DNA of 64,000 bases from Minisyncoccota bacterium (GTDB lineage Bacteria; Patescibacteriota; Minisyncoccia; Phycocordibacterales; Phycocordibacteraceae), in NCBI GenBank assembly GCA_041663025.1, contig JBAZRE010000001.1:5912-69911 (forward strand), written 5' to 3'. The notes under the pieces were generated by a model. That model worked only from the letters and a program-made list of their open reading frames with translations, had not been told where the DNA came from and did no database searches. Below, piece after piece: positions 1 through 64,000 of the stretch (positions are counted from its first letter, which is position 1; each line of letters starts with the position of its first letter). Made by a program: the position numbers and the translations under genes.

Positions 1-228
1 CATCGCAACATTGATGATGCCGTAGGCACCGAAGATGATCACGAGACCGATGATGCCCCAGAACATCGCCTTGTGACCCTCCTCGCGCTTCGTTGCGTCC
101 CCTGCATGCGCGACAAACTCAAACACGCCCCAGAGGAAGACGACAAAGGCACCCGCGGAGAGAAGCAGAATAATCGGATTGATAATCTGCGTGACGACCT
201 TGTCGAGAAATGAGTTGAGAACGGGCAT
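1..228 (-). CDS. pilin-like small membrane protein, paralog 1 of tandem array; partial, with the C-terminus beyond the window start
   Basis: Reverse-strand ATG at 226-228 translates to MPVLNSFLDKVVTQIINPIILLLSAGAFVVFLWGVFEF...EGHKAMFWGIIGLVIIFGAYGI. This is the same two-helix motif (…FLWG…EG….WGIIG…) as the downstream paralogs. It is not in the ORF track because it runs off the window edge. Confidence 0.5.
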   Translation of the reverse strand, partial: MPVLNSFLDKVVTQIINPIILLLSAGAFVVFLWGVFEFVAHAGDATKREEGHKAMFWGIIGLVIIFGAYGIINVAM

Positions 229-232
229 TTAA

Positions 233-610
233 CTAGCCACCGACTCGGACACCAGCTGAAGGAGTGCCGCCAGCGGGACCGCTGCCACTACCGAAACCAA
301 CTGTGCCGGTTAGGATGTTCACCAAGCCCCAAACTGAAACCATCACAAAGAAACCAATAAGACCCCAAAGCATAAGATTCTTGCCCTTCTCCTTTACATC
401 AGCAGAATTAGCACCGAGGATGAAGGTCTGGAATGCGCCCCAGAGGAAGACGATGAAGGCGACGGCGAAGAGAACCGGGACGAAGACGTTGTTGATGGTG
501 TTGATAATAAACGAGCCAACGTCTGCGATGTTATTGATAGCGGCGAGAGAGACGAGCGGCACGGCGAATGCAGCGAGCGATATTGCGGTGAGGGTAAGGG
601 CTTTTTTCAT
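233..610 (-). CDS. VirB2/TrbC-like (T4SS-pilin-like) small membrane protein, paralog 2
   Basis: 125 aa with an N-terminal signal peptide (MKKALTLTAISLAAFAVPLVSLA). It then has two hydrophobic helices separated by a short charged loop (VPVLFAVAFIVFLWGAF…EKGKNLMLWGLIGFFVMVSVWGLV). The motif is shared with the neighbouring ORFs. Confidence 0.55.
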   Translation of the reverse strand: MKKALTLTAISLAAFAVPLVSLAAINNIADVGSFIINTINNVFVPVLFAVAFIVFLWGAFQTFILGANSADVKEKGKNLMLWGLIGFFVMVSVWGLVNILTGTVGFGSGSGPAGGTPSAGVRVGG

Positions 611-690
611 AAATTAAGTAATGATTAACAGGATAATTGTAGCTTTTCTGTAGACGTGGTCAATGCGGCTGTGGGCGGTGTGTGGATAGT

Positions 691-1875
691 CTAATTTTCT
701 ACCGGAGTATTCGAACAATCGCAACCTGTTGATGGATCATATGTGCACCCATCATTTATCATTTTACAATCAAGTTCCGCTTGTGAGGCTCCGCTATCGT
801 TGCTGCTGCTGGTATCAGTGATACATGTTCCTGGAGTACCTGAACACACGAGGCCGAGGCTGGTATTACATATGTCGTATTGTCCGGTACCACAAGTGCT
901 TCCAAGCGAACCGTCATTGACTGTGTAGCCTGTGAGACATGTACATAGCGACCAATCGTATTTATTGCCAGCTATTGATTCACAATCTATTATCTCGTCT
1001 CCTGTTGCCGCACATGTGTCAGTGCCACTTCCACTACTGCCAGTATTGGTACTGCCTGTTCTGGCACCACACCTAGAAACTCCAGAACTGGTAGCTCCGC
1101 ATGCTAGAGAGGGATCACAGTAATCATCATTGCAACACAGGGCTCCTTCTGTACCATCTCCACTGGCGCAATCAGCGCCACTTCCACTTCCACTTCCAGT
1201 ATCGCCACCACCGGTATTGGTACTGTCGTCGCAGTTACCAAAGATGGTACATGAGGTTACGCCTGGAGCGCAGACACTTTTAAAGAACGTGCCGCAAGTG
1301 ATAGTGCCACCACCTCCGCCACCAGGAACTACATAAACTTTTTGTGCGTTGCTATATGCGGTAGTTGCCGAGATGCATTGGCTGCTTGAACTGCCATATC
1401 GCGTACACGTAGTATTCTTGCTGGTATATAGATTATTCATCTGCGTCTGGGCTGCAGAGGTTCCACCGGGTCTCTGAGCACAGATTCCGTCAAAAAGTGA
1501 CCCGCCACTGCAATATCCGCTTGCACATTCAGGATGCGAAGTGCATGCTCCGCCGTTTGCCGTCAAGTCACCACCGCTGCTACCACCGATCGTCGGGAAT
1601 GGAGGCGCGTTCGTCGCGGAATTTAGGCCGAGTGTGCCCATGAAGATCTGCACAATGCCCCAGACTGAGAAGAGGAGCACAAAGCCGATGATGCCGTAGA
1701 GAGTGAAGACACGTCCTTCTGCACGTTTCTTTTCGTCGTCTGCTCCCTTGATGAAATAATTATAGATACCCCATAGGAATACGATGAACGCGACAGAAAT
1801 CAACGTTGGCACAAGAATGCCGTTGATAATGCCGGTTATGCTATTGGCATAGCCTTGGATGTAGGATGCGTCCAT
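691..1875 (-). CDS. pilin-like N-terminal domain fused to a long Cys/Gly/Ser/Thr-rich extracellular extension
   Basis: 394 aa. Residues 1-90 carry the same two-helix motif (VPTLISVAFIVFLWGIYNYF…EGRVFTLYGIIGFVLLFSVWGIV). Residues about 90-394 are low-complexity with about 38 Cys spaced irregularly, including GSGSGSG runs, suggesting a disulfide-rich surface domain. Confidence 0.5.
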   Translation of the reverse strand: MDASYIQGYANSITGIINGILVPTLISVAFIVFLWGIYNYFIKGADDEKKRAEGRVFTLYGIIGFVLLFSVWGIVQIFMGTLGLNSATNAPPFPTIGGSSGGDLTANGGACTSHPECASGYCSGGSLFDGICAQRPGGTSAAQTQMNNLYTSKNTTCTRYGSSSSQCISATTAYSNAQKVYVVPGGGGGGTITCGTFFKSVCAPGVTSCTIFGNCDDSTNTGGGDTGSGSGSGADCASGDGTEGALCCNDDYCDPSLACGATSSGVSRCGARTGSTNTGSSGSGTDTCAATGDEIIDCESIAGNKYDWSLCTCLTGYTVNDGSLGSTCGTGQYDICNTSLGLVCSGTPGTCITDTSSSNDSGASQAELDCKMINDGCTYDPSTGCDCSNTPVEN

Positions 1876-1886
1876 AGAGGTGATGA

Positions 1887-2282
1887 TTAATACGACGTCG
1901 GGAGCGGCGGTGCGTAGTATCCCGAGAGACCGAATGTGTTGGCGACGACATTCACTAGCCCCCAGATAGAGATCATGATGGCGAATGCGACGATGCCCCA
2001 GAGGACAAGGTGATGGCCCTCCGCAACCTTCGTGGTGTCGCCATAAGAGAAGATGTATGCCTTCGCGATGCCGTAGAGGAAGACGATGAAGGCGATGGCG
2101 AAGAGTACCGGCACCAAGACCGAATTGATAATGTTGAGAATCATCCCACCGAGCCAGCAGATGTAGACATCACAGCCATCGATGGAGGAGTAGCTCAAAT
2201 AGCCGCTAGCTGCAAAAGCGAACGACGGAGCAAGAAGTGTTGTAAGAATAAGTGCGGCACGGGTTATTTTTTTCATTTTCAT
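1887..2282 (-). CDS. VirB2/TrbC-like small membrane protein, paralog 4
   Basis: 131 aa with a signal peptide (…LLAPSFAFAAS). It has the conserved core IINSVLVPVLFAIAFIVFLYG…EGHHLVLWGIVAFAIMISIWGLV. Confidence 0.55.
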   Translation of the reverse strand: MKMKKITRAALILTTLLAPSFAFAASGYLSYSSIDGCDVYICWLGGMILNIINSVLVPVLFAIAFIVFLYGIAKAYIFSYGDTTKVAEGHHLVLWGIVAFAIMISIWGLVNVVANTFGLSGYYAPPLPTSY

Positions 2283-2302
2283 ATAGTTAAGAGTATGACA
2301 CG

Positions 2303-2587
2303 TTATGCGCCTGGTGCGATACCGAGCGTGGATAACAATAGATTCACGAATCCCCAGACCGAGAAGAACACCACCATCCCGAGAATGCCCCAGAAGATGA
2401 AATCTCGGCCCTCTTTCAACTTCGCTTCATCGCCATTATTACTGAAGAAGAAATACTTCACCACACCCCAGATGAAAACTGCGAAGATAAACGCGCCGAT
2501 GAGCGGTACGACAATTGTGTTGATGATGCCGATAATGCCGGTCGTGCCACTGCCGACAAATTGAGCGAAGGTCATACTAGCCGCCAA
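2303..2587 (-). CDS. VirB2/TrbC-like small membrane protein, paralog 5
   Basis: 94 aa with no signal peptide. Core is IINTIVVPLIGAFIFAVFIWG…EGRDFIFWGILGMVVFFSVWGFV. The probable start is the internal Met of MTFAQF. Confidence 0.5.
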   Translation of the reverse strand: MAASMTFAQFVGSGTTGIIGIINTIVVPLIGAFIFAVFIWGVVKYFFFSNNGDEAKLKEGRDFIFWGILGMVVFFSVWGFVNLLLSTLGIAPGA

Positions 2588-3014
2588 GCGCCTGCACAGT
2601 CGCGGTGATACTTATTTGTATCGCCTGCGCTCCGAGCAATATCAAAGCACCAATAACTGTCCAGAGGAGCGCCTTGTGTGCCTCTTCTAGTTTCCCAGGA
2701 TTACCCTGCGCCTTGACATACAAGAAGCCGATATACACCAACATCAAGACAACGGCGATAGCGCCGATACGCACGACGAATTTCAGAATGCTATTGAGGA
2801 AGGCCATTAAGCAATCGCCATTACTGCTACTGCAGTCAATACCTTTGAGCGGGTTGATGAGGGTGACTTTTTGTCCTGAAGCGCCAATTATCGGTGTGGG
2901 CGTTACAGGCTTACCCGTCACTGGTGTTATCTGCGCGAGCGCCGTAGGCGCGAGCGTGAAGAAGACAAAAATGGCAATTAGAGCAAGACGCATACTATTG
3001 TTGCAAGAGTGCAC
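2577..3014 (-). CDS. TrbC/VirB2-type pilin-like protein, paralog 6 and the most canonical copy
   Basis: 145 aa. Signal peptide MRLALIAIFVFFTLAPTALA is followed by a mature region ending IAVVLMLVYIGFLYVKAQGNPGKLEEAHKALLWTVIGALILLGAQAI. This helix, small polar loop, helix layout is typical of conjugative VirB2/TrbC pilins. Confidence 0.55.
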   Translation of the reverse strand: MHSCNNSMRLALIAIFVFFTLAPTALAQITPVTGKPVTPTPIIGASGQKVTLINPLKGIDCSSSNGDCLMAFLNSILKFVVRIGAIAVVLMLVYIGFLYVKAQGNPGKLEEAHKALLWTVIGALILLGAQAIQISITATVQALGG

Positions 3015-4302
3015 TCAAGGATCGCCCAGCAGAGACAAGAGCGGTGGCGAGACCTGAACGACCGGTTATCACATCTGTAATCATACCCGAGAAGACCGCG
3101 TCAGTGTCAGCTGGCATTGGGGACAGCCAACCGCTTGTGTAGAGTGCTTCAGCATACGCAACTGCAGCGACAGGGTCGGCGGGAGCTGTCGCAAGCTCGC
3201 TCAATACTGCGGGCGCGAGCCCTGTGAGAGATGCCGCTTCTTCCTGCGCGACAGGATTAGTTAGAAGTGCGGCGGCCTGATATGCACCAGAAGAGTTCTG
3301 CGTACCAATAGGGATCATAAAAGCATATACGAGACCATACGCGCTCTTTGTCGTGGCGATTGCCGGCTGTGGCACAGGCGAAACACCGAAATCAAGATTT
3401 GGATTTGCTGATACAAGGAAGTGCGCTTCAGAAGCGTAGCCGAGATAGAGTGCGAGGTCTCCTGCAAGAAATGCTTGTTGAGAATCACGCAAAGAAGCAT
3501 TCCAGGTGTACGAGATCTTCGATGGGTCGGCAAATTGTGTGTAGAAGCCGAGCACGGCTTCTCCAGCTGACACACCACTCCCTGTGGCGGATCTCTCGCC
3601 AAGATTTGCACTAAGAACACCGCCTGAAGAATATGAAGAAAGCTGGGTGCCCGTTTGTAGGAATAGTGTTGAGAGTATGCCGCGACTATTGTGAACATTG
3701 TCATAAGAACCGAGAGCAATGAGCCCGCGTGTGATTTGTCGTGCTGGTGTCATGATCGCCACATTCGGCACAAGACCAGTGAGAGCCTCCCAGGTCGTCG
3801 GCGGCTTCGCGATACCGTCAGAAGAGAGGATTGTGTGGTTTGAGAATAGGACAAGCGGATCGACAAGAAATGGTATGCCGTAGTATCCGTCTGCTGCCGC
3901 GAAGAGCTGTCCTTCTCCAACGAACGTGCTGGTGAAGGTTGCCGCGGAGAGCGTGGTCGACGGTATTGGAGTGATGAACTTCGCAATGGTATGCAGCTCC
4001 TCTTGTGAAGCGAGCACTAGGTCAGGCCCCGATCCTGTCGCTATCGCTGTGGCAAGGTCATTGGGAAGAGTTGCGGGATCTTTTTGCACATACGAAACAT
4101 TCTTGAGACCCGTCTCGGTTTTTGCAACGGCCGTGAGCATGCTCTGCATTCCCTCTTTCGGTAACGTACCCCAAATAACAACGGTGCCGACTGCACTTCC
4201 ACCGCCACTGTTACTCGTGTAGGTTGCGAAGACAAATAGACCGATAATGGCGGCGAGACCGAAGACTCCGAACAAAATGCCTTGGAAGAGAGAGACTTTC
4301 AT
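2995..4302 (-). CDS. extracellular solute-binding protein (ABC transporter SBP family 1-like), N-terminally membrane anchored
   Basis: 435 aa. N-terminal TM helix, then VVIWGTLPKEGM…VSYVQKDPATLPNDLATAIATGSGPDLVLASQEEL, which resembles the sugar-binding SBP_bac_1 N-terminal region. Confidence 0.55.
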   Translation of the reverse strand: MKVSLFQGILFGVFGLAAIIGLFVFATYTSNSGGGSAVGTVVIWGTLPKEGMQSMLTAVAKTETGLKNVSYVQKDPATLPNDLATAIATGSGPDLVLASQEELHTIAKFITPIPSTTLSAATFTSTFVGEGQLFAAADGYYGIPFLVDPLVLFSNHTILSSDGIAKPPTTWEALTGLVPNVAIMTPARQITRGLIALGSYDNVHNSRGILSTLFLQTGTQLSSYSSGGVLSANLGERSATGSGVSAGEAVLGFYTQFADPSKISYTWNASLRDSQQAFLAGDLALYLGYASEAHFLVSANPNLDFGVSPVPQPAIATTKSAYGLVYAFMIPIGTQNSSGAYQAAALLTNPVAQEEAASLTGLAPAVLSELATAPADPVAAVAYAEALYTSGWLSPMPADTDAVFSGMITDVITGRSGLATALVSAGRSLSALLQQ

Positions 4303-4305
4303 AAG

Positions 4306-4884
4306 TTATGGTGCTGTAAAAATAATCCCGTAATGGTGCGACCCCGCGCGAAATGACTTCACCTTATGGAAGCCGTTATTGATAAAAAATTCTTCTGCTT
4401 CATGTTCAGTTATGACCTGCTCTGGCGAAGGACCCATACCCCCGTAACTTCCCGCCCAGTCGACAAGAAGGAGTTTGCCGCCAGACTTCAGCACGCGCCG
4501 TATCTCCTTCAAGAGTTCTGGGCGATTCTCGATTTGGAAGAGCGTGTTCGCAAGCATGACGGCATCAAGCGATGCGTCGCGCAAATGGGTGCCACCAAGC
4601 TTTTCGATATCGCCCCAAACCGTATCGATGATGCTCCGATGGTGTTCGTGTGAATTGAGTTTGAGATGCTTCAACACATCTTCTTGTATATCGATTGCGT
4701 AGACTCTGCCACTTGGCCCGACTACTGCAGCAGCCATGCGCGAATAGTGACCAGAGCCGGCGCCAAAGTCTCCCACCTGCATCCCCTCGCGGAGTCCTAG
4801 CTGGAGGACGTTATCTCTAGGAGAACTGAATTGCGCATCCATACCATATAAAATACCACGTGCGGCCCGCAGCGGGCCGCACAA
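4306..4884 (-). CDS. class I SAM-dependent methyltransferase
   Basis: 192 aa. SAM-binding motif I VGDFGAGSGHYS, an acidic loop AIDIQED, and post-motif LKSGGKLLLVDW. Confidence 0.75.
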   Translation of the reverse strand: MCGPLRAARGILYGMDAQFSSPRDNVLQLGLREGMQVGDFGAGSGHYSRMAAAVVGPSGRVYAIDIQEDVLKHLKLNSHEHHRSIIDTVWGDIEKLGGTHLRDASLDAVMLANTLFQIENRPELLKEIRRVLKSGGKLLLVDWAGSYGGMGPSPEQVITEHEAEEFFINNGFHKVKSFRAGSHHYGIIFTAP

Positions 4885-4961
4885 TCAACAGAATATGCTA
4901 TTCTCTACCTCAGAGGCTTACAGGAACTAAACGGCTAGACTGCTCTTTTAAGGAGGCAACT

Positions 4962-5156
4962 ATGACAGTCATGAGTGAGGAGGAAAAACGGAAAAGAAAT
5001 GAGGATCTCCGCATTTTTGCCAGCACCGGTGTAGCGTCGCCGGAGCTACAAGCATCAAACGACGCTTTCTTTGCGAGAAATCGTGAGGCAATCAGAGGAG
5101 CGCTCAAGATGCTGGGAGAACATCCCTACGCAGACAAAATCCGATGGTCGAACTAG
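4962..5156 (+). CDS. small hypothetical protein (about 64 aa)
   Basis: Strong SD AAGGAGG sits 5 nt upstream of ATG at 4962 (MTVMSEEEKRKRNEDLRIF…). It is followed by a hairpin plus T-tract terminator. Confidence 0.4.
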   Translation: MTVMSEEEKRKRNEDLRIFASTGVASPELQASNDAFFARNREAIRGALKMLGEHPYADKIRWSN

Positions 5157-5171
5157 TTTTTACTTACGTGC

Positions 5172-5206
5172 AAATGCCCGGCAATTCCCCGGGCATTTCT
5201 TTTTTC
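5172..5206 (+). terminator. rho-independent terminator
   Basis: Hairpin ATGCCCGG-loop-CCGGGCAT followed by TTCTTTTTTC. Confidence 0.6.
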
Positions 5207-5210
5207 ACAC

Positions 5211-5253
5211 TATATCCTTATCTTTACCGACCGGTATTTATAAGAATATTCAG
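5211..5253. repeat. copy-specific direct repeat A1, downstream flank of wHTH-Cas2-like paralog 1
   Basis: ATATCCTTATCTTTACCGACCGGTATTTATAAGAATAT. It is about 80 percent identical over about 40 bp to 5857-5898, and 22 of the first 23 bp match. Confidence 0.6.
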
Positions 5254-5256
5254 AAG

Positions 5257-5838
5257 TTACATTAAAGGAAGATTGAATTGCCGTCGGATACCTTTGTCGT
5301 GTTCTATTGTATCGGCAATTGCATAGAGAACATCCTTGCCTATCTTGAGTTCTGCTTTGAGAAGCGCGATGAAATCTTCGCAATCATAAGGGTAGACCCA
5401 CACGCTATCTTGCAAACGAATGAATCCCACTTCGCGCATGACAGCACATAGACGAAATCTCACTCGGCTTCTTCGTTCGGGAATATCAAAGACGATCATT
5501 CGCCAACGCTTATCCCATTTCTTTTTCTGATTTTTAATAGCAACTTTCGCTTGCTCAAGAGCAACCGCTTTGCGTCCTTTAGGGGTTATTCGTAAAAATT
5601 TCTTTCCATCTCTTTCGATCCAGTTTGCATATCCTTTGGTTACTAAACGCCCTGATGCTGACTTTGCTCTATACCTCAAGTTGTATTTTTCATTTGGCAG
5701 GTATTTGAGGAGCTGAAGAGCGTTCCCAGCGATGGCCGCTACAGCAATAAAGCCCGTGACTGCGACGGCAGCAAGCACTGCGTGTTGGATATCTCGTTTC
5801 TTTTTCCTTTTTCGCGACGTCTCTTCGAGTTTCCCCAT
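5257..5838 (-). CDS. membrane-anchored winged-helix + Cas2-like domain protein (paralog 1 of 3)
   Basis: 193 aa with a basic N-terminus (RKRKKKR) and a TM helix (AVLAAVAVTGFIAVAAIAG). A wing-like segment (GRLVTKGYANWIERDGKKFLRITPKG) follows. The C-terminus WRMIVFDIPERRSRVRFRLCAVMREVGFIRLQDSVWVYPYDCEDFIALLKAELKIG matches the Cas2 pattern by eye (lVvYDI…rR.k..k.l..yG.RvQnSVFec…). Confidence 0.5.
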   Translation of the reverse strand: MGKLEETSRKRKKKRDIQHAVLAAVAVTGFIAVAAIAGNALQLLKYLPNEKYNLRYRAKSASGRLVTKGYANWIERDGKKFLRITPKGRKAVALEQAKVAIKNQKKKWDKRWRMIVFDIPERRSRVRFRLCAVMREVGFIRLQDSVWVYPYDCEDFIALLKAELKIGKDVLYAIADTIEHDKGIRRQFNLPLM

Positions 5839-5856
5839 TAGCTTTAGTATAAATCA

Positions 5857-5898
5857 AATATCCCTATCTTTACCGACCGATTGTTGATAAGGATACGA
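5857..5898. repeat. copy-specific direct repeat A2, upstream flank and promoter region of paralog 1
   Basis: ATATCCCTATCTTTACCGACCGATTGTTGATAAGGATAC. It contains the dyad ATCAA…TTGAT. Confidence 0.6.
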
Positions 5899-6104
5899 CT
5901 TCTAGGACGACGCCTCAGATGAGCGAATTGGCTTTTATTTGGTCCGCCAATTTATTTCAAAACAAAGGGAGTATTTGTTCGGAATATTCCATCTCGAGAA
6001 TCGAAGCCAGAAAAATTGGAACTTGTTATCACTAATCTTCCCGAAACCAAATCGGTTAAGCGTGAGCTCAATATCTATGGACATACTTGATTTATCGCTT
6101 ATTT

Positions 6105-8573
6105 CTATAACGCAACCATGCTGGCGATGGAGTCGCCCTCGCGCATTTTCATGATACGGACACCTTGAGTCGCGCGGGAAAGGAGCGAAATTTCGGCAAC
6201 GCCGGTACGGATCACTTGCCCTTTCTTAGAAACAACCACCAATTCTTCTTCTTTGAGGTCGCCAATGCAGACGCGCGCGCCGATAATCTCGCCCGTCTTC
6301 GGTGTCACTTCTGCCGTCTTGATACCCGAACCGCCGCGACCCTGCACCTTATATTCAGACAGCTTGGTGCGCTTGCCGTAACCTTTGCTCATAATAACGA
6401 GGAGTGATGCCTCACGAGCCGCAGCAGAGATCACTTCTGCCGAAACCACCTTGTCGCCTTTCTTCACACTCATACCGCGCACACCACCGGCCGTGCGCCC
6501 CATCTCTCGCACTTCTTCAGTATCAAAACGAATCGACTGCCCTTTTGACGTCACGATCGAGACCGTGTCGCCCTCTGCCGAGTGATGAGCCGAGACGAGT
6601 TTGTCACCCTTCTTCAAATTAATCGCGATGATGCCCGAGCGCCGCACATCAGAGAACGACTTCGCTGCCACGCGCTTCACGACACCCTGCTCGGTTACAA
6701 AAACGACTGACGAGGCATCGAGCGCAGCACCCTTCGGCACCGGCAATATTGAAGTAACATTCTCATCTCCCGCGAGCGCGAGGAAGTTCATAATGCTCTT
6801 GCCCTTGGTCGCGCGCTTCCCTTCTGGGATCTCATACATCTTGAGCTGATACGCCTTACCGAAGTCGGTGAAGAAGAGAAGATCGCTGTGTGCATTGGTC
6901 ACCAAGAAGTGCGTCACAATGTCTTCTTCTTTGGTCGCGATATCCACGACACCCACACCGCCGCGCTTCTGCTTCTTATATTCATTTGGATTCGTTCGCT
7001 TGATGTATCCGCCCTGCGTCATAATCAACATCGACTCTTCATCGGGCACAAGATCTTCGGCAGAGATGTTCTGCACGCCGCCACGTACAATCTTGGTACG
7101 TCGATCATCGCCATATTTCAGGGCGAGCTCGGCGAGTTCGCTCTTCACCACCGCGAGAATCTTCTTGGGCGAGGAGAGAATTTCTTTAAGCTTCTTGATG
7201 AGTGTCTGAATCTCGGAGAGCTCGTCTTCTAGCTTCTTGCGTTCGAGACCAGCAAGCTTCGAGAGACGCATTTCGAGAATCGCCGCTGCCTGCAAAGATG
7301 AGAAGCCAAATTTCTTTTGGAGCGCGAGACTCGCCGATGGCACATCAGCCGCCTTCTTAATGATCGCAATAACCTCGTCGATATGATCGAGCGCCTTGCA
7401 GAGCCCGAGGAGGATGTGCTCGCGCGCCTCGGCCTGTCGCAGATCGTATTCAGTACGGCGCTTCACTACCTCTTGACGATGATGCACAAAGTGACCGAGC
7501 ATTCCCGAGAGTGAGAGCATCTCTGGCACGCCGTCGACGAGCGCGAGCATGTTGTAGTGGAAAGTGCTCTCGAGCTCGGTGTGTTTATACAAAGCGTTCA
7601 AGACCGCCTGCGGATGCGCTGTGCCTTTGAGCTCAACCACCACTCGAATGTCTGAGGTAGACTCGTCACGCAAGTCGCGAATGCCTTCAAGCTTCTTCTC
7701 TTGTACCAGCTCAGCGATACGCGTGATGAGCTCGCTCTTATTCACGCGATATGGAATAGAAGTGATAACGATGTGAGTGTCCTTTTTGCTGTCGTCAATA
7801 ATCTCCGCTTCGCCGCGCACTACCACCGGCCCCTTGCCCGAGCCATAGGCATGTTTGATATCCGTATGATTAAAGGCGACGCCGCCGAGCGGGAAATCGG
7901 GGCCTTTTACAAACTGCAGAAGATCATCGGTTGTTGCATCAGGATTATCGATAAGATGTATCGCTGCGGCAACAACCTCGCGGAGATTGTGTGGCGGGAT
8001 GTTCGTCGCCATGCCGACTGCGATGCCGAGCGTACCGTTCAAGAGCAGGTTTGGCAACGCTGCAGGGAGGACGTTCGGCTCTTCGCGCGTCGCGTCATAG
8101 TTTGGATTCCACGCGACAGTCTCCTTCTCAAGATCAAGGAGGAGCGCTTCGGCGATGCGCGACATCTTCGCCTCGGTGTAGCGCATGGCGGCTGGACTAT
8201 CGCCGTCAATGGAGCCGAAGTTGCCCTGCCCAAGCACGAGCGGATATCGGTGAGAGAAGTCTTGCGCCATCTTCGCCATCGAGTCGTAGACCGCAACATC
8301 GCCGTGCGGGTGATATTTACCGAGCACTTCGCCGACGACTGTGGCCGACTTGCGGAATTTCGCACCCGGCACGAGTCCCATGTCCTTCATCGCATAAAGG
8401 ATGCGGCGGTGCACCGGCTTCAAGCCGTCACGTACATCTGGTAGAGCGCGACTCGTGATGACAGACATCGCGTAGTCGAGATATGAAGTGCGCATCTCCG
8501 AGACGATCGGTTGATCAATGACGTTTGCCGCCACGATAGATACTCCTCCAGGATTTTTATCTTTTGAAGCCAT
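6105..8573 (-). CDS. gyrA: DNA gyrase subunit A
   Basis: 822 aa. N-terminal [33 protein letters not shown] with the catalytic Tyr region, and C-terminal beta-pinwheel repeats. Confidence 0.95.
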
Positions 8574-8576
8574 TAT

Positions 8577-8933
8577 TTAAAACGGGAGGATTGTCTGCTC
8601 TGCCTGCTTCACAGGAAGCTTTGATGGCGAAGTGTCTACAATCTCGATATGCGCGGGTACGTCCCCGTCTTGAAGCGCCGCCGCGGCGCCAGCAATCCCG
8701 CCGACGGCGGGATGTGAGTTAGAACCTGTATCGGTCGTGATTGCTGGTTCCTGACTCGTACTCTCGGCAAATGTGCTTCCCTGAATAGCAAATTTCCCAG
8801 ACGAGAGTGTACCTACGAACCACACTAGAGCGATAAGAGAGGTTCCAATCCCGGCAACGCCGAAGACGATCCTCTTCCGGATGTGGTGCGGCTTTCCTTT
8901 TGCGTATTCAATATGTTCAAAAATGGTTTTCAT
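8577..8933 (-). CDS. hypothetical membrane protein
   Basis: 118 aa with a single TM segment (IVFGVAGIGTSLIALVWFVGTL). It lies directly downstream of gyrA. Confidence 0.45.
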   Translation of the reverse strand: MKTIFEHIEYAKGKPHHIRKRIVFGVAGIGTSLIALVWFVGTLSSGKFAIQGSTFAESTSQEPAITTDTGSNSHPAVGGIAGAAAALQDGDVPAHIEIVDTSPSKLPVKQAEQTILPF

Positions 8934-8950
8934 GCGAGTTAGGCAAGATC

Positions 8951-9592
8951 TTATGGCTGCATCACAATTATACTCCCATCGCGACCAATGAGATCCTTCT
9001 TTTTCAATGTTAATTTATCAACTGTATCGCTCCCGTTCCCGGTCGCTTTCAAGAATGCTTCAAGTGCTTTCGGCTGACCGATACCACTCCAGTGCATCGG
9101 GATGATGATCTTCGGCTCGAGCGAGACCGCGAGCTCATGCGCTTTTGATGGGGAGAGGACACCATCGCCTCCAACTGGAACGAAAAGCACATCAACCTCG
9201 CCCATGTTCTCGCGCGCCTCCTTAGAGAGCTCGGCATCAGCGAGAGCTCCTAGATGCACGAGTGTCATGTCTTCAAGCTCAACACTATAGATAGTATTCA
9301 CCGCTTCTTCCTGACCTTTTGCAAGACCATATTTAGATTTAGAGAGAAATCCTTGAATATTAATGCCTTGTTTTTCGTATTCACCGGGGCCAGTGATTGC
9401 AAATGGCTTCTTCTCGCCGTAGGTCACTTCTTCAACACCATTCATATCTGCATGATCGCGTGAGACGAGAGCGATGTCCGCGCCGAAGCGTACCGGAGGC
9501 AAACTTGCACCTTTGGCAATTGGATCAAATACAAGCGTTAAGTCACCAAAAGTGACTTTAAAACACTGCCCGCCGTGGTGGGTTATGACCAT
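8951..9592 (-). CDS. MBL-fold metal-dependent hydrolase (UPF0173-like)
   Basis: 213 aa. MVITHHGGQCFKV…DPI…LVSRDHADM…VDVLFVPVGG…IIPMHW is typical of the metallo-beta-lactamase superfamily. Confidence 0.7.
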   Translation of the reverse strand: MVITHHGGQCFKVTFGDLTLVFDPIAKGASLPPVRFGADIALVSRDHADMNGVEEVTYGEKKPFAITGPGEYEKQGINIQGFLSKSKYGLAKGQEEAVNTIYSVELEDMTLVHLGALADAELSKEARENMGEVDVLFVPVGGDGVLSPSKAHELAVSLEPKIIIPMHWSGIGQPKALEAFLKATGNGSDTVDKLTLKKKDLIGRDGSIIVMQP

Positions 9593-10056
9593 AATTTAGG
9601 CTTATTCTATCATAAAACGCCTCTATCCACAACGGGTTTTATAGACTCTTGCGAAGAAAACTGGCTCTGCTATATTCATATTCAGACAAGTTCCTTGGAT
9701 CGGCGTGTTGCCGAGGCGCTCATGTCTTCACTGGGCCGGTTGGCTAAACTAAAGGAGATTGCTCTATGATTGCTTTTACATGCAGTACAACGTTTTGAAC
9801 CTTGTGAAATCATGATGTAGTAATCTGGTCGTCTCGCCTGACCTTAGTCAGCGAGACCGTTAGAAGGATTAACTCGGCCGGATGGCCACAACTAGATGCC
9901 CGCTTCCTCTCGGAGGACCGGGCATTTACCTTTTTCATACTTTCTGCTATAGTCCCTCTGTTGCGTGCTGAGAAGTAGATTCTGGCTAACACTGATGTTC
10001 TAAGGTTTAACCTCAGAACCAGCACCGGATTCGAAAATCTGCATAGCTTTATATAA

Positions 10057-11181
10057 ATGTCCGAGGAAAAATCCGGAGCAAAAGCTGCTCCAGTGCCAAC
10101 TATTCATTTAACCGAAGGCCATCCGATGGAAGGTCTGATTGATAGTATCCCGACGCCGCCATCAACCGGCGACTTGGTCGATGGCACTATCATCGCGATG
10201 AATCGTGGGCGCGTCTATGTCGACCTGCCACCCTTCGGCACAGGCATCATCTATGGTCGCGAATACCTCAACGCCGCTGATGTATTGCGCAAGGCGAATC
10301 CAGGAGACTCTATCAGCGCAAAAGTTATTGATCCGGCCGGTCGCGAAGGATACTTCGAGCTCTCACTCAAGGAAGCTCGCCAGGCAGCTATCTGGGGAGA
10401 GGCAGAAACTGCAATTCTCTCACAGACGCCATATTCACTCATCGTCGAAGAGGCGAACAAGGGCGGTTTAATTCTCTCGTGGCAGGGCATTGCCGGGTTC
10501 CTCCCCGCTTCACAACTCTCTAAGGATCATTATCCGCGCGTGCCAGAAGGTGATAAGGACAAGATTCTTGGTGAGCTCATGAATCTCATTGGTAAGCCGC
10601 TCTCAGTGCGCATTATCACTGCCGACGCGAAGGAGGGCAAACTTATTTTCTCAGAGCGCACCGGTAATGAGGCAGAAGAAAAGGCATCACTCATTGATAA
10701 GTATCAGGTTGGCGACACAGCGACCGGAGAAGTGACCGGCGTTGTTGATTTCGGCGTCTTCGTGAAGCTGGAGCAAGGGCTTGAAGGCCTTGCTCACATC
10801 AGCGAGCTTGATTGGGGACTTGTTGAAGATCCTCATGCACTCTTTACTGTTGGTGACGCGGTCAAGGTGAAGATTATTGAAATAAAGGAGGGCAAGATCT
10901 CGCTCTCGATCAAGGCACTCAAGGAGAACCCTTGGCACACCGCCGCTGATCGTTATAAGAAAGACATGGAGGTGCCCGGTGTCATCATCAAGTACAACAA
11001 ACATGGCGCGCTCGCTTCTATTGAAGAAGGTGTTGCTGGCTTGGTGCATGTGAGCGAGTTTGAGACTCCTGCGGCACTTCGCGAGGCGCTCGAGCTCGGC
11101 AAGACGTATCCATTCACAATCTCCCTCTTTGAGCCGAAGGAACAGCGCATGACGCTGACGTATAACGGAAAGAAGAAGTAG
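10057..11181 (+). CDS. rpsA: S1 RNA-binding domain protein (ribosomal protein S1-like, four S1 repeats)
   Basis: 374 aa with repeated S1 motifs (GDLVDGTIIAMNRGRVYVDL, GDTATGEVTGVVDFGVFVKL, GDAVKVKIIEIKEGKISLSIK). Confidence 0.75.
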   Translation: MSEEKSGAKAAPVPTIHLTEGHPMEGLIDSIPTPPSTGDLVDGTIIAMNRGRVYVDLPPFGTGIIYGREYLNAADVLRKANPGDSISAKVIDPAGREGYFELSLKEARQAAIWGEAETAILSQTPYSLIVEEANKGGLILSWQGIAGFLPASQLSKDHYPRVPEGDKDKILGELMNLIGKPLSVRIITADAKEGKLIFSERTGNEAEEKASLIDKYQVGDTATGEVTGVVDFGVFVKLEQGLEGLAHISELDWGLVEDPHALFTVGDAVKVKIIEIKEGKISLSIKALKENPWHTAADRYKKDMEVPGVIIKYNKHGALASIEEGVAGLVHVSEFETPAALREALELGKTYPFTISLFEPKEQRMTLTYNGKKK

Positions 11182-11192
11182 GAAAACAAATA

Positions 11193-11230
11193 AAAAAACA
11201 CCCTCGTAAGAACGAGGGTGTTTTTTTATT
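11193..11230. terminator. bidirectional rho-independent terminator between rpsA and pth
   Basis: AAAAAAACACCCTCG-TAAGAA-CGAGGGTGTTTTTTTATT. Confidence 0.7.
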
Positions 11231-11825
11231 AGCGGGTATTCGCGAATTGGGTTGCGGATTCGATACCTTCGGTCGCGAAGAGGCACACGGACTCGGCAAC
11301 TTTTTTCATGACTTTTTTCACTATCGCCTCTTCACTCGGCTTCCACTTCCCTATCACATGCTTGATGACCTTCTCGTCACCTGAAACTTTCTTTGCCTGA
11401 TTCTTTTTGCCTGCTGCACTGATGCCGATGCGGATGCGCGCGAAGTTTTCAGTCTTGAGCGCGCGCATGATGCTCTCGACACCTTTGTGCCCGCCGCTCC
11501 CACGCCCAAACACCATTTTTATCGTCCCAAGTGGCAAATCTAAGTCATCATGAATCACGAGCAAGCTTTTTGCGGCTTTAGGCGACTTAACAAACGCACT
11601 CACTGCCTTCCCCGAGAGATTCATCATGGTCTCTGGCAAGACGAGTGTTGCGTTTTCTTCGTCAATCGCGCCTTTGCTTACGAGGGCATTGCTCGTTTTG
11701 TTGAAAGTAAACTCATCAAAGCTCTGGTTCTTAGCAACAAGCATGACTGCACTTCTGCCGGCGTTGTGTCGTGTCTTTTCGTATTCTTTTCCCGGATTCC
11801 CAAGCCCGACGATGATGAGTGTCAT
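11229..11825 (-). CDS. pth: peptidyl-tRNA hydrolase
   Basis: 198 aa. MTLIIVGLGNPGKEYEKTRHNAG…DDLDLPLG…GHKG. Confidence 0.9.
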   Translation of the reverse strand: MTLIIVGLGNPGKEYEKTRHNAGRSAVMLVAKNQSFDEFTFNKTSNALVSKGAIDEENATLVLPETMMNLSGKAVSAFVKSPKAAKSLLVIHDDLDLPLGTIKMVFGRGSGGHKGVESIMRALKTENFARIRIGISAAGKKNQAKKVSGDEKVIKHVIGKWKPSEEAIVKKVMKKVAESVCLFATEGIESATQFANTR

Positions 11826-11873
11826 GCGAGAATCGTATCACAAACTTGCATGCTGCAAACAGACGAGTACACT

Positions 11874-12467
11874 ATGCATATGTCTGACACTTGGAAGGGT
11901 CTGCTGAAGGATCTTTTCACGCTTGCACTCCTTGTTATTGTCGTTGTTATCCCGATTCGTGTCTTCGTCATTTCTCCTTTTGTTGTTGATGGTGAATCAA
12001 TGCATCCAACCTTTGAGAATCTCGACTATCTTATTGTTGACGAGTTTCTCTACATCTTCCAAACACCCGCCCGCGGTGATGTGGTCGTCTTCCGCTACCC
12101 AGACAATCCATCTATTTTTTATATCAAGCGCGTTATCGGACTCCCAGGCGAGACTGTCTCTATCAATAGAGGCGCGGTGACCATTATCAAAGCCGATGGG
12201 AGCGAGCTAACGCTAGCCGAGCCATACATTGTGAACGAAGACGCGACGTACACAAAAAACACTTCGCTCAACTCTGGTGAATATTTTGTTATGGGAGACA
12301 ATCGTCCGAACAGTTCTGACTCACGCATTTGGGGTCCATTGCAAAGGAAGAATATTATCGGTCGCGTCGACCTCCGGCTCCTCCCTATTTCAAAAAGTAG
12401 TTTCTTCCCAGGTGCAACGACTTATTCATCTATCACTGCAAGTTCGACAAAATCCCTTGCACCATGA
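11874..12467 (+). CDS. lepB: signal peptidase I
   Basis: ATG at 11874 (MHMSDTW…) is chosen over the longer ORF-track start. TM helix, then VVDGESMHPTF (Ser box), YIKRVIGLPGETV (Lys box) and FVMGDNRPNSSDSR. Confidence 0.85.
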   Translation: MHMSDTWKGLLKDLFTLALLVIVVVIPIRVFVISPFVVDGESMHPTFENLDYLIVDEFLYIFQTPARGDVVVFRYPDNPSIFYIKRVIGLPGETVSINRGAVTIIKADGSELTLAEPYIVNEDATYTKNTSLNSGEYFVMGDNRPNSSDSRIWGPLQRKNIIGRVDLRLLPISKSSFFPGATTYSSITASSTKSLAP

Positions 12468-13609
12468 TGCGCGATATTATCCCAGGAGAAGAGCTTTTGA
12501 GTAAATCACACGCTATTGGTCAGTATTACGGTTTCACTCCACTCTCCACGCTCACCGATAAAACGCGCGGCGCCGCCCGTCCAAAAAAAAATATTCCCGA
12601 TGCCGATATTGATTTCGGGAATGATCCGGTAGCTGACACCGTCGTAAACTTTTTGAAACAGTGCCGAAACTCTGAGTGCGTACCCTCTTCGCGGCGACCA
12701 CTCTTTATCTGGCATACGAACATTACCCCAGGGCGTCCAGTGCAGAAAAAAACAATCATACAATTCCACGCGCTCGGCACCGATCGCGCGATTGCAGATG
12801 CGGTTGTCATTCGCGCGCTCGTCGCCCTCTCGCGCGACCTCTTCCGTACTGAGCCCGTGGTGCGTATCAATTCAATGGGCGATAAGGAGACCCGCGCGCG
12901 CTACGCGCGCGAGCTCGGGTGTTATTTCAAAAAACGCGCGAACTCACTCCCCGATGAGTGTGCAGTGTGTGCGAAACGTGATGTGATTGAAGCTGCAGAG
13001 ATGGTTATTGCGCGTGGCTGGGCAGAGGATCTCCCGGCACCGACCGAGCATCTTTCTGATGCGAGCCGTAAACGTTTTGAAGATTTGCTCGAGTATCTTG
13101 AAATGACCGAAACACCCTATGAACTCGCACGCCACCTCATTAGCCGTAGCAATGCATGGAACGATATCTGTTTCGAAGTCATGGTTGGTGAACGACGTGT
13201 AGCATGGGGCTCGCGCTATGGTGATCTCACGAAGCACTTCTTCCCTGGTGCGCCATTCGCCGCAACGGGCGCAGTATTCCAAATCGCGAGTGAAGGTGCC
13301 GTGGTGAAGAAAACGTCACCATCGCGATTCCGCTTCTCCTTTATCCATATTGGCGACGAGGCAAAGCGGCACTCGATCCGCCTCGCTGAAGAATTCCGCA
13401 AAGCGCGCGTCCCGCTCACTCAAGATATCGGTGTCGAATCGCTAGCCGAACAGCTCTATCTCGCCGAGAAGCGCGACAGCCCCTATCTCCTCATTATGGG
13501 CCGCAAAGAGGCGCTTGAGAATTCGGCGATCCTCCGCAATCGCCAAACGCAACAAGAAACCATCCTCCCCCTCCTCGGCCTCGTCGACCGCCTAAAGTCG
13601 TTTGCATAA
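12464..13609 (+). CDS. hisS: histidyl-tRNA synthetase-like class II aaRS (divergent catalytic motifs)
   Basis: 381 aa. QFHALGTD resembles the HisRS motif 2 region and GSRYGDL resembles HisRS GGRYDxL. The C-terminal class II anticodon-binding domain reads FSFIHIGDEAKRHSIRLAEEFRKARVPLTQD…YLLIMGRKEAL. The N-terminal third aligns poorly. Confidence 0.5.
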   Translation: MMRDIIPGEELLSKSHAIGQYYGFTPLSTLTDKTRGAARPKKNIPDADIDFGNDPVADTVVNFLKQCRNSECVPSSRRPLFIWHTNITPGRPVQKKTIIQFHALGTDRAIADAVVIRALVALSRDLFRTEPVVRINSMGDKETRARYARELGCYFKKRANSLPDECAVCAKRDVIEAAEMVIARGWAEDLPAPTEHLSDASRKRFEDLLEYLEMTETPYELARHLISRSNAWNDICFEVMVGERRVAWGSRYGDLTKHFFPGAPFAATGAVFQIASEGAVVKKTSPSRFRFSFIHIGDEAKRHSIRLAEEFRKARVPLTQDIGVESLAEQLYLAEKRDSPYLLIMGRKEALENSAILRNRQTQQETILPLLGLVDRLKSFA

Positions 13610-13612
13610 CTA

Positions 13613-13633
13613 CCGTAAGGTGTCACCTTACGG
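13613..13633. repeat. REP-like hairpin, solitary copy of family 1
   Basis: Perfect palindrome CCGTAAGGTGTCACCTTACGG. The same unit occurs at 40057, 40098 and 40830-40874 next to a RAYT gene. Confidence 0.8.
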
Positions 13634-13720
13634 ATTTACATCGGATGTCTAATTTGCTACCCTGCTCTACGGATATTTTGTTCCGTAACCTTAAGCCAGA
13701 ACACCAGAAAGGGGGTTCAT

Positions 13721-14464
13721 ATGCCACGAGAATTACAGAAAGTTACGCAGTATGAGTTCGATATGTTGGGCGCCGCGCTTGCGCAAGAGGGTTGGCAGAT
13801 TGAATGCCAATATTCGGTAAACGATATTGAGCCGATAATGCTCAACATCCTTGATTTCAAACTTACTCCTTTTGACACCGGAAAGGTGCAACTCGCTCTA
13901 ACCCTCCGAGAGAAAGGCGACTTGTTTAGGGAGGAGTTCGAGATTGAAGTCAAAAGAGTCTTTGCCGAAGGACAGCTCGGAATAGCGACCGGTGAACTAC
14001 GACGATTTACTGTCGCGGTCCGCAACCTACCGAGAATGCACCGCCCTGGTGCACGTTTAGGATTTGGTTATTGGCGCGTGCTTAAACCGAACACTTTCGG
14101 ACTTCTCTTCACCCGAAGCAAAGCAGCTCTGCCAGGGTGGCCGCTTCACAAACATCTTCAGCACCACCAACATCCTACGTACGGATTTGAAGAACATCTG
14201 AAGAGATACGGAAATGGTGACAATCTTCTCCGCACTGCGCGCTTTGCGCAATCACAAGCTCTTCAAGTCGGCGATATTCTCGCAACTGGTGACAAAGTTC
14301 TCTCTCCTCCGCGGAGAGGATTCAACGGTTCGGTTCTCATTCACCTAACCGGAGGATTCAACGGTCATTGGATTGATGTTGCGTCTCGACTCCCGATTGC
14401 CCTGCTAACTGCGGAAGATCATGCCCCTGCGGAAATCTGGAATCGAATCTGGAACCAAACGTGA
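13721..14464 (+). CDS. hypothetical protein
   Basis: 247 aa with a good SD (AGAAAGGGGG) before ATG. No recognisable motifs. Confidence 0.45.
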   Translation: MPRELQKVTQYEFDMLGAALAQEGWQIECQYSVNDIEPIMLNILDFKLTPFDTGKVQLALTLREKGDLFREEFEIEVKRVFAEGQLGIATGELRRFTVAVRNLPRMHRPGARLGFGYWRVLKPNTFGLLFTRSKAALPGWPLHKHLQHHQHPTYGFEEHLKRYGNGDNLLRTARFAQSQALQVGDILATGDKVLSPPRRGFNGSVLIHLTGGFNGHWIDVASRLPIALLTAEDHAPAEIWNRIWNQT

Positions 14465-14481
14465 TACCCCAAGCCTACGAA

Positions 14482-14514
14482 GAGCCCTCCCGCTCCTTGT
14501 GGGCTTTTTGTTTA
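14482..14514 (+). terminator. rho-independent terminator
   Basis: GAGCCCTCCCGCTCCTTGTGGGCTTTTTGTTT. Confidence 0.6.
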
Positions 14515-14516
14515 TC

Positions 14517-14558
14517 CACTATTTATAACGGTCGTAGATACTTTTTGATATTACTTCA
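14517..14558. repeat. copy-specific direct repeat B1, downstream flank of paralog 2
   Basis: …TTTATAACGGTCGTAGATACTTTTTGATATTAC. The core ACGGTCGT..ATA.TTTTTGATA is shared with 15143-15170. Confidence 0.55.
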
Positions 14559-15132
14559 GACCGAAATGTTCGCGCAGATGCTTATCGTTTTCAATTTCTT
14601 CAACAACCATATACAACACAGCAGACCCAATCTTTAACTCTGCTTTTAACAATGCAACGAAATCCTCACAATCGTATGGAAAGACCCATACGCTATCCTG
14701 TAGACGAACGAAGCCAATTTCCTGCATAAGAATTCGCAATCGATCGCGTGTCTTGCGGCGACGCTCCGGCACGTCAAAGATAACCACGCGCCACCTGCCA
14801 TTCCAGCGGCGTTTTTTGGAGAGATCTAATTTCTTTTTCTCGAGTTCGAAAGTAAGTTTCTTCTGTCCCGCATCCGTGATTTGCGCATATGATTTGCCAT
14901 CCCTTTTTTGAAACGTAACAAGTCCGAGCACTGCAAGCCTCCCAAGTGCAGTACGGTATTGGTAACGTAATTTCGCTCGTTGTAACGGAGGTAGTTTCGC
15001 AAGCGCTCCCGGCAGACCAGGCGCTATGGCCGCGACAAGTACGACACCCGATAGAGCAACAGCGGCAAGCAAACCAGCTTGGACATTTGTACGTATTCTC
15101 TTTTTCTTCGCTCCTGATTCTACATTCCCCAT
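14551..15132 (-). CDS. membrane-anchored winged-helix + Cas2-like domain protein (paralog 2 of 3)
   Basis: 193 aa with a basic N-terminus, a TM helix (AGLLAAVALSGVVLVAAIAPG) and a wing segment (GLVTFQKRDGKSYAQITDAGQKKL). The C-terminus is WRVVIFDVPERRRKTRDRLRILMQEIGFVRLQDSVWVFPYDCEDFVALLKAELKIG. Confidence 0.5.
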   Translation of the reverse strand: MGNVESGAKKKRIRTNVQAGLLAAVALSGVVLVAAIAPGLPGALAKLPPLQRAKLRYQYRTALGRLAVLGLVTFQKRDGKSYAQITDAGQKKLTFELEKKKLDLSKKRRWNGRWRVVIFDVPERRRKTRDRLRILMQEIGFVRLQDSVWVFPYDCEDFVALLKAELKIGSAVLYMVVEEIENDKHLREHFGLK

Positions 15133-15175
15133 ATCAAAAATATACCACGGTCGTGTATAGTTTTTGATACAGAGG
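15130..15175. promoter_or_regulatory. palindromic site B2 in the divergent promoter region between paralog 2 and the 81-aa ORF
   Basis: catATCAAAAAtataccacggtcgtgtatagTTTTTGATacag. It has 8-9 bp inverted arms around a spacer of about 20 bp, and is a diverged direct repeat of 14517-14558. Confidence 0.5.
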
Positions 15176-15264
15176 TGGTGCTTGCGGTATGGCTTGTGGG
15201 GTGGTATAAAAACCTCGGAGTTTTTGTTGTTTAACTGAAATCAACCGGAAGAAAGGAGCAGCCT

Positions 15265-15510
15265 ATGGAAAAAGAATGGAGAAATATCTTTGTTGTAATC
15301 GACCGGAAAAAGAAGATAGATCCTGTCAATACTCTGTCAATTTTTTTGAACATCTACGGCATTAAGCCAACGGAAGTGGTTATTGTGCAGACAACAAACC
15401 GCGGGGGCATTGATGATGTTTGCAATGTAGATGAAGTAAGAATTGATATGCTGATTTATGTTACAAAGGCGGCACTAATCCCGAACGGAAGGACATTGTT
15501 GGGGTTCTGA
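15265..15510 (+). CDS. small hypothetical protein (81 aa), divergent from paralog 2
   Basis: SD GAAAGGAG sits 6 nt before ATG, and a terminator hairpin follows at 15521-15565. Confidence 0.45.
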   Translation: MEKEWRNIFVVIDRKKKIDPVNTLSIFLNIYGIKPTEVVIVQTTNRGGIDDVCNVDEVRIDMLIYVTKAALIPNGRTLLGF

Positions 15511-15520
15511 AATCTCCAAG

Positions 15521-15565
15521 CTCACGAAAGCCCACACGCTTCTCGTGGGCTTTTCGTTTTTATTA
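15521..15565 (+). terminator. rho-independent terminator
   Basis: AAAGCCCACACGCTTCTCGTGGGCTTTTCGTTTTT. Confidence 0.6.
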
Positions 15566-15588
15566 TGATGTGCTAGAGTGGCGGAATC

Positions 15589-15849
15589 ATGTCAGCAGAC
15601 ACAAGAGTCGAAGTATCACGCGGGAAGAACGAGAGCGCGACCGCGCTTATTCGCCGCTTTACCCGCCGCGCGCAGGGGCTTGGCCTCGTGCGCGAGATGC
15701 GCGACCGCCGCTACTTCAAGCGGACGAAATCTAAGAATGTTGGCCTCAAGCGCGCCCTCATCAGCAAGGTTCGCCGCGAAAATTACAACGAGCTCGTGAA
15801 GCTCGGCAAGATTGATCCTGCAGCGAAGAAGGTTCGCGGGAAGCACTAG
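15589..15849 (+). CDS. rpsU: 30S ribosomal protein S21-like
   Basis: 86 aa, basic. ALIRRFTRRAQGLGLVREMRDRRYFKRTKSKNVGLKRA fits the S21 pattern (RRF.R…G…..R.R.YF.KP). Confidence 0.65.
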   Translation: MSADTRVEVSRGKNESATALIRRFTRRAQGLGLVREMRDRRYFKRTKSKNVGLKRALISKVRRENYNELVKLGKIDPAAKKVRGKH

Positions 15850-15856
15850 TTTAATA

Positions 15857-16309
15857 ATGAGTGTCGATATAAAAAACCTCACCCGCCGACATCATGAAGT
15901 TGGGGCGGGTTCTGTGTTTTCTACCATTGCAGCTGACGTACTTCCCGACTGGGATATCTCACTCGTTTTTGTCGGGCCGAAGCAAGCGCAAGAATTAAAT
16001 AAAAAATTACGCGATAAGACCTACATACCCAATGTGCTTTCTTACACCGTTGGCGAGAAGAGTGGCGAGATATTTATTTGCCCGAGTGAGGCAGACAAAC
16101 AAGCGTCTGACTTCAAGCTTCCTGCATCCAGCTTCCTGCTCCTACTCTTTATCCACGGTTTACTTCATATAAAGGGAATGGCGCATGGTGCTACTATGGA
16201 GGCATGCGAGCAAAAACTCCTGAGCTTTTATGGCACGACGCATAGCGACCGGAATCGACATCGGCACGTACCAGATCAAGATGGTCGTCGTCGAGGAGCT
16301 CACCGATAA
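15857..16309 (+). CDS. ybeY: endoribonuclease YbeY (rRNA maturation factor)
   Basis: Internal Met MSVDIKNL… is the probable start. The zinc motif IHGLLHIKGMAHG matches H..LH..G.DH. The 3' end overlaps the ftsA start by about 80 nt in another frame. Confidence 0.75.
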   Translation: MSVDIKNLTRRHHEVGAGSVFSTIAADVLPDWDISLVFVGPKQAQELNKKLRDKTYIPNVLSYTVGEKSGEIFICPSEADKQASDFKLPASSFLLLLFIHGLLHIKGMAHGATMEACEQKLLSFYGTTHSDRNRHRHVPDQDGRRRGAHR

Positions 16310-17390
16310 GCGCACGGGCGTACGGCAGGTGCGTATTCTTGGCACGGGCCTCGCTGAGTCGAAGGGCTTGCGGCATGGCTACATCGTCAATAAAGAAGAA
16401 GTATCTGTCTGCATCCAGAGAGCGAAGAAACAAGCGGAGTCGGTCGCACACGTGCCTATACGAGCTGGGTTCCTCGCCGTCGGCGGTATCTCTCTTGATG
16501 AAGCACGTGCAACTGGCTCTGCAATCATCTCACGCGCTGATCAAGAAATAACTACGCTCGATATCGAAAAGGCCGGAAAGGCAGCGCGTGAAGTTGCTGC
16601 ACCTGGTTTTCTTAATCGACATGTCCTGCACAGCATCCCCCTTGAATATCGAATTGATGGTTCCAAGGTACTTGGCGATCCGCTCGGTATGAAAGGTATA
16701 AAACTCGAGGTCGACTATCTATTTGTTACATGCCTCGCTCAGCATGAAGAGGCACTCTCAAAAGCGGTTGAAGATGCGGATATTGAAATAATTGATCAGA
16801 TGGCTTCCCCACTCGCTGGTTCGTATGTCCTCTTGGAGGGTGACCAGAAGATGAAGGGATGCGTGCTGGCGAACATCGGTGCCGAAACTGTTTCTATTGT
16901 TGTCTATGATGAGGGCATCCCAGTTTCTGTCAAAGTGTTCCCAATGGGTTCGAGCCACATCACAGATGATATTGCACTCGGATTCCGCATCTCACTCGAA
17001 GAAGCTGAACGTGTGAAGCTCGGGCGACTCTCGGGACAGATGTATCCGCGAAAAAAAGTTGATGATCTTGTCGGCAATCGCCTCACTGCGATGTTTGCGC
17101 TCGTTGATAAACATCTCAAATCGCTCGGTCGTCGTGGACCACTGCCGGCCGGCATTATTATTTCTGGTGGCGGTGCTGGCATCGGCTCGGTAAGTGATAT
17201 CGCGAGAGGGTCTCTGAAGCTCCCTTCACGCCTCGCAGAGCTGCGCATCTCTGCTGATACAAAAATTCGTGATGCGACCTGGGCGGTTGCATATGGCCTC
17301 GCGATCTGGGGACTCACTGGCGACACGAATGCTCCAAAAAAGAATTTTCTTGCCTCACTATCAAAATTCTTTCGCCAGTTCTTGCCATAG
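16230..17390 (+). CDS. ftsA: cell division protein FtsA
   Basis: 386 aa with an actin-like fold. GIDIGTYQIKMVVVEE…, …IISGGGAGIGSV…, and a C-terminal amphipathic tail. Confidence 0.85.
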   Translation: MARRIATGIDIGTYQIKMVVVEELTDKRTGVRQVRILGTGLAESKGLRHGYIVNKEEVSVCIQRAKKQAESVAHVPIRAGFLAVGGISLDEARATGSAIISRADQEITTLDIEKAGKAAREVAAPGFLNRHVLHSIPLEYRIDGSKVLGDPLGMKGIKLEVDYLFVTCLAQHEEALSKAVEDADIEIIDQMASPLAGSYVLLEGDQKMKGCVLANIGAETVSIVVYDEGIPVSVKVFPMGSSHITDDIALGFRISLEEAERVKLGRLSGQMYPRKKVDDLVGNRLTAMFALVDKHLKSLGRRGPLPAGIIISGGGAGIGSVSDIARGSLKLPSRLAELRISADTKIRDATWAVAYGLAIWGLTGDTNAPKKNFLASLSKFFRQFLP

Positions 17391-17506
17391 ACAAAATAAA
17401 TAGATTTTGTGTTGACTTTTTGTTGCCTAGCTAGTATAGATGAGTTCGTGAGGTTTTGATCTCACGGGGTGTTCTTTCCATTAACCTATAACGATGGAGG
17501 TGTGAA

Positions 17507-18268
17507 ATGGCTTCGGTCAAAGATCCAAAAACTAAGGCCCAAGAAATGCTCGAGATTGCTCTCGGGAAGAAACGAATCTGCTTCGGTAAATTGTCCAAGA
17601 CAGAGGTTGACGAATTATTGAGGTCGGTGCTGTCAGAAGTCCGTCTCCGGGAGCTACGCGGATTCAAGCCCCTCAGAGAACTTCTCACTTTCCGACCAGG
17701 AAGTGTTGTCTACGGTGGACCGACTCGGCATACCCTTGATGTGGAAGTGCTCGACTTGAGTGAGGATGTTTTGCTCCTAGCTAACGGATTTAAAGATTCT
17801 CCCCCAATCACTTTAGACACACATGTCATGAGTCTGTCTCGTAATGCGGGAAAATGGACAGCCACTTTCAAACGGAACGAATCGGATGAGGAAACTGAAG
17901 ATTACGGAACAGCGTCTTCTTGGGGCCGATCAGCGTACCGTTACAAAGGGAGCGGTGAGGTTTTGACACTCCGGCGATCCCACAATCACACGAGGGCGGA
18001 TGAGAATCTAATCATCACAAAGTTCTCGTACGTTAAGGTTCCACTGAAGCAGAGGTACGTGATTACGAAGATGGAACTACAGCCATTTCCTCTTGAGAAG
18101 TTTCGTCAACATTACGGTTCATCGTATGCTCGAGTAGCCGTTGAGCTCATCCGAGAGCTCGGAAGCGTCTACCGACGAACATCGGACGAACTTGCGTTTC
18201 AATCGGACTCCATGCGCAAAAAAGTCACCGAGTTTGAGAGATTGTCAGAAGCACTTTCGTTCAGATAA
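17507..18268 (+). CDS. hypothetical protein inserted between ftsA and ftsZ
   Basis: 253 aa. SD GGAGGTG before ATG, and a terminator at 18285-18318. No recognisable motifs. Confidence 0.5.
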   Translation: MASVKDPKTKAQEMLEIALGKKRICFGKLSKTEVDELLRSVLSEVRLRELRGFKPLRELLTFRPGSVVYGGPTRHTLDVEVLDLSEDVLLLANGFKDSPPITLDTHVMSLSRNAGKWTATFKRNESDEETEDYGTASSWGRSAYRYKGSGEVLTLRRSHNHTRADENLIITKFSYVKVPLKQRYVITKMELQPFPLEKFRQHYGSSYARVAVELIRELGSVYRRTSDELAFQSDSMRKKVTEFERLSEALSFR

Positions 18269-18284
18269 AATTGTTATTTCTTGT

Positions 18285-18318
18285 AAACCCCACTGAGATT
18301 CGCTCCGGTGGGGTTTTT
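18285..18318 (+). terminator. rho-independent terminator
   Basis: AAACCCCACTGAGATTCGCTCCGGTGGGGTTTTT. Confidence 0.65.
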
Positions 18319-18411
18319 CATATGAAAATAATGAGTCATGTGCATTAGTTGTCAATATTTGCATAACCCAGCGTTCTGCTATCATGGCAGAAACACCTTA
18401 TTTATATTTAT

Positions 18412-19659
18412 ATGTCAAAGCGCATTGAACCAGAGGTTGAGACGTTCGCACGGATTCGGGTGGTTGGCGTCGGTGGCTCGGGCAAAAATGCAGTGAATCA
18501 CATGATCGATTCGAAGGTGCGTGGCGTTGAGTTCATCGCGGTCAACTCTGATGCGCAAGATCTCCACCGGTCGCTCGCCAAGCGCAAGATCCACATCGGA
18601 AAGAATCTCACGAGAGGGCTCGGCACAGGGATGAATCCTGAGCTCGGCAAGCGCGCCGCCGAGGAGACCCGTCAAGAGATCCAAGAAGCACTCTCGGGCA
18701 GCGACATGGTCTTCATCACCTGCGGCATGGGTGGTGGCACCGGCACTGGAGCCTCTGCGATTATTGCAAAAATAGCGAAAGAGGTCGGTGCACTCGTCAT
18801 CGCGGTCGTGACGAAACCATTTTCCTTTGAGGGTGCACAGCGCAAAGATATCGCCGAGCGCGGTCTCGCCGAATTGAAGAAAGAGGTTGATGCATTCATA
18901 GTCATCCCAAATGACAAACTACTCGCGATTGTCGATAAGGATACGTCAGCAAAAAGCGCCTTCGCGATGTGTGACGAGATCTTGCGCCAAGCGGTCGAGG
19001 GCGTCTCCGACATTATTACGACTCCTGGTGATATCAATACCGACTTTAACGACATCAAGGCAATTATGGAGGGTGCCGGCCCTGCTCTCATGGGTATCGG
19101 CATCGCTGAAGGTGACGAACGAGCTCGTGAGGCCGCACGCCAGGCGGTCAATTCCCCACTCCTTGATGTTTCTATTAGTGGTGCAAAAGGCATTCTCTTC
19201 GTCGTGGCTGGATCTGATGATCTCGGCATCATGGAGGTACAAGAGGCCGCAAAGGTTATAAGTGAATCTATCGACAAGAGCGCGAAGGTTATCTTCGGCA
19301 TTATGCGCGATGAGAAACTTAAGAAGGGCCAGATTCGCATTATCGTCATCGCAACTGGTTTCCCAGAGGGAGCGATACACACATCTACAGTCGAGCGTTC
19401 TCTATTCTCGATGCCGGTAGAAAAACATGAGGAAGAACGTGGTCGCATTTATCATGAGATTCTAAAGCGTGAAGAAAAAGAAGAGAAACCGGAGGTTAAG
19501 GTTGAGAAAAACTTGACTGTCGAAAGCACTCCTTTTGGCGGAAAGGAAGAACCTATCGTCACGGCACTGCCGCACAAGCGCGAGGTGATTCCTGTTGTTC
19601 CAGAAGATGATGAATCCTGGGGCGCAATTCCGGCATTTTTGCGCCGTCATAAAAAGTAG
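18412..19659 (+). CDS. ftsZ: cell division protein FtsZ
   Basis: 415 aa. GVGGSGKNAV…, the tubulin signature GGGTGTG and the T7 loop are all present. Confidence 0.95.
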   Translation: MSKRIEPEVETFARIRVVGVGGSGKNAVNHMIDSKVRGVEFIAVNSDAQDLHRSLAKRKIHIGKNLTRGLGTGMNPELGKRAAEETRQEIQEALSGSDMVFITCGMGGGTGTGASAIIAKIAKEVGALVIAVVTKPFSFEGAQRKDIAERGLAELKKEVDAFIVIPNDKLLAIVDKDTSAKSAFAMCDEILRQAVEGVSDIITTPGDINTDFNDIKAIMEGAGPALMGIGIAEGDERAREAARQAVNSPLLDVSISGAKGILFVVAGSDDLGIMEVQEAAKVISESIDKSAKVIFGIMRDEKLKKGQIRIIVIATGFPEGAIHTSTVERSLFSMPVEKHEEERGRIYHEILKREEKEEKPEVKVEKNLTVESTPFGGKEEPIVTALPHKREVIPVVPEDDESWGAIPAFLRRHKK

Positions 19660-19671
19660 TTTTGTTTTGAA

Positions 19672-19703
19672 TGGAAAAAGGCAGATTCTCATCTGCCTTT
19701 TTT
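19672..19703 (+). terminator. rho-independent terminator
   Basis: GGAAAAAGGCAGATTCTCATCTGCCTTTTTT. Confidence 0.65.
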
Positions 19704-19725
19704 GATGCTTCACGCGTCAAGAAGA

Positions 19726-20502
19726 TTACCCCTCAACTAACGGCTTCATCCTCGGCCAGCAATCCCGTGATGGCACCCCTTCTGAGGAATGAGGAGGCCA
19801 CTCTTGTACATAACCCCAGCAGAGTTTGGGTCGCCCACCAAAGTTTTTTTCGGCAGAGACAGCCATCCGCTTATCTCTGTTTTCGTTTCCCCCAAAACGC
19901 GACCCGAGTGCTGAAATGTAGCCGATCCTTGAGAGAACGTCTGTGTGCACACAAAGCGCGACAACTTCTGTGATGGTCAGCGGAAATCGATTTTGTTTCG
20001 CAAGGAGCTTCTCAGCATTTTTCTCGTTTGCCTCGATTGATGTCGTTCCGTCATTTATGTCGAAGATGTAGCTCAGCGCACTTGTCTTTTCAACATCCTC
20101 AACCGAATAACTGTGGTCGGCATAACCGACTTTACCATCGGTGGTTCGTATCATAGCCATGAGATCATAGACGGTGCGCTGATCTAATGAAATGACCGGC
20201 AAGAACGGGATATTCCATTTGCCCAAAGTCATTTCCATCGCATGCCGCATAACATCTCCTTTGCTGTTACGAAGCCATCTCCTAATCGGTTCGGGAACAC
20301 CGCGTTCTATGAGAGTCGCGATTTGACTCTCAAAAAGTTTGTCGAACTCCTTCCATCTGGTGATCTCACTGTTGGCGTGTGCCACGGTAGCATCGATTTT
20401 TTCTCTGAAATCATCAATGGTTTCGAACGGTTCCATAATTGCTTTGACTAACTTATTGTCTGTCTCTATTCTTTCTTTCATCTCCCACCTCCCTATAAAC
20501 AC
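19726..20502 (-). CDS. hypothetical protein, downstream partner of paralog 3
   Basis: 258 aa with no recognisable motifs. The palindromic site C1 (20591-20649) lies about 90-150 bp upstream of its start. Confidence 0.45.
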   Translation of the reverse strand: MFIGRWEMKERIETDNKLVKAIMEPFETIDDFREKIDATVAHANSEITRWKEFDKLFESQIATLIERGVPEPIRRWLRNSKGDVMRHAMEMTLGKWNIPFLPVISLDQRTVYDLMAMIRTTDGKVGYADHSYSVEDVEKTSALSYIFDINDGTTSIEANEKNAEKLLAKQNRFPLTITEVVALCVHTDVLSRIGYISALGSRFGGNENRDKRMAVSAEKNFGGRPKLCWGYVQEWPPHSSEGVPSRDCWPRMKPLVEG

Positions 20503-20590
20503 AGTTATTTGTTATATCTCAAACACCCTAATCCGCCGTAAGTTAACTCCTTTGTCGCCGAAAAGTCAAAGTGATTGTACTAAGCCGGCT

Positions 20591-20649
20591 CATGTATCAA
20601 TTTTCATCCTATAGGATAAGAATTGAGACAACTTACTTTCACAAGTCAT
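20591..20649. promoter_or_regulatory. repeat C1: palindromic TCCTATAGGA-centred site upstream of 19726..20502 and downstream of paralog 3
   Basis: CATGTATCAATTTTCATCCTATAGGATAAGAATTGAGACAACTTAC. It is a near-duplicate of 21225-21276. Confidence 0.55.
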
Positions 20650-21227
20650 AGGAGTCGGAAGTGTTCCCGAAGTCGGCGATCTGATTCAAGTGCCTCGGCA
20701 ACGAATGAGAGCATTTCGCCCGTACCGCTCTTGAGGTGTGCGCGGACAAGCCCGATGAATTCATCACAGGGATATGGATATATCCAGACACTGTCCTGAA
20801 GCCTCAAGAAACCAGCGCCCATGAGAAGAGTCCGTAGTTGCGAACGAGCTCGCCTGCGCTTCTCGCGGATATCAAACATAACGACGCGCCACTTGCCATC
20901 CCAGAATACTGGTGCAGGAATGCGGTATTCGTTTGCGTACACCGTTCCAATCACCGCACGACCCTTTTCGGTCAACGAGGCATTGCGGTGTCCATACTTT
21001 CCTGATGTCTTTACGAGACCGGCGTACTCGAGACGGGTTATTGCCTGCGTGATACGACGGTACAAATCTTTCCGATTCGCCACACCACGATCAAGTTTTT
21101 TCAGAATGGTCAGTACCCTCGGAGCGACGAGTGCGACACCGAGCGCCCCACTCACTGCTAGCGTTCGCAAAATGAGATTGCGCATTGGCAGATATTTCCC
21201 GCGCGTTTCCGTCCGCATTTTCTTCAT
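20646..21227 (-). CDS. membrane-anchored winged-helix + Cas2-like domain protein (paralog 3 of 3)
   Basis: 193 aa with a hydrophobic helix (LAVSGALGVALVAP) and a recognition helix plus wing (ITRLEYAGLVKTSGKYGHRNASLTEKG). The C-terminus is WRVVMFDIREKRRRARSQLRTLLMGAGFLRLQDSVWIYPYPCDEFIGLVRAHLKSG. Confidence 0.5.
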   Translation of the reverse strand: MKKMRTETRGKYLPMRNLILRTLAVSGALGVALVAPRVLTILKKLDRGVANRKDLYRRITQAITRLEYAGLVKTSGKYGHRNASLTEKGRAVIGTVYANEYRIPAPVFWDGKWRVVMFDIREKRRRARSQLRTLLMGAGFLRLQDSVWIYPYPCDEFIGLVRAHLKSGTGEMLSFVAEALESDRRLREHFRLL

Positions 21228-21276
21228 GTATCAAATTATATCCTATAGGACAGAAATTGAGACATGTTATTAACAA
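21225..21276. promoter_or_regulatory. repeat C2: roughly 42 bp imperfect palindrome overlapping the paralog 3 start codon and promoter
   Basis: CATGTATCAA-attata-TCCTATAGGA-cagaaa-TTGAGACATG. The outer arms match 9/10 as inverted repeats around a perfect 10-bp core palindrome. Confidence 0.6.
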
Positions 21277-21322
21277 TAGGTAGAAATTCTGTTCAATGCA
21301 TAGAAAGTGATAGAATAGGGCG

Positions 21323-22246
21323 ATGTACGATTTAATAATCATCGGCGGGGGGCCGGCGGGGGTGGCTGCAGGCATTTATGCAGCACGGAAACATCTAAAA
21401 GCGGTTCTGATTGCTGAAGAGATCGGCGGACAATCTGTTGTCTCAAGCGGCATAGAGAATTGGATCGGTATGCCGAAGATCAGTGGTGCAGATTTTGCGA
21501 AGTCTATGAGAGAGCATCTCGAGGTGGTGAAGGGCGATATTGTCACGCTCGCCATCGGCGAGCGTGTCGTCTCGCTTGAATCCCAACTTGGCGGTTTCAC
21601 CGCCAAAACAAAATCAGGCAAAGAATTTTCTGCAAAAGCTGTCCTCATTGCTTCTGGTGCCAGCCGCCGCAAGCTTGATATCCCGGGCGCAGATAAGTTT
21701 GAACATAAGGGTGTCACCTACTGCGCCTCCTGCGACGGCCTCCTCTTCTCGGGTATGGACGTCGCGGTGGTCGGTGGCGGTAATGCCGGTTTTGAGACGG
21801 CACTCCAACTTCTCGCGTATGCGAAATCGGTCACCCTTATTCATCGTCATGCAGAATTCAAGGCTGATCAGATAACAATAGAGAAAACGCGTGCTCATCC
21901 CAACATGCACATTATTGCTCATGCCGAGCCGACTGAAGTCATCGGCGAACAGTTTGTCACTGGTTTAAAATATAAAGACAAAGGGTCTGATGAAATAAGA
22001 GAAGTGAGTGTGTCTGGTATATTTGTCGAAGCGGGCGTTGTACCGAATACACAGTTTGCCGAAGGGTTTGTTGAGCTTGATGCGGTAAAAAGAGTGAAGA
22101 CCGATCCTCATAACCAACACACGAGCGTTGAGGGCATCTGGGCTGCCGGTGACTGCACCGACGAGCTCTACCATCAGAACAACATCGCCGCCGGCGACGG
22201 CGTTAAAGCAGCAGAAGATATTTATCTTTGGATCAAGAAGCAATAA
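21323..22246 (+). CDS. trxB: thioredoxin-disulfide reductase
   Basis: 307 aa. FAD motif DLIIIGGGPAG, redox-active CASCDG, and NAD(P) motif VAVVGGGNAG. Confidence 0.9.
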   Translation: MYDLIIIGGGPAGVAAGIYAARKHLKAVLIAEEIGGQSVVSSGIENWIGMPKISGADFAKSMREHLEVVKGDIVTLAIGERVVSLESQLGGFTAKTKSGKEFSAKAVLIASGASRRKLDIPGADKFEHKGVTYCASCDGLLFSGMDVAVVGGGNAGFETALQLLAYAKSVTLIHRHAEFKADQITIEKTRAHPNMHIIAHAEPTEVIGEQFVTGLKYKDKGSDEIREVSVSGIFVEAGVVPNTQFAEGFVELDAVKRVKTDPHNQHTSVEGIWAAGDCTDELYHQNNIAAGDGVKAAEDIYLWIKKQ

Positions 22247-22980
22247 GCTTTATGCCGCCAACCATCTCAATCATCATCCCGACGCTGAAGGAGGAACAGT
22301 TTTTGGAGCGGACACTAGAGAATCTGAAGACGCTCCAATTACCGCACGAGATTGTCATCAGCGACGGCGGCAGCACTGATCATACACTCGATATCGCGCG
22401 GCGGTATACCGATAAGATTGTTGTCTGGGACCAGCCACGCCGACAAACGTTTGGTGAGGCGAAGAATACGGGAGCAGCGATTGCGAGTGGGAAATATTTG
22501 GTATTCATCGATGCCGATGTAATCATCCCTGAGCCAGAGGCTTTTTTTGAAGAGGTCATTGCCGCGTTTGATAAAAATCCGAAGCTCGCTGGCATCACTG
22601 CCCCACTTAAGCCATTAGTTGAAAATAGTTCGCTCACTGACGCATTCTTCTGCGCGCCGCTTAATTGGTTCTATGTCGTGTCGAACAACATGTTCCATTC
22701 GGGCAATTCATCCGGTGAGTTCCAGATGATGCGTGCCGACATCTTCAAAAGCATTGGCGGGTTCGGCGAACATCTCGCCGCCGGTGAAGATAACGAGATG
22801 TTCCGCCGCCTCGCGGCGCACGGCCGCACACTCTCCTATCGCAAGCTCTGTGTGCGTCATTCGCTGCGCCGCGCTCACAAGCTCGGCTGGCTGCGCACCT
22901 ATGGCATTTGGATTAAGAACGGCCTCTCTATCATGTTCCGCGACAAAGCCGCGTATAAGGAGTGGACGGTGGTGCGCTAA
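22228..22980 (+). CDS. family 2 glycosyltransferase
   Basis: ISIIIPTLKEE…VISDGGSTDHT…FIDADV fit GT-A/DXD motifs. The probable start is MPPTISIIIPT, slightly inside the track ORF. Confidence 0.8.
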   Translation: MDQEAISFMPPTISIIIPTLKEEQFLERTLENLKTLQLPHEIVISDGGSTDHTLDIARRYTDKIVVWDQPRRQTFGEAKNTGAAIASGKYLVFIDADVIIPEPEAFFEEVIAAFDKNPKLAGITAPLKPLVENSSLTDAFFCAPLNWFYVVSNNMFHSGNSSGEFQMMRADIFKSIGGFGEHLAAGEDNEMFRRLAAHGRTLSYRKLCVRHSLRRAHKLGWLRTYGIWIKNGLSIMFRDKAAYKEWTVVR

Positions 22981-22986
22981 CATACT

Positions 22987-23583
22987 ATGAGCGTCTCCGC
23001 TGTCATTGCACTCTTTCTCCAATATAAATACCCCGCGCTGGTGGTGCTTTCTTTTTTTGAGGGTCCGTACATGATGATGATGTCCGGCTTTCTTATTAAG
23101 CTCGGCGTGCTCACGATTATTCCCACTTACATTGCCCTCTCAATTGGCGATCTCCTCGCCGATACGGTTTGGTACTACGTCGGATACTTTTTTGGGAATA
23201 AGTTTGTACATCGATTTGGAAAGTTTTTTGATATCAATGCCACAAGCATCGAGAATGCAAAAGAGCTTTTTTCAAAACACCGGAAGAAGATTCTTTTAGG
23301 ATCTAAGATGACCGCCGGCTTCGGGCTCTCACTCGCGACGCTTATCACCGCGGGGATTGTTCGAGCGCCTTTTGGAGAATATATCGTTTTAAACTTCTTC
23401 GGCCAGCTCGTCTGGACGACCGTGATGCTCGCGGTTGGATACTTCTTCGGAAATCTTTATGTAGTCATTGATAATGTCGCTGGAAAAATATTCATCATTG
23501 CCATTGCGCTTCTCGCTCTCTATCTCCTGCTTCGCCTAAGCAGACGCCTTGGAAGAAAAGCGAAAGAAGCTATTGGTGAATAA
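22987..23583 (+). CDS. DedA/SNARE-associated family membrane protein
   Basis: 198 aa polytopic protein. GDLLADTVWYYVGYFFG … F.G.L.W resemble the DedA motifs. Confidence 0.75.
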   Translation: MSVSAVIALFLQYKYPALVVLSFFEGPYMMMMSGFLIKLGVLTIIPTYIALSIGDLLADTVWYYVGYFFGNKFVHRFGKFFDINATSIENAKELFSKHRKKILLGSKMTAGFGLSLATLITAGIVRAPFGEYIVLNFFGQLVWTTVMLAVGYFFGNLYVVIDNVAGKIFIIAIALLALYLLLRLSRRLGRKAKEAIGE

Positions 23584-24583
23584 AAGCGAGGTTTTGAAGA
23601 AAGAGGTCTGTTGAGTGTTCCCAAGTATACTGCCCTGCTTTCTTCCGGCAATCTGCTGGAGATAACTCTAGGCATTTTATAGCGACTTCTTGAAGATCTT
23701 CGCCTAGGTAACCATCCTTCCCTTCTGTGACACTGTCGCGCGGGCCCATGGCGTCATGTGCCGCGACCCTGAGGCCACAGGCGAGCGCCTCGAGGACGAC
23801 GAGACCGAAGGTCTCAGTGCGCGAGGGGAAGACGAACACATCACAGAGCGAGAGCCAATCTACTAACTCTTGGCCATGCTTATAGCCGATAAACGTATTT
23901 TTCTTCCCGTACTTTTCTTCTAATCTCTTTCTATCGGGGCCATCCCCTATGACCAGCTTCGTCCCAGGCAAATCAAGTTTTAAAAATTCTTCAGGACTCT
24001 TTTCTGGTGCGAGACGGCTGAAGTAGACGAAGACCGGTTTCGGTAGGGGGGGCAGAGGTGGTGTTGGATTGCGCGTGAAGAGTTTGGTATCGACGCCTAG
24101 TGGCACCACCACTACATTTTTAAAACCTTCTGACTCTAATTCTTTTTTTAAACTCTCAGTTGAGACCATCGTGCACATTGCTCGAGAATGGAAGTGCCGT
24201 AAGAAAGCATGTGCGGGGCGCAGAAGACCGCGGAAGCGCATATCCACATAGAGCTGGTATCTGGTGTGATACTGCGTCGTGAATGGTATTCCATTCTTGA
24301 TGCAAACGGCCCGCGCCGCCCAGCCGAGCGGCCCTTCGGTCGGGAGATGCACGGCATCTGGTTGAAACTCCTCGATCATCTGTCGAACGCGGCGACGCGG
24401 GAAGAGCGCCAAGCGGATCTCTGGATACGTCGGCATCGGATAGGTCATCTTAAATTGCCCCGGCTCTATCACATCAACAATATACCCACGTTCTTCGAGA
24501 CAACGCTTATGGGCCAAAAGCACTCGTGGCACGCCGTTGACCTGTGGCGCCCACGCATCCGTCACGATCAGTATTTTTTTCAT
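23570..24583 (-). CDS. family 4 glycosyltransferase (GT-B)
   Basis: 337 aa. N-terminal KILIVTDAWAPQVNGV and C-terminal EALACG… are typical of GT4. Confidence 0.8.
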   Translation of the reverse strand: MKKILIVTDAWAPQVNGVPRVLLAHKRCLEERGYIVDVIEPGQFKMTYPMPTYPEIRLALFPRRRVRQMIEEFQPDAVHLPTEGPLGWAARAVCIKNGIPFTTQYHTRYQLYVDMRFRGLLRPAHAFLRHFHSRAMCTMVSTESLKKELESEGFKNVVVVPLGVDTKLFTRNPTPPLPPLPKPVFVYFSRLAPEKSPEEFLKLDLPGTKLVIGDGPDRKRLEEKYGKKNTFIGYKHGQELVDWLSLCDVFVFPSRTETFGLVVLEALACGLRVAAHDAMGPRDSVTEGKDGYLGEDLQEVAIKCLELSPADCRKKAGQYTWEHSTDLFLQNLAFIHQ

Positions 24584-24799
24584 CTAGTAGCCCTACGGAG
24601 AGTCGGACTCCGATTATCGGCTTGAAAAGCCGGCGTCCTAACCGTTAGACGATAGGGCCATGTTGCTTGCACATGGCCATACACTCTTCGCCTCACTCGG
24701 AACAGATGAAAATCCCATCTGTTCACTCGTTCGGCTTGATTGTAGGGCCTCGCATAAACCTTATCATTTTTGCTCTGAAATGCTAGGATGACGAGCAAC

Positions 24800-24886
24800 G
24801 GAGACGTGGCAGAGTGGTCGATCGCGCTTGTTTCGAAAACAAGTATGTCCGAAAGGGCATCGGGGGTTCGAATCCTCCCGTCTCCG
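24800..24886 (+). tRNA. tRNA-Ser (anticodon CGA)
   Basis: Cloverleaf by eye. Acceptor GGAGACG/CGTCTCC, anticodon stem CTTGT/ACAAG with loop TTCGAAA, a long variable arm, and T-loop TTCGAAT. Confidence 0.85.
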
Positions 24887-24910
24887 CAAATTGTGTTATA
24901 GTCTTGATAC

Positions 24911-24983
24911 GCGCGGTTAGCTCAATTGGTAGAGCGCCACATTGACGTTGTGGATGTTATAGGTTCAAGTCCTGTACCGCGCA
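24911..24983 (+). tRNA. tRNA-Val (anticodon GAC)
   Basis: Acceptor GCGCGGT/ACCGCGC, anticodon stem CCACA/TGTGG with loop TTGACGT, and T-loop TTCAAGT. Confidence 0.85.
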
Positions 24984-24984
24984 C

Positions 24985-25812
24985 ATGAGATCAAAAAAAT
25001 ATAGCCCGCGTGTTAAACATGCGGTGCGACGCCCGAGCGGACACAGCAAAGCCTCTGCAAGCGGCAAGGTATATGTCTATGGCAAACACGCGCTTATGGA
25101 AGCGTTGCGACATGCACCAAAAGTTATTCGCAAAGTTTTTCTTGCGCCTGATTTGAAAGATGCTGAGCTGCGCGTGCTGCTGACAAAAAATAATATCCCG
25201 ACTGCTGAACTCGCATCGGGTAAAGGCAAAGAGCTTGTGGGCAAAGATGCGGTACATCAGGGTGTTATCGCCGTCATGGATCCCACTGCCCTACTTATAT
25301 CGTTTGATGATTTTCTGGCGACTCTCCCAACAGGATCCGCCAAAATTGCTGTAGCGATTTTGGCTGAGGTGCAGGATCCTCACAACGTGGGCGCCGTTAT
25401 CCGCTCAGCGGCCGCCTTCGGCCTCTCGGCCGTTCTCATTCCTGAACACAACCAGGCACCCATCACCGGCACAGTAGTGAAGAGTTCTGCCGGCATGGCG
25501 TTCCGCGTGCCGCTCGTCTCTATCGGCAATGTGAACAACACCATCAAGACACTCAAAGAAAAAGGTTTTTGGATCTATGGTCTCGCGATGGATGGAGCGA
25601 CAGCGCTTGGCAGTGAGGTATTCGATGCACCGACGGCTTTCGTGATCGGAAATGAGGGTGCCGGCATCAGAGAGAAGACACTCGTCGCCTGCGACGTTAC
25701 ACTCGCTATCCCTATGCACGCACGCACCGAATCACTTAACGCGGCTGCCTCGGCTGCGGTCGTCTTCTACGAATGGTCACGGAAACATCCAGAGGCGCTT
25801 GGAAAAGTATGA
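24985..25812 (+). CDS. SpoU/TrmH-family rRNA 2'-O-methyltransferase (RlmB-like)
   Basis: 275 aa. N-terminal substrate-binding VYVYGKHALMEAL and the SPOUT motifs LAEVQDPHNVGAVIRSAAAFG, …FVIGNEGAGI…, PMHARTESLNAAASAAV. Confidence 0.8.
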   Translation: MRSKKYSPRVKHAVRRPSGHSKASASGKVYVYGKHALMEALRHAPKVIRKVFLAPDLKDAELRVLLTKNNIPTAELASGKGKELVGKDAVHQGVIAVMDPTALLISFDDFLATLPTGSAKIAVAILAEVQDPHNVGAVIRSAAAFGLSAVLIPEHNQAPITGTVVKSSAGMAFRVPLVSIGNVNNTIKTLKEKGFWIYGLAMDGATALGSEVFDAPTAFVIGNEGAGIREKTLVACDVTLAIPMHARTESLNAAASAAVVFYEWSRKHPEALGKV

Positions 25813-26672
25813 GTGAAAAACAAACGGTTATTCTTTATCATGGTGGATGCCCCGATGGCTTCGGGAGCGCCTATGCCGCATGGAAAAAATTTGGCGACAC
25901 GGCAGAATATATTCCATTAAAATTACATGAGCGGCCCATCCCAGAAGGACTCGAGGGTAAACATCTCTTTTTTATCGACTTCACCTATCCGCAGGACATC
26001 ATGGATGAGATTGTGAAGACTGCTGCGTCTGTGACGGTTCTCGATCACCATCTCGGCATACAAGAGGTTGTGGAGAGTATGCCGGATCATGTGTTTGATG
26101 AAAAACGATCTGGTGCAACTATTGCATGGAGCTATTTTCATCCCGATGTTCCCATCCCGTTCTTGTTAAAATATGTTGAAGATGCGGATCGGTATGTTTT
26201 CTTACTTCCTGATTCTCGCGCGGTGATCGCCTACGCGTATGCGCAGCGATTTACTTTTGAAGATTGGGATCATCTCGTGCAAGAATTTGAAAATGAACAA
26301 ACGCGCGCAACATTGATAGAGAAGGGTAAGGTATATGCAGAATATTTTGCAATCTTAGTCGAACAAATCTCCAAAAAGGCGATACTCGTGTCGTTTGAAG
26401 GACACACCTGTTATCTCTCAGCCGCGACTGACATGTTCAAATCGGACGTGGGGAACAATCTTGCTCACCTACATCCACCGCTTGCCATTATCGCAAACCT
26501 GCATGGCGACGTCATAAACGTGTCACTCCGGAGTGACTCCAGCGTTGATGTATCAGTTATTGCACGGAAATATGGAGGAAATGGACATCCTCATGCGGCC
26601 GCCTTTCGATTGAAGTGGGGAGACCCACTCCCTTGGGTAGTGTTAGATGAAAATGAAAATCCTAGCCATTGA
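25809..26672 (+). CDS. DHH-family phosphoesterase (NrnA-like)
   Basis: VILYHGGCPDGFGSAYA and VLDHH (the DHH motif), plus a DHHA1-like C-terminus (…GGNGHPHAAAF). Confidence 0.7.
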   Translation: MSEKQTVILYHGGCPDGFGSAYAAWKKFGDTAEYIPLKLHERPIPEGLEGKHLFFIDFTYPQDIMDEIVKTAASVTVLDHHLGIQEVVESMPDHVFDEKRSGATIAWSYFHPDVPIPFLLKYVEDADRYVFLLPDSRAVIAYAYAQRFTFEDWDHLVQEFENEQTRATLIEKGKVYAEYFAILVEQISKKAILVSFEGHTCYLSAATDMFKSDVGNNLAHLHPPLAIIANLHGDVINVSLRSDSSVDVSVIARKYGGNGHPHAAAFRLKWGDPLPWVVLDENENPSH

Positions 26673-27891
26673 AACCTCGTGTGACGAGACCGCAATTGCG
26701 ATACTCGAGTGCACTGGAGATGAAACGCATGCTGAGTTTAAAGTACTTGGGAACGCACTCCTCTCACAAATAGAAATTCACAAACAATATGGCGGCGTCT
26801 TCCCTGCCCTCGCAAAACGCGAGCACGCGAAGAATCTCGTGCCGATTCTCGAGGCAGCACTCGAGGAAGCAGAGCTATTGCATGAAGACACCCAAGCAAT
26901 CGCGGATGAGACCCGCGCCAAAATTTCAGAAATTTTGGCGCGTGAGCCCGGTCTCACTGAAACGTTTTTCGAATTCATTTCTGAATGTGAGCCTCCTGCG
27001 ATCGACGAAATCGCCGTCACGGCCGGCCCCGGCCTCGAGCCGGCGCTCTGGGTCGGTATTAATTTTGCAAAGGCGCTCGCGCTCGTTTGGCAGAAGCCGC
27101 TAGTCGCGGTGAACCATATGGAGGGACACATACTCGCCGCACTTGCTCGGCAAGAAGCACGAAGCACGAAGCACGAAGAACCAAACGAATCTCAAACAGA
27201 AAAATTGGAAATTAAAAATGTGCAATTCCCCATACTCGCCCTCCTGATTTCTGGTGGACACACGCAGCTCGTCTTGATGCGTGAATGGCTTCAGTACGAG
27301 CTTATTGGAGAGACGCGTGATGATGCTGTTGGCGAGGCCTTCGATAAGGTTGCGCGCATGCTCGCACTCCCCTACCCTGGCGGTCCTGAGATCTCCAAGC
27401 TTGCAGAAGAAGTTAGGACATCGAATGTCCTAGTTTCTGAAATAGGACATTCGATGTCCAGACCCGAATTCAAACTCCCGAGGCCAATGATCAATGAAAA
27501 CAGCTGCGACTTCTCATTTGCCGGACTAAAAACTGCGGTGTTAAATTTATTGAAAAAGATCCCCGACATAAGTGACGATGATAAGAAACACATAGCGCAC
27601 GAATTCGAAAATGCCGTCACTGATGTTTTGTGGAAGAAGACTGCGCGTGCACTTGAAGAAACTGGCGCCCAAACACTCATCATCGGTGGTGGCGTCTCGG
27701 CCAACACTCACATCAAGCGGACTTTCCAAGAAAATGTCTCCCAAGAATTTTCTGAAGTTGCACTCAAGATACCGGCGGCATCGCTCTCAACCGATAACGC
27801 TATTATGATTGCCATCGCTGGCTACTATCGTGCCTTGCGCAAAGAATTTTCAAATGATTTTGTTGCAAATGGCAACCTCCCTCTTATCTGA
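26647..27891 (+). CDS. tsaD: tRNA N6-adenosine threonylcarbamoyltransferase TsaD (Kae1/YgjD family)
   Basis: MKILAIETSCDETAIAI…NHMEGHILA…ISGGHTQL…GGGVSAN. It carries two in-frame insertions. Confidence 0.9.
   Translation: MKMKILAIETSCDETAIAILECTGDETHAEFKVLGNALLSQIEIHKQYGGVFPALAKREHAKNLVPILEAALEEAELLHEDTQAIADETRAKISEILAREPGLTETFFEFISECEPPAIDEIAVTAGPGLEPALWVGINFAKALALVWQKPLVAVNHMEGHILAALARQEARSTKHEEPNESQTEKLEIKNVQFPILALLISGGHTQLVLMREWLQYELIGETRDDAVGEAFDKVARMLALPYPGGPEISKLAEEVRTSNVLVSEIGHSMSRPEFKLPRPMINENSCDFSFAGLKTAVLNLLKKIPDISDDDKKHIAHEFENAVTDVLWKKTARALEETGAQTLIIGGGVSANTHIKRTFQENVSQEFSEVALKIPAASLSTDNAIMIAIAGYYRALRKEFSNDFVANGNLPLI
27413..27462. repeat. in-frame palindromic element inside tsaD
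   Basis: GGACATCGAATGTCC – 14 nt – GGACATTCGATGTCC. Each 15-mer is self-complementary and the two are reverse complements. It encodes RTSNVLVSEIGHSMSRP. Confidence 0.8.
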
Positions 27892-27904
27892 TATATTTTA
27901 AATA

Positions 27905-30076
27905 ATGGACGATAAATTTCTCAAACCATACAACTCCTCCGCGACCGAGTCGCGCATCTACACAGCATGGGAGAAGAGTGGCCTCTTCAACCCAGATGAG
28001 TGTGTGAAGCGAGGTTTTGCAAAAACAGATTCGCCAAAGTATTCAATAGTGCTCCCGCCACCAAACGTCACTGGGCGACTACACATGGGTCACGCGCTCA
28101 TGCTCGCTGTCGAAGACATTTTTGTTCGCTATAAGCGCATGTGCGGTTATCGCACACTCTGGACTCCAGGCACTGATCACGCAGCTATCGCGACACAATC
28201 GGTTGTTGAGAAACAAATAAAAAAAGAAGAAAACAAAAGTCGTCACGATCTCGGACGCGAAGAATTACTCAAGCGCATTGGGGTATTCGCAAACGAAAGT
28301 CACGACACTATCGTGAGCCAATTAAAGACGATGGGTGCCTCGCTCGATTGGTCGCGCGAGGCCTTCACGCTTGATGAGACGCGGAGCCGTGCAGTTCGTA
28401 CCGTCTTCAAGCGTATGTATGATGCCGGTCTTATTTATCGAGGACTACGTATTGTGAATTGGGACCCAAAAGGCCAAACAACTATTTCTGATGATGAGAT
28501 TGTATATGAAGAACGTGCCGCAAAACTCTATACCTTTCGCTACAGTAAGGACTTCCCTATTTCTATCGCGACCACACGGCCTGAGACCAAGGTAGGTGAT
28601 GTTGCTGTGGCGGTGCATCCAGATGACGCGCGCTATACGGCCTTCGTCGGCAAAGAATACGATGCGGTTTTTTGTGATGTACCGATACACATAAAAATTG
28701 TTGCTGATAAAGAAGTCGACCCAACCTTTGGCACTGGTGCCGTCGGTCTCACGCCCGCCCATAGTCATGTTGACTGGGAGATTGCTGATCGGCATCTGCT
28801 CTCGCATGAAGTAATTATCATAAACGAGTACGCGAGGATGACAGTCGCTGGGCGCCTATTGGATAAGAAAACCACTGAAGCGAGAGAGGTGGTTATTGAA
28901 TGGCTGAAGGAAGAAGGCCTGTTGGAAAAGACAGAAGATACCGTGCAAAATATCGCAACCGCCGAACGTACCAGTGGCATCATCGAACCTCTGCCGAAAT
29001 TGCAATGGTGGATCGAGGTGAATAAGCCAATTCCTGGTCGTGGAAAGACACTGAAAGAGCTCATGCTTGAGCCGGTACGTTCAGGAGCCATTAAGATCAT
29101 TCCAGAATATTTTGAAAAAACGTATTTTCACTGGATAGAAAATCTTCGTGACTGGTGCATCAGCCGGCAGATCTGGTATGGGCATCGTATCCCCGTCTGG
29201 TATCGAGGTGAAGAAATCAGTGTCGGTATTGAACCTGCTGAAGCTGGTTGGACGCAAGATGAAGATACACTCGATACATGGTTTTCATCAGGACTTTGGA
29301 CCTTCTCTACTTTAGGCTGGCCAGACGACACCGATGATTTCAAAAACTACCATCCGACCGATTTGCTCGAGACTGGCTACGATATTCTCTTCTTCTGGGT
29401 CGCCCGCATGATACTCATGACCGAATTCACGATTGGTGATATCCCTTTTAAAACAGTGTATCTCCACGGAATGGTTCGCGATGCCCAAGGGCGCAAAATG
29501 TCAAAGTCACTCGGCAATAACCTTGATCCGCTTGATATCACGGCAAAGTTCGGTGCGGATGCTGCGCGTATGGCACTTGTTGTCGGCAATACGCCGGGAA
29601 CCGACATGCGAATAAGTGAGGATAAAGTGAAGGGCTACAAGCACTTCTCAAACAAACTCTGGAATATCGCTAGGTTTATTCTAGAAAACACCGTGGATAC
29701 GCCACAAAATCATGTAGGACGTACTACGTCCTACATGAGTGATAGTGACAAAAAGATTCTTTCTGAACTTGATGTTCTCACAAAAGAAATTACAAATGAT
29801 ATTGATGAATATCGCATCTATCTAGCCGCAGAAAAAATATATCACTACGCGTGGCACGAGCTTGCAGATAAAATTATTGAAGAATCAAAACCGATTCTCG
29901 CTGGCAGTGATGTGGCCGCAAAAGAATCGCGTGCTATCCTGCTCATACTCCTGCTCACTCGCGTTCTGAAGCTCCTCCACCCCTTCATGCCCTTCATTAC
30001 CGAAGAGATCTGGCAATCTATGCCGACAAAAGATTCTGAATTCCTAATGGTTGCCCCTTGGCCAGTGGTAGAATAA
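27905..30076 (+). CDS. valS: valine--tRNA ligase (compact form)
   Basis: 723 aa. PPPNVTGRLHMGHAL (HIGH) and KMSKSLGN (KMSKS). Confidence 0.9.
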   Translation: MDDKFLKPYNSSATESRIYTAWEKSGLFNPDECVKRGFAKTDSPKYSIVLPPPNVTGRLHMGHALMLAVEDIFVRYKRMCGYRTLWTPGTDHAAIATQSVVEKQIKKEENKSRHDLGREELLKRIGVFANESHDTIVSQLKTMGASLDWSREAFTLDETRSRAVRTVFKRMYDAGLIYRGLRIVNWDPKGQTTISDDEIVYEERAAKLYTFRYSKDFPISIATTRPETKVGDVAVAVHPDDARYTAFVGKEYDAVFCDVPIHIKIVADKEVDPTFGTGAVGLTPAHSHVDWEIADRHLLSHEVIIINEYARMTVAGRLLDKKTTEAREVVIEWLKEEGLLEKTEDTVQNIATAERTSGIIEPLPKLQWWIEVNKPIPGRGKTLKELMLEPVRSGAIKIIPEYFEKTYFHWIENLRDWCISRQIWYGHRIPVWYRGEEISVGIEPAEAGWTQDEDTLDTWFSSGLWTFSTLGWPDDTDDFKNYHPTDLLETGYDILFFWVARMILMTEFTIGDIPFKTVYLHGMVRDAQGRKMSKSLGNNLDPLDITAKFGADAARMALVVGNTPGTDMRISEDKVKGYKHFSNKLWNIARFILENTVDTPQNHVGRTTSYMSDSDKKILSELDVLTKEITNDIDEYRIYLAAEKIYHYAWHELADKIIEESKPILAGSDVAAKESRAILLILLLTRVLKLLHPFMPFITEEIWQSMPTKDSEFLMVAPWPVVE
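29711..29737. repeat. perfect 13-1-13 palindrome in frame inside valS
   Basis: CATGTAGGACGTA C TACGTCCTACATG, encoding HVGRTTSYM. The core GGACGT…ACGTCC resembles the tsaD and recG elements. Confidence 0.7.
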
Positions 30077-30080
30077 ACTG

Positions 30081-30785
30081 GTGACTCTCACGACACTCGG
30101 CTATGCATTCCTCGGCGGTCTGCTGCCTTCTTTTATCTGGCTTTATTTCCTTTTGAAAGAGGATGCCAGCCATCCGGAGCCGCGTTCTCTTATTGCACTC
30201 ACCTTCATTGCCGGCATGATTGCGGTACCGCTCGCACTCCCTCTAGAACAGTACGCGAAGGATCATTTGGTAGGCGACATCTCCATCTTTACCGCGTGGG
30301 CGCTTATTGAGGAGATGCTGAAATATATAATGGTAGCGGGCCTCATATTGTGGCGAAATGCAGTCGACGAAGCACCTGATTATGTTATCTACATGATCAC
30401 AGTGGCACTTGGCTTCGCAGCCGCAGAGAATATGCTCTTTCTAATTACACCTCTTATGGACGGTGGTATTGCCAGCAGTCTATTTACGGGTAATGTGCGT
30501 TTCCTTGGCTCATCATTGCTTCATGTAGTCGCTTCTGCGACAATCGGATTTTCTCTTGCTTTCTCTGTCAGGAGTCGTCCGTCTGTACGCATGACTGCCG
30601 CTTGGCTTGGACTTATCCTCGCCATCGTGTTGCACACTGCCTTCAATACGCTTATTATCAGTCAAGGTACTTCGACCACGTTCTATGCATTTTTTCTTGT
30701 CTGGACGGTCGCCGTTGTTTTCTTCGCGGCGTTTGAAGTACTCAAATATTTCCAGTACCGTAATTTTCCTAACACCACTTTCTAA
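30081..30785 (+). CDS. PrsW-family intramembrane protease-like protein
   Basis: 234 aa polytopic protein. EEMLK (the EExxK motif), FAAAENMLF (FxxxEN) and the His in LHVVASATIG. Confidence 0.6.
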   Translation: MTLTTLGYAFLGGLLPSFIWLYFLLKEDASHPEPRSLIALTFIAGMIAVPLALPLEQYAKDHLVGDISIFTAWALIEEMLKYIMVAGLILWRNAVDEAPDYVIYMITVALGFAAAENMLFLITPLMDGGIASSLFTGNVRFLGSSLLHVVASATIGFSLAFSVRSRPSVRMTAAWLGLILAIVLHTAFNTLIISQGTSTTFYAFFLVWTVAVVFFAAFEVLKYFQYRNFPNTTF

Positions 30786-30787
30786 TT

Positions 30788-31285
30788 ATGGCTCTCAAAC
30801 ACTCATTCTTTGAACGTCTCTCTGGTAGCCCAGCAGTTGGTGACACATTCGATTCGTTTGATGACGAATTGCCAACTACACCAATACCTACGCGCAAAGA
30901 ATCGCGTGAACGTGCTGCTCGCCCAGCACCGCTTGATGACGAGCCTTCTGGTGGCGAAGGACAACTCCCAGTTGATGTACACCAGACCTCTAGCGATATT
31001 ATTATTCGCGCTTTTGTCGCAGGAGTACGTCCTGACGAACTCAGTATTTCTATAAGCCGTGACATGGTTGAGATCGAGGGTTCGCGCATTGAACGTGAAC
31101 AAACCTCAGGCTCCGATTATTTCACCAGAGAACTTTTTTGGGGTTCATTCTGTCGCACGATTATGCTCCCACAAGAAGTGGATGTTGAAGCCTCCTCTGC
31201 AAGTGCCAAAGACGGTCTCTTGACCATCATCCTCCCGAAGCTTGATAAGGCAAAGCAGACGAAATTGCGCGTGAAGGCAGGCTGA
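30788..31285 (+). CDS. Hsp20/alpha-crystallin family small heat-shock protein
   Basis: 165 aa. Alpha-crystallin domain …DVHQTSSDIIIRAFVAGV…DGLLTIILPK. Confidence 0.8.
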   Translation: MALKHSFFERLSGSPAVGDTFDSFDDELPTTPIPTRKESRERAARPAPLDDEPSGGEGQLPVDVHQTSSDIIIRAFVAGVRPDELSISISRDMVEIEGSRIEREQTSGSDYFTRELFWGSFCRTIMLPQEVDVEASSASAKDGLLTIILPKLDKAKQTKLRVKAG

Positions 31286-31348
31286 ACAAAAAACAAGATC
31301 TAACCTTTAAGTCAGATTCCCAAGGTTGAACCTTGTTTTTTGTTCGTG

Positions 31349-31425
31349 TGGTGCTTGGGCCCGGAAGTGCGCCGGGGACCTTCGCTTCTTCAGAGCGACG
31401 CTCTAACTAACTGAGCTACCCAAGC
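31349..31425 (-). tRNA. tRNA-Phe (anticodon GAA) with a non-canonical T-loop; CCA encoded
   Basis: Reverse complement is GCTTGGGTAGCTCAGTTAGTTAGAGCGTCGCTCTGAAGAAGCGAAGGTCCCCGGCGCACTTCCGGGCCCAAGCACCA. The acceptor, D-arm and anticodon arm are canonical. The T-stem CCCGG/CCGGG encloses the loop CGCACTT rather than TTCRANY. Confidence 0.6.
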
Positions 31426-31433
31426 AATGCGGG

Positions 31434-31727
31434 CTACTTCCCCGCTGTATAAGAGTTTATCAGCTTTTGCAGCTCAGCGGAAGTCGGGAGACCAAGGAAT
31501 CCGGAGGTCGTTGTGGTGGACATCCCAGCGGCCGAAGAAATCTTCGTGACGATTGGCTCGAGGTATTCGCGATAAAGATAGAGTGGTAGGGCGAGCACAA
31601 CAATCCATACGATAATCGTGCTAAAAAAGCCCATCCACTGCCCGCGTCTGATGGCACGAAGCATTCGGTGATTATCTTTTGCAAGTGCGTGGGTCTCATC
31701 TAACAATCGTCGTGTTTCTTCATCCAT
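31434..31727 (-). CDS. hypothetical small membrane protein
   Basis: 97 aa with one TM helix (MGFFSTIIVWIVVLALPLYLY). Confidence 0.4.
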   Translation of the reverse strand: MDEETRRLLDETHALAKDNHRMLRAIRRGQWMGFFSTIIVWIVVLALPLYLYREYLEPIVTKISSAAGMSTTTTSGFLGLPTSAELQKLINSYTAGK

Positions 31728-31794
31728 ATATCCAGTATTCTATCATTGAAAAAGAAAGGGCGGCCGCCGGTTATTCACCAGTGACCGCCATCAT

Positions 31795-32331
31795 CTAATC
31801 CTTCGGAAGCGGAATCCTGTAGACAGCTTCGGGATCGAAGATTCCTCTCTCGCAACCAAAAGTCCTTGCTTCCATGAATTTTTCTTCCCATAATGCTTTT
31901 GCTTCCTTGACAGCCTTAACTCCATCATTAGCGGTGGTTGCCGTTTTCATAGGGATTCTCTCATCTTCGGAAAGATGGCTAACAAAGCCATCTCCCGACA
32001 GGAGTCTGTGTTTGTGTTCCAGATACCATTTCCCATTCCCCATACTTTCGTCTTTCTTCTCCGTTTTTTCTTGTACTTCAGGTTCGATGTCCTGCCCGAG
32101 AAGCCATGTCTTGATCTTCTCTGCATCCTCGGCAGTGTAGTGACCGACAAAAGATTGAGGATTCGATGTACAGAACGTACCTCTGCTAAGTCCCGACCAC
32201 TCGTAGATACCCTCAACTGATACGAAGTAATAGAGTTCGTCGAGAAGTCCTCTTCCGTCAGATTTACACTCTTCTTCAATTTCGATAAGTATCTGCACTA
32301 TCGGGTTGATCGAACATTTTATTTTTGCCAT
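31795..32331 (-). CDS. hypothetical protein
   Basis: 178 aa, acidic, with no recognisable motifs. Confidence 0.4.
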   Translation of the reverse strand: MAKIKCSINPIVQILIEIEEECKSDGRGLLDELYYFVSVEGIYEWSGLSRGTFCTSNPQSFVGHYTAEDAEKIKTWLLGQDIEPEVQEKTEKKDESMGNGKWYLEHKHRLLSGDGFVSHLSEDERIPMKTATTANDGVKAVKEAKALWEEKFMEARTFGCERGIFDPEAVYRIPLPKD

Positions 32332-32426
32332 TTTATACTCCTTTCTGTTGATGGTTTAGCTTCTACAAAAGACCCTTCCAATCCGAAAAGACGTTAGCAC
32401 GAGCTATATATAAAGTAAAGGTTTTG

Positions 32427-32499
32427 TGCCCCCTCCGGGAGTCGAACCTGGATCAGCTCGTTAGGAGTGAGCCGTTCTATCCATTGAACTAAGAGGGCA
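32427..32499 (-). tRNA. tRNA-Arg (anticodon CCU)
   Basis: Reverse complement GCCCTCTTAGTTCAATGGATAGAACGGCTCACTCCTAACGAGCTGATCCAGGTTCGACTCCCGGAGGGGGCA. T-loop TTCGACT and anticodon loop CTCCTAA. There are A-C mismatches at 31-39 and in the T-stem. Confidence 0.6.
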
Positions 32500-32502
32500 A
32501 TT

Positions 32503-32739
32503 TTAGATACCGAGTGTGCTGGCGAGCTTCTCTCTATCAAAACCGACGATTAGCGTATCACCAACTGAGATGACCGGCACACCCATCTGACCAGACTTCT
32601 GGATCATCTCCTGTCGCCTCTCCAGATCGTGTGCCACGTCATATTCAGTATAGGTAATTCCCTTCTCCTTCAAGAAGTCCTTGGCGAGCTGGCAGAAGTG
32701 GCAGGTCGGTGTGCTATAGATAGTGACGGTTTTGTCCAT
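32503..32739 (-). CDS. glutaredoxin-like protein (NrdH-type redoxin)
   Basis: 78 aa. VTIYSTPTCHFCQLAKDFL…GVPVI, a CxxC thioredoxin fold. Confidence 0.75.
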   Translation of the reverse strand: MDKTVTIYSTPTCHFCQLAKDFLKEKGITYTEYDVAHDLERRQEMIQKSGQMGVPVISVGDTLIVGFDREKLASTLGI

Positions 32740-32931
32740 AATATTTGAGTTAGTGTGCTGAGTATATCACTTTGTGCGGAATATGAGAACCGGCGATTAC
32801 GCCTTCGTTCGTCTGTACAGGGTTAAAGAAAACAGGCAAAATTAGTAATACACCAATACCTCCCCTCTTCATGAAACCCTCCTTGTGTGAGTCACACCTA
32901 AATTAAGGCTGGTTATATCCCTCTATAAATA

Positions 32932-33528
32932 CTATTGTCCCTCTATGAAGTTGAAAGTTGAGATAATTTTATTATGGATATCACTGTTTACACCTCTTAA
33001 CTTATAACTAATATCATTCTTTCGTAAAAAATAGAAAAGGTCATCAACTCCAATAGCATTGGTTAAAACTAATTTAAACGCTTTGACACCTCCTAAGTAA
33101 ATTTCTTTTTCTTCTAAAACCGTAGTTAAACTATCTCTACTTTTTAGGCTTCTTATCTCTTCTTCCAATTTATTATTTAGCACTCTCACAAAAACACCCG
33201 TTGCCCTATATTCCGAATTCGCACCCATAAAAACATTACCCAGGTCCGTCTGGTCTATTTGGTAATTATTGGGATATTTAATCTCGTAACCATATTTTTC
33301 ATTCCGATAAACATTCCAGTTTGAAGTATCTATCCCCGAAGTTTCATCTTTTATGGGTTCTGTTGTGCTTGCAGTTGGACCTTCTTTCGGCGTTTCTTTA
33401 CCGTTAAACGAAATTTGGTTTGGCTGAAAATTAACTTTTTGGGTCTCATACCAAACTCCGACAACGATAACCGACAACGTGAGAATGGAAATTACTAAAA
33501 CTGGTGCTTTTGAAGGGTATGCTGTCAT
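32932..33528 (-). CDS. hypothetical secreted/anchored protein
   Basis: 198 aa with an N-terminal TM or signal anchor, then a Thr/Asn-rich region. Confidence 0.4.
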   Translation of the reverse strand: MTAYPSKAPVLVISILTLSVIVVGVWYETQKVNFQPNQISFNGKETPKEGPTASTTEPIKDETSGIDTSNWNVYRNEKYGYEIKYPNNYQIDQTDLGNVFMGANSEYRATGVFVRVLNNKLEEEIRSLKSRDSLTTVLEEKEIYLGGVKAFKLVLTNAIGVDDLFYFLRKNDISYKLRGVNSDIHNKIISTFNFIEGQ

Positions 33529-33617
33529 GGGTTTATTTATTTTAAATATAGGTCCAAATCACAAAGAAGTCAAAATGTACCAGGGATGGGAGAATTTAGC
33601 TATTTAGACAATATTTG

Positions 33618-33689
33618 TGCGGGTACCGGGAATCGAACCCGGGTCTCAACCTTGGGAAGGTCGCGTTCTGCCACTAAACCATACCCGCT
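33618..33689 (-). tRNA. tRNA-Gly (anticodon CCC)
   Basis: Reverse complement GCGGGTATGGTTTAGTGGCAGAACGCGACCTTCCCAAGGTTGAGACCCGGGTTCGATTCCCGGTACCCGCA. Confidence 0.85.
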
Positions 33690-34030
33690 TATTTGAACCA
33701 ATTAATAACTCTTTGCCACCATGAGGGCACTGTGGTGGGTGCGCTCGTTGCCGGTGGCACCACCACAATAACCTCTTCTCCAGGTCGTGCAACACCGAAG
33801 GCCGATCGGACGGCAGCATCCTCGCCACGTTCCGTAGCAATTGCGGCGAGATTCGCCTCAAGCATCTTCTTGCGCTCTTCGAGCGCCTGATACTGTCGTT
33901 CTGCGCTGTTCGCTTGCGATACGGCCACCTCAGCCTTCCCTGCAAGCCCCCAGATAAGTGACGCCAACCAAAAAATGACCAACAAAAGGACACTTATCAG
34001 AACACCTTGCCGTAATTGCTTCGCGCGCAT
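33689..34030 (-). CDS. septum-formation-initiator-like protein (FtsB/DivIC-like: TM plus coiled coil)
   Basis: 113 aa with an N-terminal TM helix, then a heptad-like region (ERQYQALEERKKMLEANLAAI). Confidence 0.4.
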   Translation of the reverse strand: MRAKQLRQGVLISVLLLVIFWLASLIWGLAGKAEVAVSQANSAERQYQALEERKKMLEANLAAIATERGEDAAVRSAFGVARPGEEVIVVVPPATSAPTTVPSWWQRVINWFK

Positions 34031-35820
34031 TACGACGATTGTACCATCTTCATGAAAACTTCTTCAGGAATGTTTACCTTGCCTCTACCATGCTCCAGTA
34101 GCTTCTTCTTGCCTCGTTTCTGCTTATCAAGCAACTTATTTTTGCGCGTAACATCACCGCCATAGAGATAGCCCGTGACATCCTTACGCATCGCAGAGAG
34201 TGTCTTTGAAGCAATGATACGTCCCTGCATCCGAGCTTGAATCTTCGTAACAAAGAGTTGCTTCGGCAAATTGCCGTGGAGCTTCTCCACCATCTTCTCT
34301 GCTTCTTCTTGTACCCTCCTGCGTGCGATCATACGTGCGAACGCGGGTACCGGCTCTTCGGCAACAAGGATATCAAGCCGCACGACATCCGCCGGCCGTT
34401 CGTCCATAATCTCGTATGAGAGCGAGGCGTATCCTGCAGAAATACTTTTTAGTGTGTCAAAGAAACCGCGCATCAATTCCCGGAGTGGCATCTCTACGGT
34501 CATTTCGATACGACCGTCATGATACGTCTCGGTCGCGAGTGTGTGTGCCTCGTGCTCATAGAGCAATTGCACCAGTGCACTGACCGCGTCTGGAGGCGTG
34601 ATAATAATAACCTTTGCCCACGGCTCTTCTATTTTCATAATATCACCATGCTCGGGGAATTTTGCAGGTGTGTATATGATCTCGCGTACGCCATTCGTCT
34701 TCGTGACGATATATGAGATTGTCGGGATAGTAACGATAAGCGAGAGGTCGAACTCACGTCTCAAACGCTCAGTGACAATCTCGAGATGTAAGAGCCCAAG
34801 GAAGCCGCAGCGGAATCCGCGCCCCAAAACACCTGATGACTCCTCTTCAAAAGAGAGTGATGAATCAGAGAGCCGCAATCGCCCAAGTGATTGTCTCAAG
34901 AGAGGTAGATCATCTTGGCTCTCTGGATACACCGAGGCCCAGACGACCGGTCGTGGTTTTGCGTATCCTTCAAGAGCAGCGAGAGATCCTCCAGTTTTAC
35001 CAATAGTGTCACCAACGCCAACGATGCCCGGTTCCTTTATACCCGTAACGATGTAGCCAATCTCGCCAGCAGAAAGCGAATCAGCAGGCGTTTCTTCTGG
35101 AGTGAAGATACCGACCTCAAGCGCAGTGAAATTTTTTCCTGCGGCATGAAATGAGAGCGACTGGCCTTTTTTAAACGTACCGTTGAACACACGCAGATAC
35201 ACGGCAATGCCCCTGTGGGTTGAGTAGGAAAAGTCGAAAACCAGACCTCGCGCTTCGCCATCTGTAGTTTTATGCGAAGGAGGGGCTGGGATGCGCGTGA
35301 CTATCGCCTCAAGAAGCTCATCAACGCCCACACCTGTCTTCCCCGACACGCCAATCACATTCTCTGGTGAAACAGATAAGAGCTGTGCGAGCTCCAGGCG
35401 CACTTCATCAACCCGCGCTGCCGGAGAATCAACCTTTGAAATAACAGGGATGATAGTACACTTCTGCGCTCTTGCCGCTGCAAGCGTCGTGAGGGTCTGG
35501 GCTTGTACTCCTTGTGTTGAATCTACGAGAAGAAGCACACCTTCGACTGCCTTGAGTGCACGTGAGACTTCATACGAAAAATCAATGTGTCCGGGTGTGT
35601 CTATCAAGTTCAAAATATAATTTCCATATTGCATTCTGACGGGTTGCATTTTTATTGTGATTCCGCGCTCGCGTTCGAGATCCATACGATCAAGGACCTG
35701 ATCGCGCATCTTGCGTACCGGAATTGTTCCCGTGCGTTCAAGGAGTCGGTCAGCGAGCGTTGATTTGCCGTGGTCAACGTGCGCGACGATAGAAAAATTG
35801 CGAATATTTTCAGAGTTCAC
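34030..35820 (-). CDS. lepA: elongation factor 4
   Basis: 596 aa. NFSIVAHVDHGKSTLADRLL…DTPGHIDF…, and the LepA-specific C-terminus. Confidence 0.95.
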   Translation of the reverse strand: MNSENIRNFSIVAHVDHGKSTLADRLLERTGTIPVRKMRDQVLDRMDLERERGITIKMQPVRMQYGNYILNLIDTPGHIDFSYEVSRALKAVEGVLLLVDSTQGVQAQTLTTLAAARAQKCTIIPVISKVDSPAARVDEVRLELAQLLSVSPENVIGVSGKTGVGVDELLEAIVTRIPAPPSHKTTDGEARGLVFDFSYSTHRGIAVYLRVFNGTFKKGQSLSFHAAGKNFTALEVGIFTPEETPADSLSAGEIGYIVTGIKEPGIVGVGDTIGKTGGSLAALEGYAKPRPVVWASVYPESQDDLPLLRQSLGRLRLSDSSLSFEEESSGVLGRGFRCGFLGLLHLEIVTERLRREFDLSLIVTIPTISYIVTKTNGVREIIYTPAKFPEHGDIMKIEEPWAKVIIITPPDAVSALVQLLYEHEAHTLATETYHDGRIEMTVEMPLRELMRGFFDTLKSISAGYASLSYEIMDERPADVVRLDILVAEEPVPAFARMIARRRVQEEAEKMVEKLHGNLPKQLFVTKIQARMQGRIIASKTLSAMRKDVTGYLYGGDVTRKNKLLDKQKRGKKKLLEHGRGKVNIPEEVFMKMVQSS

Positions 35821-37502
35821 GGTTTTGGTGGTTCTCCAGCAGACGGAACAAGAGCGGCGGCGCGTTCGCTCGGTGTACGGATGAGCTTACTGATGGCATT
35901 GACTACGATACGAAATTCTTCGTTCTGGGTGAGATAGAGTGCGAACGCCGCCGCAATAAGACCGACCACCCCAGCAACCAACCCTTGTGTGAGGACTGAT
36001 GCAAGTGTTGTGAGTGGTGCGATGCCACCTTCAAAGGAGAGGGTTACATATGCCGCCGCGCCGCCAGCGATTGCAGCAATACAGCCGTCAAGGAGCGGTC
36101 GTGCAAGTGTACGCGCGAGAGCTGGAGAGACACTGCGAAGCGCCACGAGAGAAAGAACGGCTAAGAATATCTGGCCGAGTGTTGCCGCAAGTGCTAAAAG
36201 TAGGATGGCCGTCCCCGGTACATCACCGACGCGCAAGAGAGCGGCAAGCGAAGCAGGCATTCCTGCAGGCGGAAAAGAAAGAAACAGTACAGCGAGAAAT
36301 ACGGTGAGTAATGCTCCTGCAGATTGATACGCGAGCGGTCGCCATGATTGGCGTACTGCATACAATGCACGTGAGAATAGGAGCACGAGCCCTTGTGCGA
36401 CAAGCCCAACTGCAAGAATGGCCAGAAGTGCTGCAGTGAGTCGTGTCGCGTCCCAATCAAAGGCACCCGTTCCAAGAATCACGCGCACGATATGCGCACG
36501 CAGGACCGTGATGAGGCCGAGCGAAACAACGGACCAGAGGATAATATGCCGTGCGCTCGCAGATAGAATATTGGTAAACTCCTCACGTCGCTCAAGAGCT
36601 GATGCCTCAGAAAGTGCAGGAAACGCTGCAATGGCATACGAAGCCCCAATGAGCGAGAGCGGAACCGCCTCGAGATTACTAGCAAGAGTGAATACAGAGA
36701 CCGATCCTGAGCCAATCCTAGAAGCAAATGATGTTAAGAAAAGTGCGGTAATTGAGCCCATACCAAGCGCGAGCGAGCGAGGAATAGAGTCTCGAATGAC
36801 CGGCACCATAATAGCGAAGCTCGGTATACGGAAGTGTGGCACAACATCCGCTTCTATAAGCACAGGAATATTGACGGCGAGATAGGCAATCGCGCCAATC
36901 ACGACGCCCATTCCTATTCCAGGCAAACCAAAGTATGGATAAAGCAAAACTGCACCGAGAATAATGCCGAGGTTATATAGAACTGGCGATGTGGCGAAGA
37001 GCATAAAGCGCCGATGCACCTGCGTTACGCTCGAGAACACACCAGAAAGTCCCAACAAAATTGGTTGTATCAATAAGATACGTCCGAGAAGAATGAAATC
37101 GGACTGGTACGGAGAAGCAACAAGATTTGGATACAGAAGAGCTAAGAATTGAGGCATGAAGATAGCGAGGGCAACGCAGATCAAACCGCCAACACCGAAT
37201 AGAAATGTTGCTGATTCGGATAGGAGCCGACGCGTCGCTTCCCTATCCATTCCAGTAATGCGTGGAATGATGACATACGCGCTCACAAGCGAGGATACAA
37301 GGGCGAAGACAAGATCTGGCACACGAAATGCTGAGTAGTAGAGGTCGAGCACCTGCCCTGCACCAAAAGAATGTGCAAATACCCTGTCGCGCAAGAGCGC
37401 GAGAGCCTGAGAAGCAAGCGTGAGTCCGGCCAGCAAATACGCGGCCTGATGCAGGCCGCGTATTGGTGCCGCGATGCGCTCGAAGATTCGTCGAACCATC
37501 AC
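35817..37502 (-). CDS. murJ: lipid II flippase MurJ (MviN family)
   Basis: 561 aa with about 14 TM helices. The N-terminal region resembles MviN, and the C-terminal extension is hydrophobic. Confidence 0.75.
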   Translation of the reverse strand: MMVRRIFERIAAPIRGLHQAAYLLAGLTLASQALALLRDRVFAHSFGAGQVLDLYYSAFRVPDLVFALVSSLVSAYVIIPRITGMDREATRRLLSESATFLFGVGGLICVALAIFMPQFLALLYPNLVASPYQSDFILLGRILLIQPILLGLSGVFSSVTQVHRRFMLFATSPVLYNLGIILGAVLLYPYFGLPGIGMGVVIGAIAYLAVNIPVLIEADVVPHFRIPSFAIMVPVIRDSIPRSLALGMGSITALFLTSFASRIGSGSVSVFTLASNLEAVPLSLIGASYAIAAFPALSEASALERREEFTNILSASARHIILWSVVSLGLITVLRAHIVRVILGTGAFDWDATRLTAALLAILAVGLVAQGLVLLFSRALYAVRQSWRPLAYQSAGALLTVFLAVLFLSFPPAGMPASLAALLRVGDVPGTAILLLALAATLGQIFLAVLSLVALRSVSPALARTLARPLLDGCIAAIAGGAAAYVTLSFEGGIAPLTTLASVLTQGLVAGVVGLIAAAFALYLTQNEEFRIVVNAISKLIRTPSERAAALVPSAGEPPKP

Positions 37503-37558
37503 TCTATATTATCCTAATTGTTACTACCAAGCGAGTGAGGATAGGGATAGATTTTAGC

Positions 37559-39979
37559 TTATTGATTAACCGTGGTTGGAGATGCGGAGAGGAGATTTGC
37601 TGGAAATGGATTCTTCCCAGCGGTTAATTCGGCCAGTTGAGAAGCAACTGCTGTCGCATTTTCGCTCGACATTGCGGCGATTGCCTGCATTTGTTCGAGT
37701 GCTTGTGGCATATTGCCCTGTTTCGCATAGACCGCTGAGAGGAAATAACGCGCATTCGCGAACTGCGGGTTTGCAGTCACTGCCGCCCCGAGTGCGGCGA
37801 TAGCATTTGCGAGATCACCTTGTGCCGCATAGAGGATGCCAACTTGGAAGAGAATATCTGGGTTATTCGGCGTGAAGTAGGCAGCCGCTAGAGCGGAGGT
37901 AAGTGCCTCTTTCACATTACCGTCCTGCACCTGAAGTCTTGAGAGGAGGAAGATAGCGGCCGTGTAGTCCTGCTTCAGTGTTATAGCGGCCTTCAGATCT
38001 TCTTGAGCTGCCTTGGTGTTTTTGTTTGCGATATCGAGCTGCGCGAGGATATAGAGAATTTGTGGATTTGTCGGATTAAGTGCTTTTGCTTTGTCGTACG
38101 CTGTCTTAGCATTGTCGTAGGCACCAGAAACTCCAAGTGGCACTGCTTGGGCGTATAGATTTCCCAGGACGAGCCAATTCTGATAGTCAGAAGGGGCGAG
38201 ACTGGTCGCGGTTAATGCCGCGTTTATGCCTGACGAGAGTGCCGCTTGGAATGCGGCCTGTGCTGCGGCTGCAGGCATTGTTGAAGAAGCTGCTATTTGA
38301 TTGAGACGCGCGTTCGCAACGCCTGACTCAATTTGATAGGCAGCTGCGCTCGGTGCGAATGCTGTTGAATTTCGCGCCGCAGCATCAGCCGCATCAAGAT
38401 TCCCAGCAGCGAATGCTGCACCGGCGTTTGAGAGTTCAACGGCAGCAATAGAACGACCTACCAGCGCATAGGCGGCAACAACTGATGCGAGCAAGAGGAG
38501 TGTGAGTGAGAAAACGATCACGAAACCAATCCGTGGACTTCGTGAGAATATGATGCCCCACTGTCGACCTCTAGCGGCAAAGCGCATGGTAGAGATGAAT
38601 AGACCCGTGAAGACGAAAGCGAGCATTAGAGTAACCGAATTCGGCAAACCGAATATTGCAATAATGAAGAGGTAGAATGCTGCAACAAACGAGAGTATCG
38701 CAATGTAGCGAATAAACGCGTCTTGTGGCGCACGGAGGATAAGCATACGTAGACCGAACACGATAAGAACAGTGAGGAACGTGACCCACGCAAGTATTCC
38801 CACAATACCAGTTGTCACGAACGAAGTCGGAATAAATCCAATACCAGATGAGAAGTCAACATTCCAGAAGATAGTTGAATTCAGGGATACGTCACGATAC
38901 TTGAGCCACTCAACTCCGAACGTGCCGGGACCAGTGCCAAAGATAGGCGAGGTTGTATAGGCGTTGCGCGCAACAGAAAACGTTGACTGCCATGAAGGAC
39001 TCACCGAGAGCACGTTCACGTGGAGAGCATTCGCGAGAGCACTACCAAGCGTTCCCCCGATAAGGAAGAAGAGCGATACCGCGAGGACAAAGAGTGGGAG
39101 AACGAGTGAATGATTTGGTTCATCTATCTCGAGTGGCATTTCATCCACGGTACTTACTTCATCAAGATCAGTGTCAGAGGACTTCGGTCCGCGTTGCATC
39201 ACTGCTTCTACGAAGAGACCGAGTGATACTAATGCAATCAACACCCAAACTATAAAGGAGTTTGCGATGGCGAGAATGAAGAGCGCCAGAACACCACACG
39301 CAATAAGGGCGCGATGCGTACGCTGCTGAAGCTCGAGAAATCGTAATGTGATGAGGACGCACACGACTCCAAGCCCGAGAAGAAAAGCGAGATCTTGGAA
39401 GGAACCAACGATTGAAAACTCTGGTGAAATCGTTGACGAGAATTGTCCGCCAATGACGACGAGTGTTTCGAGAATGGCAGCAATCCCGAAAACAAAAGCT
39501 CCCCCACGCAGAAAGAGGTTGTAGTGTTCAGAGCGACGCAATGCGAGTGCTGTTAGAGTGCCAAGGACCGCTGCAACAAGCATAAAGCCGAGCGTATCAA
39601 CCTCAAGTGATGAACCCCACACTGCGCTAGCAATCGACACTCCAGAAAACGCGGACGAGAGTGCATATGCAATCACTGGCAACCAGAGTGCGCCAATAAG
39701 GATGCCTGGCGGTAGGATGATATTACCCCGCGCAAGACGCGCTAGTATGTAGAGCGCAAGCGTGATGAGCGCTCCAGCGGCGAGTAGATAGGTCTTTGCT
39801 GTTATGAGTGGAACTGCTGAGAACGGGACAAAAATAAATATGGACACTATAATTGTGGCGATAAGCGCCCAAATGCTCGTATTCTCAAGTGAACGACGCG
39901 GCTTGCTTTGAGTAACCTGTTCTGGGCTATACCGATTTGAATCGAACGATGGGACGGTTGTTGATTGTTGTTGAAACAT
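37559..39979 (-). CDS. large polytopic membrane protein (O-antigen-ligase/Wzy_C-like TM region) with C-terminal TPR repeats
   Basis: 806 aa with at least 10 TM helices in the N-terminal 450 aa. The C-terminal 300 aa contain repeated 34-aa TPR-like units (AYDKAKALNPTNPQILYILAQL…). Confidence 0.5.
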   Translation of the reverse strand: MFQQQSTTVPSFDSNRYSPEQVTQSKPRRSLENTSIWALIATIIVSIFIFVPFSAVPLITAKTYLLAAGALITLALYILARLARGNIILPPGILIGALWLPVIAYALSSAFSGVSIASAVWGSSLEVDTLGFMLVAAVLGTLTALALRRSEHYNLFLRGGAFVFGIAAILETLVVIGGQFSSTISPEFSIVGSFQDLAFLLGLGVVCVLITLRFLELQQRTHRALIACGVLALFILAIANSFIVWVLIALVSLGLFVEAVMQRGPKSSDTDLDEVSTVDEMPLEIDEPNHSLVLPLFVLAVSLFFLIGGTLGSALANALHVNVLSVSPSWQSTFSVARNAYTTSPIFGTGPGTFGVEWLKYRDVSLNSTIFWNVDFSSGIGFIPTSFVTTGIVGILAWVTFLTVLIVFGLRMLILRAPQDAFIRYIAILSFVAAFYLFIIAIFGLPNSVTLMLAFVFTGLFISTMRFAARGRQWGIIFSRSPRIGFVIVFSLTLLLLASVVAAYALVGRSIAAVELSNAGAAFAAGNLDAADAAARNSTAFAPSAAAYQIESGVANARLNQIAASSTMPAAAAQAAFQAALSSGINAALTATSLAPSDYQNWLVLGNLYAQAVPLGVSGAYDNAKTAYDKAKALNPTNPQILYILAQLDIANKNTKAAQEDLKAAITLKQDYTAAIFLLSRLQVQDGNVKEALTSALAAAYFTPNNPDILFQVGILYAAQGDLANAIAALGAAVTANPQFANARYFLSAVYAKQGNMPQALEQMQAIAAMSSENATAVASQLAELTAGKNPFPANLLSASPTTVNQ

Positions 39980-40056
39980 GGGAATTTCTACTGTTCAGTA
40001 ATAATATTGTCAGTATAGCCCGCTATCTTCCCTGCATATGCCTTTTCCCCACCTTT

Positions 40057-40118
40057 CCGTAAGGTGACACCTTACGGTTTTTGGTATTTCCCCAGCTCCG
40101 TAAGGTGACACCTTACGG
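40057..40118. repeat. two tandem REP-like hairpins (family 1) upstream of the RAYT gene
   Basis: CCGTAAGGTGACACCTTACGG at 40057-40077 and again at 40098-40118. Confidence 0.85.
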
Positions 40119-40155
40119 TTTCCCTCTAGGGCATGCTAGTATTAGCTCATTACAT

Positions 40156-40827
40156 ATGACAAAGAGAGATGCCCCGTTTGCTGTCGGCGAGTGGTACCAC
40201 TGCTACAACCGTGGTATTGAAAAGCGTACCGTGTTTGAAGATACCAGGGATTATCATCGCTTTCTCGAACTCCTTTACTTGGCAAATGATGAGTTCCCTC
40301 TCCGGCGTGAAGATATCGGCACATATAAATTTGAAGAAATATTAAAGATTCCCCGCGGCAAGAAATTGGTCGCCATTGGAGCGTTCTGCCTGATGCCTAA
40401 CCACTTCCATCTGGTGCTGAAGGAGATCTCGGAGGGAGGTATCACCGCATTTATGCGAAAAATCGGAACATCCTATACTTTGTATTTTAATGCACGGCAT
40501 GAGAGGACTGGAAACCTCTTCCTAAAGCCATTCCGATCCCTTCATGTATCTAACGACCGTTACTTCCAACACCTCATTAACTATGTTCACTGCAATCCAG
40601 CAGCTCTCTATGAACCTGGGTGGAAAACTAACCAGGTTGTGGACCCTCAATTCTTGGGAGAACAGATTGCAGCTTATCCATACTCAAGTCTTGGTGCCCA
40701 TACTGGTGCACACCCATCGACCAGACCCATCCTGGATGCAGAAGTATTCTCCATAACGCATACTGTTCGGATACAAAAGATGCTGCAAGAAGCACGACAG
40801 TATTACGCTGATTCTAATCTTCCGTAA
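40156..40827 (+). CDS. IS200/IS605-family Y1 (HUH) transposase-like protein, REP-associated (RAYT-like)
   Basis: ATG at 40156 (MTKRDAPF…) is preferred. The N-terminal part of the longer track ORF overlaps the REP hairpins. WYHCYNRG…, the HUH motif CLMPNHFHLVL, and the catalytic Tyr region YVHCNPAA. Confidence 0.75.
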   Translation: MTKRDAPFAVGEWYHCYNRGIEKRTVFEDTRDYHRFLELLYLANDEFPLRREDIGTYKFEEILKIPRGKKLVAIGAFCLMPNHFHLVLKEISEGGITAFMRKIGTSYTLYFNARHERTGNLFLKPFRSLHVSNDRYFQHLINYVHCNPAALYEPGWKTNQVVDPQFLGEQIAAYPYSSLGAHTGAHPSTRPILDAEVFSITHTVRIQKMLQEARQYYADSNLP

Positions 40828-40874
40828 GGCCGTAAGGTGTCACTTTACGTCAGGCGTAAAGTGACACCTTACGG
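40822..40874. repeat. compound REP-like hairpin (family 1) downstream of the RAYT gene
   Basis: CCGTAAGG + CCGTAAGGTGTCACTTTACG-tcaggc-CGTAAAGTGACACCTTACGG (a 20-bp stem). Confidence 0.8.
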
Positions 40875-40884
40875 AATATAGATG

Positions 40885-40893
40885 TGGTATAAT
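40885..40893 (+). promoter_or_regulatory. extended -10 promoter of rnpB
   Basis: TGGTATAAT (TGnTATAAT) sits 6-7 nt upstream of the P1 5' strand. Confidence 0.55.
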
Positions 40894-40898
40894 GTGCC

Positions 40899-41241
40899 CG
40901 GACTGAACTAAGCGATCGCCCGCCAACATCTGCGAAGTTGTGGCGGGAGGAAAGTCCGAACATACTCCTGCCGTAAGGCGGGAAAATAGGTAGCGGGTAA
41001 CGCCCGTCGTCCGTGAGGATAGAGGTGACCACAGAAACGTCCTGAGCGAAAGTGAAGGAATTCCCTCGTGGAATACGCCCGTCGCGAGATGGGAATGCAA
41101 CGACTAAATCCTTACCCGTATGCAAGGCCGTGCCCGACCACACTTCGAGTGTGACGGGAGTGACGCTTAAGGCGTTGAGTAATTAACGGCTCAGATAAAT
41201 GATCGCTCACGACAGAATTCGGCTTATCGGCTCAGTCCACA
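40899..41241 (+). ncRNA. rnpB: RNase P RNA (bacterial type A-like)
   Basis: P1 pairs GGACTGA (40900-40906) with TCAGTCC (41232-41238). The P4 5' strand is GGGAGGAAAGTCCGAACA, the P4 3' strand is ACAGAATTCGGCTTATCGG, and the internal sequence GCGAAAGTGAAGG is also present. Confidence 0.8.
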
Positions 41242-41248
41242 AAGATGC

Positions 41249-41279
41249 AATCGCCCGCGCTCCTGCGCGGGCGATTGCT
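41249..41279. terminator. bidirectional terminator hairpin (rnpB 3' end and RNR gene 3' end)
   Basis: GCAATCGCCCGCGC-TCCT-GCGCGGGCGATTGC. Confidence 0.55.
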
Positions 41280-43663
41280 TATATGACTTCGCACGTGCCG
41301 CCGGCGCAGGCAAGTTCTTTCTTCATCTCTGTCTCATCATGAAGCTCATAGGCAACGAGTTTTGAATAATCCACTTTCGGGAAGCGACTCATACGCTCTT
41401 CATATTCTTCTTTTGTAATCGTTTCATAGGGCGCGAGGCGGTAAACGTGATTCGCGCGTGGGAGGAAGGATAGTCCGCCGATGATATCCCAATTCTTCTG
41501 AATCCAATCCACAACACTGATCCACTCGTCCTCGCTCACCGATATTGTCGCCGAAGGATTGTGTTCAGTGTAATTCAGCTTCACTTGTCTCCAATACTCA
41601 AGCTGGGCGAGCGCTGTCAGATCATCCTTAAATCGTGCCTCCTTTGAGTGATCGGGTGCCTTAACCGGGAATTCAAACACGAATGTATTTGCCTCCTCCA
41701 TTGATTGCCCTACTTCTGGATAACACGGCACGCCCTGGTCGCGCATCAATTTAAATAATGAGTCAGTCACACTAATCCTAACACGACGAATATAGTAGGG
41801 TGCGTGGCGTGGATGAATACCTGATGCACAGTTAAAGGTCTGTGAGACGGTACCCGATGGTTTCACTGCCGTTACCGCCATTGATCGCTCAATGCCGAAG
41901 CGCTTCGCATAGGTTGCGTTTGTCTTAATCGCCATATCACGAACTTTACGCATCACCTCTGGCTGTCGCGCGACAGGTGAATCCCACTGACCAGTAATAG
42001 AGACACCTAGCAAACGTTCCGCACGGCAATGGTCTGTCCATTCTTTAGAAATGTAGCCGAACTTCGTGAGTGTTGACTGATACGTGCCGAGAATTGCTGC
42101 GAGGCGCGCCTTTCGGATGAGTGATGCCTCGGTGTCGTGTGCACGCGCGATAATTTCTGAAAGGTTACAGAATTGCTTTGACTGCAAAATGATCTCGGCA
42201 CACGGATTAGCACCAATAGATCCGTGTACGATGCCGTCTTCTTCGATAAAGCCGACTTTTTTAAAGTATTCTACACGCCGTTTGGACATGGTGACTGCGA
42301 GTGATCCACGATTGAAGATTCCGCGCTCACCAGAACCGCTCTTCATAAGTGCGACCCATTCGTCCATAAGCTCGGAGTTGGTTGGCTGCATCTCGTACAC
42401 GGCTGAGTTGTTCGCGATCGAGCGATGTGGATCAGTCATATAGAACTGACCTTTTTTAGCATCGCGCATCTCGACATCATCGAGGTCGGAGAGTGAGATC
42501 ATGGCCGTGCGACGAACACCGCCCGCCACGACACATTCACCGATCTTGCAGATGACATCATGAGCATCGATGGTGCGCAAGCGACGGCCTTGGCGTGCGA
42601 GTACACGCTCTCGAGCAAACGAGAGGAGAGAACGGAGTGGTTCAGGACCGCTCGCCTTCCCTCCCATCGTCTTAAGACGAGCACCCGCTGGGCGGATCTG
42701 TGAGAAGTCAAAACTTATATCTTTACCGGCATACCATGTTTGGAGGCCGAGAGTTAGAGCATCACACCATCCTTCTTTTGAATCAGCGATGATGTGCGTC
42801 TGGAGCTTCTGCCCTTTCTGTTTCATGATCTGCGGGAGCTGTTCAACATTTTGGCTCTCGACTGCGAAGCCGACACCGCATCCTTGCATAGAGAGGTACA
42901 TGATCTCAGCGAAGTCTTCAAGCTTCACCGGCGCGGTGAATGTGCAGTTATAGGCGCAGGTATTGCATCGACGTGCTGCGTCTCCAGAGAACTGCATAAG
43001 TCGCATTGAGGGCATTACTTCTTGTTTCAAAATACCCATGCGCACTTCGGCATACTCTTTTTCAGTTAATTTGTTGCCGAGATTCTCGCGCATGAAGCTG
43101 ATATAACGATCTACGGTCTCTACCCATGTTTCGCGACGACCTTCTTCAGGAATCCATTTTGCATACGTACGCAGATAGACAAATTCGCCGAGTGAATTGC
43201 CTTCAAAATATTTTTTACTCTCCGCAGCAAGTTTGCGTACATGTTCTGGAATCTCGATATGCGACGCACGCAGTTGTGCACGCTTATCGCGATAGAGGAT
43301 GTAGGCTTTTGCCGTCTTCACATAATCATTGAGGATGAGATATTTCTCTACTGAGTCCTGCTGACCCTCAACGGTCGGGAGGAAGTTCTTATATTTTTTC
43401 GCAAACCGCCCCAGCTCACCAGCGACTTGATGCGCCACGAGCACTGCATCATCCTGACTTCCCTCCTCTGCCGCGATCATCGCCTTCCATATAGCGGTAA
43501 CAATTTTATCAAAATCAAATGGGACGAGTCGTCCATCGCGTTTTTCTATCTGCGGAATCATTTCGCGATAACGTCGTGTTTCTTTTGAGATTGGTGCCTC
43601 AGGTGCGTGAACAGCAGGAGGAATTGATTTTACTCGAACGGAAACGTGAGCTGTTTTTGGCAT
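41279..43663 (-). CDS. ribonucleotide reductase catalytic subunit with N-terminal ATP-cone (class II/B12-dependent-like)
   Basis: 794 aa. ATP-cone DGRLVPFDFDKIVTAIWKAM, catalytic core …GANPCAEI… and …CNLSEI…, and a C-terminal Cys pair (ACAGGTC). No nrdB-like gene is in the window. Confidence 0.7.
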   Translation of the reverse strand: MPKTAHVSVRVKSIPPAVHAPEAPISKETRRYREMIPQIEKRDGRLVPFDFDKIVTAIWKAMIAAEEGSQDDAVLVAHQVAGELGRFAKKYKNFLPTVEGQQDSVEKYLILNDYVKTAKAYILYRDKRAQLRASHIEIPEHVRKLAAESKKYFEGNSLGEFVYLRTYAKWIPEEGRRETWVETVDRYISFMRENLGNKLTEKEYAEVRMGILKQEVMPSMRLMQFSGDAARRCNTCAYNCTFTAPVKLEDFAEIMYLSMQGCGVGFAVESQNVEQLPQIMKQKGQKLQTHIIADSKEGWCDALTLGLQTWYAGKDISFDFSQIRPAGARLKTMGGKASGPEPLRSLLSFARERVLARQGRRLRTIDAHDVICKIGECVVAGGVRRTAMISLSDLDDVEMRDAKKGQFYMTDPHRSIANNSAVYEMQPTNSELMDEWVALMKSGSGERGIFNRGSLAVTMSKRRVEYFKKVGFIEEDGIVHGSIGANPCAEIILQSKQFCNLSEIIARAHDTEASLIRKARLAAILGTYQSTLTKFGYISKEWTDHCRAERLLGVSITGQWDSPVARQPEVMRKVRDMAIKTNATYAKRFGIERSMAVTAVKPSGTVSQTFNCASGIHPRHAPYYIRRVRISVTDSLFKLMRDQGVPCYPEVGQSMEEANTFVFEFPVKAPDHSKEARFKDDLTALAQLEYWRQVKLNYTEHNPSATISVSEDEWISVVDWIQKNWDIIGGLSFLPRANHVYRLAPYETITKEEYEERMSRFPKVDYSKLVAYELHDETEMKKELACAGGTCEVI

Positions 43664-43751
43664 GAACGGGGCAGTTAAGTTATCCTCTAATAATTCGTAC
43701 TTCTTACTGATAAGTTTACTCCTGTATGTGGGAAATGCCCTGTGGACAGCG

Positions 43752-44207
43752 TTACTCTGAAATGCTTGGGGAGTTTTTCAACAAGAGTAGTGTGCCTGTC
43801 GCAACGTTATGTGCGCGGGCGAATCCTGCAACGGTCTCAAGGACATATCGTGCCGGCACCGATGGATAAAAGACATTTGGATAACTTGATGTGGCAACGA
43901 TTTCTGCAATAGAGACGACTTGTCCTTTATCATCAAGCCAGAAGATATCAATGGGTACGAGCATATCCTTCATCCAAAAACCATATTTGCCATCCAGTAG
44001 AAATACGAAGAGCATTCCGTAGTCCTTTGGTATGCTCTCACGACCTCCTAACCCTCTCTCCTGAGCCACCGTTGACGTCGCATACTCGATCCTTAAGGAC
44101 ACCCCACCGAACTCCGCCGTCGGCGTCGGTAATGTTTTATAAACAAACGAAATCGCGATAATCGCTATCATAACTATCAGCAATCCTTCATAAAGATATC
44201 TCTTCAT
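43752..44207 (-). CDS. DUF192-family protein
   Basis: 151 aa with an N-terminal anchor. GMLFVFLLDGKYGFWMKDMLVPIDIFWLDDKGQVV…YVLE fits the DUF192/COG1430 pattern. Confidence 0.55.
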   Translation of the reverse strand: MKRYLYEGLLIVMIAIIAISFVYKTLPTPTAEFGGVSLRIEYATSTVAQERGLGGRESIPKDYGMLFVFLLDGKYGFWMKDMLVPIDIFWLDDKGQVVSIAEIVATSSYPNVFYPSVPARYVLETVAGFARAHNVATGTLLLLKNSPSISE

Positions 44208-44330
44208 AACTCATGTATTCTACTTGTTTTTCGAGCACTTGACAAATTGACCTTGTGGGTGTATACTGGTAGCAGGTAGTAAGTTCTGTAAATACAGTAA
44301 ATAACCCATTGAAAAAATAGGAGGTGCGTT

Positions 44331-44633
44331 ATGAAGAGGTTTTTAGTTTGTTTTTTGGTGTTAGTGACGCTCGCTGCGCCGATGTCGGCTTCAGCACGCG
44401 GTGGATTCGGAGGAAGCGGTGAGGGTATCTGTTTGGGACTTGGACTCGGGGCTTTATTCGGCCTCGCGATGTCCCAGCCGCAACCAGTCTATGTGGCGCC
44501 GGTGCGACAACCAGCAATGTGCCTGACCCTGGTTCCCGTGTGGGGAATGCGATGGGATCCATACTCAGGTCGGTACGTTCAGGTACAGGTTGGAGAACGG
44601 TACGTCCGGATGTCCTGCCCTCCCGTCTACTAA
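44331..44633 (+). CDS. small secreted hypothetical protein
   Basis: 100 aa. SD AGGAGGTG, signal peptide MKRFLVCFLVLVTLAAPMSASA, and a terminator hairpin at 44659-44680. Confidence 0.45.
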   Translation: MKRFLVCFLVLVTLAAPMSASARGGFGGSGEGICLGLGLGALFGLAMSQPQPVYVAPVRQPAMCLTLVPVWGMRWDPYSGRYVQVQVGERYVRMSCPPVY

Positions 44634-44658
44634 CGGAACGCCAGCATAACAGTCTTAG

Positions 44659-44680
44659 CCACTTGGAAGTTTTCAAGTGG
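44659..44680. terminator. bidirectional terminator hairpin
   Basis: CCACTTGgaagttttCAAGTGG with T-runs on both sides. Confidence 0.55.
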
Positions 44681-44798
44681 CTATTCTTTTATTCGCCCGC
44701 GGAGTTTTTCGGCACTGAGGATTAAACCCTGAGCAAGGACTACCCTTGCTCAAATAAAAACAGAGGGATTGGCACACTGCCAATCCCTTCCTGCAATC

Positions 44799-44957
44799 CT
44801 AGTTACGGGCGAATCCGTATGAGAGGAATTCCTGTGACGACCTCCGGGCCATTTGAGCAATTGCGGCAAGCTCCTTTGCTTGAGCATTGCTTACTTGTGC
44901 CTTCAGGACTTTTCCTGTCTTCACATCGCGCAGGTTGTCAAAAACTATTGTCTTCAC
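44799..44957 (-). CDS. small protein (52 aa) on an inserted segment at the gdh 3' end
   Basis: Not in the ORF track because it starts with GTG and is shorter than 60 aa. A very strong SD (GGAGGAAAGGAGGTGG) sits 5 nt before GTG, giving (M)KTIVFDNLRDVKTGKVLKAQVSNAQAKELAAIAQMARRSSQEFLSYGFARN*. It is followed on its strand by the hairpin GGATTGGCA-GTG-TGCCAATCC plus a T-run. Confidence 0.35.
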   Translation of the reverse strand: MKTIVFDNLRDVKTGKVLKAQVSNAQAKELAAIAQMARRSSQEFLSYGFARN

Positions 44958-44993
44958 TTTTACCACCTCCTTTCCTCCCTTACTATATCACAA

Positions 44994-46224
44994 TTATTTA
45001 ATCCGGCCGCGGAGTTTTTCGGCGGAGAGAATACGGTTGACGGCGAGGATATAGGCCGCTTGGCGCAGGGTGACACTTCCCTTCTTCTCTTGGAATACTT
45101 CGTACATCCGCTGCCAATTGTCCTTCATCTTTTTTTCTAGCAAGCTGCGCAAGTAATCCTCCTCGAGAATCTGCCCAGTGCGATTCTGCGCCCATTCAAA
45201 ATAGCTTGCGATGACGCCGCCAGAGTTTGCGAGGATATCCGGGATCACCACTTTCTTGTTTGCTTCTAGAATGCCATCGGCATCATAATCAACTGGGCCA
45301 TTGGCTAATTCAATAATGTACTTTGCTTGAATGTTTCCTGCATTTGCTTTAGTTACCTGATTGCTTAAGGCCGCTAACACCAGAATGTCAGCTGGCAACT
45401 CAAGCAGCTCGGCATTGGTGACTTTTTCTCCTGCCTCATATTCGCAGACCTGCCGACCTTTTCTCTTACATTCGATAAGCCCAGGAATATTCAGACCTTT
45501 TTTATCGTAGATACCGCCCTTACTGTCAGAGACCGCGACGATCTTAAAGCCGTCTTGATGTAGCTTCTCTGCCATATAGAGCCCAGCGTTGCCAAACCCT
45601 TGAATAATGACACTTAGGTTCTTTTTGCCCGCCAAAAATGTCTCCACCATCTTCTTCGCTATTAAATAACCTCCCTGCGCTGTCGCGTCGCCGCGCATCG
45701 CGATACCGCCAAGCTCAACCGGCTTGCCGGTGATCATGCCTGGTTCATGATGCCCAACCTGCTTTTCAAATTCATCAAGCATCCACGACATGATCTGACT
45801 ATCGGTATAGACATCAGGAGCTGGGATATCTTTGTCCTGCCCAAGATAGGTATGAAATGCCTGAATATATTTGCGACTCACCTCCTCAAGCTCCGCCTTA
45901 TCAGCATCTTTTGGATTAAAACAAACACCTCCCTTCGCACCACCATATGGGATGTCTGCCAAAGAATTCTTCAATGCCATCCAGAAAGCGAGAGACTTCA
46001 CCTCGTCTTCGTCTACTTCAGGATGGAAGCGAATACCGCCCTTGCCTGGACCAAGAGCTCTATTGTAGACAATCCGCCACGCCGGATAGCGATTTCCCTT
46101 AATACTCAGCTCGGTGTAGTTAACCTGCACAGGGTCAAGCAACACCGCCATGTCGGTGTTGCTGATACTGGCTATCTTCTGGATATCATTCAAACGCTTC
46201 AGATTATCTTCAGTGATGCTCATT
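44994..46224 (-). CDS. gdhA: NAD(P)-dependent glutamate dehydrogenase
   Basis: Start at MSITEDNLKRL… (about 46224), giving about 410 aa. The track ORF extends about 107 aa further N-terminally through a terminator hairpin and promoter-like TATATACT, which is rejected. Catalytic GGAKGG and Rossmann GFGNAG motifs are present. Confidence 0.85.
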
Positions 46225-46620
46225 TCTTTGTTATTACGTATCAGTAAACTATTTCTTACAGAGTATATACCAAAAATTAAGAAGGGCGCGGATCCTCTGG
46301 TCCGCGCCCAATAAAAGTGATTCTTATTTAACTTGAGTAGACTACCTTTGGCCAGTGAACAATCTGTTTGGTTATAACCTGCTTTTCTGGATATGTCGGC
46401 TTTTGTTTTACCGATATTTCTCCCAAATAACAGATTATTCGATATTGTTTCCCGCAACTCTTGTTCTCGCACTGAACGTATGTAGCTTCTCGATGCTTGA
46501 CCGACTTTTTGCGAAAACCAATTACCACAATCTCCTCGCCACATCTACACTTCGGTATAGCATTGTGTGCTTCCTTGTACCCAACCTCCTTCCGCCACAG
46601 ACTATATCACAGCCAAAATG

Positions 46621-46705
46621 CGGAGGCGGAGAGATTCGAACTCTCGGTGAGTTTCCCCACACACGCTTTCCAAGCGTGCGCACTAGACCGCTATGCGACG
46701 CCTCC
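46621..46705 (-). tRNA. tRNA-Ser (anticodon GGA); CA encoded
   Basis: Reverse complement GGAGGCGTCGCATAGCGGTCTAGTGCGCACGCTTGGAAAGCGTGTGTGGGGAAACTCACCGAGAGTTCGAATCTCTCCGCCTCCG, with a long variable arm. Confidence 0.85.
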
Positions 46706-46732
46706 GTTCGCTCTGTTATATCAGAAAAACGT

Positions 46733-47641
46733 TTACTGCGCTCCTGTATTGAGAAGTGCTTTTATTCTGTCTGGGATTGGTGGATGGGTAGAGAAGAGCT
46801 TCTCGATCCAGCCAGCACTACCCGTGGACTTCACTCCGAATGGATCGCCAATGAAGAGATGCGCCGTGGCGAGATTCGCACTCTTCATTGGCGCCTGGTA
46901 ACTGCCGAGCTTCTGGAGTGCCGAAGCAAGTCCTTCTGGATAACGCGTGAGGAGCGCCCCCGAAGCATCGGCGAGAAATTCGCGACGGCGTGAGACGGCG
47001 AGCTGAATGAGCTTAGCAGCAATAGGCGCGAGGACAATACCAACGACCGCGAGAATCATGATCAGCGCGTTGCCCCCTTCACGATCATTATTACTTCGCC
47101 CGCCGCCCCAAAATGAGACGCGCAAGAAGATGTTCGCAACGATTGCGACGAATCCAGCAAGCACCACCGCCACAGTCATCAGGAGTATGTCGCGATTCTT
47201 GATATGCGAGAGCTCATGTGCGATGATGCCCTCTATCTCAGCTCTCGTCATCATTGCGAGCAGTCCGGTTGTCGCACATACCACCGCATGATCCTCATCG
47301 CGACCAGTCGCGAAGGCATTTGGTGCTGGATCGTCAATCACATAGAGCTTCGGCTTCGGCAGCCCCGCCGTGATTGCGAGGTTCTCGGTGACGGTATAGA
47401 AGTCAAAGAATTCTTCACGTGAGGCCGGTCGCGCATGATTGAGTGAGAGCACGAGCTTGTCTGACTGCCAGTAGGCGTAGAAGTTGGTTGCAATAGCGAT
47501 GACTGCTGCGAAGAAGAGAATTGTCGGATTTCCGTAATACCAAGAAATGGCATATCCAACTGCCATGACGACAACAACAAACCCGAGGATGAGCGCCCAG
47601 GTCCGGCGGACGTTACTCGCACGTTCGGCATAGAGATTCAT
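46733..47641 (-). CDS. htpX: M48-family zinc protease HtpX
   Basis: 302 aa. TM helices and HELSHIKNRD (HExxH). Confidence 0.9.
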   Translation of the reverse strand: MNLYAERASNVRRTWALILGFVVVVMAVGYAISWYYGNPTILFFAAVIAIATNFYAYWQSDKLVLSLNHARPASREEFFDFYTVTENLAITAGLPKPKLYVIDDPAPNAFATGRDEDHAVVCATTGLLAMMTRAEIEGIIAHELSHIKNRDILLMTVAVVLAGFVAIVANIFLRVSFWGGGRSNNDREGGNALIMILAVVGIVLAPIAAKLIQLAVSRRREFLADASGALLTRYPEGLASALQKLGSYQAPMKSANLATAHLFIGDPFGVKSTGSAGWIEKLFSTHPPIPDRIKALLNTGAQ

Positions 47642-48282
47642 ATTCCATCTCCATTATGTACCACGACTTGATTCTTCCCATTGCCTTTTGCAACATAAGC
47701 AGCTGCATCAGCGCGTTGGATAAGACTCTCTGGGTCTAGTGGATTCGCTACATCCGCCGATGAGACTCCGATACTTGCGGTGACATTAAACTCAGTGAGT
47801 TTGTCATCGTTCTCTAGATTTATTCGTATCTTGTCCGCAACGACTTTTCCTTCTTTTTCATTTGCACGCGGCAAGAGTACATAAAACTCATCCCCGCCAA
47901 AGCGCGCCACTACGTCTGCCTCACGAACCGATGTTGCCAAGATCTCTGCGACTTTCTTTAATACATTATCACCTTCGAGATGACCATGAGTATCATTCAC
48001 TTGCTTGAAGTTATCAAGATCAACAAAGATAAGAGAAATTTCTTCGAGTGGTTCGCTCTTCTTGCGCTGTGGTTCCCCACCCTCGCGAATCGCTTTGAGT
48101 GACTTCTCTAGTTCATTCTCAAATGCCTTACGGTTTTTCAATCCTGTCAGATGATCGATGCCCAATTGCTCTTCTTGATGTGCAATATGTTCAAGCAAAT
48201 ATTTATTGCGATCAAGCACAAATTCATTTTCTTCTTCGGGAGTCGTGGGTGGTCCACCGAATTTTAGCTTCTCAATGCTCAT
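47638..48282 (-). CDS. GGDEF-domain protein (putative diguanylate cyclase), no sensor domain
   Basis: 214 aa. …TGLKNRKAFE…VDLDNFKQVND…GH..GD…RFGGDEFYVLL contains the GGDEF signature itself. Confidence 0.8.
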   Translation of the reverse strand: MSIEKLKFGGPPTTPEEENEFVLDRNKYLLEHIAHQEEQLGIDHLTGLKNRKAFENELEKSLKAIREGGEPQRKKSEPLEEISLIFVDLDNFKQVNDTHGHLEGDNVLKKVAEILATSVREADVVARFGGDEFYVLLPRANEKEGKVVADKIRINLENDDKLTEFNVTASIGVSSADVANPLDPESLIQRADAAAYVAKGNGKNQVVVHNGDGI

Positions 48283-48286
48283 ACAG

Positions 48287-48850
48287 CTAGAACTGCACCT
48301 TCACTGGCTCAGCAGCTGCCGCATCAGCAGCAGTGAGCTCGAAGAGATCCATCGGCTTGAAGTCGAATGATGAAGCGATGATATTGCCTGGGAATGACTG
48401 CTCGGTGGTGTTGAGTGCCATTACGGTCGTGTTGTAGAAGCGGCGAGAAGCTTGAATCTTATCCTCAGTGTCACTGATTTCTTGTTGCAGCTGCATGAAG
48501 TTCTGGTTTGCTTTCAAGTCCGGATACGCTTCAGAAACAGCAAAGAGTGTCTTGAGTGCACCCGAGAGCTGATTCTCTGCCTGTGCTTTATCGGCAGTAC
48601 CGGTTGCGCCCATCGCGGCCGCACGCGCTTTGGTCACATTCTCAAACGCACTCGACTCGTGCGCTGCATAGCCCTTCACCGTCTCGACAAGATTCGGGAT
48701 GAGGTCATAGCGGCGTTTCAACTGCACTTGAATATCAGCCCATGCCTCCTTTGCACGATTGGTAAGCAGCACTAAGCGATTAAAGGCGAACACGATCCAG
48801 AGCACGATAACGGCGACTGCTATAAGAATGATTGTGGTTGTTGTAGACAT
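48287..48850 (-). CDS. lemA: LemA-family protein
   Basis: 187 aa with an N-terminal TM helix. …LKRRYDLIPNLVETVKGYA…EAYPDLKANQNF…. Confidence 0.85.
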   Translation of the reverse strand: MSTTTTIILIAVAVIVLWIVFAFNRLVLLTNRAKEAWADIQVQLKRRYDLIPNLVETVKGYAAHESSAFENVTKARAAAMGATGTADKAQAENQLSGALKTLFAVSEAYPDLKANQNFMQLQQEISDTEDKIQASRRFYNTTVMALNTTEQSFPGNIIASSFDFKPMDLFELTAADAAAAEPVKVQF

Positions 48851-48876
48851 ACCTTTTATTATACCCCAGAAGGGAT

Positions 48877-50013
48877 TTAACGCACGGCGCGCGCAACGGC
48901 CTTAACCACCCGCGAGTCGAGCAGATCGGGGATAATCTTGAGAGCCGTAGGTTTTGAGACGAGCGCCGCGAGCGCGCGAGCGGCACGTAACTTGGTGTTT
49001 TCTGTAATCTTTTTGACGCCCTTATCGAGCGCGCCTCGGAAGATACCTGGGAATACGAGCGCGTTATTGATCTGATTCGGGTAATCAGAGCGGCCGGTGG
49101 CGATAACTACCGCGTCTGCCGCCTTTGCCTCTTCTGGCAGAATCTCTGGATCAGGATTCGCCATCGCAAAAACTATTCCATTATCAGCCATCGATGCAAC
49201 ATGTTCTTTCTTGAGCAAACCCTTCCCCGAGACACCAATAAAAACATCTGCACCTTGCATCGCCTCGGCGAGACCGCCCACCACCATGCGAGGATTCGTG
49301 AGCACAGCGAGTTCGGCTTTGTGCACATTCAAACCGGCACGCTTCTTGTAAATCGTGCCCTCGCGATCAAGAAGAACGATATCTGTAATCCCAGCTGCCA
49401 GAAGAAGCTTCGCGATCGCAGTACCTGCCGCGCCAGCACCACTTATCACCACTTTTAATTTCTTGAAATTCTTTTTTACTACCTTTGTTGCGTTGATGAG
49501 TCCGGCAAGGACAACAATCGCTGTGCCATGTTGATCGTCGTGCATCACAGGTATCGCGAGTTCATCAACAAGCCGCTTTTCAATAGCAAAACAACGCGGC
49601 GCCGCAATATCCTCAAGATTGATACCACCCCATGCTGGCGCGATCGCCTTTACGATTTTTATGATTTCTTCTGAATCTTGTGTTGTAAGAACAATCGGCC
49701 ACGCATCAATGCCTGCCTTTTCTTTAAAAATAAGTGCCTTCCCTTCCATCACGGGCAGAGCGCCATAGGGGCCGATGTTGCCTAGACCAAGCACGGCCGA
49801 GCCATCTGAAATGACTGCGACACTATTTTTCTTCACAGACATCAGTCGCGCATCCTCGGGGTGTTTCGCGAGGTGCAAGGCAGCCGTGGCGACACCTGGC
49901 GTATACCAGAGCGAAAAATCCTTCTTCTCGCATAGCTTCACCCGCGCTTTCGTCTCTACACGTGCACCCTGCTTCTTGTAAGTGGCAAGTATCTTTTTGG
50001 TTTTGGTGTCCAT
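48877..50013 (-). CDS. NAD(P)-dependent malic enzyme (short form)
   Basis: 378 aa. …DFSLWYTPGVA…, …ISDGSAVLGLGNIGP…, …VISGAGAAGTAIAKLL…. Confidence 0.85.
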   Translation of the reverse strand: MDTKTKKILATYKKQGARVETKARVKLCEKKDFSLWYTPGVATAALHLAKHPEDARLMSVKKNSVAVISDGSAVLGLGNIGPYGALPVMEGKALIFKEKAGIDAWPIVLTTQDSEEIIKIVKAIAPAWGGINLEDIAAPRCFAIEKRLVDELAIPVMHDDQHGTAIVVLAGLINATKVVKKNFKKLKVVISGAGAAGTAIAKLLLAAGITDIVLLDREGTIYKKRAGLNVHKAELAVLTNPRMVVGGLAEAMQGADVFIGVSGKGLLKKEHVASMADNGIVFAMANPDPEILPEEAKAADAVVIATGRSDYPNQINNALVFPGIFRGALDKGVKKITENTKLRAARALAALVSKPTALKIIPDLLDSRVVKAVARAVR

Positions 50014-50045
50014 AATAGTAGTAGTACGCTAGTATACTACGAATA

Positions 50046-52292
50046 ATGACTCCTGGTGATCTGATAGAAAAGCACTTTACTCGGCTCAAGCCGGAGCAGA
50101 AGCGGGCGTTGCATAAGCTGAAGATTCGCACAGTTCGTGATCTGCTCTACCACTTCCCCGCGCGCTACGAGAACGCGGGTGCAACGGGAACGATTGCTGG
50201 GATAGCAGCAGGCGCCGAGGTAACGCTCTATGGCACCATCAGGAAGCCTGATATCAGGAAGACGTGGAAGAGCCGTCGACCGATCGCCGAGGCATGGCTC
50301 GAAGATGCCTCTGGGAAGATTAAGATGATGTGGTTCAGCCAGCCCTATATCGCGAAGACTCTTCACGATGGGATGGTGGTTAAAGTGAGTGGGAAGGTGG
50401 CAGGAGCAGGAGCGAAGATTTATTTGGCGAACCCAACGATCGATAAATCGCCAATAGCTCCAGACGCAGTGCATAATTCTTTATTCAATCAGAATGTTAG
50501 GACATCGGATGTCCAAGTCATCGGAGGACATCCGATGTCCCAGAGCCGAGGTGACTCCTCGCGTGAGAGAGGTGTCTCCTCGGCTTCGGCTCCGGGACTC
50601 TTTCCAGTATATCCGGAGAGCCAGGGAGTCTCTTCGCTCTGGTTCTTACATGCGGTAAAAAAGATTTTTGAGGCGGGAGTGCACGAACAAATTGAAGACC
50701 CGATTCCAGCTGAAATTCTCGCACGCTACAATCTCCCCTCGCTCTCTTCTGCGATTGTTTTTATACATGCACCAAAAAAACTTTCGGACGCAACGGCAGC
50801 GCGCAAACGATTCGCCTTTGAAGAAGTGTTCGCGCTCCAGATAGTGATGCAACAACGCCGTCGCCTCCTACTCTCTGAAAAGGCGCTGCCCGTCGCCGTC
50901 GATCGTTCTAAACTCGCTGATTTTATTGCCTCATTCCCCTTCCCTGCTACCGCCGCGCAGATGCACGCGATTGAAGCTATCGTGAGCGATTTTGAAAAAT
51001 CAAGTCCGATGTTGCGACTTCTTGAAGGCGATGTGGGTAGCGGCAAGACCGCTGTCGCAGCCGCCACTGCCTATTTAGTAGCGACATCTCTGCCAAAAGG
51101 CAGAATTGCCGGTACTTTGCAGGTTGCCTATCTCTGCCCGACTGAAATCCTCGCAAAACAGCATTTTTCAACTTTTGTTTCTTATTTTAAAGACCATCCG
51201 ATCCCCATTGGTCTTATTACCGGCAGTGAATGTCGTAAGTTCCCGTCAAAAGTGCGGTATGAAGAATCTGCGAAACTCTCAAAAGTAGCGTTTAAGAAGA
51301 TGGTAGCGAATGGTGAAATACCGATTGTTATCGGCACGCACGCCATCGTCGAAAAATCAGTCAGTTTTAAATATTTTGCCTACGCGATTATTGATGAACA
51401 GCATAGGTTTGGCACGATCCATCGACAGAAGCTCGCGACCAAGGGTGATATTGCGCCACACTTGCTATCAATGACCGCAACGCCAATTCCGCGCACACTC
51501 GCGCTCACGCTTTATGGCGATCTGGATTTAACTCTTCTTGATGAAATGCCAGTGGGACGCAAGCCAGTCATCACTGAGATACTTGTGCCAAAAGAGCGTG
51601 CGAGAGCATACGAGCGCGTGCGCGCCGAGCTCGCGGCCGGCCATCAGGCCTATGTGATCTGCCCCAGAATAGACGAACCAGATCCTGCTAAAGAACTCGC
51701 GCTCATCGCGAAATCAGTGAAGGCCGAGGCGGCGCGCCTTCAAAAAGACGTATTCCCCGAGGCGGAAATAGGAATATTGCACAGTAAAATGACGCCGTCA
51801 GAAAAAGAAGAGACGATGCGAGAATTTGAGAAAGGTAAAATAGATATTCTCGTCGCGACGTCAGTGGTTGAAGTGGGTGTGAACGTCGCGAATGCGACCG
51901 TGATTCTCATCGAGGGTGCCGAACGCTTCGGGCTCGCGCAGCTGCATCAGCTGCGCGGACGAGTTATTCGCTCAACGTATCAATCCTATTGTTTTGCCCT
52001 TCCAGAATCATCTGGCGATACGACACGTGAACGCATGAAAGCATTTAAGAATGCAAAAAACGGCTTCGAGCTCGCCGAATATGACCTCGCGCTTCGCGGC
52101 GCGGGCGAGCTCGCTGGCGGGCGGCAGTGGGGCGTCTCAGACATCGCGATGGAGGCGCTTAAAAATATAAAATTAGTTGAAGCCGCCCGCACCGAAGCGG
52201 CGACTCTTGTCGCCGCCGATCCCGACCTCCACAATCACCCTGTCCTTCTCCTCCGAGCTGCCACTGCGGATAAAGAGATGCATTTGGAGTGA
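50046..52292 (+). CDS. recG: ATP-dependent DNA helicase RecG
   Basis: 748 aa. Wedge/OB N-domain, helicase motif I GDVGSGKT, DEQHRFG, and motif VI QLRGRV. It carries an in-frame palindromic insertion near codons 150-165. Confidence 0.9.
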   Translation: MTPGDLIEKHFTRLKPEQKRALHKLKIRTVRDLLYHFPARYENAGATGTIAGIAAGAEVTLYGTIRKPDIRKTWKSRRPIAEAWLEDASGKIKMMWFSQPYIAKTLHDGMVVKVSGKVAGAGAKIYLANPTIDKSPIAPDAVHNSLFNQNVRTSDVQVIGGHPMSQSRGDSSRERGVSSASAPGLFPVYPESQGVSSLWFLHAVKKIFEAGVHEQIEDPIPAEILARYNLPSLSSAIVFIHAPKKLSDATAARKRFAFEEVFALQIVMQQRRRLLLSEKALPVAVDRSKLADFIASFPFPATAAQMHAIEAIVSDFEKSSPMLRLLEGDVGSGKTAVAAATAYLVATSLPKGRIAGTLQVAYLCPTEILAKQHFSTFVSYFKDHPIPIGLITGSECRKFPSKVRYEESAKLSKVAFKKMVANGEIPIVIGTHAIVEKSVSFKYFAYAIIDEQHRFGTIHRQKLATKGDIAPHLLSMTATPIPRTLALTLYGDLDLTLLDEMPVGRKPVITEILVPKERARAYERVRAELAAGHQAYVICPRIDEPDPAKELALIAKSVKAEAARLQKDVFPEAEIGILHSKMTPSEKEETMREFEKGKIDILVATSVVEVGVNVANATVILIEGAERFGLAQLHQLRGRVIRSTYQSYCFALPESSGDTTRERMKAFKNAKNGFELAEYDLALRGAGELAGGRQWGVSDIAMEALKNIKLVEAARTEAATLVAADPDLHNHPVLLLRAATADKEMHLE
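50499..50539. repeat. in-frame palindromic element inside recG
   Basis: GGACATCGGATGTCC – 11 nt – GGACATCCGATGTCC. The 15-mers are self-complementary and the peptide is VRTSDVQVIGGHPMSQSR, similar to the tsaD insert. Confidence 0.8.
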
Positions 52293-52306
52293 GCTTGAAA
52301 ACAAGA

Positions 52307-52346
52307 AAACAAGGGTGCCCCTTGCAGCAAGGGGCACCCTTGTTTT
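52307..52346. repeat. GC-rich REP-like hairpin (family 2) between recG and 52346..53182
   Basis: AAAACAAGGGTGCCCCTTG-cagca-AGGGGCACCCTTGTTTT (stem of at least 15 bp). It may also act as a bidirectional terminator. Confidence 0.8.
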
Positions 52347-53182
52347 TACTCCGCCGTTTCTTCTTTCCCCTTATCTCTCTCCGCAACAAACTTTTTTACT
52401 TCTTCATAACTCATCTGCTTGGGCCAACGAAGATCTCCTTCTTCATTATAAATGGGCAACAGCAATTCAGGTTTGTCTTTGTATGCCTCTATTTGAGCAT
52501 CAAGAGTTCCGTAATCACCAACAATCCCGCGGAAATAGCGTGGCGCTAAGCGATGACTAAGGGCAAAACCATCTTCGCTAGTTACGATGGTTGCACCTTC
52601 CTCATTCAATTGATCATCATGAAATCCATGCAAATTATCCATCGCACGATAGGTCCGACTCTTGCCTGGAAATAATTCCGAAGCTCTTTTGCTTTTGCCC
52701 ATCTCAACCCTTTCAGAAAACGATGATAGATCGAAAATTATAAAGACATTTGGATTGCGACGACTCATCCAGTGAGAGTCTTTTATTGATTGGGGTTGTT
52801 CATATTTATATGCGTCCATCCTCCCGAGAATATTGAAGAAAACATTCCCGCCCGATGACTCTCCATCCCTCAAATTTTTTGACCAATTTTCTTTGGATAT
52901 TTCTGTCTTTCCCCAAGTAAAATCTGGACATCCCAGCAATCCTTCACGATATATTTTCGCTAGAACTTCTTTTTTTAGACTATGTTCACCCCCGCCACCA
53001 GCATCTCTGGTTACGTTAATTTGAGTAAAAGCTGTTCCCTTTTTATTGATGTCCTGCACTTTCTCCATTATCTTCTCAATCGTTTCTGGTGAGAGATCTT
53101 TTTCTAGCTCTTCGAGACTCTTTTCTTCTGGCACACTCTCGACCTTTGGCGCTTCTGGCTTTTGCGGTCCTTCTAGGCTCAT
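52346..53182 (-). CDS. hypothetical protein bracketed by family-2 REP hairpins
   Basis: 278 aa, acidic N-terminus (…PEEKSLEELEKDLSPETIEKIMEK…). No recognisable motifs. Confidence 0.45.
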   Translation of the reverse strand: MSLEGPQKPEAPKVESVPEEKSLEELEKDLSPETIEKIMEKVQDINKKGTAFTQINVTRDAGGGGEHSLKKEVLAKIYREGLLGCPDFTWGKTEISKENWSKNLRDGESSGGNVFFNILGRMDAYKYEQPQSIKDSHWMSRRNPNVFIIFDLSSFSERVEMGKSKRASELFPGKSRTYRAMDNLHGFHDDQLNEEGATIVTSEDGFALSHRLAPRYFRGIVGDYGTLDAQIEAYKDKPELLLPIYNEEGDLRWPKQMSYEEVKKFVAERDKGKEETAE

Positions 53183-53222
53183 GGGAAGAATAATATCATC
53201 AAATCAACCGTTGCAAGCATTG

Positions 53223-53269
53223 CAAGGGTGCCCCTTGTATCTTGCACAAGCTTACAAGGGGCACCCTTG
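53223..53269. repeat. REP-like hairpin (family 2) upstream of the second RAYT gene
   Basis: CAAGGGTGCCCCTTG – 17 nt – CAAGGGGCACCCTTG. Confidence 0.8.
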
Positions 53270-53293
53270 TTAGGTTACGATAGTAAATAAGTT

Positions 53294-53923
53294 ATGAGAA
53301 AACGCGATTATAAAGAATTCGCTCCCGACACGTCCTATCACATCTATAACCGTGGAAACGGTAAAATGGACATTTTTCGTGATGAACAAGATTACTTGAA
53401 CTTTCTCAAGCGCCTTCGCCTCTTGCTCGGTAAAACAAGGGGCACCCTTGCATCGTCAATTCGAGTTACGCCATTTGAATCAGACGACTTCTCGCTTATT
53501 GCCTACTGTCTAATGCCAAATCACTTCCACTTGCAGGTAGAACAATGCGGAGAAGTGTCATTAAGTAGCCTCTTGCTTAAGGTGTGTACGAGTTATTCTA
53601 TGTATTTCAATCGTAAGTATGACCATGTCGGGCACGTGTTCCAAGATCAATTTAAAGCCATTCCGGTTGAGTCAGATAATCAAATGGCCGCATTGTCGGC
53701 ATACATACACCAAAATCCAAAAGTGGCAGGGTTAGTAGACACTCTCGACGCGTGGGTTTATAGCAGTTATCCGGATTATATTGGACTTCGGCAGGGCGAT
53801 CTTATTGATCCCGAATCAGTACTCGGTCAATTTCCAAATAAAGAAGCCTACAAAAGTTTCGTGGACGAGCAATACGAAGAAATTCTTGAACGAAAAAATA
53901 TCAGAGAACTCCTTCTTGATTAA
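53294..53923 (+). CDS. IS200/IS605-family Y1 (HUH) transposase-like protein, REP-associated (RAYT-like), second copy
   Basis: 209 aa. YHIYNRGNGKMDIF…, the HUH motif CLMPNHFHLQV, and the Tyr region YIHQNP. A family-2 REP half-site AAAACAAGGGGCACCCTTG lies in frame at 53433-53451 and encodes KTRGTLA. Confidence 0.75.
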   Translation: MRKRDYKEFAPDTSYHIYNRGNGKMDIFRDEQDYLNFLKRLRLLLGKTRGTLASSIRVTPFESDDFSLIAYCLMPNHFHLQVEQCGEVSLSSLLLKVCTSYSMYFNRKYDHVGHVFQDQFKAIPVESDNQMAALSAYIHQNPKVAGLVDTLDAWVYSSYPDYIGLRQGDLIDPESVLGQFPNKEAYKSFVDEQYEEILERKNIRELLLD

Positions 53924-53924
53924 C

Positions 53925-53969
53925 TGCAAGGGGCACCCTTGTAATTTAATTACAAGGGTGCCCCTTGCG
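53925..53969. repeat. REP-like hairpin (family 2) downstream of the RAYT gene
   Basis: CTGCAAGGGGCACCCTTG-taatttaat-TACAAGGGTGCCCCTTG. Confidence 0.8.
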
Positions 53970-53973
53970 ACTT

Positions 53974-54048
53974 GTCCGCCCCCTTGGACTCGAACCAAGA
54001 ACCGCAGAGGTATAAGCTCTGTGCTCTAACCAATTGAGCTAGGGGCGG
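53974..54048 (-). tRNA. tRNA-Ile with genomically encoded UAU anticodon
   Basis: Reverse complement CCGCCCCTAGCTCAATTGGTTAGAGCACAGAGCTTATACCTCTGCGGTTCTTGGTTCGAGTCCAAGGGGGCGGA. U8 is present, the D-arm is Ile/Met-like, the anticodon loop is CTTATAC, and the T-loop is TTCGAGT. Confidence 0.7.
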
Positions 54049-54057
54049 CTACTTAAT

Positions 54058-55989
54058 TTATACTACAACACTCTGGTCCTCTTCGCGCTTTTTGGGGGTG
54101 ATGCCGTTTGTTATGAGGAGTTTCTCAAATTCGCTACGTTCAACCGTTTCTTTTTCAATAAGCTCTTTTGCAATCGCGTCCAACGCGTCGCGATGCGTGG
54201 TGATAGCCTGCTTCGCTCGTACCTTAGCCTCTTCAACAATACGCGTCACTTCAGAATCAATCTCGGCGGCGATTCGGTCTGAGTATGGCTCGTTCCCCAG
54301 CATCCGATCGCCAAAGGCGATCGACCCAAGCTTCTCGCTCATGCCGTAACGCATCACCATGTCGCGTGCAATGGCAGTGACGACCATAAGGTCGTTGGAT
54401 GGGCCAGTCGTCACATCATTGAAAAGCATCTCCTCAGCCACATATCCGCCAAGCGTCGCTGCGATGTCATCAAGAAATTGTTTCTTTGAGAACATCTTCT
54501 TATCTTCAAACGGGAGCTTCAGTGTGTAGCCAGCCGCGCGACCGCGACTGATGATAGAGATTTTGTGCACAGGATCAGCGTGCTCCAGCACAGAAGAAAC
54601 GAGTGCGTGGCCGGCCTCATGATACGCAGTAATTTCTTTTTCTTTTTTTGAGAGCAGGTGGCTCTTGCGTTCGGGCCCCAACATCACTTTTTCTATTGAA
54701 CGAATCAGATCGTATTGAGTCACTTCAGTACGACTCTCGCGCGCAGCGAGAATCGCGCCCTCATTCATGAGCGAGTAAAGCTCGGCACCTGAGAAACCCG
54801 GTGTGCGTTCTGCTATTACCGATAGACGAACATCAGGCCCGAGTGGTTTCTTCCGCGCATGGATACCCAAAATTTCTTCGCGATCGCGGCGATCGGGCAA
54901 GTCAATGGTAACGCGCCTGTCAAAGCGGCCGGGGCGAAGTAGAGCTGAGTCGAGAACGTCTGGACGATTTGTTGCCGCCATGACCACCACTTTTTCAGTG
55001 GGTTCGAAACCGTCCATTTCAACGAGAATCTGATTGAGCGTCTGCTCGCGCTCGTCATTACCACCGCCCATTCCCGAACCACGCACACGACCGACGGCGT
55101 CAAGCTCGTCAACAAAGATGATCGCTGGTGCCGCCTTCTTCGCCATCTGGAAGAGGTCGCGCACGCGTGAGGCACCGACGCCGACAAACATCTCAACGAA
55201 CTCACTTCCCGAGATAGAGAAGAACGGTACGCCAGCTTCGCCCGCGACCGCGCGCGCTAGGAGTGTCTTCCCTGTCCCCGGTGCGCCCATAAGGATAATG
55301 CCCTTCGGGATGCGCGCGCCAATATCTAAAAACTTTTTTGGATTCTTCAAGAAATCTACAATTTCTAGAAGCTCTTCTTTTGCCTCGCGCGCACCGGCAA
55401 CATCAGCGAAGGTGACGCGTTGCGTCACATCGGCAGGATCGGTGATGCGCGCCTTTGACTGCCCGAAGCTGAATGCCTGCATCCCCGCGCCCTTTACTTG
55501 TCGCGAGAGAAACCAAAAGAGGAATATGACAAAGAGGAGAGTCAGGAGAGTTGGTGCGAGTGCGAGAAACCAGAATTGAAATCCAGACTGCCCTTGTATC
55601 GTAATCGCGACTTTCGCGAGCTCTGCAGGCGTGACGCCATAGGTCGCGAGCGTCTCTGGGAGACCTGCGACAGGATCCTTGCGCGAAGTTTTTACCGTCC
55701 CATCGACGTATGTCAGATCGAGCGAATCACCACCCACAATGATCGCACTCACCTTCCCCTCCGCAACATCAGCCGCAACAACCGAAAGTGGTACATCATT
55801 ACTTGGCTGCATGAAGCTCGCGACGAGCGAATACGCACTCATGAGAAGAAGAAATATAAGAATGGTGGTTGTGAGATTGCCAAGAAATGACGGACCGCCA
55901 AAGAACGCGCGCCAGCCGCGCTTTTTCTGCACAGTTTTTCCGTTCCCTGTGGGCTTATTTTTTGGTTTTTTTACTGGTGCAGTTGCCAT
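54058..55989 (-). CDS. ftsH: ATP-dependent zinc metalloprotease FtsH
   Basis: 643 aa. Two TM helices, Walker [12 protein letters not shown], and HEAGHAL (HExxH). Confidence 0.95.
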
Positions 55990-56025
55990 AAAAGATACTT
56001 CACCATAACACTAAAACACTAATTT

Positions 56026-56427
56026 GTGGAGGCGCGGGGAGTTGAACCCCGGTCCGAGAATGTTTATGAAAGCGATTCTACGACGCATAGTCAGCGTTAG
56101 ATTTAAGGCAGGATGCGAGGAACGCAGACGAAACCATTCCTGCCCGATCCCTTATTTAAATGTGCCGAGCGGGAGGTCGGACATCGATTCAACAGATAAT
56201 TCCGCCCCTGCCTCCGGCTGTAGAAACCCGAGAGGAGAGACGTCGCGCTAGGCGTGTGCCGTTAGGCTGCGTAGGCGAACGCGAAGTCAGACACACCGAA
56301 GTATGGAGACTTCACGCTTGCAAGAGTGTTCTTGGCAAGTTTGATTTCCCGCCAGTTTTAAGTGTTAGCGGGAGAGCACTGCGTCGCACGTCTTTCAAAG
56401 AACAGACCGTCAAAGCCGGTCACCCCC
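56026..56427 (-). ncRNA. ssrA: tmRNA (transfer-messenger RNA)
   Basis: The 5' end is GGGGGTGACCGGCTTTGACGG and the 3' end is …GGACCGGGGTTCAACTCCCCGCGCCTCCA, giving a tRNA-Ala-like acceptor with G3-U70 and a T-arm. An internal tag frame ends …FAFAYAA-TAA. It lies directly downstream of smpB on the same strand. Confidence 0.8.
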
Positions 56428-56486
56428 GAAAAATACAGAAAGCAGTTTGCAGAAGGCAGTAAGCAGACCTTCTGAACTTTTCGGGA

Positions 56487-56930
56487 CTACCGAGTTTTTA
56501 AGACTCGTTCTGCTTCGCGCGTCGCATCGCGCTTCTTCAAATCTTCGCGATGATCGGCTTTGTCTTTGCCGCGAACGATAGCGATGCGCGCCTTCACAAA
56601 CCTACCAGAAGTATACACTTCAAGTGGGATAATTGTCAAGCCCTTCTTGGACTCTGCATCGGCGAGCATCGCGATCTCTTTTTTATTAAGCAGAAGCCGG
56701 CGTGCTTTCTCTGCATCATAGCCCTTGAGCATATTGGCTGCCTGATAGGGCGGAATGGTCATGCCGACGATAAATGCCTCCCCTCCGCGTACCACCACAC
56801 GCGAACCATCGAGAGAACCGAGCTTCCCTCGTAGTGCCTTCACCTCTTGGCCAGACAGCTCTAATCCCGCCGCAAAACTCTCGAGCGGCGCGAAACGTAA
56901 CAGGGCTTTTTTGTACTCAACCAGAGTCAT
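56487..56930 (-). CDS. smpB: SsrA-binding protein SmpB
   Basis: 147 aa. …GLELSGQEVKALRGKL…PYQAANMLKGYDAEKARRLLLNKKEI…. Confidence 0.9.
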   Translation of the reverse strand: MTLVEYKKALLRFAPLESFAAGLELSGQEVKALRGKLGSLDGSRVVVRGGEAFIVGMTIPPYQAANMLKGYDAEKARRLLLNKKEIAMLADAESKKGLTIIPLEVYTSGRFVKARIAIVRGKDKADHREDLKKRDATREAERVLKTR

Positions 56931-57050
56931 AATTGAGAGTATACCGCACCATTGCGATTTATTGACATTCCTGTTAACCTCTTCTCCGGTAGTCAGCCCT
57001 GATAACTGGGTTGCAATTGTACATTTCGTTGATTAAAAAGGAGGTTAGAA

Positions 57051-57767
57051 ATGAGAACAGGGAAAGACAGAATCATTGTTGCGTTAGATGTAAACAGTTT
57101 AGACAAGGCGAAGCATCTTGTGGAAAAACTTGCTCCGTATGTTGGATGTTTCAAAGTTGGGCTGGAATTACTGACCTCAGCGGGAGCCCCACAGGTCGTC
57201 AAGGCCATTCATAAGCTCGGCGGTGAAGTGTTCTTTGACGGGAAGTTTAATGACATCCCGAACACGATTGGCGGTGCAACCAAAGCAGTTGCTATGCTAA
57301 ATGTGAAGATGTTTAATCTCCACGCGTCAGCTGGTATCGAAGGAATGATGGCTGCTGTCGCCAACAAAGGAAAGTCCATTGTTCTGGCCGTCACAGTGCT
57401 CACTTCGTTTGAAGAAAATAACGCGCATCTGATCTTCGGCGGACCTATCAAGGCAAAAGTTTTGCAGTTTGCGCGCAATGCGAAGCTCGCAGGATGCGAC
57501 GGCATCGTGTGCTCGCCGCAAGAACTTCTACTTCTCGGTAAACAGAAAGAACTGAGTGGTTTGTTAAAAGTCACTCCGGGAATCCGTTCTCTGACTAGTT
57601 TACCGGATGACCAGAAACGGACAATGACCGCGGACGAAGCTGTCAAAGCAGGAGCTGACTTCATCGTGGTCGGGCGTCCCATTATTGAGGCACCAGATCC
57701 TTTCGAAGCGGCAAAGAAAATGGCAGCAGAAATTGACGCAGTACTCAACGAAAAGGAGACAAAATGA
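57051..57767 (+). CDS. pyrF: orotidine 5'-phosphate decarboxylase
   Basis: 238 aa. IIVALDVNSLDKA…FKVG…DGKFNDIPNT…IVVGRPI. Confidence 0.85.
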   Translation: MRTGKDRIIVALDVNSLDKAKHLVEKLAPYVGCFKVGLELLTSAGAPQVVKAIHKLGGEVFFDGKFNDIPNTIGGATKAVAMLNVKMFNLHASAGIEGMMAAVANKGKSIVLAVTVLTSFEENNAHLIFGGPIKAKVLQFARNAKLAGCDGIVCSPQELLLLGKQKELSGLLKVTPGIRSLTSLPDDQKRTMTADEAVKAGADFIVVGRPIIEAPDPFEAAKKMAAEIDAVLNEKETK

Positions 57768-58426
57768 AATCAGCAGGAGAATTTATTCGGAGCTCGTTAG
57801 CGATTGGCGCCCTCGAGCTTGTCCCGGAGGGACGAGCACTGAAGAGCGGGCGAATCTCGCCCTACTTCTTCAACTCAGGCCTGTTCAACAGCGGCGCACG
57901 TATAAACTTGCTCGCGAAGGCTTATCTTGGGGCAATTATGGACGTGGATTGGAGTATGGGGGTAGAGGTGTTTTTTGGCCCTGCATACAAGGGTATTCCC
58001 CTTGTGGTGGCGATAGCAATGATGTCGTGGCATCAGAACAACTTTGACATCGGCTACTCCTTCAATCGCAAAGAAGCAAAAGATCATGGAGAAGGTGGCA
58101 TCATCATCGGACACCCCATGGAGGGTAGAGATGTTCTCATCATTGATGATGTTATGACCACAGGATCATCTTCAGGTGAAGCAGTTGAGCTGGTCCTCGC
58201 AAACGGTGGAACCCCCGTAGGGTGCGTGATTGGCTTCGACCGACAAGAGAGGGGTTTAAAAACTGACCTTTCTGCTGTGCAAGAATTCGAAAAGAATTAC
58301 GGTATTCCCGTATGCGCCGCCGCGACTCTCACAGACCTTATCTCGATACTCAAGGTGTCCAAAGATAAGAATAGGAGAGCAACCCTAAAAAAAATCTTGA
58401 AGTACCAAGAAACGTACGGCGTTTGA
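57764..58426 (+). CDS. pyrE: orotate phosphoribosyltransferase
   Basis: 220 aa. PRPP motif VLIIDDVMTTGSS and a flexible loop KEAKDHGEGG. Confidence 0.85.
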   Translation: MKSAGEFIRSSLAIGALELVPEGRALKSGRISPYFFNSGLFNSGARINLLAKAYLGAIMDVDWSMGVEVFFGPAYKGIPLVVAIAMMSWHQNNFDIGYSFNRKEAKDHGEGGIIIGHPMEGRDVLIIDDVMTTGSSSGEAVELVLANGGTPVGCVIGFDRQERGLKTDLSAVQEFEKNYGIPVCAAATLTDLISILKVSKDKNRRATLKKILKYQETYGV

Positions 58427-58569
58427 TTTGTATACAAGAGCCAGCAACCTATCGAGGTTGCTGGCTCTTCTTTTTGCTTTTTTGTCCTATGTCCGCTAAG
58501 GTGAGTTCAGAAAACAGTTGGGTTGGCTGGCTGTTTATTTTGTACATTCTAAACAAGAAGGAGGGCGAC

Positions 58570-59088
58570 ATGCTGAATGATCTCATCAGAATTGGGGCTG
58601 TTACAAAAGGCCATCCGATGAAATACAACAGACGCGTTGTATATCTGCACACAAGCACAATGTTTAGTTTGTGCGATGCGATTGCGAACAAGTTCAAGTA
58701 CGACGGCGTGGAGGTGGTTATTGCCGCCTCAGAAAGAAATGCGGTTATCTCGCAGTGGGTTGCCTATTTCCTCACCTTGTCCTCTGCGGGAAGAAAAGTG
58801 CCCGGAATCTACGCCGAGAGGTCAATGAGGATGGGAACTATCCTTTGGTGCATTTGGAAAGCTCTGCACGGACACGCCTCGTTTGAGTACGAAAAACTCG
58901 TCAGGGGCAAGAAGGTCCTCGTTGTAGAAGAATTTCTGCACTCCGACGGCTCTGCACAGGAGATCGTTGAGGTCGTGCGCTATCTTGGTGCACACATCAT
59001 TGGTCTCGGAGCCTTTTGTGCTGACTCCAAAGAAGTCTCAAGTCGCATCGACGTTCCCAAAATCGCGACGCTCGTCTCAGTCATCTAG
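58570..59088 (+). CDS. phosphoribosyltransferase-fold protein with degenerate PRPP motif
   Basis: SD AAGGAGGG before ATG at 58570 (MLNDLIRIG…). KKVLVVEEFLHSDGS occupies the PRPP-loop position but has EE in place of DD. Confidence 0.45.
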   Translation: MLNDLIRIGAVTKGHPMKYNRRVVYLHTSTMFSLCDAIANKFKYDGVEVVIAASERNAVISQWVAYFLTLSSAGRKVPGIYAERSMRMGTILWCIWKALHGHASFEYEKLVRGKKVLVVEEFLHSDGSAQEIVEVVRYLGAHIIGLGAFCADSKEVSSRIDVPKIATLVSVI

Positions 59089-59149
59089 CCACTTACCACA
59101 AGAGCCGTAATGCCAAACACCGAGTGTTTGACATTGTGGCTCTTCTTTT

Positions 59150-60946
59150 TTAGCGACGCGATTTGGCACGATCGTTTTGAGTCAAAGCTTGTTTACGCAG
59201 ACGCACCGACTTCGGCGTGATTTCCAAATACTCATCATCCGACATTATTTCCATAGCGCGTTCAATCGTGAGGTCGAATATTGGCACAAGCGTGAGCGCT
59301 TCATCCATGCCCGAGGAGCGGACGTTTGACTGATTCTTCCCTTTTGTCGGGTTTGCGAGCATCTCTTCGCCCTTTGAGGTATTACCGATGACCATACCCT
59401 CATACACTTCAGTCGCTGGTTTGATATAGAGCTGACCGCGGTCTTGCAGAGACCAGAGTGAGTAACCAAGCGCTTTGCCGGCTGCCATCGAGATCATCGA
59501 GCCGACGATGCGACGGCGAATCTCACCAGCATAGGGCTTAAAGCCGATCACGCGCGATGAGAGAATCCCCTCACCCTTCGTATCAATGATGAACATGTTT
59601 TTATAACCAAGCAGTCCGCGCGTCGGGCCCTCGAGTGTGAGGCGCACAATATTCCCGAGCTGCGTGAGATTCTGAAGCACGAATGCGCGCTGACCCAACT
59701 TCTCAATCACTGCGCCCTGAAATTCTGACGGGGTATCAATAATGACTTCTTCAAACGGCTCGAGCTTCACCCCATTTTCTTCACGAATGATGACGTGTGG
59801 CTGCGAGACCTGCATCTCATACCCTTCGCGACGCATGTTCTCAAGAAGTACCGCTATGTGGAGCTCTCCGCGGCCAGACACATGGAAGGAGTCGGTGCCT
59901 GAAAAATCCACTTTCAAACCAACGTTCACCTCAAGTTCTTTCTCGAGTCGATCGCGAATCTGACGACTGGTCACATACTTCCCTTCTCGCCCCGCAAACG
60001 GCGAATTATTGATAACGAAGTTGAGTGCGATAGTCGGCTCGTCAACTGCGATCGCCGGTAGCGGTGCCGCACTTTCGTTCGTCGTCACTGTTTCACCAAT
60101 ATAGATGTCAGGTAAACCGGCAATAAGAGCGATATCTCCAGCCAACGCTTCTGTTGCTTCGACACGCTCGAGACCCTTGAAGGTAAAAACCTTCGTGGTG
60201 CGGCCTGTGCGCGTCTCGCCGTCTGGCTTCTTTATAAAAACAGTCTGATTTGGGCGAACCGTTCCTTCATAGATGCGGCCGATCGCAAGACGACCCATGA
60301 AATTATCGTAGGCGAGATTGAATGGCTGGAGCATGAGGGGCGCGGCTGCATCGGCACCCGCATTTGCTGGTGGCACTTTCTCAAGAATGAGATCGAGAAG
60401 TGGTGAGAGATCCTTTTCCGCACCCATGAGGAGATCATCGGGATTCAGTGACGCACGACCATCGCGCCCAATTGCGTACACAACTGGGAAATTAGACTGC
60501 TCATCGGTCGCGCCAAGCTCAAGGAAAAGTTCAAGAACTTGTTCCTCAGAGCGTGCTGGATCGGCTGCTGGCTTGTCGATCTTATTGAGAACGACGATCG
60601 GCTTCAGGCCCAGCTCCAGTGACTTCTTCAACACAAAGCGCGTCTGCGGCATAGGACCCTCTTGAGCATCGACGACGAGAAGTACTGAATCAATAGAGCG
60701 CAACACACGCTCAACCTCACTACCGAAGTCTGCATGCCCGGGGGTATCCACGATATTGATCTTGGTACCCTTATACTCCACTGCGGCATTCTTGGCATAA
60801 ATAGTGATGCCGCGCTCACGTTCAAGCGCGTTGGTGTCCATCGTGGTGCCCTCAGCCGCGGCATGCGTCTGCTTCAAAATGGCGTCAGTCAACGCCGTCT
60901 TCCCGTGGTCGACGTGCGCGATGATAGCGATGTTACGAATTTCCAT
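59150..60946 (-). CDS. typA: translational GTPase TypA/BipA
   Basis: Start is probably [17 protein letters not shown], 11 codons inside the track ORF. G-domain motifs and the BipA-specific C-terminus are present. Confidence 0.9.
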
Positions 60947-60997
60947 AAAAAATAAAAGCCCTGCGGGCAATGCATTCAATATACAATAAGGAGACTT

Positions 60998-61816
60998 TTA
61001 TGCAAGCAGAGTACCGCCGTCAACGACAATTTGTGAGCCAGTCATATAGGAGGAGAGATCCGAGGCGAGGAAGAGCGCGACCTTAGCAATTTCGTCAGCA
61101 TCTGCCATGCGATGCATAGGGATCTTCGCAATGAAAGGTTCCATTATTTTCGCGAGTGCTGGATCCACCGGCTTCCCGAGCCCTGTGCCGGGCGTCGAGA
61201 CGCCGCCAGGCGCAATAGCGTTTACCCATATCTTATGTGGCGCTAGCTCAAGCGCAAGATTTTTGGTAAAGCCCCAGAGGCCGTGTTTTGAAGCATCGTA
61301 GAATGCAAGGCCGATTGAAGAAGGGTGGAGTGCATCAATCGAAGTGATATTGATGATAGAGCCACCCCTGCCCTGCTCGATCATCTGCTTCGCCGCAGCT
61401 TGCGCACAGAGGAATGCGCCTTTGAGATTTATCGCGAGAATCTTCTCAAAATCTGCGAGTGATGCGTCCATCACCGATACTTCGGGATAGATCCCTGCAT
61501 TGTTGATGAGGATATCCACGCCGCCGAGCTCACTCACAGCTTTTGTAATCATCGATTCAACTTGTGATTCATCAGAAACATCAACAGCGAATGCGGTAGA
61601 GCCATTGATTTTTGCCGCGGCCGCCTCGGCGGCCGCGGTGTCTTTATCGGCAATGAGTACTTTTGCGCCTGCCTCTGCGAGCCTGCTCGCAATCGCAAAG
61701 CCAATCCCCATTGCACCGCCCGTCACAATCGCGACCTTCTCTGAGAGATCCATACATTCTGAAATGGTTTTTTGTTCCATGATCTTAGTATACCAACGAA
61801 ATGATAGCGGCGACAC
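60998..61816 (-). CDS. short-chain dehydrogenase/reductase (SDR) family oxidoreductase
   Basis: VAIVTGGAMGIGFAIA (TGxxxGxG), NAG, and Y…K in SIGLAFYDASKHGL. The probable start is MDLSEK… at about 61753. Confidence 0.8.
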   Translation of the reverse strand: MSPLSFRWYTKIMEQKTISECMDLSEKVAIVTGGAMGIGFAIASRLAEAGAKVLIADKDTAAAEAAAAKINGSTAFAVDVSDESQVESMITKAVSELGGVDILINNAGIYPEVSVMDASLADFEKILAINLKGAFLCAQAAAKQMIEQGRGGSIINITSIDALHPSSIGLAFYDASKHGLWGFTKNLALELAPHKIWVNAIAPGGVSTPGTGLGKPVDPALAKIMEPFIAKIPMHRMADADEIAKVALFLASDLSSYMTGSQIVVDGGTLLA

Positions 61817-63062
61817 CAGAGATCGCCATCACGCCGATAGTTACCCAACCCATAGTTGAAATGAGTGGATGATTAATATGTTCACCCATAATATGTTTAT
61901 TACTCGAGAGTCGTACCACAAAAAATAAGATGAATGGCGCAATGATGCCATTTGCAACAGCGGCATAAATAAGGCCTTTGATTGGATCCAGGTGCAAGAA
62001 GTTTGCGGCAATGCCGAGGAGCATTGAAACAATAATGACACCGTAAAAAGAGTGTGCTTGCTTCAACTTCCGATACAAGCCAAATTTCCAACCGAAACTT
62101 TCACTCAGTGCATACGCCGTGGAGCCAGCAAGCACTGGTATCGAAAGGAGTCCTGTCCCTACAATGCCAAGAGCAAAGAGGAGAAAGGCGAATTCACCAA
62201 AGGGTCGGAGTGCAAGTGCCGCTTGATCGGCGGTCGCAATATTCGTGATGCCATTTACGTAGAGCGTGCCAGCGCATGCAGCGAATATGAAGAAGGTAAT
62301 GAGGTTCGAGAAGGCCATTCCACTCCACACATCTGTACGCATATTGCGCACAGATTGTGTGCTCACTTGTGCTTGCCGGGCCCGAATCGTTGTCTCGCCA
62401 TGTAGGATCTCTTCTTCAACCTCCTGTGATGTCTGCCAAAAGAAGAGGTAGGGAGAAATGGTGGTGCCGAGTATGGCGCACACGAGGAAAATCTGATCTT
62501 TAGAGAAAGTTAGAGATGGAATAAGCGTATGACTGAAGACGTCACCCCAATCTAGCCCAACTGAAAGAGCGACGACGACATACGAGAGTAGTGCGAGGGT
62601 TAGGTATTTCAGATATTTTGCATAGCGCGCATAGGTGGTGAATATCTGAAGCAGTAAGCTCATCAACGCAAAACCAACAACAAATATTTCAAGTCCGACC
62701 ATTGGGAACAAGAGCTGAGTCCCAGCCGCCATCGCGCCGAGATCTGCCGCAATGTTGAGCGTATTCGCGAAGAAGAGAAGCCCGGTTACCACGTACAGTG
62801 CGCGAGTAGAATAGTGACGGCGAATGTTCGCCGCGAGGCCGCGGCCTGACACAAGACCAATGCGCGCACACATCTCCTGAACCACGGCCATGAATGGATA
62901 TGTAAAAAGCGCCGTCCAGATGAGCTGAAGTCCGTATTTGGCACCTGCCTGTGAATACGTCGCTATGCCCGATGGGTCATCATCGGCAGCGCCAGTGGTA
63001 AGTCCAGGCCCTAGTTTTTCCCAATATTCTTCTGCTTCTTCTTCAAGCTTCTTGATTCCCAT
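61785..63062 (-). CDS. mntH: NRAMP-family divalent metal transporter
   Basis: 425 aa with about 11 TM helices. GPGLTTGAADDDPSGIATYSQAGA carries the DPGN-type motif. Confidence 0.85.
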   Translation of the reverse strand: MGIKKLEEEAEEYWEKLGPGLTTGAADDDPSGIATYSQAGAKYGLQLIWTALFTYPFMAVVQEMCARIGLVSGRGLAANIRRHYSTRALYVVTGLLFFANTLNIAADLGAMAAGTQLLFPMVGLEIFVVGFALMSLLLQIFTTYARYAKYLKYLTLALLSYVVVALSVGLDWGDVFSHTLIPSLTFSKDQIFLVCAILGTTISPYLFFWQTSQEVEEEILHGETTIRARQAQVSTQSVRNMRTDVWSGMAFSNLITFFIFAACAGTLYVNGITNIATADQAALALRPFGEFAFLLFALGIVGTGLLSIPVLAGSTAYALSESFGWKFGLYRKLKQAHSFYGVIIVSMLLGIAANFLHLDPIKGLIYAAVANGIIAPFILFFVVRLSSNKHIMGEHINHPLISTMGWVTIGVMAISGVAAIISLVY

Positions 63063-63120
63063 TACCCTTTAGTATACCCCGGGCACTAACAGTTAGTGCT
63101 GGGTATACGTGATGTGCTAC

Positions 63121-64000
63121 CTATTCGTACCGCAATGCATCAATAGGATTCTTGCGCGCGGCTTGGCGGGCGGGATAGATGCCGAAGGCGATACCAGAGA
63201 TACCTGACACCGCGAGCCCAAGGATGACGGCAGAGATCGGGAAAGCAAATACCCAGCCGATAGAAAAGAAGTTGGACAAGACAAAAGACACAAGGCCAAC
63301 AACCCCAGCACCGAGGGCAATGCCGATAACACCACCCGCGAAGGTTAGCAGCACCGACTCGATAAGAAATTGTTGCAAGATATCGTTATCCGTCGCGCCG
63401 ACCGCCTTGCGAAGGCCTATCTCGCGAGTGCGTTCAGTAACAGAGACTAGCATGATGTTCATGATTCCGATGCCGCCAACGATAAGTGATATAGAAGCAA
63501 TCGCGGCTAAGAATATGGTGAGAATCGACATGATATTACCTAGAGTATTAAGCGTCTCGTCCATAGATGTAACCATGAAGTCGTCTTTCGTCGGATCCGT
63601 AATCTGGTGGGATGTTCTTAAAATAGAGATAATCCTTGTCTTGACGAACGCTGTGTCGTACGTTGGATCAATCTGGATGTTCAGCTCTTGATAATAATCA
63701 ATACCGCGAATTTGCTTTTGTCCAACAGAAATCGGAATCAGTGCATACCCGTCCATACTAAACATTCCGGAACCCTTCGGTTCTAGAACTCCAATAACAC
63801 GGAAAGTAATGTCTTCGAAACGAACAGTCTTCCCGACAGGTTCAATGTTATACCCGAACAGGTCTTCTGCTAACTTCGAACCAAGGACGACAACGTGTTT
63901 GTATGCAGTCTCATCTGCACTGGTGAACCCATACCCACTGGAGAAATTAAGGTTTGTCATCCTGAATATGTTTGCTGTCGTCGCAATCCAAAGAGTCGAC
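63121..64000 (-). CDS. ABC transporter permease (FtsX/MacB-like), partial; N-terminus beyond the window end
   Basis: The C-terminal four-TM FtsX-like domain ends …ARKNPIDALRYE. The ORF is open at the window edge. Confidence 0.75.
   Translation of the reverse strand, partial: STLWIATTANIFRMTNLNFSSGYGFTSADETAYKHVVVLGSKLAEDLFGYNIEPVGKTVRFEDITFRVIGVLEPKGSGMFSMDGYALIPISVGQKQIRGIDYYQELNIQIDPTYDTAFVKTRIISILRTSHQITDPTKDDFMVTSMDETLNTLGNIMSILTIFLAAIASISLIVGGIGIMNIMLVSVTERTREIGLRKAVGATDNDILQQFLIESVLLTFAGGVIGIALGAGVVGLVSFVLSNFFSIGWVFAFPISAVILGLAVSGISGIAFGIYPARQAARKNPIDALRYE

Follow-up and report, generated by a model that had tools for sequence, protein, structure and literature searches.

The Patescibacteria possess a monophyletic T4SS derived from the MPF-FATA type, as well as arrays of 2-11 VirB2-like genes with a mean identity of 25% (PMC12102498). 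The arrays are most abundant in the Microgenomatia and Saccharimonadia (Quinonero-Coronel et al. 2025, Microb Genom, PMC12102498). They are defined in that study as 2-11 genes matching PF18895 or PF04956 in a Patescibacteria genome, either in tandem or with one non-pilin gene between them. The only array of this kind with genetic data is that of Southlakia epibionticum ML1. Its six pilin genes, SEML1_0014-0019, are all essential for epibiotic growth (Wang et al. 2023, Cell, PMC10633639), and they adjoin genes for VirB6-like, PrgI and VirB4 proteins (PMC10633639; review PMC12857230). According to the review PMC12857230, no organism has been demonstrated to build a filament from PF18895 proteins. 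Multiple VirB2 copies are also found in Bartonella and in Anaplasma phagocytophilum, where a role in antigenic or host-range variation is ascribed to them (cited in PMC12102498).

Here we describe an array of six such genes at one end of a 64-kb stretch of DNA, which we call the window.

Results

The array and its genomic setting

The window comes from the chromosome of a Kaiserbacteria-like Patescibacterium (Paceibacteria), an ultra-small bacterium. Identical proteins are on record for a 'Candidatus Paceibacterota' MAG; the nearest loci come from Kaiserbacteria MAGs. The public contig that matches the window (L001; 1 mismatch in 10,610 nt) and 58 other related loci make up the set L001-L059. 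Positional orthology was counted in 41 other species-level genomes, i.e. in 42 loci with L001 included.

Six co-directional genes for small membrane proteins occupy positions 1-3014 on the minus strand. A preliminary description of the sequence had reported six ORFs, all of which are present where it placed them. It had also recognized a solute-binding protein (SBP) and a SAM methyltransferase beside the array, in agreement with the profile searches (SBP_bac_8 and Methyltransf_11). The genes, numbered in the order of transcription, are as follows.

4306-4842, minus strand: class I SAM-dependent methyltransferase, 178 aa; Methyltransf_11, 64.9 bits
2995-4302, minus strand: membrane-anchored family-1 extracellular SBP, 435 aa; N-terminal transmembrane helix, no lipobox Cys
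2577-2993, minus strand: pilin 1, 138 aa from ATG 2993 (the ORF reaches GTG 3014); predicted signal peptide (ALA/Q, the slash marking the cleavage site)
2303-2575, minus strand: pilin 2, 90 aa from ATG 2575 (the ORF reaches TTG 2587); no signal peptide; PF18895, 35.6 bits
1887-2282, minus strand: pilin 3, 129-131 aa; predicted signal peptide (AFA/A); PF18895, 22.4 bits
691-1875, minus strand: pilin 4, 394 aa; no signal peptide; PF18895, 32.8 bits at residues 9-78
233-610, minus strand: pilin 5, 125 aa; predicted signal peptide (SLA/A); PF18895, 38.3 bits
1-228, minus strand: pilin 6, last gene, partial in the window; no signal peptide; PF18895, 39.2 bits, and TrbC, 16.6 bits

Transcription thus runs from the methyltransferase through the SBP to pilins 1-6. 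The idea that the operon continues from the pilins into the SBP and the methyltransferase had the direction wrong, since both genes precede the pilins. The gaps, given as 2-20 bp in the same description, measure 1, 1, 20-26, 11, 80 and 4 bp; the one of 80 bp (611-690) contains a conserved promoter. ATG 2993 and ATG 2575 are the likely starts of pilins 1 and 2. The former lies 1 bp after the SBP stop, and the public gene call for pilin 2 begins 1 bp past the pilin 1 stop. Pilin 6 is complete on contig L001 (10383-10655, 90 aa), where it is followed by a terminator-like hairpin and then by convergent housekeeping genes rather than T4SS genes. No further pilin copy was found elsewhere in the 64-kb window. 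The array is set in a conserved chromosomal core beside gyrA, without phage or toxin context.

Family assignment

The Pfam model PF18895 (T4SS_pilin; 71 positions, gathering cut-off 26.6 bits) matched all six genes with E values from 7e-10 to 1.3e-4. In coordinate order, beginning with gene 1-228, the scores are 39.2, 38.3, 32.8, 22.4, 35.6 and 35.4 bits. Five genes pass the cut-off (32.8-39.2 bits, model positions 6-71), while gene 1887-2282 stays under it. The matches are co-linear across 60-70 of the 71 model positions in the six genes. Of 126 orthologues taken from 21 further genomes, 125 are matched as well (E ≤ 1e-3). The link to PF04956 (TrbC/VirB2) is looser. Gene 2577-3014, next to the SBP, scored 26.3 bits (E 8.9e-6) against a cut-off of 27.9, gene 1-228 came second with 16.6 bits, and the Pfam search gave no PF04956 match for the other four; 16 of the 126 orthologues matched at E ≤ 1e-3 (best E 3e-7). 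By the curated threshold the six genes are relatives at best and not members of PF04956. The best NCBIfam match of all six was NF045849, the model for the Mbov_0395 pilin-like conjugal transfer protein, with 22.4-36.0 bits (E 4e-9 to 7e-5) over nearly the full model length; its cut-off of 40 is not reached. These searches agree with the T4SS_pilin/TrbC-like assignment predicted from the sequence, with PF18895 in all six and PF04956 near its threshold in one. An unrelated family such as holins, named beforehand as the outcome that would speak against the assignment, did not appear: no holin or phage family was matched and there were no PHROG hits.

We also compared the six paralogues, together with a 42-sequence profile for each position, with five VirB2/TrbC sequences from plasmid records using hhalign. 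Similarity to Agrobacterium VirB2 was not detectable (probability ≤ 3.5%, with thin profiles on both sides). The best case, again with thin profiles, was a co-linear 61-column alignment of pilin 1 (P = 0.03). Among solved pilin structures there was no PDB sequence hit and no significant Foldseek hit.

Core fold and signal peptides

A common core of about 60-85 aa aligns across the six paralogues, as the preliminary description had proposed. In each protein two hydrophobic 19-mers, seen as two Kyte-Doolittle peaks per core, flank a charged loop; the aligned loop reads G-x-[DN]-x-x-K-x-x-E-G-[HRK]. An AF2 model of pilin 5 is a hairpin (helix 28-68, turn, helix 70-103) with a core pLDDT of 82-94. 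The termini of VirB2-type pilins face outward, as is established for F and T pili. The hydrophobic segments and the K/R/E-rich loops of the six proteins fit the same topology, with the loop inside and the termini outside.

Inspection of the N-termini agrees with the earlier count of three proteins with and three without a signal peptide. The three predicted signal peptides, in pilins 1, 3 and 5, consist of a K/R n-region, a hydrophobic h-region and an AxA-type site. In the other three genes even the longest possible ORF begins only 15-25 residues before helix 1, which leaves too little space for a signal peptide. The two kinds of gene alternate through the array.

Six positions conserved one to one

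The six genes occur in the same order in 42 loci, with a constant copy number of six. For each orthologue the best-matching window gene is the one at the same position in 41, 33, 41, 40, 41 and 41 of the 41 loci. The cores have an identity of 0.55-0.75 within a position, against 0.17-0.43 from one position to another; by BLASTP the paralogues in the window are 23-45% identical. Orthologues are far closer than paralogues and sit in the same slot in 41 species, which points to old, non-redundant genes. This near-strict one-to-one orthology argues for six putatively specialised subunits and not for a variation cassette. Natural fusions that carry 3, 4 or 6 pilin domains on one polypeptide also exist, which is awkward for a classical pilus of extractable monomers.

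The paralogues differ in character. Pilin 1, the most divergent (core identity to the other positions 17-24%), has a Pro/Thr linker and a Cys pair. Pilin 3 carries a Cys pair ahead of helix 1; a profile built from its paralogues gives it 122 bits, and it has an orthologue in 41/41 loci. Pilin 5 is the most conserved paralogue, with orthologues that are 62-84% identical and a conserved promoter of its own, and is the candidate major subunit. The orthologues of pilin 6 are 61-82% identical and present in 41/41 loci.

In pilin 4 the core is N-terminal (about residues 1-85, nt 1621-1875) and is followed by a Gly/Ser/Thr-rich extension of 309 aa with 28 Cys (nt 691-1620). The corresponding C-extension is about 10 aa long in most species; only 6 of the 42 have a long one, of 154-378 aa and with 6-28 Cys. 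NCBI labels the orthologues 'pilin', and some of them match the Cys-rich modules EB, Dickkopf_N or DUF7107. Slot 4 and the N-extension of slot 1 differ strongly among species. Judged by these comparisons of sequence, gene 4 is the plastic slot of the set.

The solute-binding protein and the methyltransferase

The SBP passes the Pfam cut-offs for SBP_bac_8 (74.3 bits, cut-off 27) and SBP_bac_1 (61.2 bits, cut-off 26), and among PDB sequences it weakly resembles maltose/maltodextrin-binding proteins (E about 4e-4). Pilin genes lie directly 3' of the SBP gene in all 55 related loci that have downstream sequence (58 loci in total), with an SBP-to-array gap of 1-10 bp. The membrane anchor (residues 1-30) is among the best-conserved segments of the protein (0.86 vs 0.79 overall). 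No BPD_transp_1-type permease or ABC ATPase adjoins the SBP gene or occurs among the scanned window ORFs, where the sole permease is of the MacB/FtsX type (63121-63960).

The methyltransferase is probably the first gene of the operon, and its likely start is ATG 4842, not TTG 4884. It is found upstream of the SBP in 56 of the 59 loci, with 43-100% identity, and is missing from the two most distant ones, L058 and L059. The synteny comprises the methyltransferase, the SBP and six pilins, with gaps of 1-26 bp. The SBP-pilin block is kept where the upstream context differs (L045) and down to an SBP identity of 25% (L058, L059). The adjacency of SBP and array could partly mirror a generally conserved gene order of the family.

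Promoter and operator-like elements

Three conserved non-coding elements accompany the genes.

636-663, minus strand: sigma-70-like promoter TTGACC-16 nt-TACAAT within the 80 bp that separate pilins 4 and 5; 10/12 in a consensus scan
681-688, minus strand: conserved motif TATCCACA, just past the pilin 4 stop and upstream of the -35
4843-4889, minus strand: conserved upstream element with GTTGAYT, a GC-rich hairpin (4859-4883) and TGnTAnnTT, ending 6-7 nt before the ATG

The promoter occurs as TTGACN-16-TANA[AC]T in 40 of 42 related loci. Of the loci with the motif, 39 have a 16-nt spacer, and in 32 the ATG comes 26 nt past the -10. The 681-688 motif, present as TATCC[AC]CA in 39 of 42 loci, is not enriched elsewhere in the 64-kb window; it is a possible operator, a function that we infer. 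In the element before the methyltransferase, TGnTAnnTT resembles an extended -10. The hairpin, flagged as terminator-like, is conserved: RNAalifold on 33 loci gave 8 pairs, 6 of them with compensatory double changes, and the hairpin flanks are invariant. The whole element may combine a terminator with the promoter of a near-leaderless mRNA.

T4SS machinery

Neither VirB4, VirD4, VirB6 or prgI nor type IV pilus machinery was found among the scanned window ORFs (at least 238 aa); for these ORFs the remark that the window shows neither a T4SS ATPase nor type IV pilus machinery is right. The preliminary description had suggested looking in the flank, but the 5.9 kb beyond the window start are likewise free of genes for a T4SS ATPase or channel, and so are the 10 kb around the array in the 58 related loci. 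Because no ATPase or channel gene lies near the array, its link to a T4SS comes from the family naming and from other lineages. Six related assemblies with the same cluster appear in the published Table S1, and VirB4 is recorded for 5 of them; the remaining one is an incomplete MAG.

Discussion

With six adjacent genes the locus falls within the published definition of a Patescibacteria array. It resembles the described arrays in its PF18895 matches (with weak PF04956), its phylum, its tandem, co-directional and chromosomal arrangement and its size, and the divergence is similar (published mean 25%, here 23-45%). In contrast to the genes near virB4 on which that study centres, the present array belongs to Paceibacteria and lies away from any T4SS gene. 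The available part of the text of PMC12102498 does not mention positional orthology, an SBP partner, an internal promoter or multi-domain fusions. The ML1 array likewise comprises six tandem PF18895 genes (103-185 aa, two with weak PF04956), but it lies inside a T4SS cluster and has no SBP or methyltransferase. As read from tabulated domain positions, each of the six ML1 proteins appears long enough at its N-terminus for a signal peptide, whereas three of ours are not.

Like VirB2, TrbC and TraA of the Agrobacterium T pilus, RP4 and F, the proteins are small, with two hydrophobic helices, a short charged loop and often a predicted signal peptide. By analogy with these pilins, a membrane pool from which subunits would be extracted into a fibre serves as our working model. 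They differ in that there is no significant profile similarity to Agrobacterium VirB2 and no significant match to a solved pilin structure, in the monoderm-type (MPF-FATA-derived) system, and in having six non-redundant paralogues instead of one major pilin. The Mbov_0395/MMCAP2_0565 family (NF045849) of Mycoplasma ICEs is also small, pilin-like and tied to monoderm-type conjugation; since the scores stay under its cut-off, the six proteins are relatives and not members. Going by the model name, the Mycoplasma genes are in mobile elements, unlike the six here in their conserved chromosomal core. With Bartonella and Anaplasma the array shares several divergent copies in a row in a host-dependent, small-genome bacterium, but an order that is fixed, with strict orthology, across 41 species argues for a division of labour. 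Arrays of the variation type would have interchangeable genes of varying number and order; here the order is the same in 42 loci and the slot the same in 33-41 of 41. Genetic linkage to virB4, virB6 or prgI, as expected for a Patescibacteria T4SS, was not found among the scanned window ORFs, in the flank or within 10 kb in the 58 loci.

The six genes are kept in order and one to one across a whole bacterial family. They probably, though far from certainly, encode a fixed set of specialised VirB2-like (PF18895) pilin paralogues of a Patescibacteria T4SS. The proteins would insert in the cytoplasmic membrane as hairpins, with the charged loop on the inner side and the two termini on the outer, and three of them would be trimmed by signal peptidase (a LepB homologue is encoded at 11550-12467). 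A VirB4/VirB6/VirB3-type platform, encoded elsewhere on the chromosome, would extract and assemble them into a heteromeric fibre or conduit that crosses the envelope for contact with a host cell. Pilins 5 and 6, which are the best conserved and have a promoter to themselves, may be the bulk subunits, and pilins 1-4 low-copy specialised ones. Surface contact could be made by the outward, lineage-variable extensions of the latter, in this genome at the N-terminus of pilin 1 and, rich in Cys, at the C-terminus of pilin 4. The co-transcribed SBP might act at the same surface, whether as a receptor or as a protein that captures a glycan or solute from the host, or else as a partner in assembly; this is the least supported step of the mechanism. 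The preliminary description had left the choice between a set of major and minor subunits and a family of diversified adhesins. The former fits the positional orthology and the internal promoter better, the latter less well.

It is rather unlikely that the proteins form a membrane-embedded hetero-oligomer of defined stoichiometry and not an extended pilus. Such a ring or channel of two-helix transmembrane hairpins could be a T4SS membrane stalk or pore, or perhaps a partner of the anchored SBP. The strict retention of all six genes in a fixed order, the unusual conservation of the SBP anchor, and the single-chain fusions of 3, 4 and exactly 6 domains, which are uninterrupted ORFs inside pilin arrays, would all suit it. 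Furthermore, Gram-positive-type T4SSs are generally pilus-free, and no T4SS pilus has been seen in Patescibacteria (PMC10633639, PMC12857230). However, a fibre composed of major and minor subunits would account for the long, variable, Cys-rich extracellular extensions and for the highly conserved gene pair with its separate promoter. Even domains fused via outward linkers could enter a VirB2-type filament, as both termini point outward. In addition, the repeats of the fusion proteins, read by eye, look highly alike, suggesting a recent internal duplication, and are not counterparts of the six old paralogues.

The absence of T4SS genes beside the methyltransferase-SBP-pilin block in 58 loci would also be expected of a surface or uptake module that works without a T4SS, consisting of the six proteins, the orphan SBP and perhaps the methyltransferase, for which 'T4SS pilin' is a mere family label. 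The persistence of the block in a differing upstream context and at low SBP identity points the same way, as do the lack of a sugar ABC permease for the SBP among the scanned window ORFs and the one related assembly listed without VirB4. We regard this as improbable. The assembly in question is incomplete, and we know of no precedent for two-helix transmembrane hairpins as a binding-protein-dependent transporter. Other Patescibacteria carry the same family inside the T4SS cluster, where it is essential together with the cluster, and a pilin gene lies near virB4 in 1,135 of 1,948 assemblies (PMC12102498). Interchangeable pilins that evade recognition or switch host strains, as in Bartonella and Anaplasma, have been proposed for Patescibacteria arrays (PMC12102498). 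The divergence of the paralogues (23-45% identity) and the variability of slot 4 and the slot 1 N-extension would agree with this; the one-to-one orthologues in the same slot in 41 species, far closer than the paralogues, and the copy number of six throughout 42 loci make it very improbable. We give almost no credence to the notion that these are unrelated holin-, bacteriocin- or immunity-like proteins that match Pfam through hydrophobic composition. They are indeed short two-helix hairpins with weak, non-significant Pfam matches to other membrane families and no significant structural or sequence match to solved pilins. Nevertheless, the PF18895 matches are co-linear, with E values down to 7e-10, in the six genes and in 125 of 126 orthologues; PHROG hits are zero, and the chromosomal core next to gyrA lacks phage or toxin context.

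Pilin arrays of Patescibacteria are already known, and the array that we favour as a set of specialised T4SS pilins is real but mostly ordinary. What is new relative to the papers cited on these arrays is a fixed, ordered set of six genes that always stands behind an SBP gene, with a promoter before gene 5 and a plastic slot 4.

The pilin genes and their family

All six minus-strand open reading frames (ORFs) that the preliminary description had read as pilin paralogs are present where it placed them. Pilins 1 to 6 are numbered in the order of transcription, which runs from window position 2993 to 1:

4306-4842 (-), SAM methyltransferase (MTase)
2995-4302 (-), anchored family-1 solute-binding protein (SBP)
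2577-2993 (-), pilin 1
2303-2575 (-), pilin 2
1887-2282 (-), pilin 3
691-1875 (-), pilin 4
233-610 (-), pilin 5
1-228 (-), pilin 6

The likelier start codons are at 4842 (MTase), 2993 (pilin 1) and 2575 (pilin 2). Two points of the earlier account need changing. The operon does not continue into the SBP and MTase genes, as both lie upstream of the pilins in the direction of transcription; and the intergenic gaps, given as 2-20 bp, include one of 80 bp, which is a minor correction.

The shared core is borne out by the translations of the six genes, which align over about 85 residues. In this core, two hydrophobic helices flank a short loop rich in Gly, Asp, Lys, Glu and Arg; the six paralogs are 23-45% identical to each other in BLASTP. 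Judged by sequence, three N-termini resemble signal peptides with AxA sites, as claimed; the other three pilins are taken to have none because their maximal ORFs start 15-25 residues ahead of helix 1. Genes with and without a signal peptide alternate along the array. A triplicated ancestral gene pair was rejected as the origin of this alternation, because the identities between positions group otherwise: pilins 3, 4 and 5 group together, with pilin 1 as the outlier. The window contains no seventh copy.

The expected assignment was obtained with the Pfam model T4SS_pilin (PF18895), which was built independently of the window and matches all six genes over almost its entire length. Five genes exceed the curated cut-off, and pilin 3 (1887-2282) falls under it with 22.4 bits. 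Pilin 1, which adjoins the SBP gene, also matches TrbC/VirB2 (PF04956) slightly below the cut-off (26.3 bits, E = 9e-6), and all six pilins give sub-threshold matches to NCBIfam NF045849, the 'Mbov_0395 pilin-like conjugal transfer protein' of a Mycoplasma ICE. A holin-like family had been named as the alternative; the pilins matched no phage or holin family, with zero hits in PHROGs. A profile of the six window genes matches 20,289 representatives of 50% identity clusters at E ≤ 1e-3; the PF18895-type pilin family is very large. Proteins identical to the products of this locus are on record from a 'Candidatus Paceibacterota' MAG, where they are named 'hypothetical protein' or 'extracellular solute-binding protein'.

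AlphaFold2 predicted a confident helix-turn-helix hairpin for pilin 5 (core pLDDT 82-94); its Gly-rich tail is disordered in the model. A Foldseek search of this model against the PDB was uninformative, and the six-pilin profile gave only chance matches to GPCRs among solved structures (E about 0.07). Profile-profile comparison (hhalign) with genuine VirB2/TrbC proteins encoded on Ti and Ri plasmids or on a plasmid of Acetobacter revealed no significant similarity; the best alignment, that of pilin 1, is co-linear and non-significant. Near-threshold TrbC matches in Pfam occur in one of the six window genes and in 16 of 126 orthologs. The tie to classical VirB2 is drawn from these matches and the shared architecture, and the tie to T4SS function from other Patescibacteria.

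Related loci and orthology of the six positions

With the SBP as query and one genome per species we found 58 related loci, nearly all in Kaiserbacteria/Paceibacterota MAGs, with SBP identities of 60-76% and down to 25%. In every locus with downstream sequence, the window pilin-core profile detected pilin genes directly 3' of the SBP gene. Exactly six occur in 41 related loci, or 42 with the near-identical public contig (L001). For pilins 1 to 6, the best window match was the gene in the same position in 41, 33, 41, 40, 41 and 41 of the 41 loci, respectively, and the mean core identity is 0.55-0.75 for the same position versus 0.17-0.43 for different positions. This position-specific orthology indicates that the pilin duplications are older than these species, and that all six copies have been retained in order.

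The conserved gene order is MBL-fold gene, small ORF, gyrA, (PaaX_M-like gene), MTase, SBP, six pilins and convergent genes. The MTase-SBP-pilin block survives a changed upstream context in one locus (L045), and in the two most distant loci the SBP-pilin pair occurs without the MTase. Two picks from an unrelated search fell in this block once more. The SBP is a conserved partner of the six pilins: its gene is packed against pilin 1, and the membrane anchor is among its best-conserved segments. No permease for it is encoded nearby. An AlphaFold2 model of the SBP from 42 close orthologs was too poor for use (mean pLDDT 49).

Position 4 is plastic. In most species its C-terminal tail has about 10 residues; six species, this genome among them, have tails of 154-378 residues containing 6-28 cysteines (here 309 residues and 28 Cys). 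Pilin 1 has a variable N-terminal extension behind the signal peptide. In VirB2-type pilins such termini face outward, as is known from F and T pili. In other lineages, three or six pilin domains are fused in the product of the array's third or fourth gene. These natural single-polypeptide fusions comprise 3, 4 or 6 PF18895 domains and reach 555 aa with 12 predicted transmembrane helices:

L060 1777-3435, P0312, uninterrupted ORF inside a pilin array
L061 76-1743, P0361, uninterrupted ORF inside a pilin array
L062 5786-6694, P0270, uninterrupted ORF inside a pilin array
P0272, inside a pilin array
P0403 and P0271, among the 3-, 4- or 6-domain proteins

The repeats within one fusion protein look nearly identical, which suggests that these proteins arose by recent internal duplication.

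Upstream elements

The 80-bp spacer ahead of pilin 5 contains TTGACC-16 nt-TACAAT. The pattern TTGACN-16-TANA[AC]T is kept in 40 of the 42 loci, and its distance to the ATG hardly varies (26 nt in 32 loci); pilins 5 and 6 also show the highest conservation of the six. Upstream of this promoter lies a conserved TATCCACA motif; it is not enriched beyond its site (3 matches versus 1.2 expected) and was rejected on this count as a genome-wide motif.

A second element (4843-4889, -), just 5' of the MTase ATG, combines a conserved GTTGAYT, a GC-rich hairpin in which 6 of 8 pairs show compensatory changes among 33 genomes, and TGnTAnnTT, which ends 6-7 nt before the ATG. We infer that the terminator of the upstream unit here overlaps an extended -10 promoter that would produce a near-leaderless operon mRNA; the -35-like and -10-like hexamers are 27 nt apart, which exceeds canonical promoter spacing.

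Flanking genes and the rest of the window

The public contig (ENA ERZ27249449 k141_1297846) differs from the window by 1 mismatch in 10,610 nt and reaches 5.9 kb beyond window position 1. The sole difference is a Gly/Cys change in the C-terminal tail of pilin 2 (near 2310-2320), which reads STLGIAPGA in the window versus STLCIAPGA in L001. On the contig pilin 6 is full-length (90 aa); behind it come a terminator-like hairpin and then genes in convergent orientation, namely an unknown gene, a Band_7-like gene, rbfA, infB and a PaaX_M-like gene.

The remaining window is chromosomal housekeeping: gyrA, a class I tRNA synthetase, lepA, murJ, class II ribonucleotide reductase, recG, ftsH, bipA, ftsA, ftsZ, lepB and tsaD, with eight tRNAs, RNase P RNA and tmRNA. 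In keeping with the preliminary description, VirB4, VirD4, VirB6 and a type IV pilus ATPase were not found among the scanned window ORFs, which were those of 238 aa or more. The largest unexplained ORFs within 10 kb of the array in related loci were rejected as T4SS genes by their identity as TopA, PNPase, FtsH, P-type ATPase, PMT glycosyltransferase and ComM-like proteins.

Rfam has no match within window positions 1-6200. The tmRNA (56024-56427, -) scores 96 bits in Rfam and was not reported by ARAGORN; the class A RNase P RNA (40900-41242, +) scores 110 bits. It adjoins a 248-aa ORF (40081-40827, +) that matches an IS200-like Y1 transposase domain weakly (26.5 bits); nothing else in the window hints at a mobile element. 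The gene at 53974-54048 (-) encodes a tRNA-Ile with a TAT anticodon; in most bacteria AUA is read by a CAT tRNA modified with lysidine, and a UAU-type tRNA-Ile is uncommon.

The window also encodes three PaaX_M-like paralogs, 34-47% identical, each of 193 aa with a basic N-terminal tail, one transmembrane helix and a Cas2-like PaaX_M domain (PF20803, 60.6 bits); a fourth copy lies just beyond it:

5257-5838 (-), PaaX_M-like paralog
14551-15132 (-), PaaX_M-like paralog
20646-21227 (-), PaaX_M-like paralog
L001 15261-15842, fourth copy

One such gene directly precedes the MTase-SBP-pilin operon, both here and in several related genomes, and for this reason the family may be one of membrane-tethered regulators. 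On the opposite strand, between this gene and the MTase, a 64-aa ORF (4962-5156, +) is a gene call on the public contig; it has no Pfam match and is followed by a terminator-like hairpin (5172-5198).

Discussion

The array is a member of a published kind, and the details added here are incremental. VirB4 occurs in 2,417 of 3,035 Patescibacteria assemblies; VirB2-like pilins were found in 1,948 assemblies, of which only 1,135 have a pilin gene close to virB4. The 441 arrays of 2-11 pilin genes have a mean identity of 25%, and virB4 of Paceibacteria tends to be located close to dnaA (Quinonero-Coronel et al. 2025, PMC12102498). Table S1 of that study lists VirB4 in five of six assemblies with the cluster studied here. 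In Southlakia epibionticum, six PF18895 genes (SEML1_0014-0019), adjoining VirB6-like, PrgI and VirB4 genes, were essential in Tn-seq (Wang et al. 2023, PMC10633639); both this array and ours have six pilin genes. A 2025 review stresses that the Patescibacteria pilus is still hypothetical (PMC12857230). An SBP partner, orthology by position and fusions of several domains are not mentioned in the literature consulted on these arrays.

The feature holds up and was correctly read as pilins, since PF18895 matches all six. The array is best interpreted as six specialised T4SS-type pilin paralogs that form a fixed set and are assembled by machinery whose genes lie elsewhere. In this interpretation the bulk subunits would be pilins 5 and 6, with pilins 1-4 as minor subunits that carry exposed, lineage-variable extensions. 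The chief alternative is a hetero-oligomer embedded in the membrane instead of a fibre; we consider it unlikely, but the single-chain fusions of three, four and six domains speak for taking it seriously. That the genes form a module independent of any T4SS we judge very unlikely. The strict orthology speaks against a variation cassette, which seems highly improbable.

A bolder extension of the fixed-set interpretation, which we regard as distinctly doubtful, is that MTase, SBP and six pilins are one device, in which a T4SS encoded far away builds a fixed heteromeric VirB2-like fibre working with the SBP to recognise a glycan on the host surface or to capture solutes derived from the host. If true, a secretion-type pilus would have been repurposed for acquisition in Kaiserbacteria-like Paceibacteria, and the recurrent six (genes here, genes in Southlakia, fused domains elsewhere) would mirror a structural unit of the assembled device.

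A large part of the bacterial diversity that is still uncultured belongs to Patescibacteria, which live attached to other microbes; among the few systems shown to be essential for this lifestyle is their T4SS with its pilin array. The locus is no new kind of system, and three observations narrow what such an array may build. The paralogs are old, non-redundant and fixed in order, a pattern that favours a multi-subunit structure over simple antigenic variation. The gene pair with its own conserved promoter and the position with lineage-specific exposed extensions are testable candidates for major, minor and contact subunits. Finally, the orphan SBP welded to the array offers, through its ligand and partners, a handle on uptake versus recognition.

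What the first reader, a model, noticed from the sequence alone, without database searches (positions are those of the whole stretch)
5211..5898. Paralog 1 is flanked by a roughly 40 bp direct repeat (5211-5253 and 5857-5898)
The repeat reads ATATCC(T/C)TATCTTTACCGACCG(G/A)T…ATAAG(A/G)ATA and is about 80 percent identical, with 22/23 identity in the first half. One copy is just upstream of the start and the other just past the stop. This matches the pattern at the other two paralogs, so it looks like a property of the gene family rather than chance. Either there are two operator sites per locus, or these are long target duplications from cassette-like insertion. A roughly 35 bp duplication also flanks the insertion at the gdh 3' end (separate finding), which shows that long flanking duplications do occur in this genome.
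Basis: seen in the sequence. Interest (0 to 1): 0.55.

Follow-up and report, generated by a model that had tools for sequence, protein, structure and literature searches.

The report
Operator palindromes bracketing PaaX-like genes
Each of three related DNA-binding-protein genes in this Paceibacteria (candidate phyla radiation) genome is bracketed by two copies of its own 38-base palindromic binding site; the arrangement holds across the whole gene family, and the same palindromes also occur alone elsewhere, including in frame inside housekeeping genes.

Summary
The repeat is real. Sites 5212-5249 and 5858-5896 match at 32 of 38 aligned columns and bracket a 193-aa minus-strand gene. P2 and P3 show the same layout with different repeat sequences.

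Each repeat is a 38-40 bp split palindrome: outer arm, spacer, CGGTCG or CTATAG core, spacer, outer arm. This is the geometry of the E. coli PaaX operator (6-N27-6). The genes encode truncated PaaX-like proteins: a hydrophobic N-terminus, a winged helix and a Cas2-like domain.

The bracket is family-wide, seen in at least 71 of 81 loci. P1 orthologues are syntenic in 19 species and carry both copies. The upstream copy overlaps the promoter of a leaderless gene. The downstream copy starts 0-30 nt past the stop.

Identity between copies falls to background exactly at the site edges and dips in the spacers. That is a binding-site profile, not duplicated target DNA. Two 84%-identical paralogues differ by compensated 2-bp changes in all four arms, and also in the recognition helix and wing.

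Target-site duplication is therefore not supported; two cognate binding sites per gene is.

Unexpectedly, orphan copies exist at gene tails, in mixed arrays, and in frame in tsaD, uvrC, holB and miaA. Their distribution in tsaD is patchy. A REP/RAYT-like mobile reading stays open.

The parts
5257..5838 (-). Paralogue 1: 193-aa truncated PaaX-like protein with an N-terminal hydrophobic segment, a minimal winged helix and a Cas2-like PaaX_M domain, and no PaaX_C domain
   Evidence: ORF. Pfam PF20803 E 1.5e-16. AF2 model and Foldseek top hit E. coli PaaX 8a39. Orthologues are 64-83% identical and syntenic in 19 species.
5858..5896 (.). P1 upstream site: split palindrome with arms ATATCCCTATC / GATAAGGATA and core CGACCG at 5874-5879. 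It ends 20 nt before the ATG and covers the -35/spacer region of the promoter.
5212..5249 (.). P1 downstream site: split palindrome with arms ATATCCTTATC / ATAAGAATAT and core CGACCG at 5228-5233. It starts 8 nt past the stop and lies between P1 and the bidirectional terminator (5172-5198) of a convergent small ORF.
5846..5851 (-). -10-like hexamer TATACT, 7 nt before the ATG, with no Shine-Dalgarno motif; implies a leaderless mRNA
   Evidence: Sequence. A TAnnnT hexamer starts at -13/-12 in 67 of 80 family loci, and an SD-like motif occurs in 5 of 80. Conserved in P1 orthologues.
14551..15132 (-). Paralogue 2 (47% identical to P1)
15132..15169 (.). P2 upstream site. In gene sense it reads TATCAAAAACTATACACGACCGTGGTATATTTTTGATA. 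It abuts the ATG, and the -10 (TATATT) lies inside its right arm.
14513..14550 (.). P2 downstream site, abutting the stop codon, between convergent genes. Its dyad symmetry is the weakest of the six sites (8 of 16 arm pairs).
20646..21227 (-). Paralogue 3 (35% identical to P1)
21227..21264 (.). P3 upstream site. In gene sense it reads TGTCTCAATTTCTGTCCTATAGGATATAATTTGATACA, with the -10 TATAAT in its right arm. It abuts the ATG.
20593..20630 (.). P3 downstream site, 16 nt past the stop and about 114 nt upstream of the co-directional DUF5701 gene

Best explanation
The two repeats are two copies of the cognate DNA-binding site of the protein encoded between them. The protein is a truncated PaaX-type regulator, with a winged helix plus a Cas2-like dimerisation domain. 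Like E. coli PaaX, it should bind as a dimer to a roughly 38-bp split palindrome: the two winged helices on the outer arms, and the conserved CGGTCG or CTATAG core under the dimer axis.

The upstream copy overlaps the core promoter of the leaderless gene, so occupancy should shut off the gene's own transcription (autorepression). The downstream copy, placed 0-30 nt after the stop codon in nearly every family member, is a second cognate site. It probably cooperates with the first, either by looping out the roughly 640-bp gene or by acting as a boundary or roadblock at the 3' end.

Each paralogue has its own arm sequence, so the paralogues are insulated from one another.

Shown here: the repeat, its dyad symmetry, its family-wide position, the promoter overlap, the binding-site-like conservation profile, and arm/protein co-variation in one natural pair. 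Inferred: actual binding, repression, and whatever the downstream copy does.
For: 1. Protein identity. PF20803 PaaX_M scores E 1e-16 to 1e-20 in all three paralogues. The best structural match of the AF2 model is E. coli PaaX 8a39, then Rv0674, then Cas2 proteins.

2. Site geometry. The sites are dyads of 38-40 bp. The E. coli PaaX operator is TGATTC-N27-GAATCA, 39 bp (PMC9493321).

3. Family-wide occurrence. For 77 species loci, the upstream-versus-downstream flank alignment has a median score of 24, against 8 for mismatched pairs. Sites were placed automatically in 71 of 81 loci, and 124 flanking sites were found in 80 loci.

4. Fixed positions. The upstream copy ends at -17 to -23 from the ATG or runs into it. 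The downstream copy starts within 0-30 nt of the stop in 68 of 71 loci.

5. Leaderless promoter. A TAnnnT hexamer starts at -13/-12 in 67 of 80 loci, and an SD-like motif is present in 5 of 80.

6. Conservation profile. Identity between the two copies is 0.2-0.3 outside the 38 bp, 0.86-0.94 in the outer arms, 0.56-0.68 in the inner spacers and about 0.9 next to the core. Dyad symmetry follows the same profile.

7. Specificity switch. P3 and P0177 have arms TGTCTCAAT/ATTGAGACA. P0126 (84% identical, probably the same genome) and P0122 have TGTCGGAAT/ATTCCGACA, in all four arms. The type-specific residues are R65/D in the recognition helix and KY/ER at the wing tip.

8. Vertical inheritance. P1 keeps both copies at a syntenic position in 19 species.

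9. Not an RNA or hairpin element. There is no G:U excess on the sense strand, single-strand folding is weak at -0.8 to -6.9 kcal/mol, and no Rfam family matches.
Against: - The downstream copy has no promoter to act on in many loci. The next gene is convergent in 30 of 77 loci, including P1 and P2 here.
- The centre-to-centre spacing (613-677 bp) shows no helical phasing.
- Ordinary autoregulation does not explain the orphan copies: in frame inside tsaD, uvrC, holB and miaA, at gene tails and never in divergent promoter regions, or in mixed arrays.
- A repressor has no obvious need for the invariant Cas2-type motifs FD[IV]PE and RLQDSVW, which canonical PaaX-like Rv0674 lacks.
- The N-terminal hydrophobic segment with a positive N-side predicts that the DNA-binding part lies outside the membrane.
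- The simple sigma-70 scan finds no full -35/-10 consensus at P1.
- A global test did not show arm divergence tracking the winged helix better than the Cas2-like domain.
Confidence: 0.55

Rival explanations
1. REP/RAYT-like system. The 38-bp palindromes are a low-copy family of mobile or insertion-prone DNA. The bracketed gene encodes the factor that recognises them and spreads or maintains them, possibly with the Cas2-like domain acting as a nuclease. The two flanking copies would be the element's own ends or its nearest cognate copies, as REPs flank a RAYT gene. Binding and autoregulation could still occur, but the reason the sites exist would be propagation rather than regulation.
For: - A metagenome scan with a P1-type pattern gave 68 genuine-looking sites. 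Of these, 24 flank 193-aa genes and 44 are orphans with no such gene nearby.
- Of the 30 orphans that could be classified, 7 lie between convergent genes, 11 between co-directional genes, none between divergent genes, and 12 fell inside long ORFs, most of them recognisable genes.
- In TsaD the palindrome encodes a 10-13 aa loop insertion relative to solved structures. Of 120 Paceibacteria TsaD homologues, 102 are empty, 14 are filled and 4 carry another palindromic insert at the same spot.
- With the insert masked, the 13 filled sequences that were placed in the tree fall into 11 separate clades of a neighbour-joining tree. For 8 of the 13 the nearest relative is empty.
- Mixed arrays of 2-3 site types sit 44-53 bp apart after terminators, like BIMEs.
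- The P2 and P3 units, with both palindromes, occupy different contexts in different genomes.
- Cas2 hallmark residues are invariant.
- The REPIN-RAYT precedent is a single-copy, vertically inherited gene flanked by its cognate palindromes (PMC3116915 and PMC3337134, listed).
Against: - The protein is not an HUH/Y1 transposase, and no transposase-like chemistry is known for PaaX_M or Cas2 alone.
- Copy number is low: no orphans in this 64-kb window, and roughly 10 in 590 kb around family genes.
- The hairpins are weak and AT-rich, unlike REPs.
- Orphans on one contig, and orthologous orphans, share arms and core but not spacers. This looks like selection for binding rather than recent copying.
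- No target-site duplication is visible at unit borders.
- No relatives occur in viral contigs.
- The patchiness in tsaD could also come from repeated precise loss, or from recombination between lineages.
Confidence: 0.3
2. The downstream copy is simply the operator of the next transcription unit. Each regulator would control itself and its downstream neighbour, and the 'bracket' would be a by-product of compact genomes.
For: - The next gene is co-directional in 47 of 77 loci.
- In several P1 orthologues (L002, L007, L012, L016) the downstream site lies in the 100-150 bp before the methyltransferase operon.
- P3's downstream site is about 114 nt upstream of the DUF5701 gene.
Against: - In 30 of 77 loci, including P1 and P2 of this window, the next gene is convergent and a terminator follows the site.
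- The site is tied to the stop codon (0-30 nt), not to the start of the next gene. That distance varies from 100 to 1460 bp among P1 orthologues.
- Downstream neighbours differ between subfamilies.
Confidence: 0.07
3. Long target-site duplication. The gene was inserted as a cassette with staggered cuts about 38 bp apart, so that a pre-existing palindromic site was duplicated, as a CRISPR repeat is duplicated when a spacer is integrated.
For: - The geometry fits: an insert between direct copies of a roughly 38-bp palindrome, and a Cas2-like protein.
- Solo copies that could serve as empty sites exist.
- In a few loci the similarity runs on past the palindrome into the promoter and first codons (L010, L032).
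Against: - Conservation between the copies is position-specific, not uniform.
- The upstream copy carries the gene's own -10 and even the AT of the ATG in the P2/P3 class, so it cannot be mere target DNA.
- P1 is syntenic with both copies in 19 species.
- Empty configurations (ftsZ-trxB in L195, gyrA-methyltransferase in L039) hold no solo copy.
- There is no Cas1 or CRISPR array; tandem-repeat and Rfam scans of the window are negative.
Confidence: 0.04
4. The palindromes act as hairpins in RNA or single-stranded DNA: 5'/3' UTR stem-loops, terminators or mRNA stabilisers.
For: Each copy is self-complementary, and the downstream copy would be transcribed.
Against: - With a leaderless start at the ATG, the upstream copy is not transcribed.
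- Mismatches show no excess of G:U-compatible pairs on the sense strand: 70 on the sense strand, 108 on the antisense strand, 304 other.
- Folding energies are weak, and for three of the six sites more than 5% of shuffled sequences fold at least as well.
- No T-run follows the sites.
- The inner spacers are often not complementary.
- A hairpin model gives no reason for the two copies to match each other.
Confidence: 0.03

Closest known systems
E. coli / Pseudomonas PaaX repressor and its TGATTC-N27-GAATCA operator
   Same: Winged helix followed by a Cas2-like central domain (PF20803), with the PaaX crystal structure 8a39 as the best structural match. A long split-palindromic site of about 39 bp. 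A site overlapping the regulator's own promoter, as PaaX occludes the Px promoter.
   Different: Lacks the C-terminal effector (PaaX_C) domain and scores far below the TIGR02277 cut-off. Has no paa genes nearby. Has a hydrophobic N-terminal segment and keeps Cas2-type motifs. Has a conserved central hexamer in the site, a second site after the stop codon, and orphan copies inside genes.
Cas2 of CRISPR-Cas adaptation modules
   Same: Ferredoxin-like fold. The strand-1 FD[IV] motif aligns with Cas2 YDI, and RLQDSVW with QxSVF. TIGR01573 is above its cut-off for P2 and P3, so NCBI names the family 'CRISPR-associated endonuclease Cas2'.
   Different: Fused to a winged helix. No CRISPR array was found in the window; cas1 was not searched for. 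The repeats flank the gene itself rather than spacers.
REPIN-RAYT systems and REP/BIME elements of proteobacteria
   Same: A single-copy, vertically inherited gene flanked by its own cognate palindromes. Each paralogue has its own palindrome type. Dispersed copies sit at gene tails. Mosaic arrays of different palindrome types occur.
   Different: RAYT is an HUH/Y1 transposase acting on stable GC-rich single-strand hairpins present in tens to hundreds of copies. Here the protein is PaaX/Cas2-like, the sites are weakly folding AT-rich dyads that look like duplex binding sites, and the copy number is low.
Rickettsia palindromic elements (RPE)
   Same: Palindromic DNA inserted in frame into loops or linkers of housekeeping proteins, with presence/absence between relatives. 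The comparison rests on my own knowledge of RPEs.
   Different: RPEs are about 100-150 bp and have no known cognate protein. Here the insert is 38-42 bp and matches the binding site of a resident protein.
Auxiliary operators and DNA looping (lac O2, gal OI, deo)
   Same: One operator at the promoter plus a second, distal, cognate operator downstream (from my own knowledge).
   Different: The second site lies after the end of the gene, 613-677 bp away, without helical phasing. No tetramerisation element is known in this protein.

Membership tests
PaaX family (GntR-type phenylacetyl-CoA repressor) | N-terminal winged helix followed by the central Cas2-like PaaX_M domain | tested here: met
   PF20803 E 1.5e-16, 4.3e-20 and 3.4e-17. 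Foldseek top hits 8a39 (E 6e-5) and 3kfw. The model has helix 52-67, wing 71-84 and a ferredoxin-like domain at 108-190.
PaaX family (GntR-type phenylacetyl-CoA repressor) | C-terminal helical effector domain (PaaX_C) and full-length equivalog score | tested here: not met
   The proteins end at residue 193, right after PaaX_M, and have no PaaX_C hit. TIGR02277 scores 31-43 bits against a cut-off of 264.55.
PaaX family (GntR-type phenylacetyl-CoA repressor) | Long split-palindromic operator (6-N27-6, 39 bp) overlapping target promoters | tested here: met
   Dyads of 38-40 bp against TGATTC-N27-GAATCA. The upstream copy overlaps a leaderless promoter. The sequence itself is different, and binding was not tested.
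PaaX family (GntR-type phenylacetyl-CoA repressor) | Association with paa catabolic genes | tested here: not met
   The neighbours are gyrA, a methyltransferase, ftsA/ftsZ, a trxB-like gene and DUF5701. In other genomes they are infB, dnaG and rpoC.
CRISPR Cas2 | Cas2 fold with the conserved acidic residue at the end of strand 1 | tested here: met
   TIGR01573 scores 26.3 and 28.4 bits (cut-off 24.5) for P2 and P3, and 20.1 for P1. Foldseek hits many Cas2 structures. D118 is invariant in 38 sequences. That D118 is the equivalent of the catalytic Asp is inferred from motif alignment.
CRISPR Cas2 | Encoded next to cas1 and a CRISPR array | tested here: not met
   No CRISPR-like array in the window and no CRISPR RNA family. 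None of the called neighbours in L195 and L198-L201 is Cas1. A systematic Cas1 search was not run.
REPIN-RAYT / REP | The gene encodes an HUH Y1 (RAYT) transposase | tested here: not met
   Pfam and NCBIfam give only PaaX_M and Cas2.
REPIN-RAYT / REP | The gene is flanked by its cognate palindromes, with type-specific pairing of gene and palindrome | tested here: met
REPIN-RAYT / REP | Tens to hundreds of dispersed extragenic copies forming stable hairpins | tested here: not met
   No orphans in the 64-kb window and about 10 in 590 kb. Single-strand folding is -0.8 to -6.9 kcal/mol. Orphans do exist, but in low numbers.
Transposon / cassette target-site duplication | The flanking repeats are copies of target DNA, unrelated between independent insertions and uniformly similar within a pair | tested here: not met
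   One architecture across the family. Position-specific identity profile. The -10 element and the start codon lie inside the upstream copy.
Transposon / cassette target-site duplication | The empty site carries a single copy of the repeat | tested here: not met
   The ftsZ-trxB spacer of L195 and the gyrA-methyltransferase spacer of L039 carry no family palindrome. Both comparisons are with fairly distant genomes.

The most novel reading that the evidence does not exclude
The 38-bp palindromes are a new kind of domesticated mobile DNA in Patescibacteria, and their cognate factor is a winged-helix/Cas2-like protein rather than a transposase of any known class. The gene is bracketed by its own palindromes, as a RAYT gene is by REPs. 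Solo copies are repeatedly gained or lost at the same spots, including in frame inside tsaD, uvrC, holB and miaA, and they pile up in mixed arrays. In its boldest form, the direct duplication of a roughly 38-bp palindrome around an insert next to a Cas2 homologue would parallel CRISPR repeat duplication and would bear on how Cas2 and palindromic repeats first came together.
Probability: 0.3. Interest if true: 0.85.

Novelty: new variant of a known kind. Interest (0 to 1): 0.65.

Why it matters
This family has thousands of members in Paceibacteria and relatives. It is annotated as 'Cas2', 'PaaX' or 'hypothetical', and I found no paper on it.

If the main reading holds, these are small self-contained regulator/operator units with paralogue-specific recognition codes. 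One natural specificity switch can be read directly from sequence: TC to GG in the arms, paired with R65 to D and KY to ER in the protein. That makes a good model for how regulators diverge after duplication in organisms that cannot yet be cultured.

The 3' operator and the orphan sites are not explained by textbook autoregulation. This applies especially to the orphans kept in frame inside essential genes with a patchy distribution. They point either to a chromosome-level role for these proteins or to a REP-like element driven by a Cas2-fold protein, which would be new.

In practice, the 'CRISPR-associated endonuclease Cas2' label in public annotation is misleading for these genes.

Tried and rejected
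- **Chance.** Rejected.
- **Helical phasing of the two sites.** None at periods of 10-11.5 bp.
- **Directional recombination site.** The asymmetric central GT/AC dinucleotide has the same orientation in 19 loci and is flipped in 9, and it also flips between orthologous orphan sites. Orientation is therefore not constrained.
- **RNA hairpin.** Rejected by the G:U test, the folding energies and Rfam.
- **Extra cognate copies near the genes.** Only one was found (L030, at -341) in 430 kb.
- **Global arm/protein correlation.** Arm divergence correlates equally with winged-helix and Cas2-domain divergence (0.48 each; partial correlations 0.29 each). The test is inconclusive and dominated by phylogeny.
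- **Remnants of a tandem duplicate after the downstream copy.** Convincing in only about two loci (L010, L032); the aligner extended the match in 10 of 81, mostly weakly.
- **Conserved neighbour of orphan sites (a regulon).** None found.
- **Phage carriage.** No relatives in IMG/VR.
- **Full sigma-70 consensus at P1.** Not found by the simple scan. The promoter call rests on the positional conservation of the -10 element.
- **Pattern specificity in the metagenome scan.** The accepted, shorter one also picked up about 22 chance matches, nearly all in two recurrent coding sequences, and these were set aside.
- **Literature.** No paper links PaaX-like or Cas2-like proteins, Patescibacteria and palindromes.
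Full report
**1. The observation**

The finding concerns a 193-aa ORF on the minus strand, 5257-5838.
- On the + strand, ATATCCTTATCTTTACCGACCG (5212-5233) recurs as ATATCCCTATCTTTACCGACCG (5858-5879), a 21/22 match.
- Over the whole unit (5212-5249 against 5858-5896), 32 of 38 aligned columns are identical, with one 1-nt indel.
- The 22-mer with up to three mismatches occurs only at these two places in 64 kb, against 0.01 expected.
- One copy ends 20 nt upstream of the ATG. The other starts 8 nt past the stop.

tblastn finds two paralogues, both 193 aa and both on the minus strand: 14551-15132 (47% identity) and 20646-21227 (35%). Each is flanked in the same way by its own repeat:
- 14513-14550 / 15132-15169, spacing 619 bp.
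- 20593-20630 / 21227-21264, spacing 634 bp.

A scan of the window for core hexamers flanked by complementary arms picks out the six sites as the six strongest candidates among CGGTCG/CGACCG/CTATAG cores. The weakest (14513-14550, 8 of 16 arm pairs) is within the chance range.

**2. The protein**

- All three paralogues match Pfam PF20803, the central Cas2-like domain of PaaX (E 1e-16 to 1e-20). They match Cas2 weakly. There is no PaaX_C domain.
- NCBIfam PaaX scores far below its cut-off. The cas2 model is just above its cut-off for P2 and P3. This explains why public records call these proteins 'CRISPR-associated endonuclease Cas2', 'PaaX' or 'hypothetical'.
- The AF2 model has mean pLDDT 75, and at least 90 across most of the C-terminal domain. 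It shows a low-confidence N-terminal helix, helix 52-67, a beta-hairpin wing at 71-84, helix 86-102, and a ferredoxin-like domain at 108-190.
- The best structural match is E. coli PaaX (8a39, E 6e-5). M. tuberculosis Rv0674 follows, then a series of Cas2 structures. Sequence-profile hits agree.
- Invariant residues across 38 sequences, spanning paralogues only 35% identical, include W108, W112, R113, F117, D118, E121, R123, R127, Q143, S145, V146 and W147. L142 and D144 are at least 90% conserved. These form the FD[IV]PE and RLQDSVW motifs. They resemble Cas2 motifs and are absent from Rv0674 in the alignment.
- Residues about 20-40 are strongly hydrophobic (Kyte-Doolittle 1.9-2.5 over 19 residues), with a net charge of +4 to +6 on the N-side.

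**3. The site and its match to PaaX**

The site has this layout: outer arms of about 11 bp (often TATCC... or TATCA...), inner spacers, a central hexamer, and the mirrored half, 38-40 bp in all.

The central hexamer is CGGTCG/CGACCG in 62 sites (plus a few variants with one extra base), CTATAG in 29 and CGGCCG in 7.

The published E. coli PaaX site is TGATTC-N27-GAATCA, 39 bp (PMC9493321, read). The geometry is therefore the one expected for a PaaX-type dimer whose two winged helices sit about three helical turns apart.

**4. The bracket is family-wide and old**

A scan of one genome per GTDB species returned 80 loci, all Patescibacteria.
- Local alignment of the 110 nt upstream against the 110 nt downstream gave a median score of 24. 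Flanks paired across different loci gave 8.
- Automated placement found both palindromes in 71 of 81 loci, counting the three of the window.
- Most of the remainder have them on inspection: overlapping the stop codon in L048, L058, L068 and L078; further away in L015, L032 and L070.
- The upstream copy falls into two position classes. It either ends at -17 to -23 from the ATG (the P1 class) or its last bases are the AT of the ATG (the P2/P3 class). The downstream copy starts 0-30 nt after the stop in 68 of 71 loci.
- P1 orthologues (64-83% identical) sit in one syntenic block in 19 species: MBL-fold gene, small gene, gyrA, P1, a variable 100-1460 bp, methyltransferase, binding protein. Both copies are present throughout.

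The repeats are therefore not scars of a recent insertion.

**5. The upstream copy is at the promoter of a leaderless gene**

- A TAnnnT hexamer starts at -13 or -12 relative to the A of the ATG in 67 of 80 loci. Random positions give about one in 80.
- Only 5 of 80 loci have a Shine-Dalgarno-like motif.
- In P1 the hexamer is TATACT at 5846-5851. In P2 and P3 it lies inside the right arm of the palindrome.
- A simple consensus scan finds no complete -35/-10 pair at P1. The promoter call therefore rests on positional conservation.

A protein bound to the upstream copy would cover the -35/spacer region (P1 class) or the -10 and the transcription start (P2/P3 class). This is the position of a repressor.

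**6. The repeat has the conservation profile of a binding site, not of duplicated DNA**

Fifty locus pairs were aligned on the central hexamer. Identity between the upstream and downstream copy of the same locus is:

| Region | Identity |
|---|---|
| Outside the 38 bp | 0.2-0.3 |
| Outer arms | 0.86-0.94 |
| Inner spacers | 0.56-0.68 |
| Next to the core | about 0.9 |

Dyad symmetry follows the same curve.

The four arms of one locus differ at 19% of positions. Arms of different loci differ at 59%.

The asymmetric central dinucleotide (GT or AC) has the same orientation in 19 loci and is flipped in 9. A symmetric dimer would allow this; a directional recombination site would not.

There is no excess of G:U-compatible mismatches on the sense strand. 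Single-strand folding is weak. No Rfam family matches. The constraint therefore acts on duplex DNA.

**7. A natural specificity switch**

P3-like proteins at least 81% identical occur with two arm types.
- The window's P3 and P0177 have TGTCTCAAT...ATTGAGACA.
- P0126 and P0122 have TGTCGGAAT...ATTCCGACA, in all four arms of each locus.
- P0126 is 84% identical to P3. Its longest contig has the same length (148,432 bp) and the same sources as the window's own proteins, so it is probably a fourth paralogue of this genome lying outside the window.

The residues that separate the two types are A50/T, R65/D near the end of the recognition helix, and K/Q77-Y78 versus E-R at the wing tip. These are the positions where a winged helix touches DNA.

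Among P1 orthologues, L005 and L008 share both the arm variant TTGTTATC and the helix variant RHQ.

A global test was inconclusive. Arm divergence correlates equally with winged-helix and Cas2-domain divergence.

**8. What the downstream copy is not**

- It is not generally the operator of the next gene. That gene is convergent in 30 of 77 loci, including P1 and P2 here, where a terminator follows the site.
- It is not phased with the upstream copy. Spacing is 613-677 bp, and the Rayleigh test is not significant at periods of 10-11.5 bp.
- It is not a terminator hairpin.

Its function is inferred only. I favour cooperation with the upstream site (a loop enclosing the gene) or a 3' boundary. 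This step is unproven.

**9. Orphan copies: the unexpected part**

A metagenome scan with a P1-type pattern found 114 stretches of DNA, of which the 80 listed were examined.
- About 22 matches were set aside as chance hits, nearly all in two recurrent coding sequences. This left 68 genuine-looking sites.
- Of the 68, 24 flank 193-aa genes. The other 44 have no PaaX-like gene anywhere in the locus.
- Neighbours of the orphans are diverse, and no conserved target gene emerges.

Thirty of the orphans could be classified by context:

| Context | Count |
|---|---|
| Between convergent genes | 7 |
| Between co-directional genes | 11 |
| Between divergent genes | 0 |
| Inside long ORFs | 12 |

The genes that could be identified among the long ORFs are:
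- TsaD, where the site encodes NILMDSRPSQDKNI.
- A UvrC homologue, in the linker before the endonuclease domain.
- The clamp-loader delta' subunit, just after its SRC-type motif.
- MiaA.

Three of the twelve are not true intragenic cases. One lay upstream of the real start of a yqeY-like gene, one in a spurious ORF, and one on the antisense strand of an unrecognised PaaX-like gene.

Many orphans stand in arrays of two or three different palindrome types, 44-53 bp apart start to start, often right after an intrinsic terminator. The types in these arrays are those that flank other paralogues.

Orthologous arrays (L099/L116, L102/L148) and two orphans on one contig (L085, L113) share arms and core but not spacers.

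Orphans are rare. There are none in this window, and about ten in 590 kb around family genes.

**10. Gain and loss in tsaD**

- Against solved TsaD structures, the palindrome-coded stretch is a 10-13 residue loop insertion.
- Among 120 Paceibacteria TsaD homologues (68-100% identical), 102 have the short loop. Fourteen carry the palindrome-coded insert at exactly this place. Four carry a different insert there.
- At the DNA level, two filled genes whose proteins are only 73% identical keep nearly perfect arms, for example AATATCCTTAT...ATAAGGATATT. An empty gene has none. The other insert in the one gene examined is an 18-bp perfect palindrome.
- With the insert masked, the 13 filled sequences that were placed in the tree fall into 11 separate clades of a neighbour-joining tree. 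For 8 of 13 the nearest relative is empty.

This means repeated insertion at one spot, repeated precise loss, or recombination between lineages. Any of these makes the site dynamic in a way a regulatory operator is not expected to be.

**11. Do the gene units move?**

- P1 does not move on this timescale.
- P2 orthologues are syntenic with one another in nine species. None of their neighbours is present in this window, where P2 lies near ftsA.
- P3-like genes lie in three contexts: ftsZ/trxB here, aminotransferase/infB, and dnaG/rpoC.
- In L195, ftsZ and trxB are adjacent, with a 99-bp spacer and no palindrome. The window has a DUF5701 gene plus the whole P3 unit at that position.
- In L039, gyrA and the methyltransferase are adjacent without P1 and without a solo site.

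The units relocate over long times together with both palindromes. The two empty sites I could examine carry no single copy, and no target duplication is visible outside the palindromes. No relatives are found in viral contigs.

**12. Conclusion**

The repeats are the paired cognate binding sites of a truncated PaaX-type, Cas2-fold DNA-binding protein. The upstream one is an autoregulatory operator on a leaderless promoter.
- I put 0.55 on this as the primary function, with the role of the 3' copy unresolved.
- A REP/RAYT-like reading, in which these palindromes are insertion-prone DNA tied to a Cas2-fold protein, is not excluded. The orphan data actively support it (0.3).
- The target-duplication reading is not supported (0.04).

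Nothing in the searched literature describes this arrangement. I rate it a new variant of a known kind, with real potential to be more than that.

Noticed in passing
window 52310-53967: The 15-mer CAAGGGGCACCCTTG occurs seven times exactly (0.09 expected). It forms three inverted doublets that would make long GC-rich hairpins (52310/52328, 53223/53255, 53927/53953), plus a solo copy at 53436. The last doublet abuts a tRNA gene (53975-54048). It looks like a separate, REPIN-like repeat family.
   Followed up: partly
window 27416-27459 and 50500-50540: Two places each carry a pair of near-palindromic 15-mers (GGACATCGRATGTCC), 26-29 bp apart (0.2 expected). They look like the double operator of some other regulator.
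   Followed up: partly
window 40831-40873: A 43-nt palindrome with a nearly perfect stem lies just upstream of the RNase P RNA gene (40900-41242). The tandem-repeat finder also flags 40819-40873.
   Followed up: no
window 4885-5256, and L001-L019 downstream of the P1 orthologue: The stretch between P1's downstream site and the methyltransferase gene varies from about 100 to 1460 bp among 19 otherwise syntenic species. In the window it holds a convergent 64-aa ORF (4962-5156) with no Pfam match, plus a bidirectional terminator (5172-5198).
   Followed up: partly
window 5257-5838, 14551-15132, 20646-21227 (residues about 20-40 of each protein): A hydrophobic segment (Kyte-Doolittle 1.9-2.5) follows a strongly basic N-terminus. 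The usual topology rule would place the DNA-binding part outside the cell, which conflicts with chromosomal cognate sites. AF2 confidence is low in this region.
   Followed up: partly
L197 (tsaD of another Paceibacteria genome), loop equivalent to L105 TsaD residues about 290-305: The TsaD loop that takes the PaaX-type palindrome carries, in four other homologues, a different insert (peptide ..MIYHT..). In L197, the one gene examined at the DNA level, this insert is an 18-bp perfect palindrome, GGTATGATATATCATACC.
   Followed up: partly
L030 3661-3698; L081 5666-5797; L093 32-1522: Some genomes hold a third cognate copy 341 bp upstream of the gene (L030), or several orphan sites of different types within a few kb (L081, L093). 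Orphan density therefore varies a good deal between lineages.
   Followed up: no
window 16230-22246: The cell-division genes ftsA (16230-17390) and ftsZ (18412-19659) and a trxB-like gene (21323-22246) are interrupted here by an unknown 253-aa ORF (17507-18268), and by a DUF5701 gene plus P3 (19726-21227). In L195 the three genes are contiguous.
   Followed up: partly
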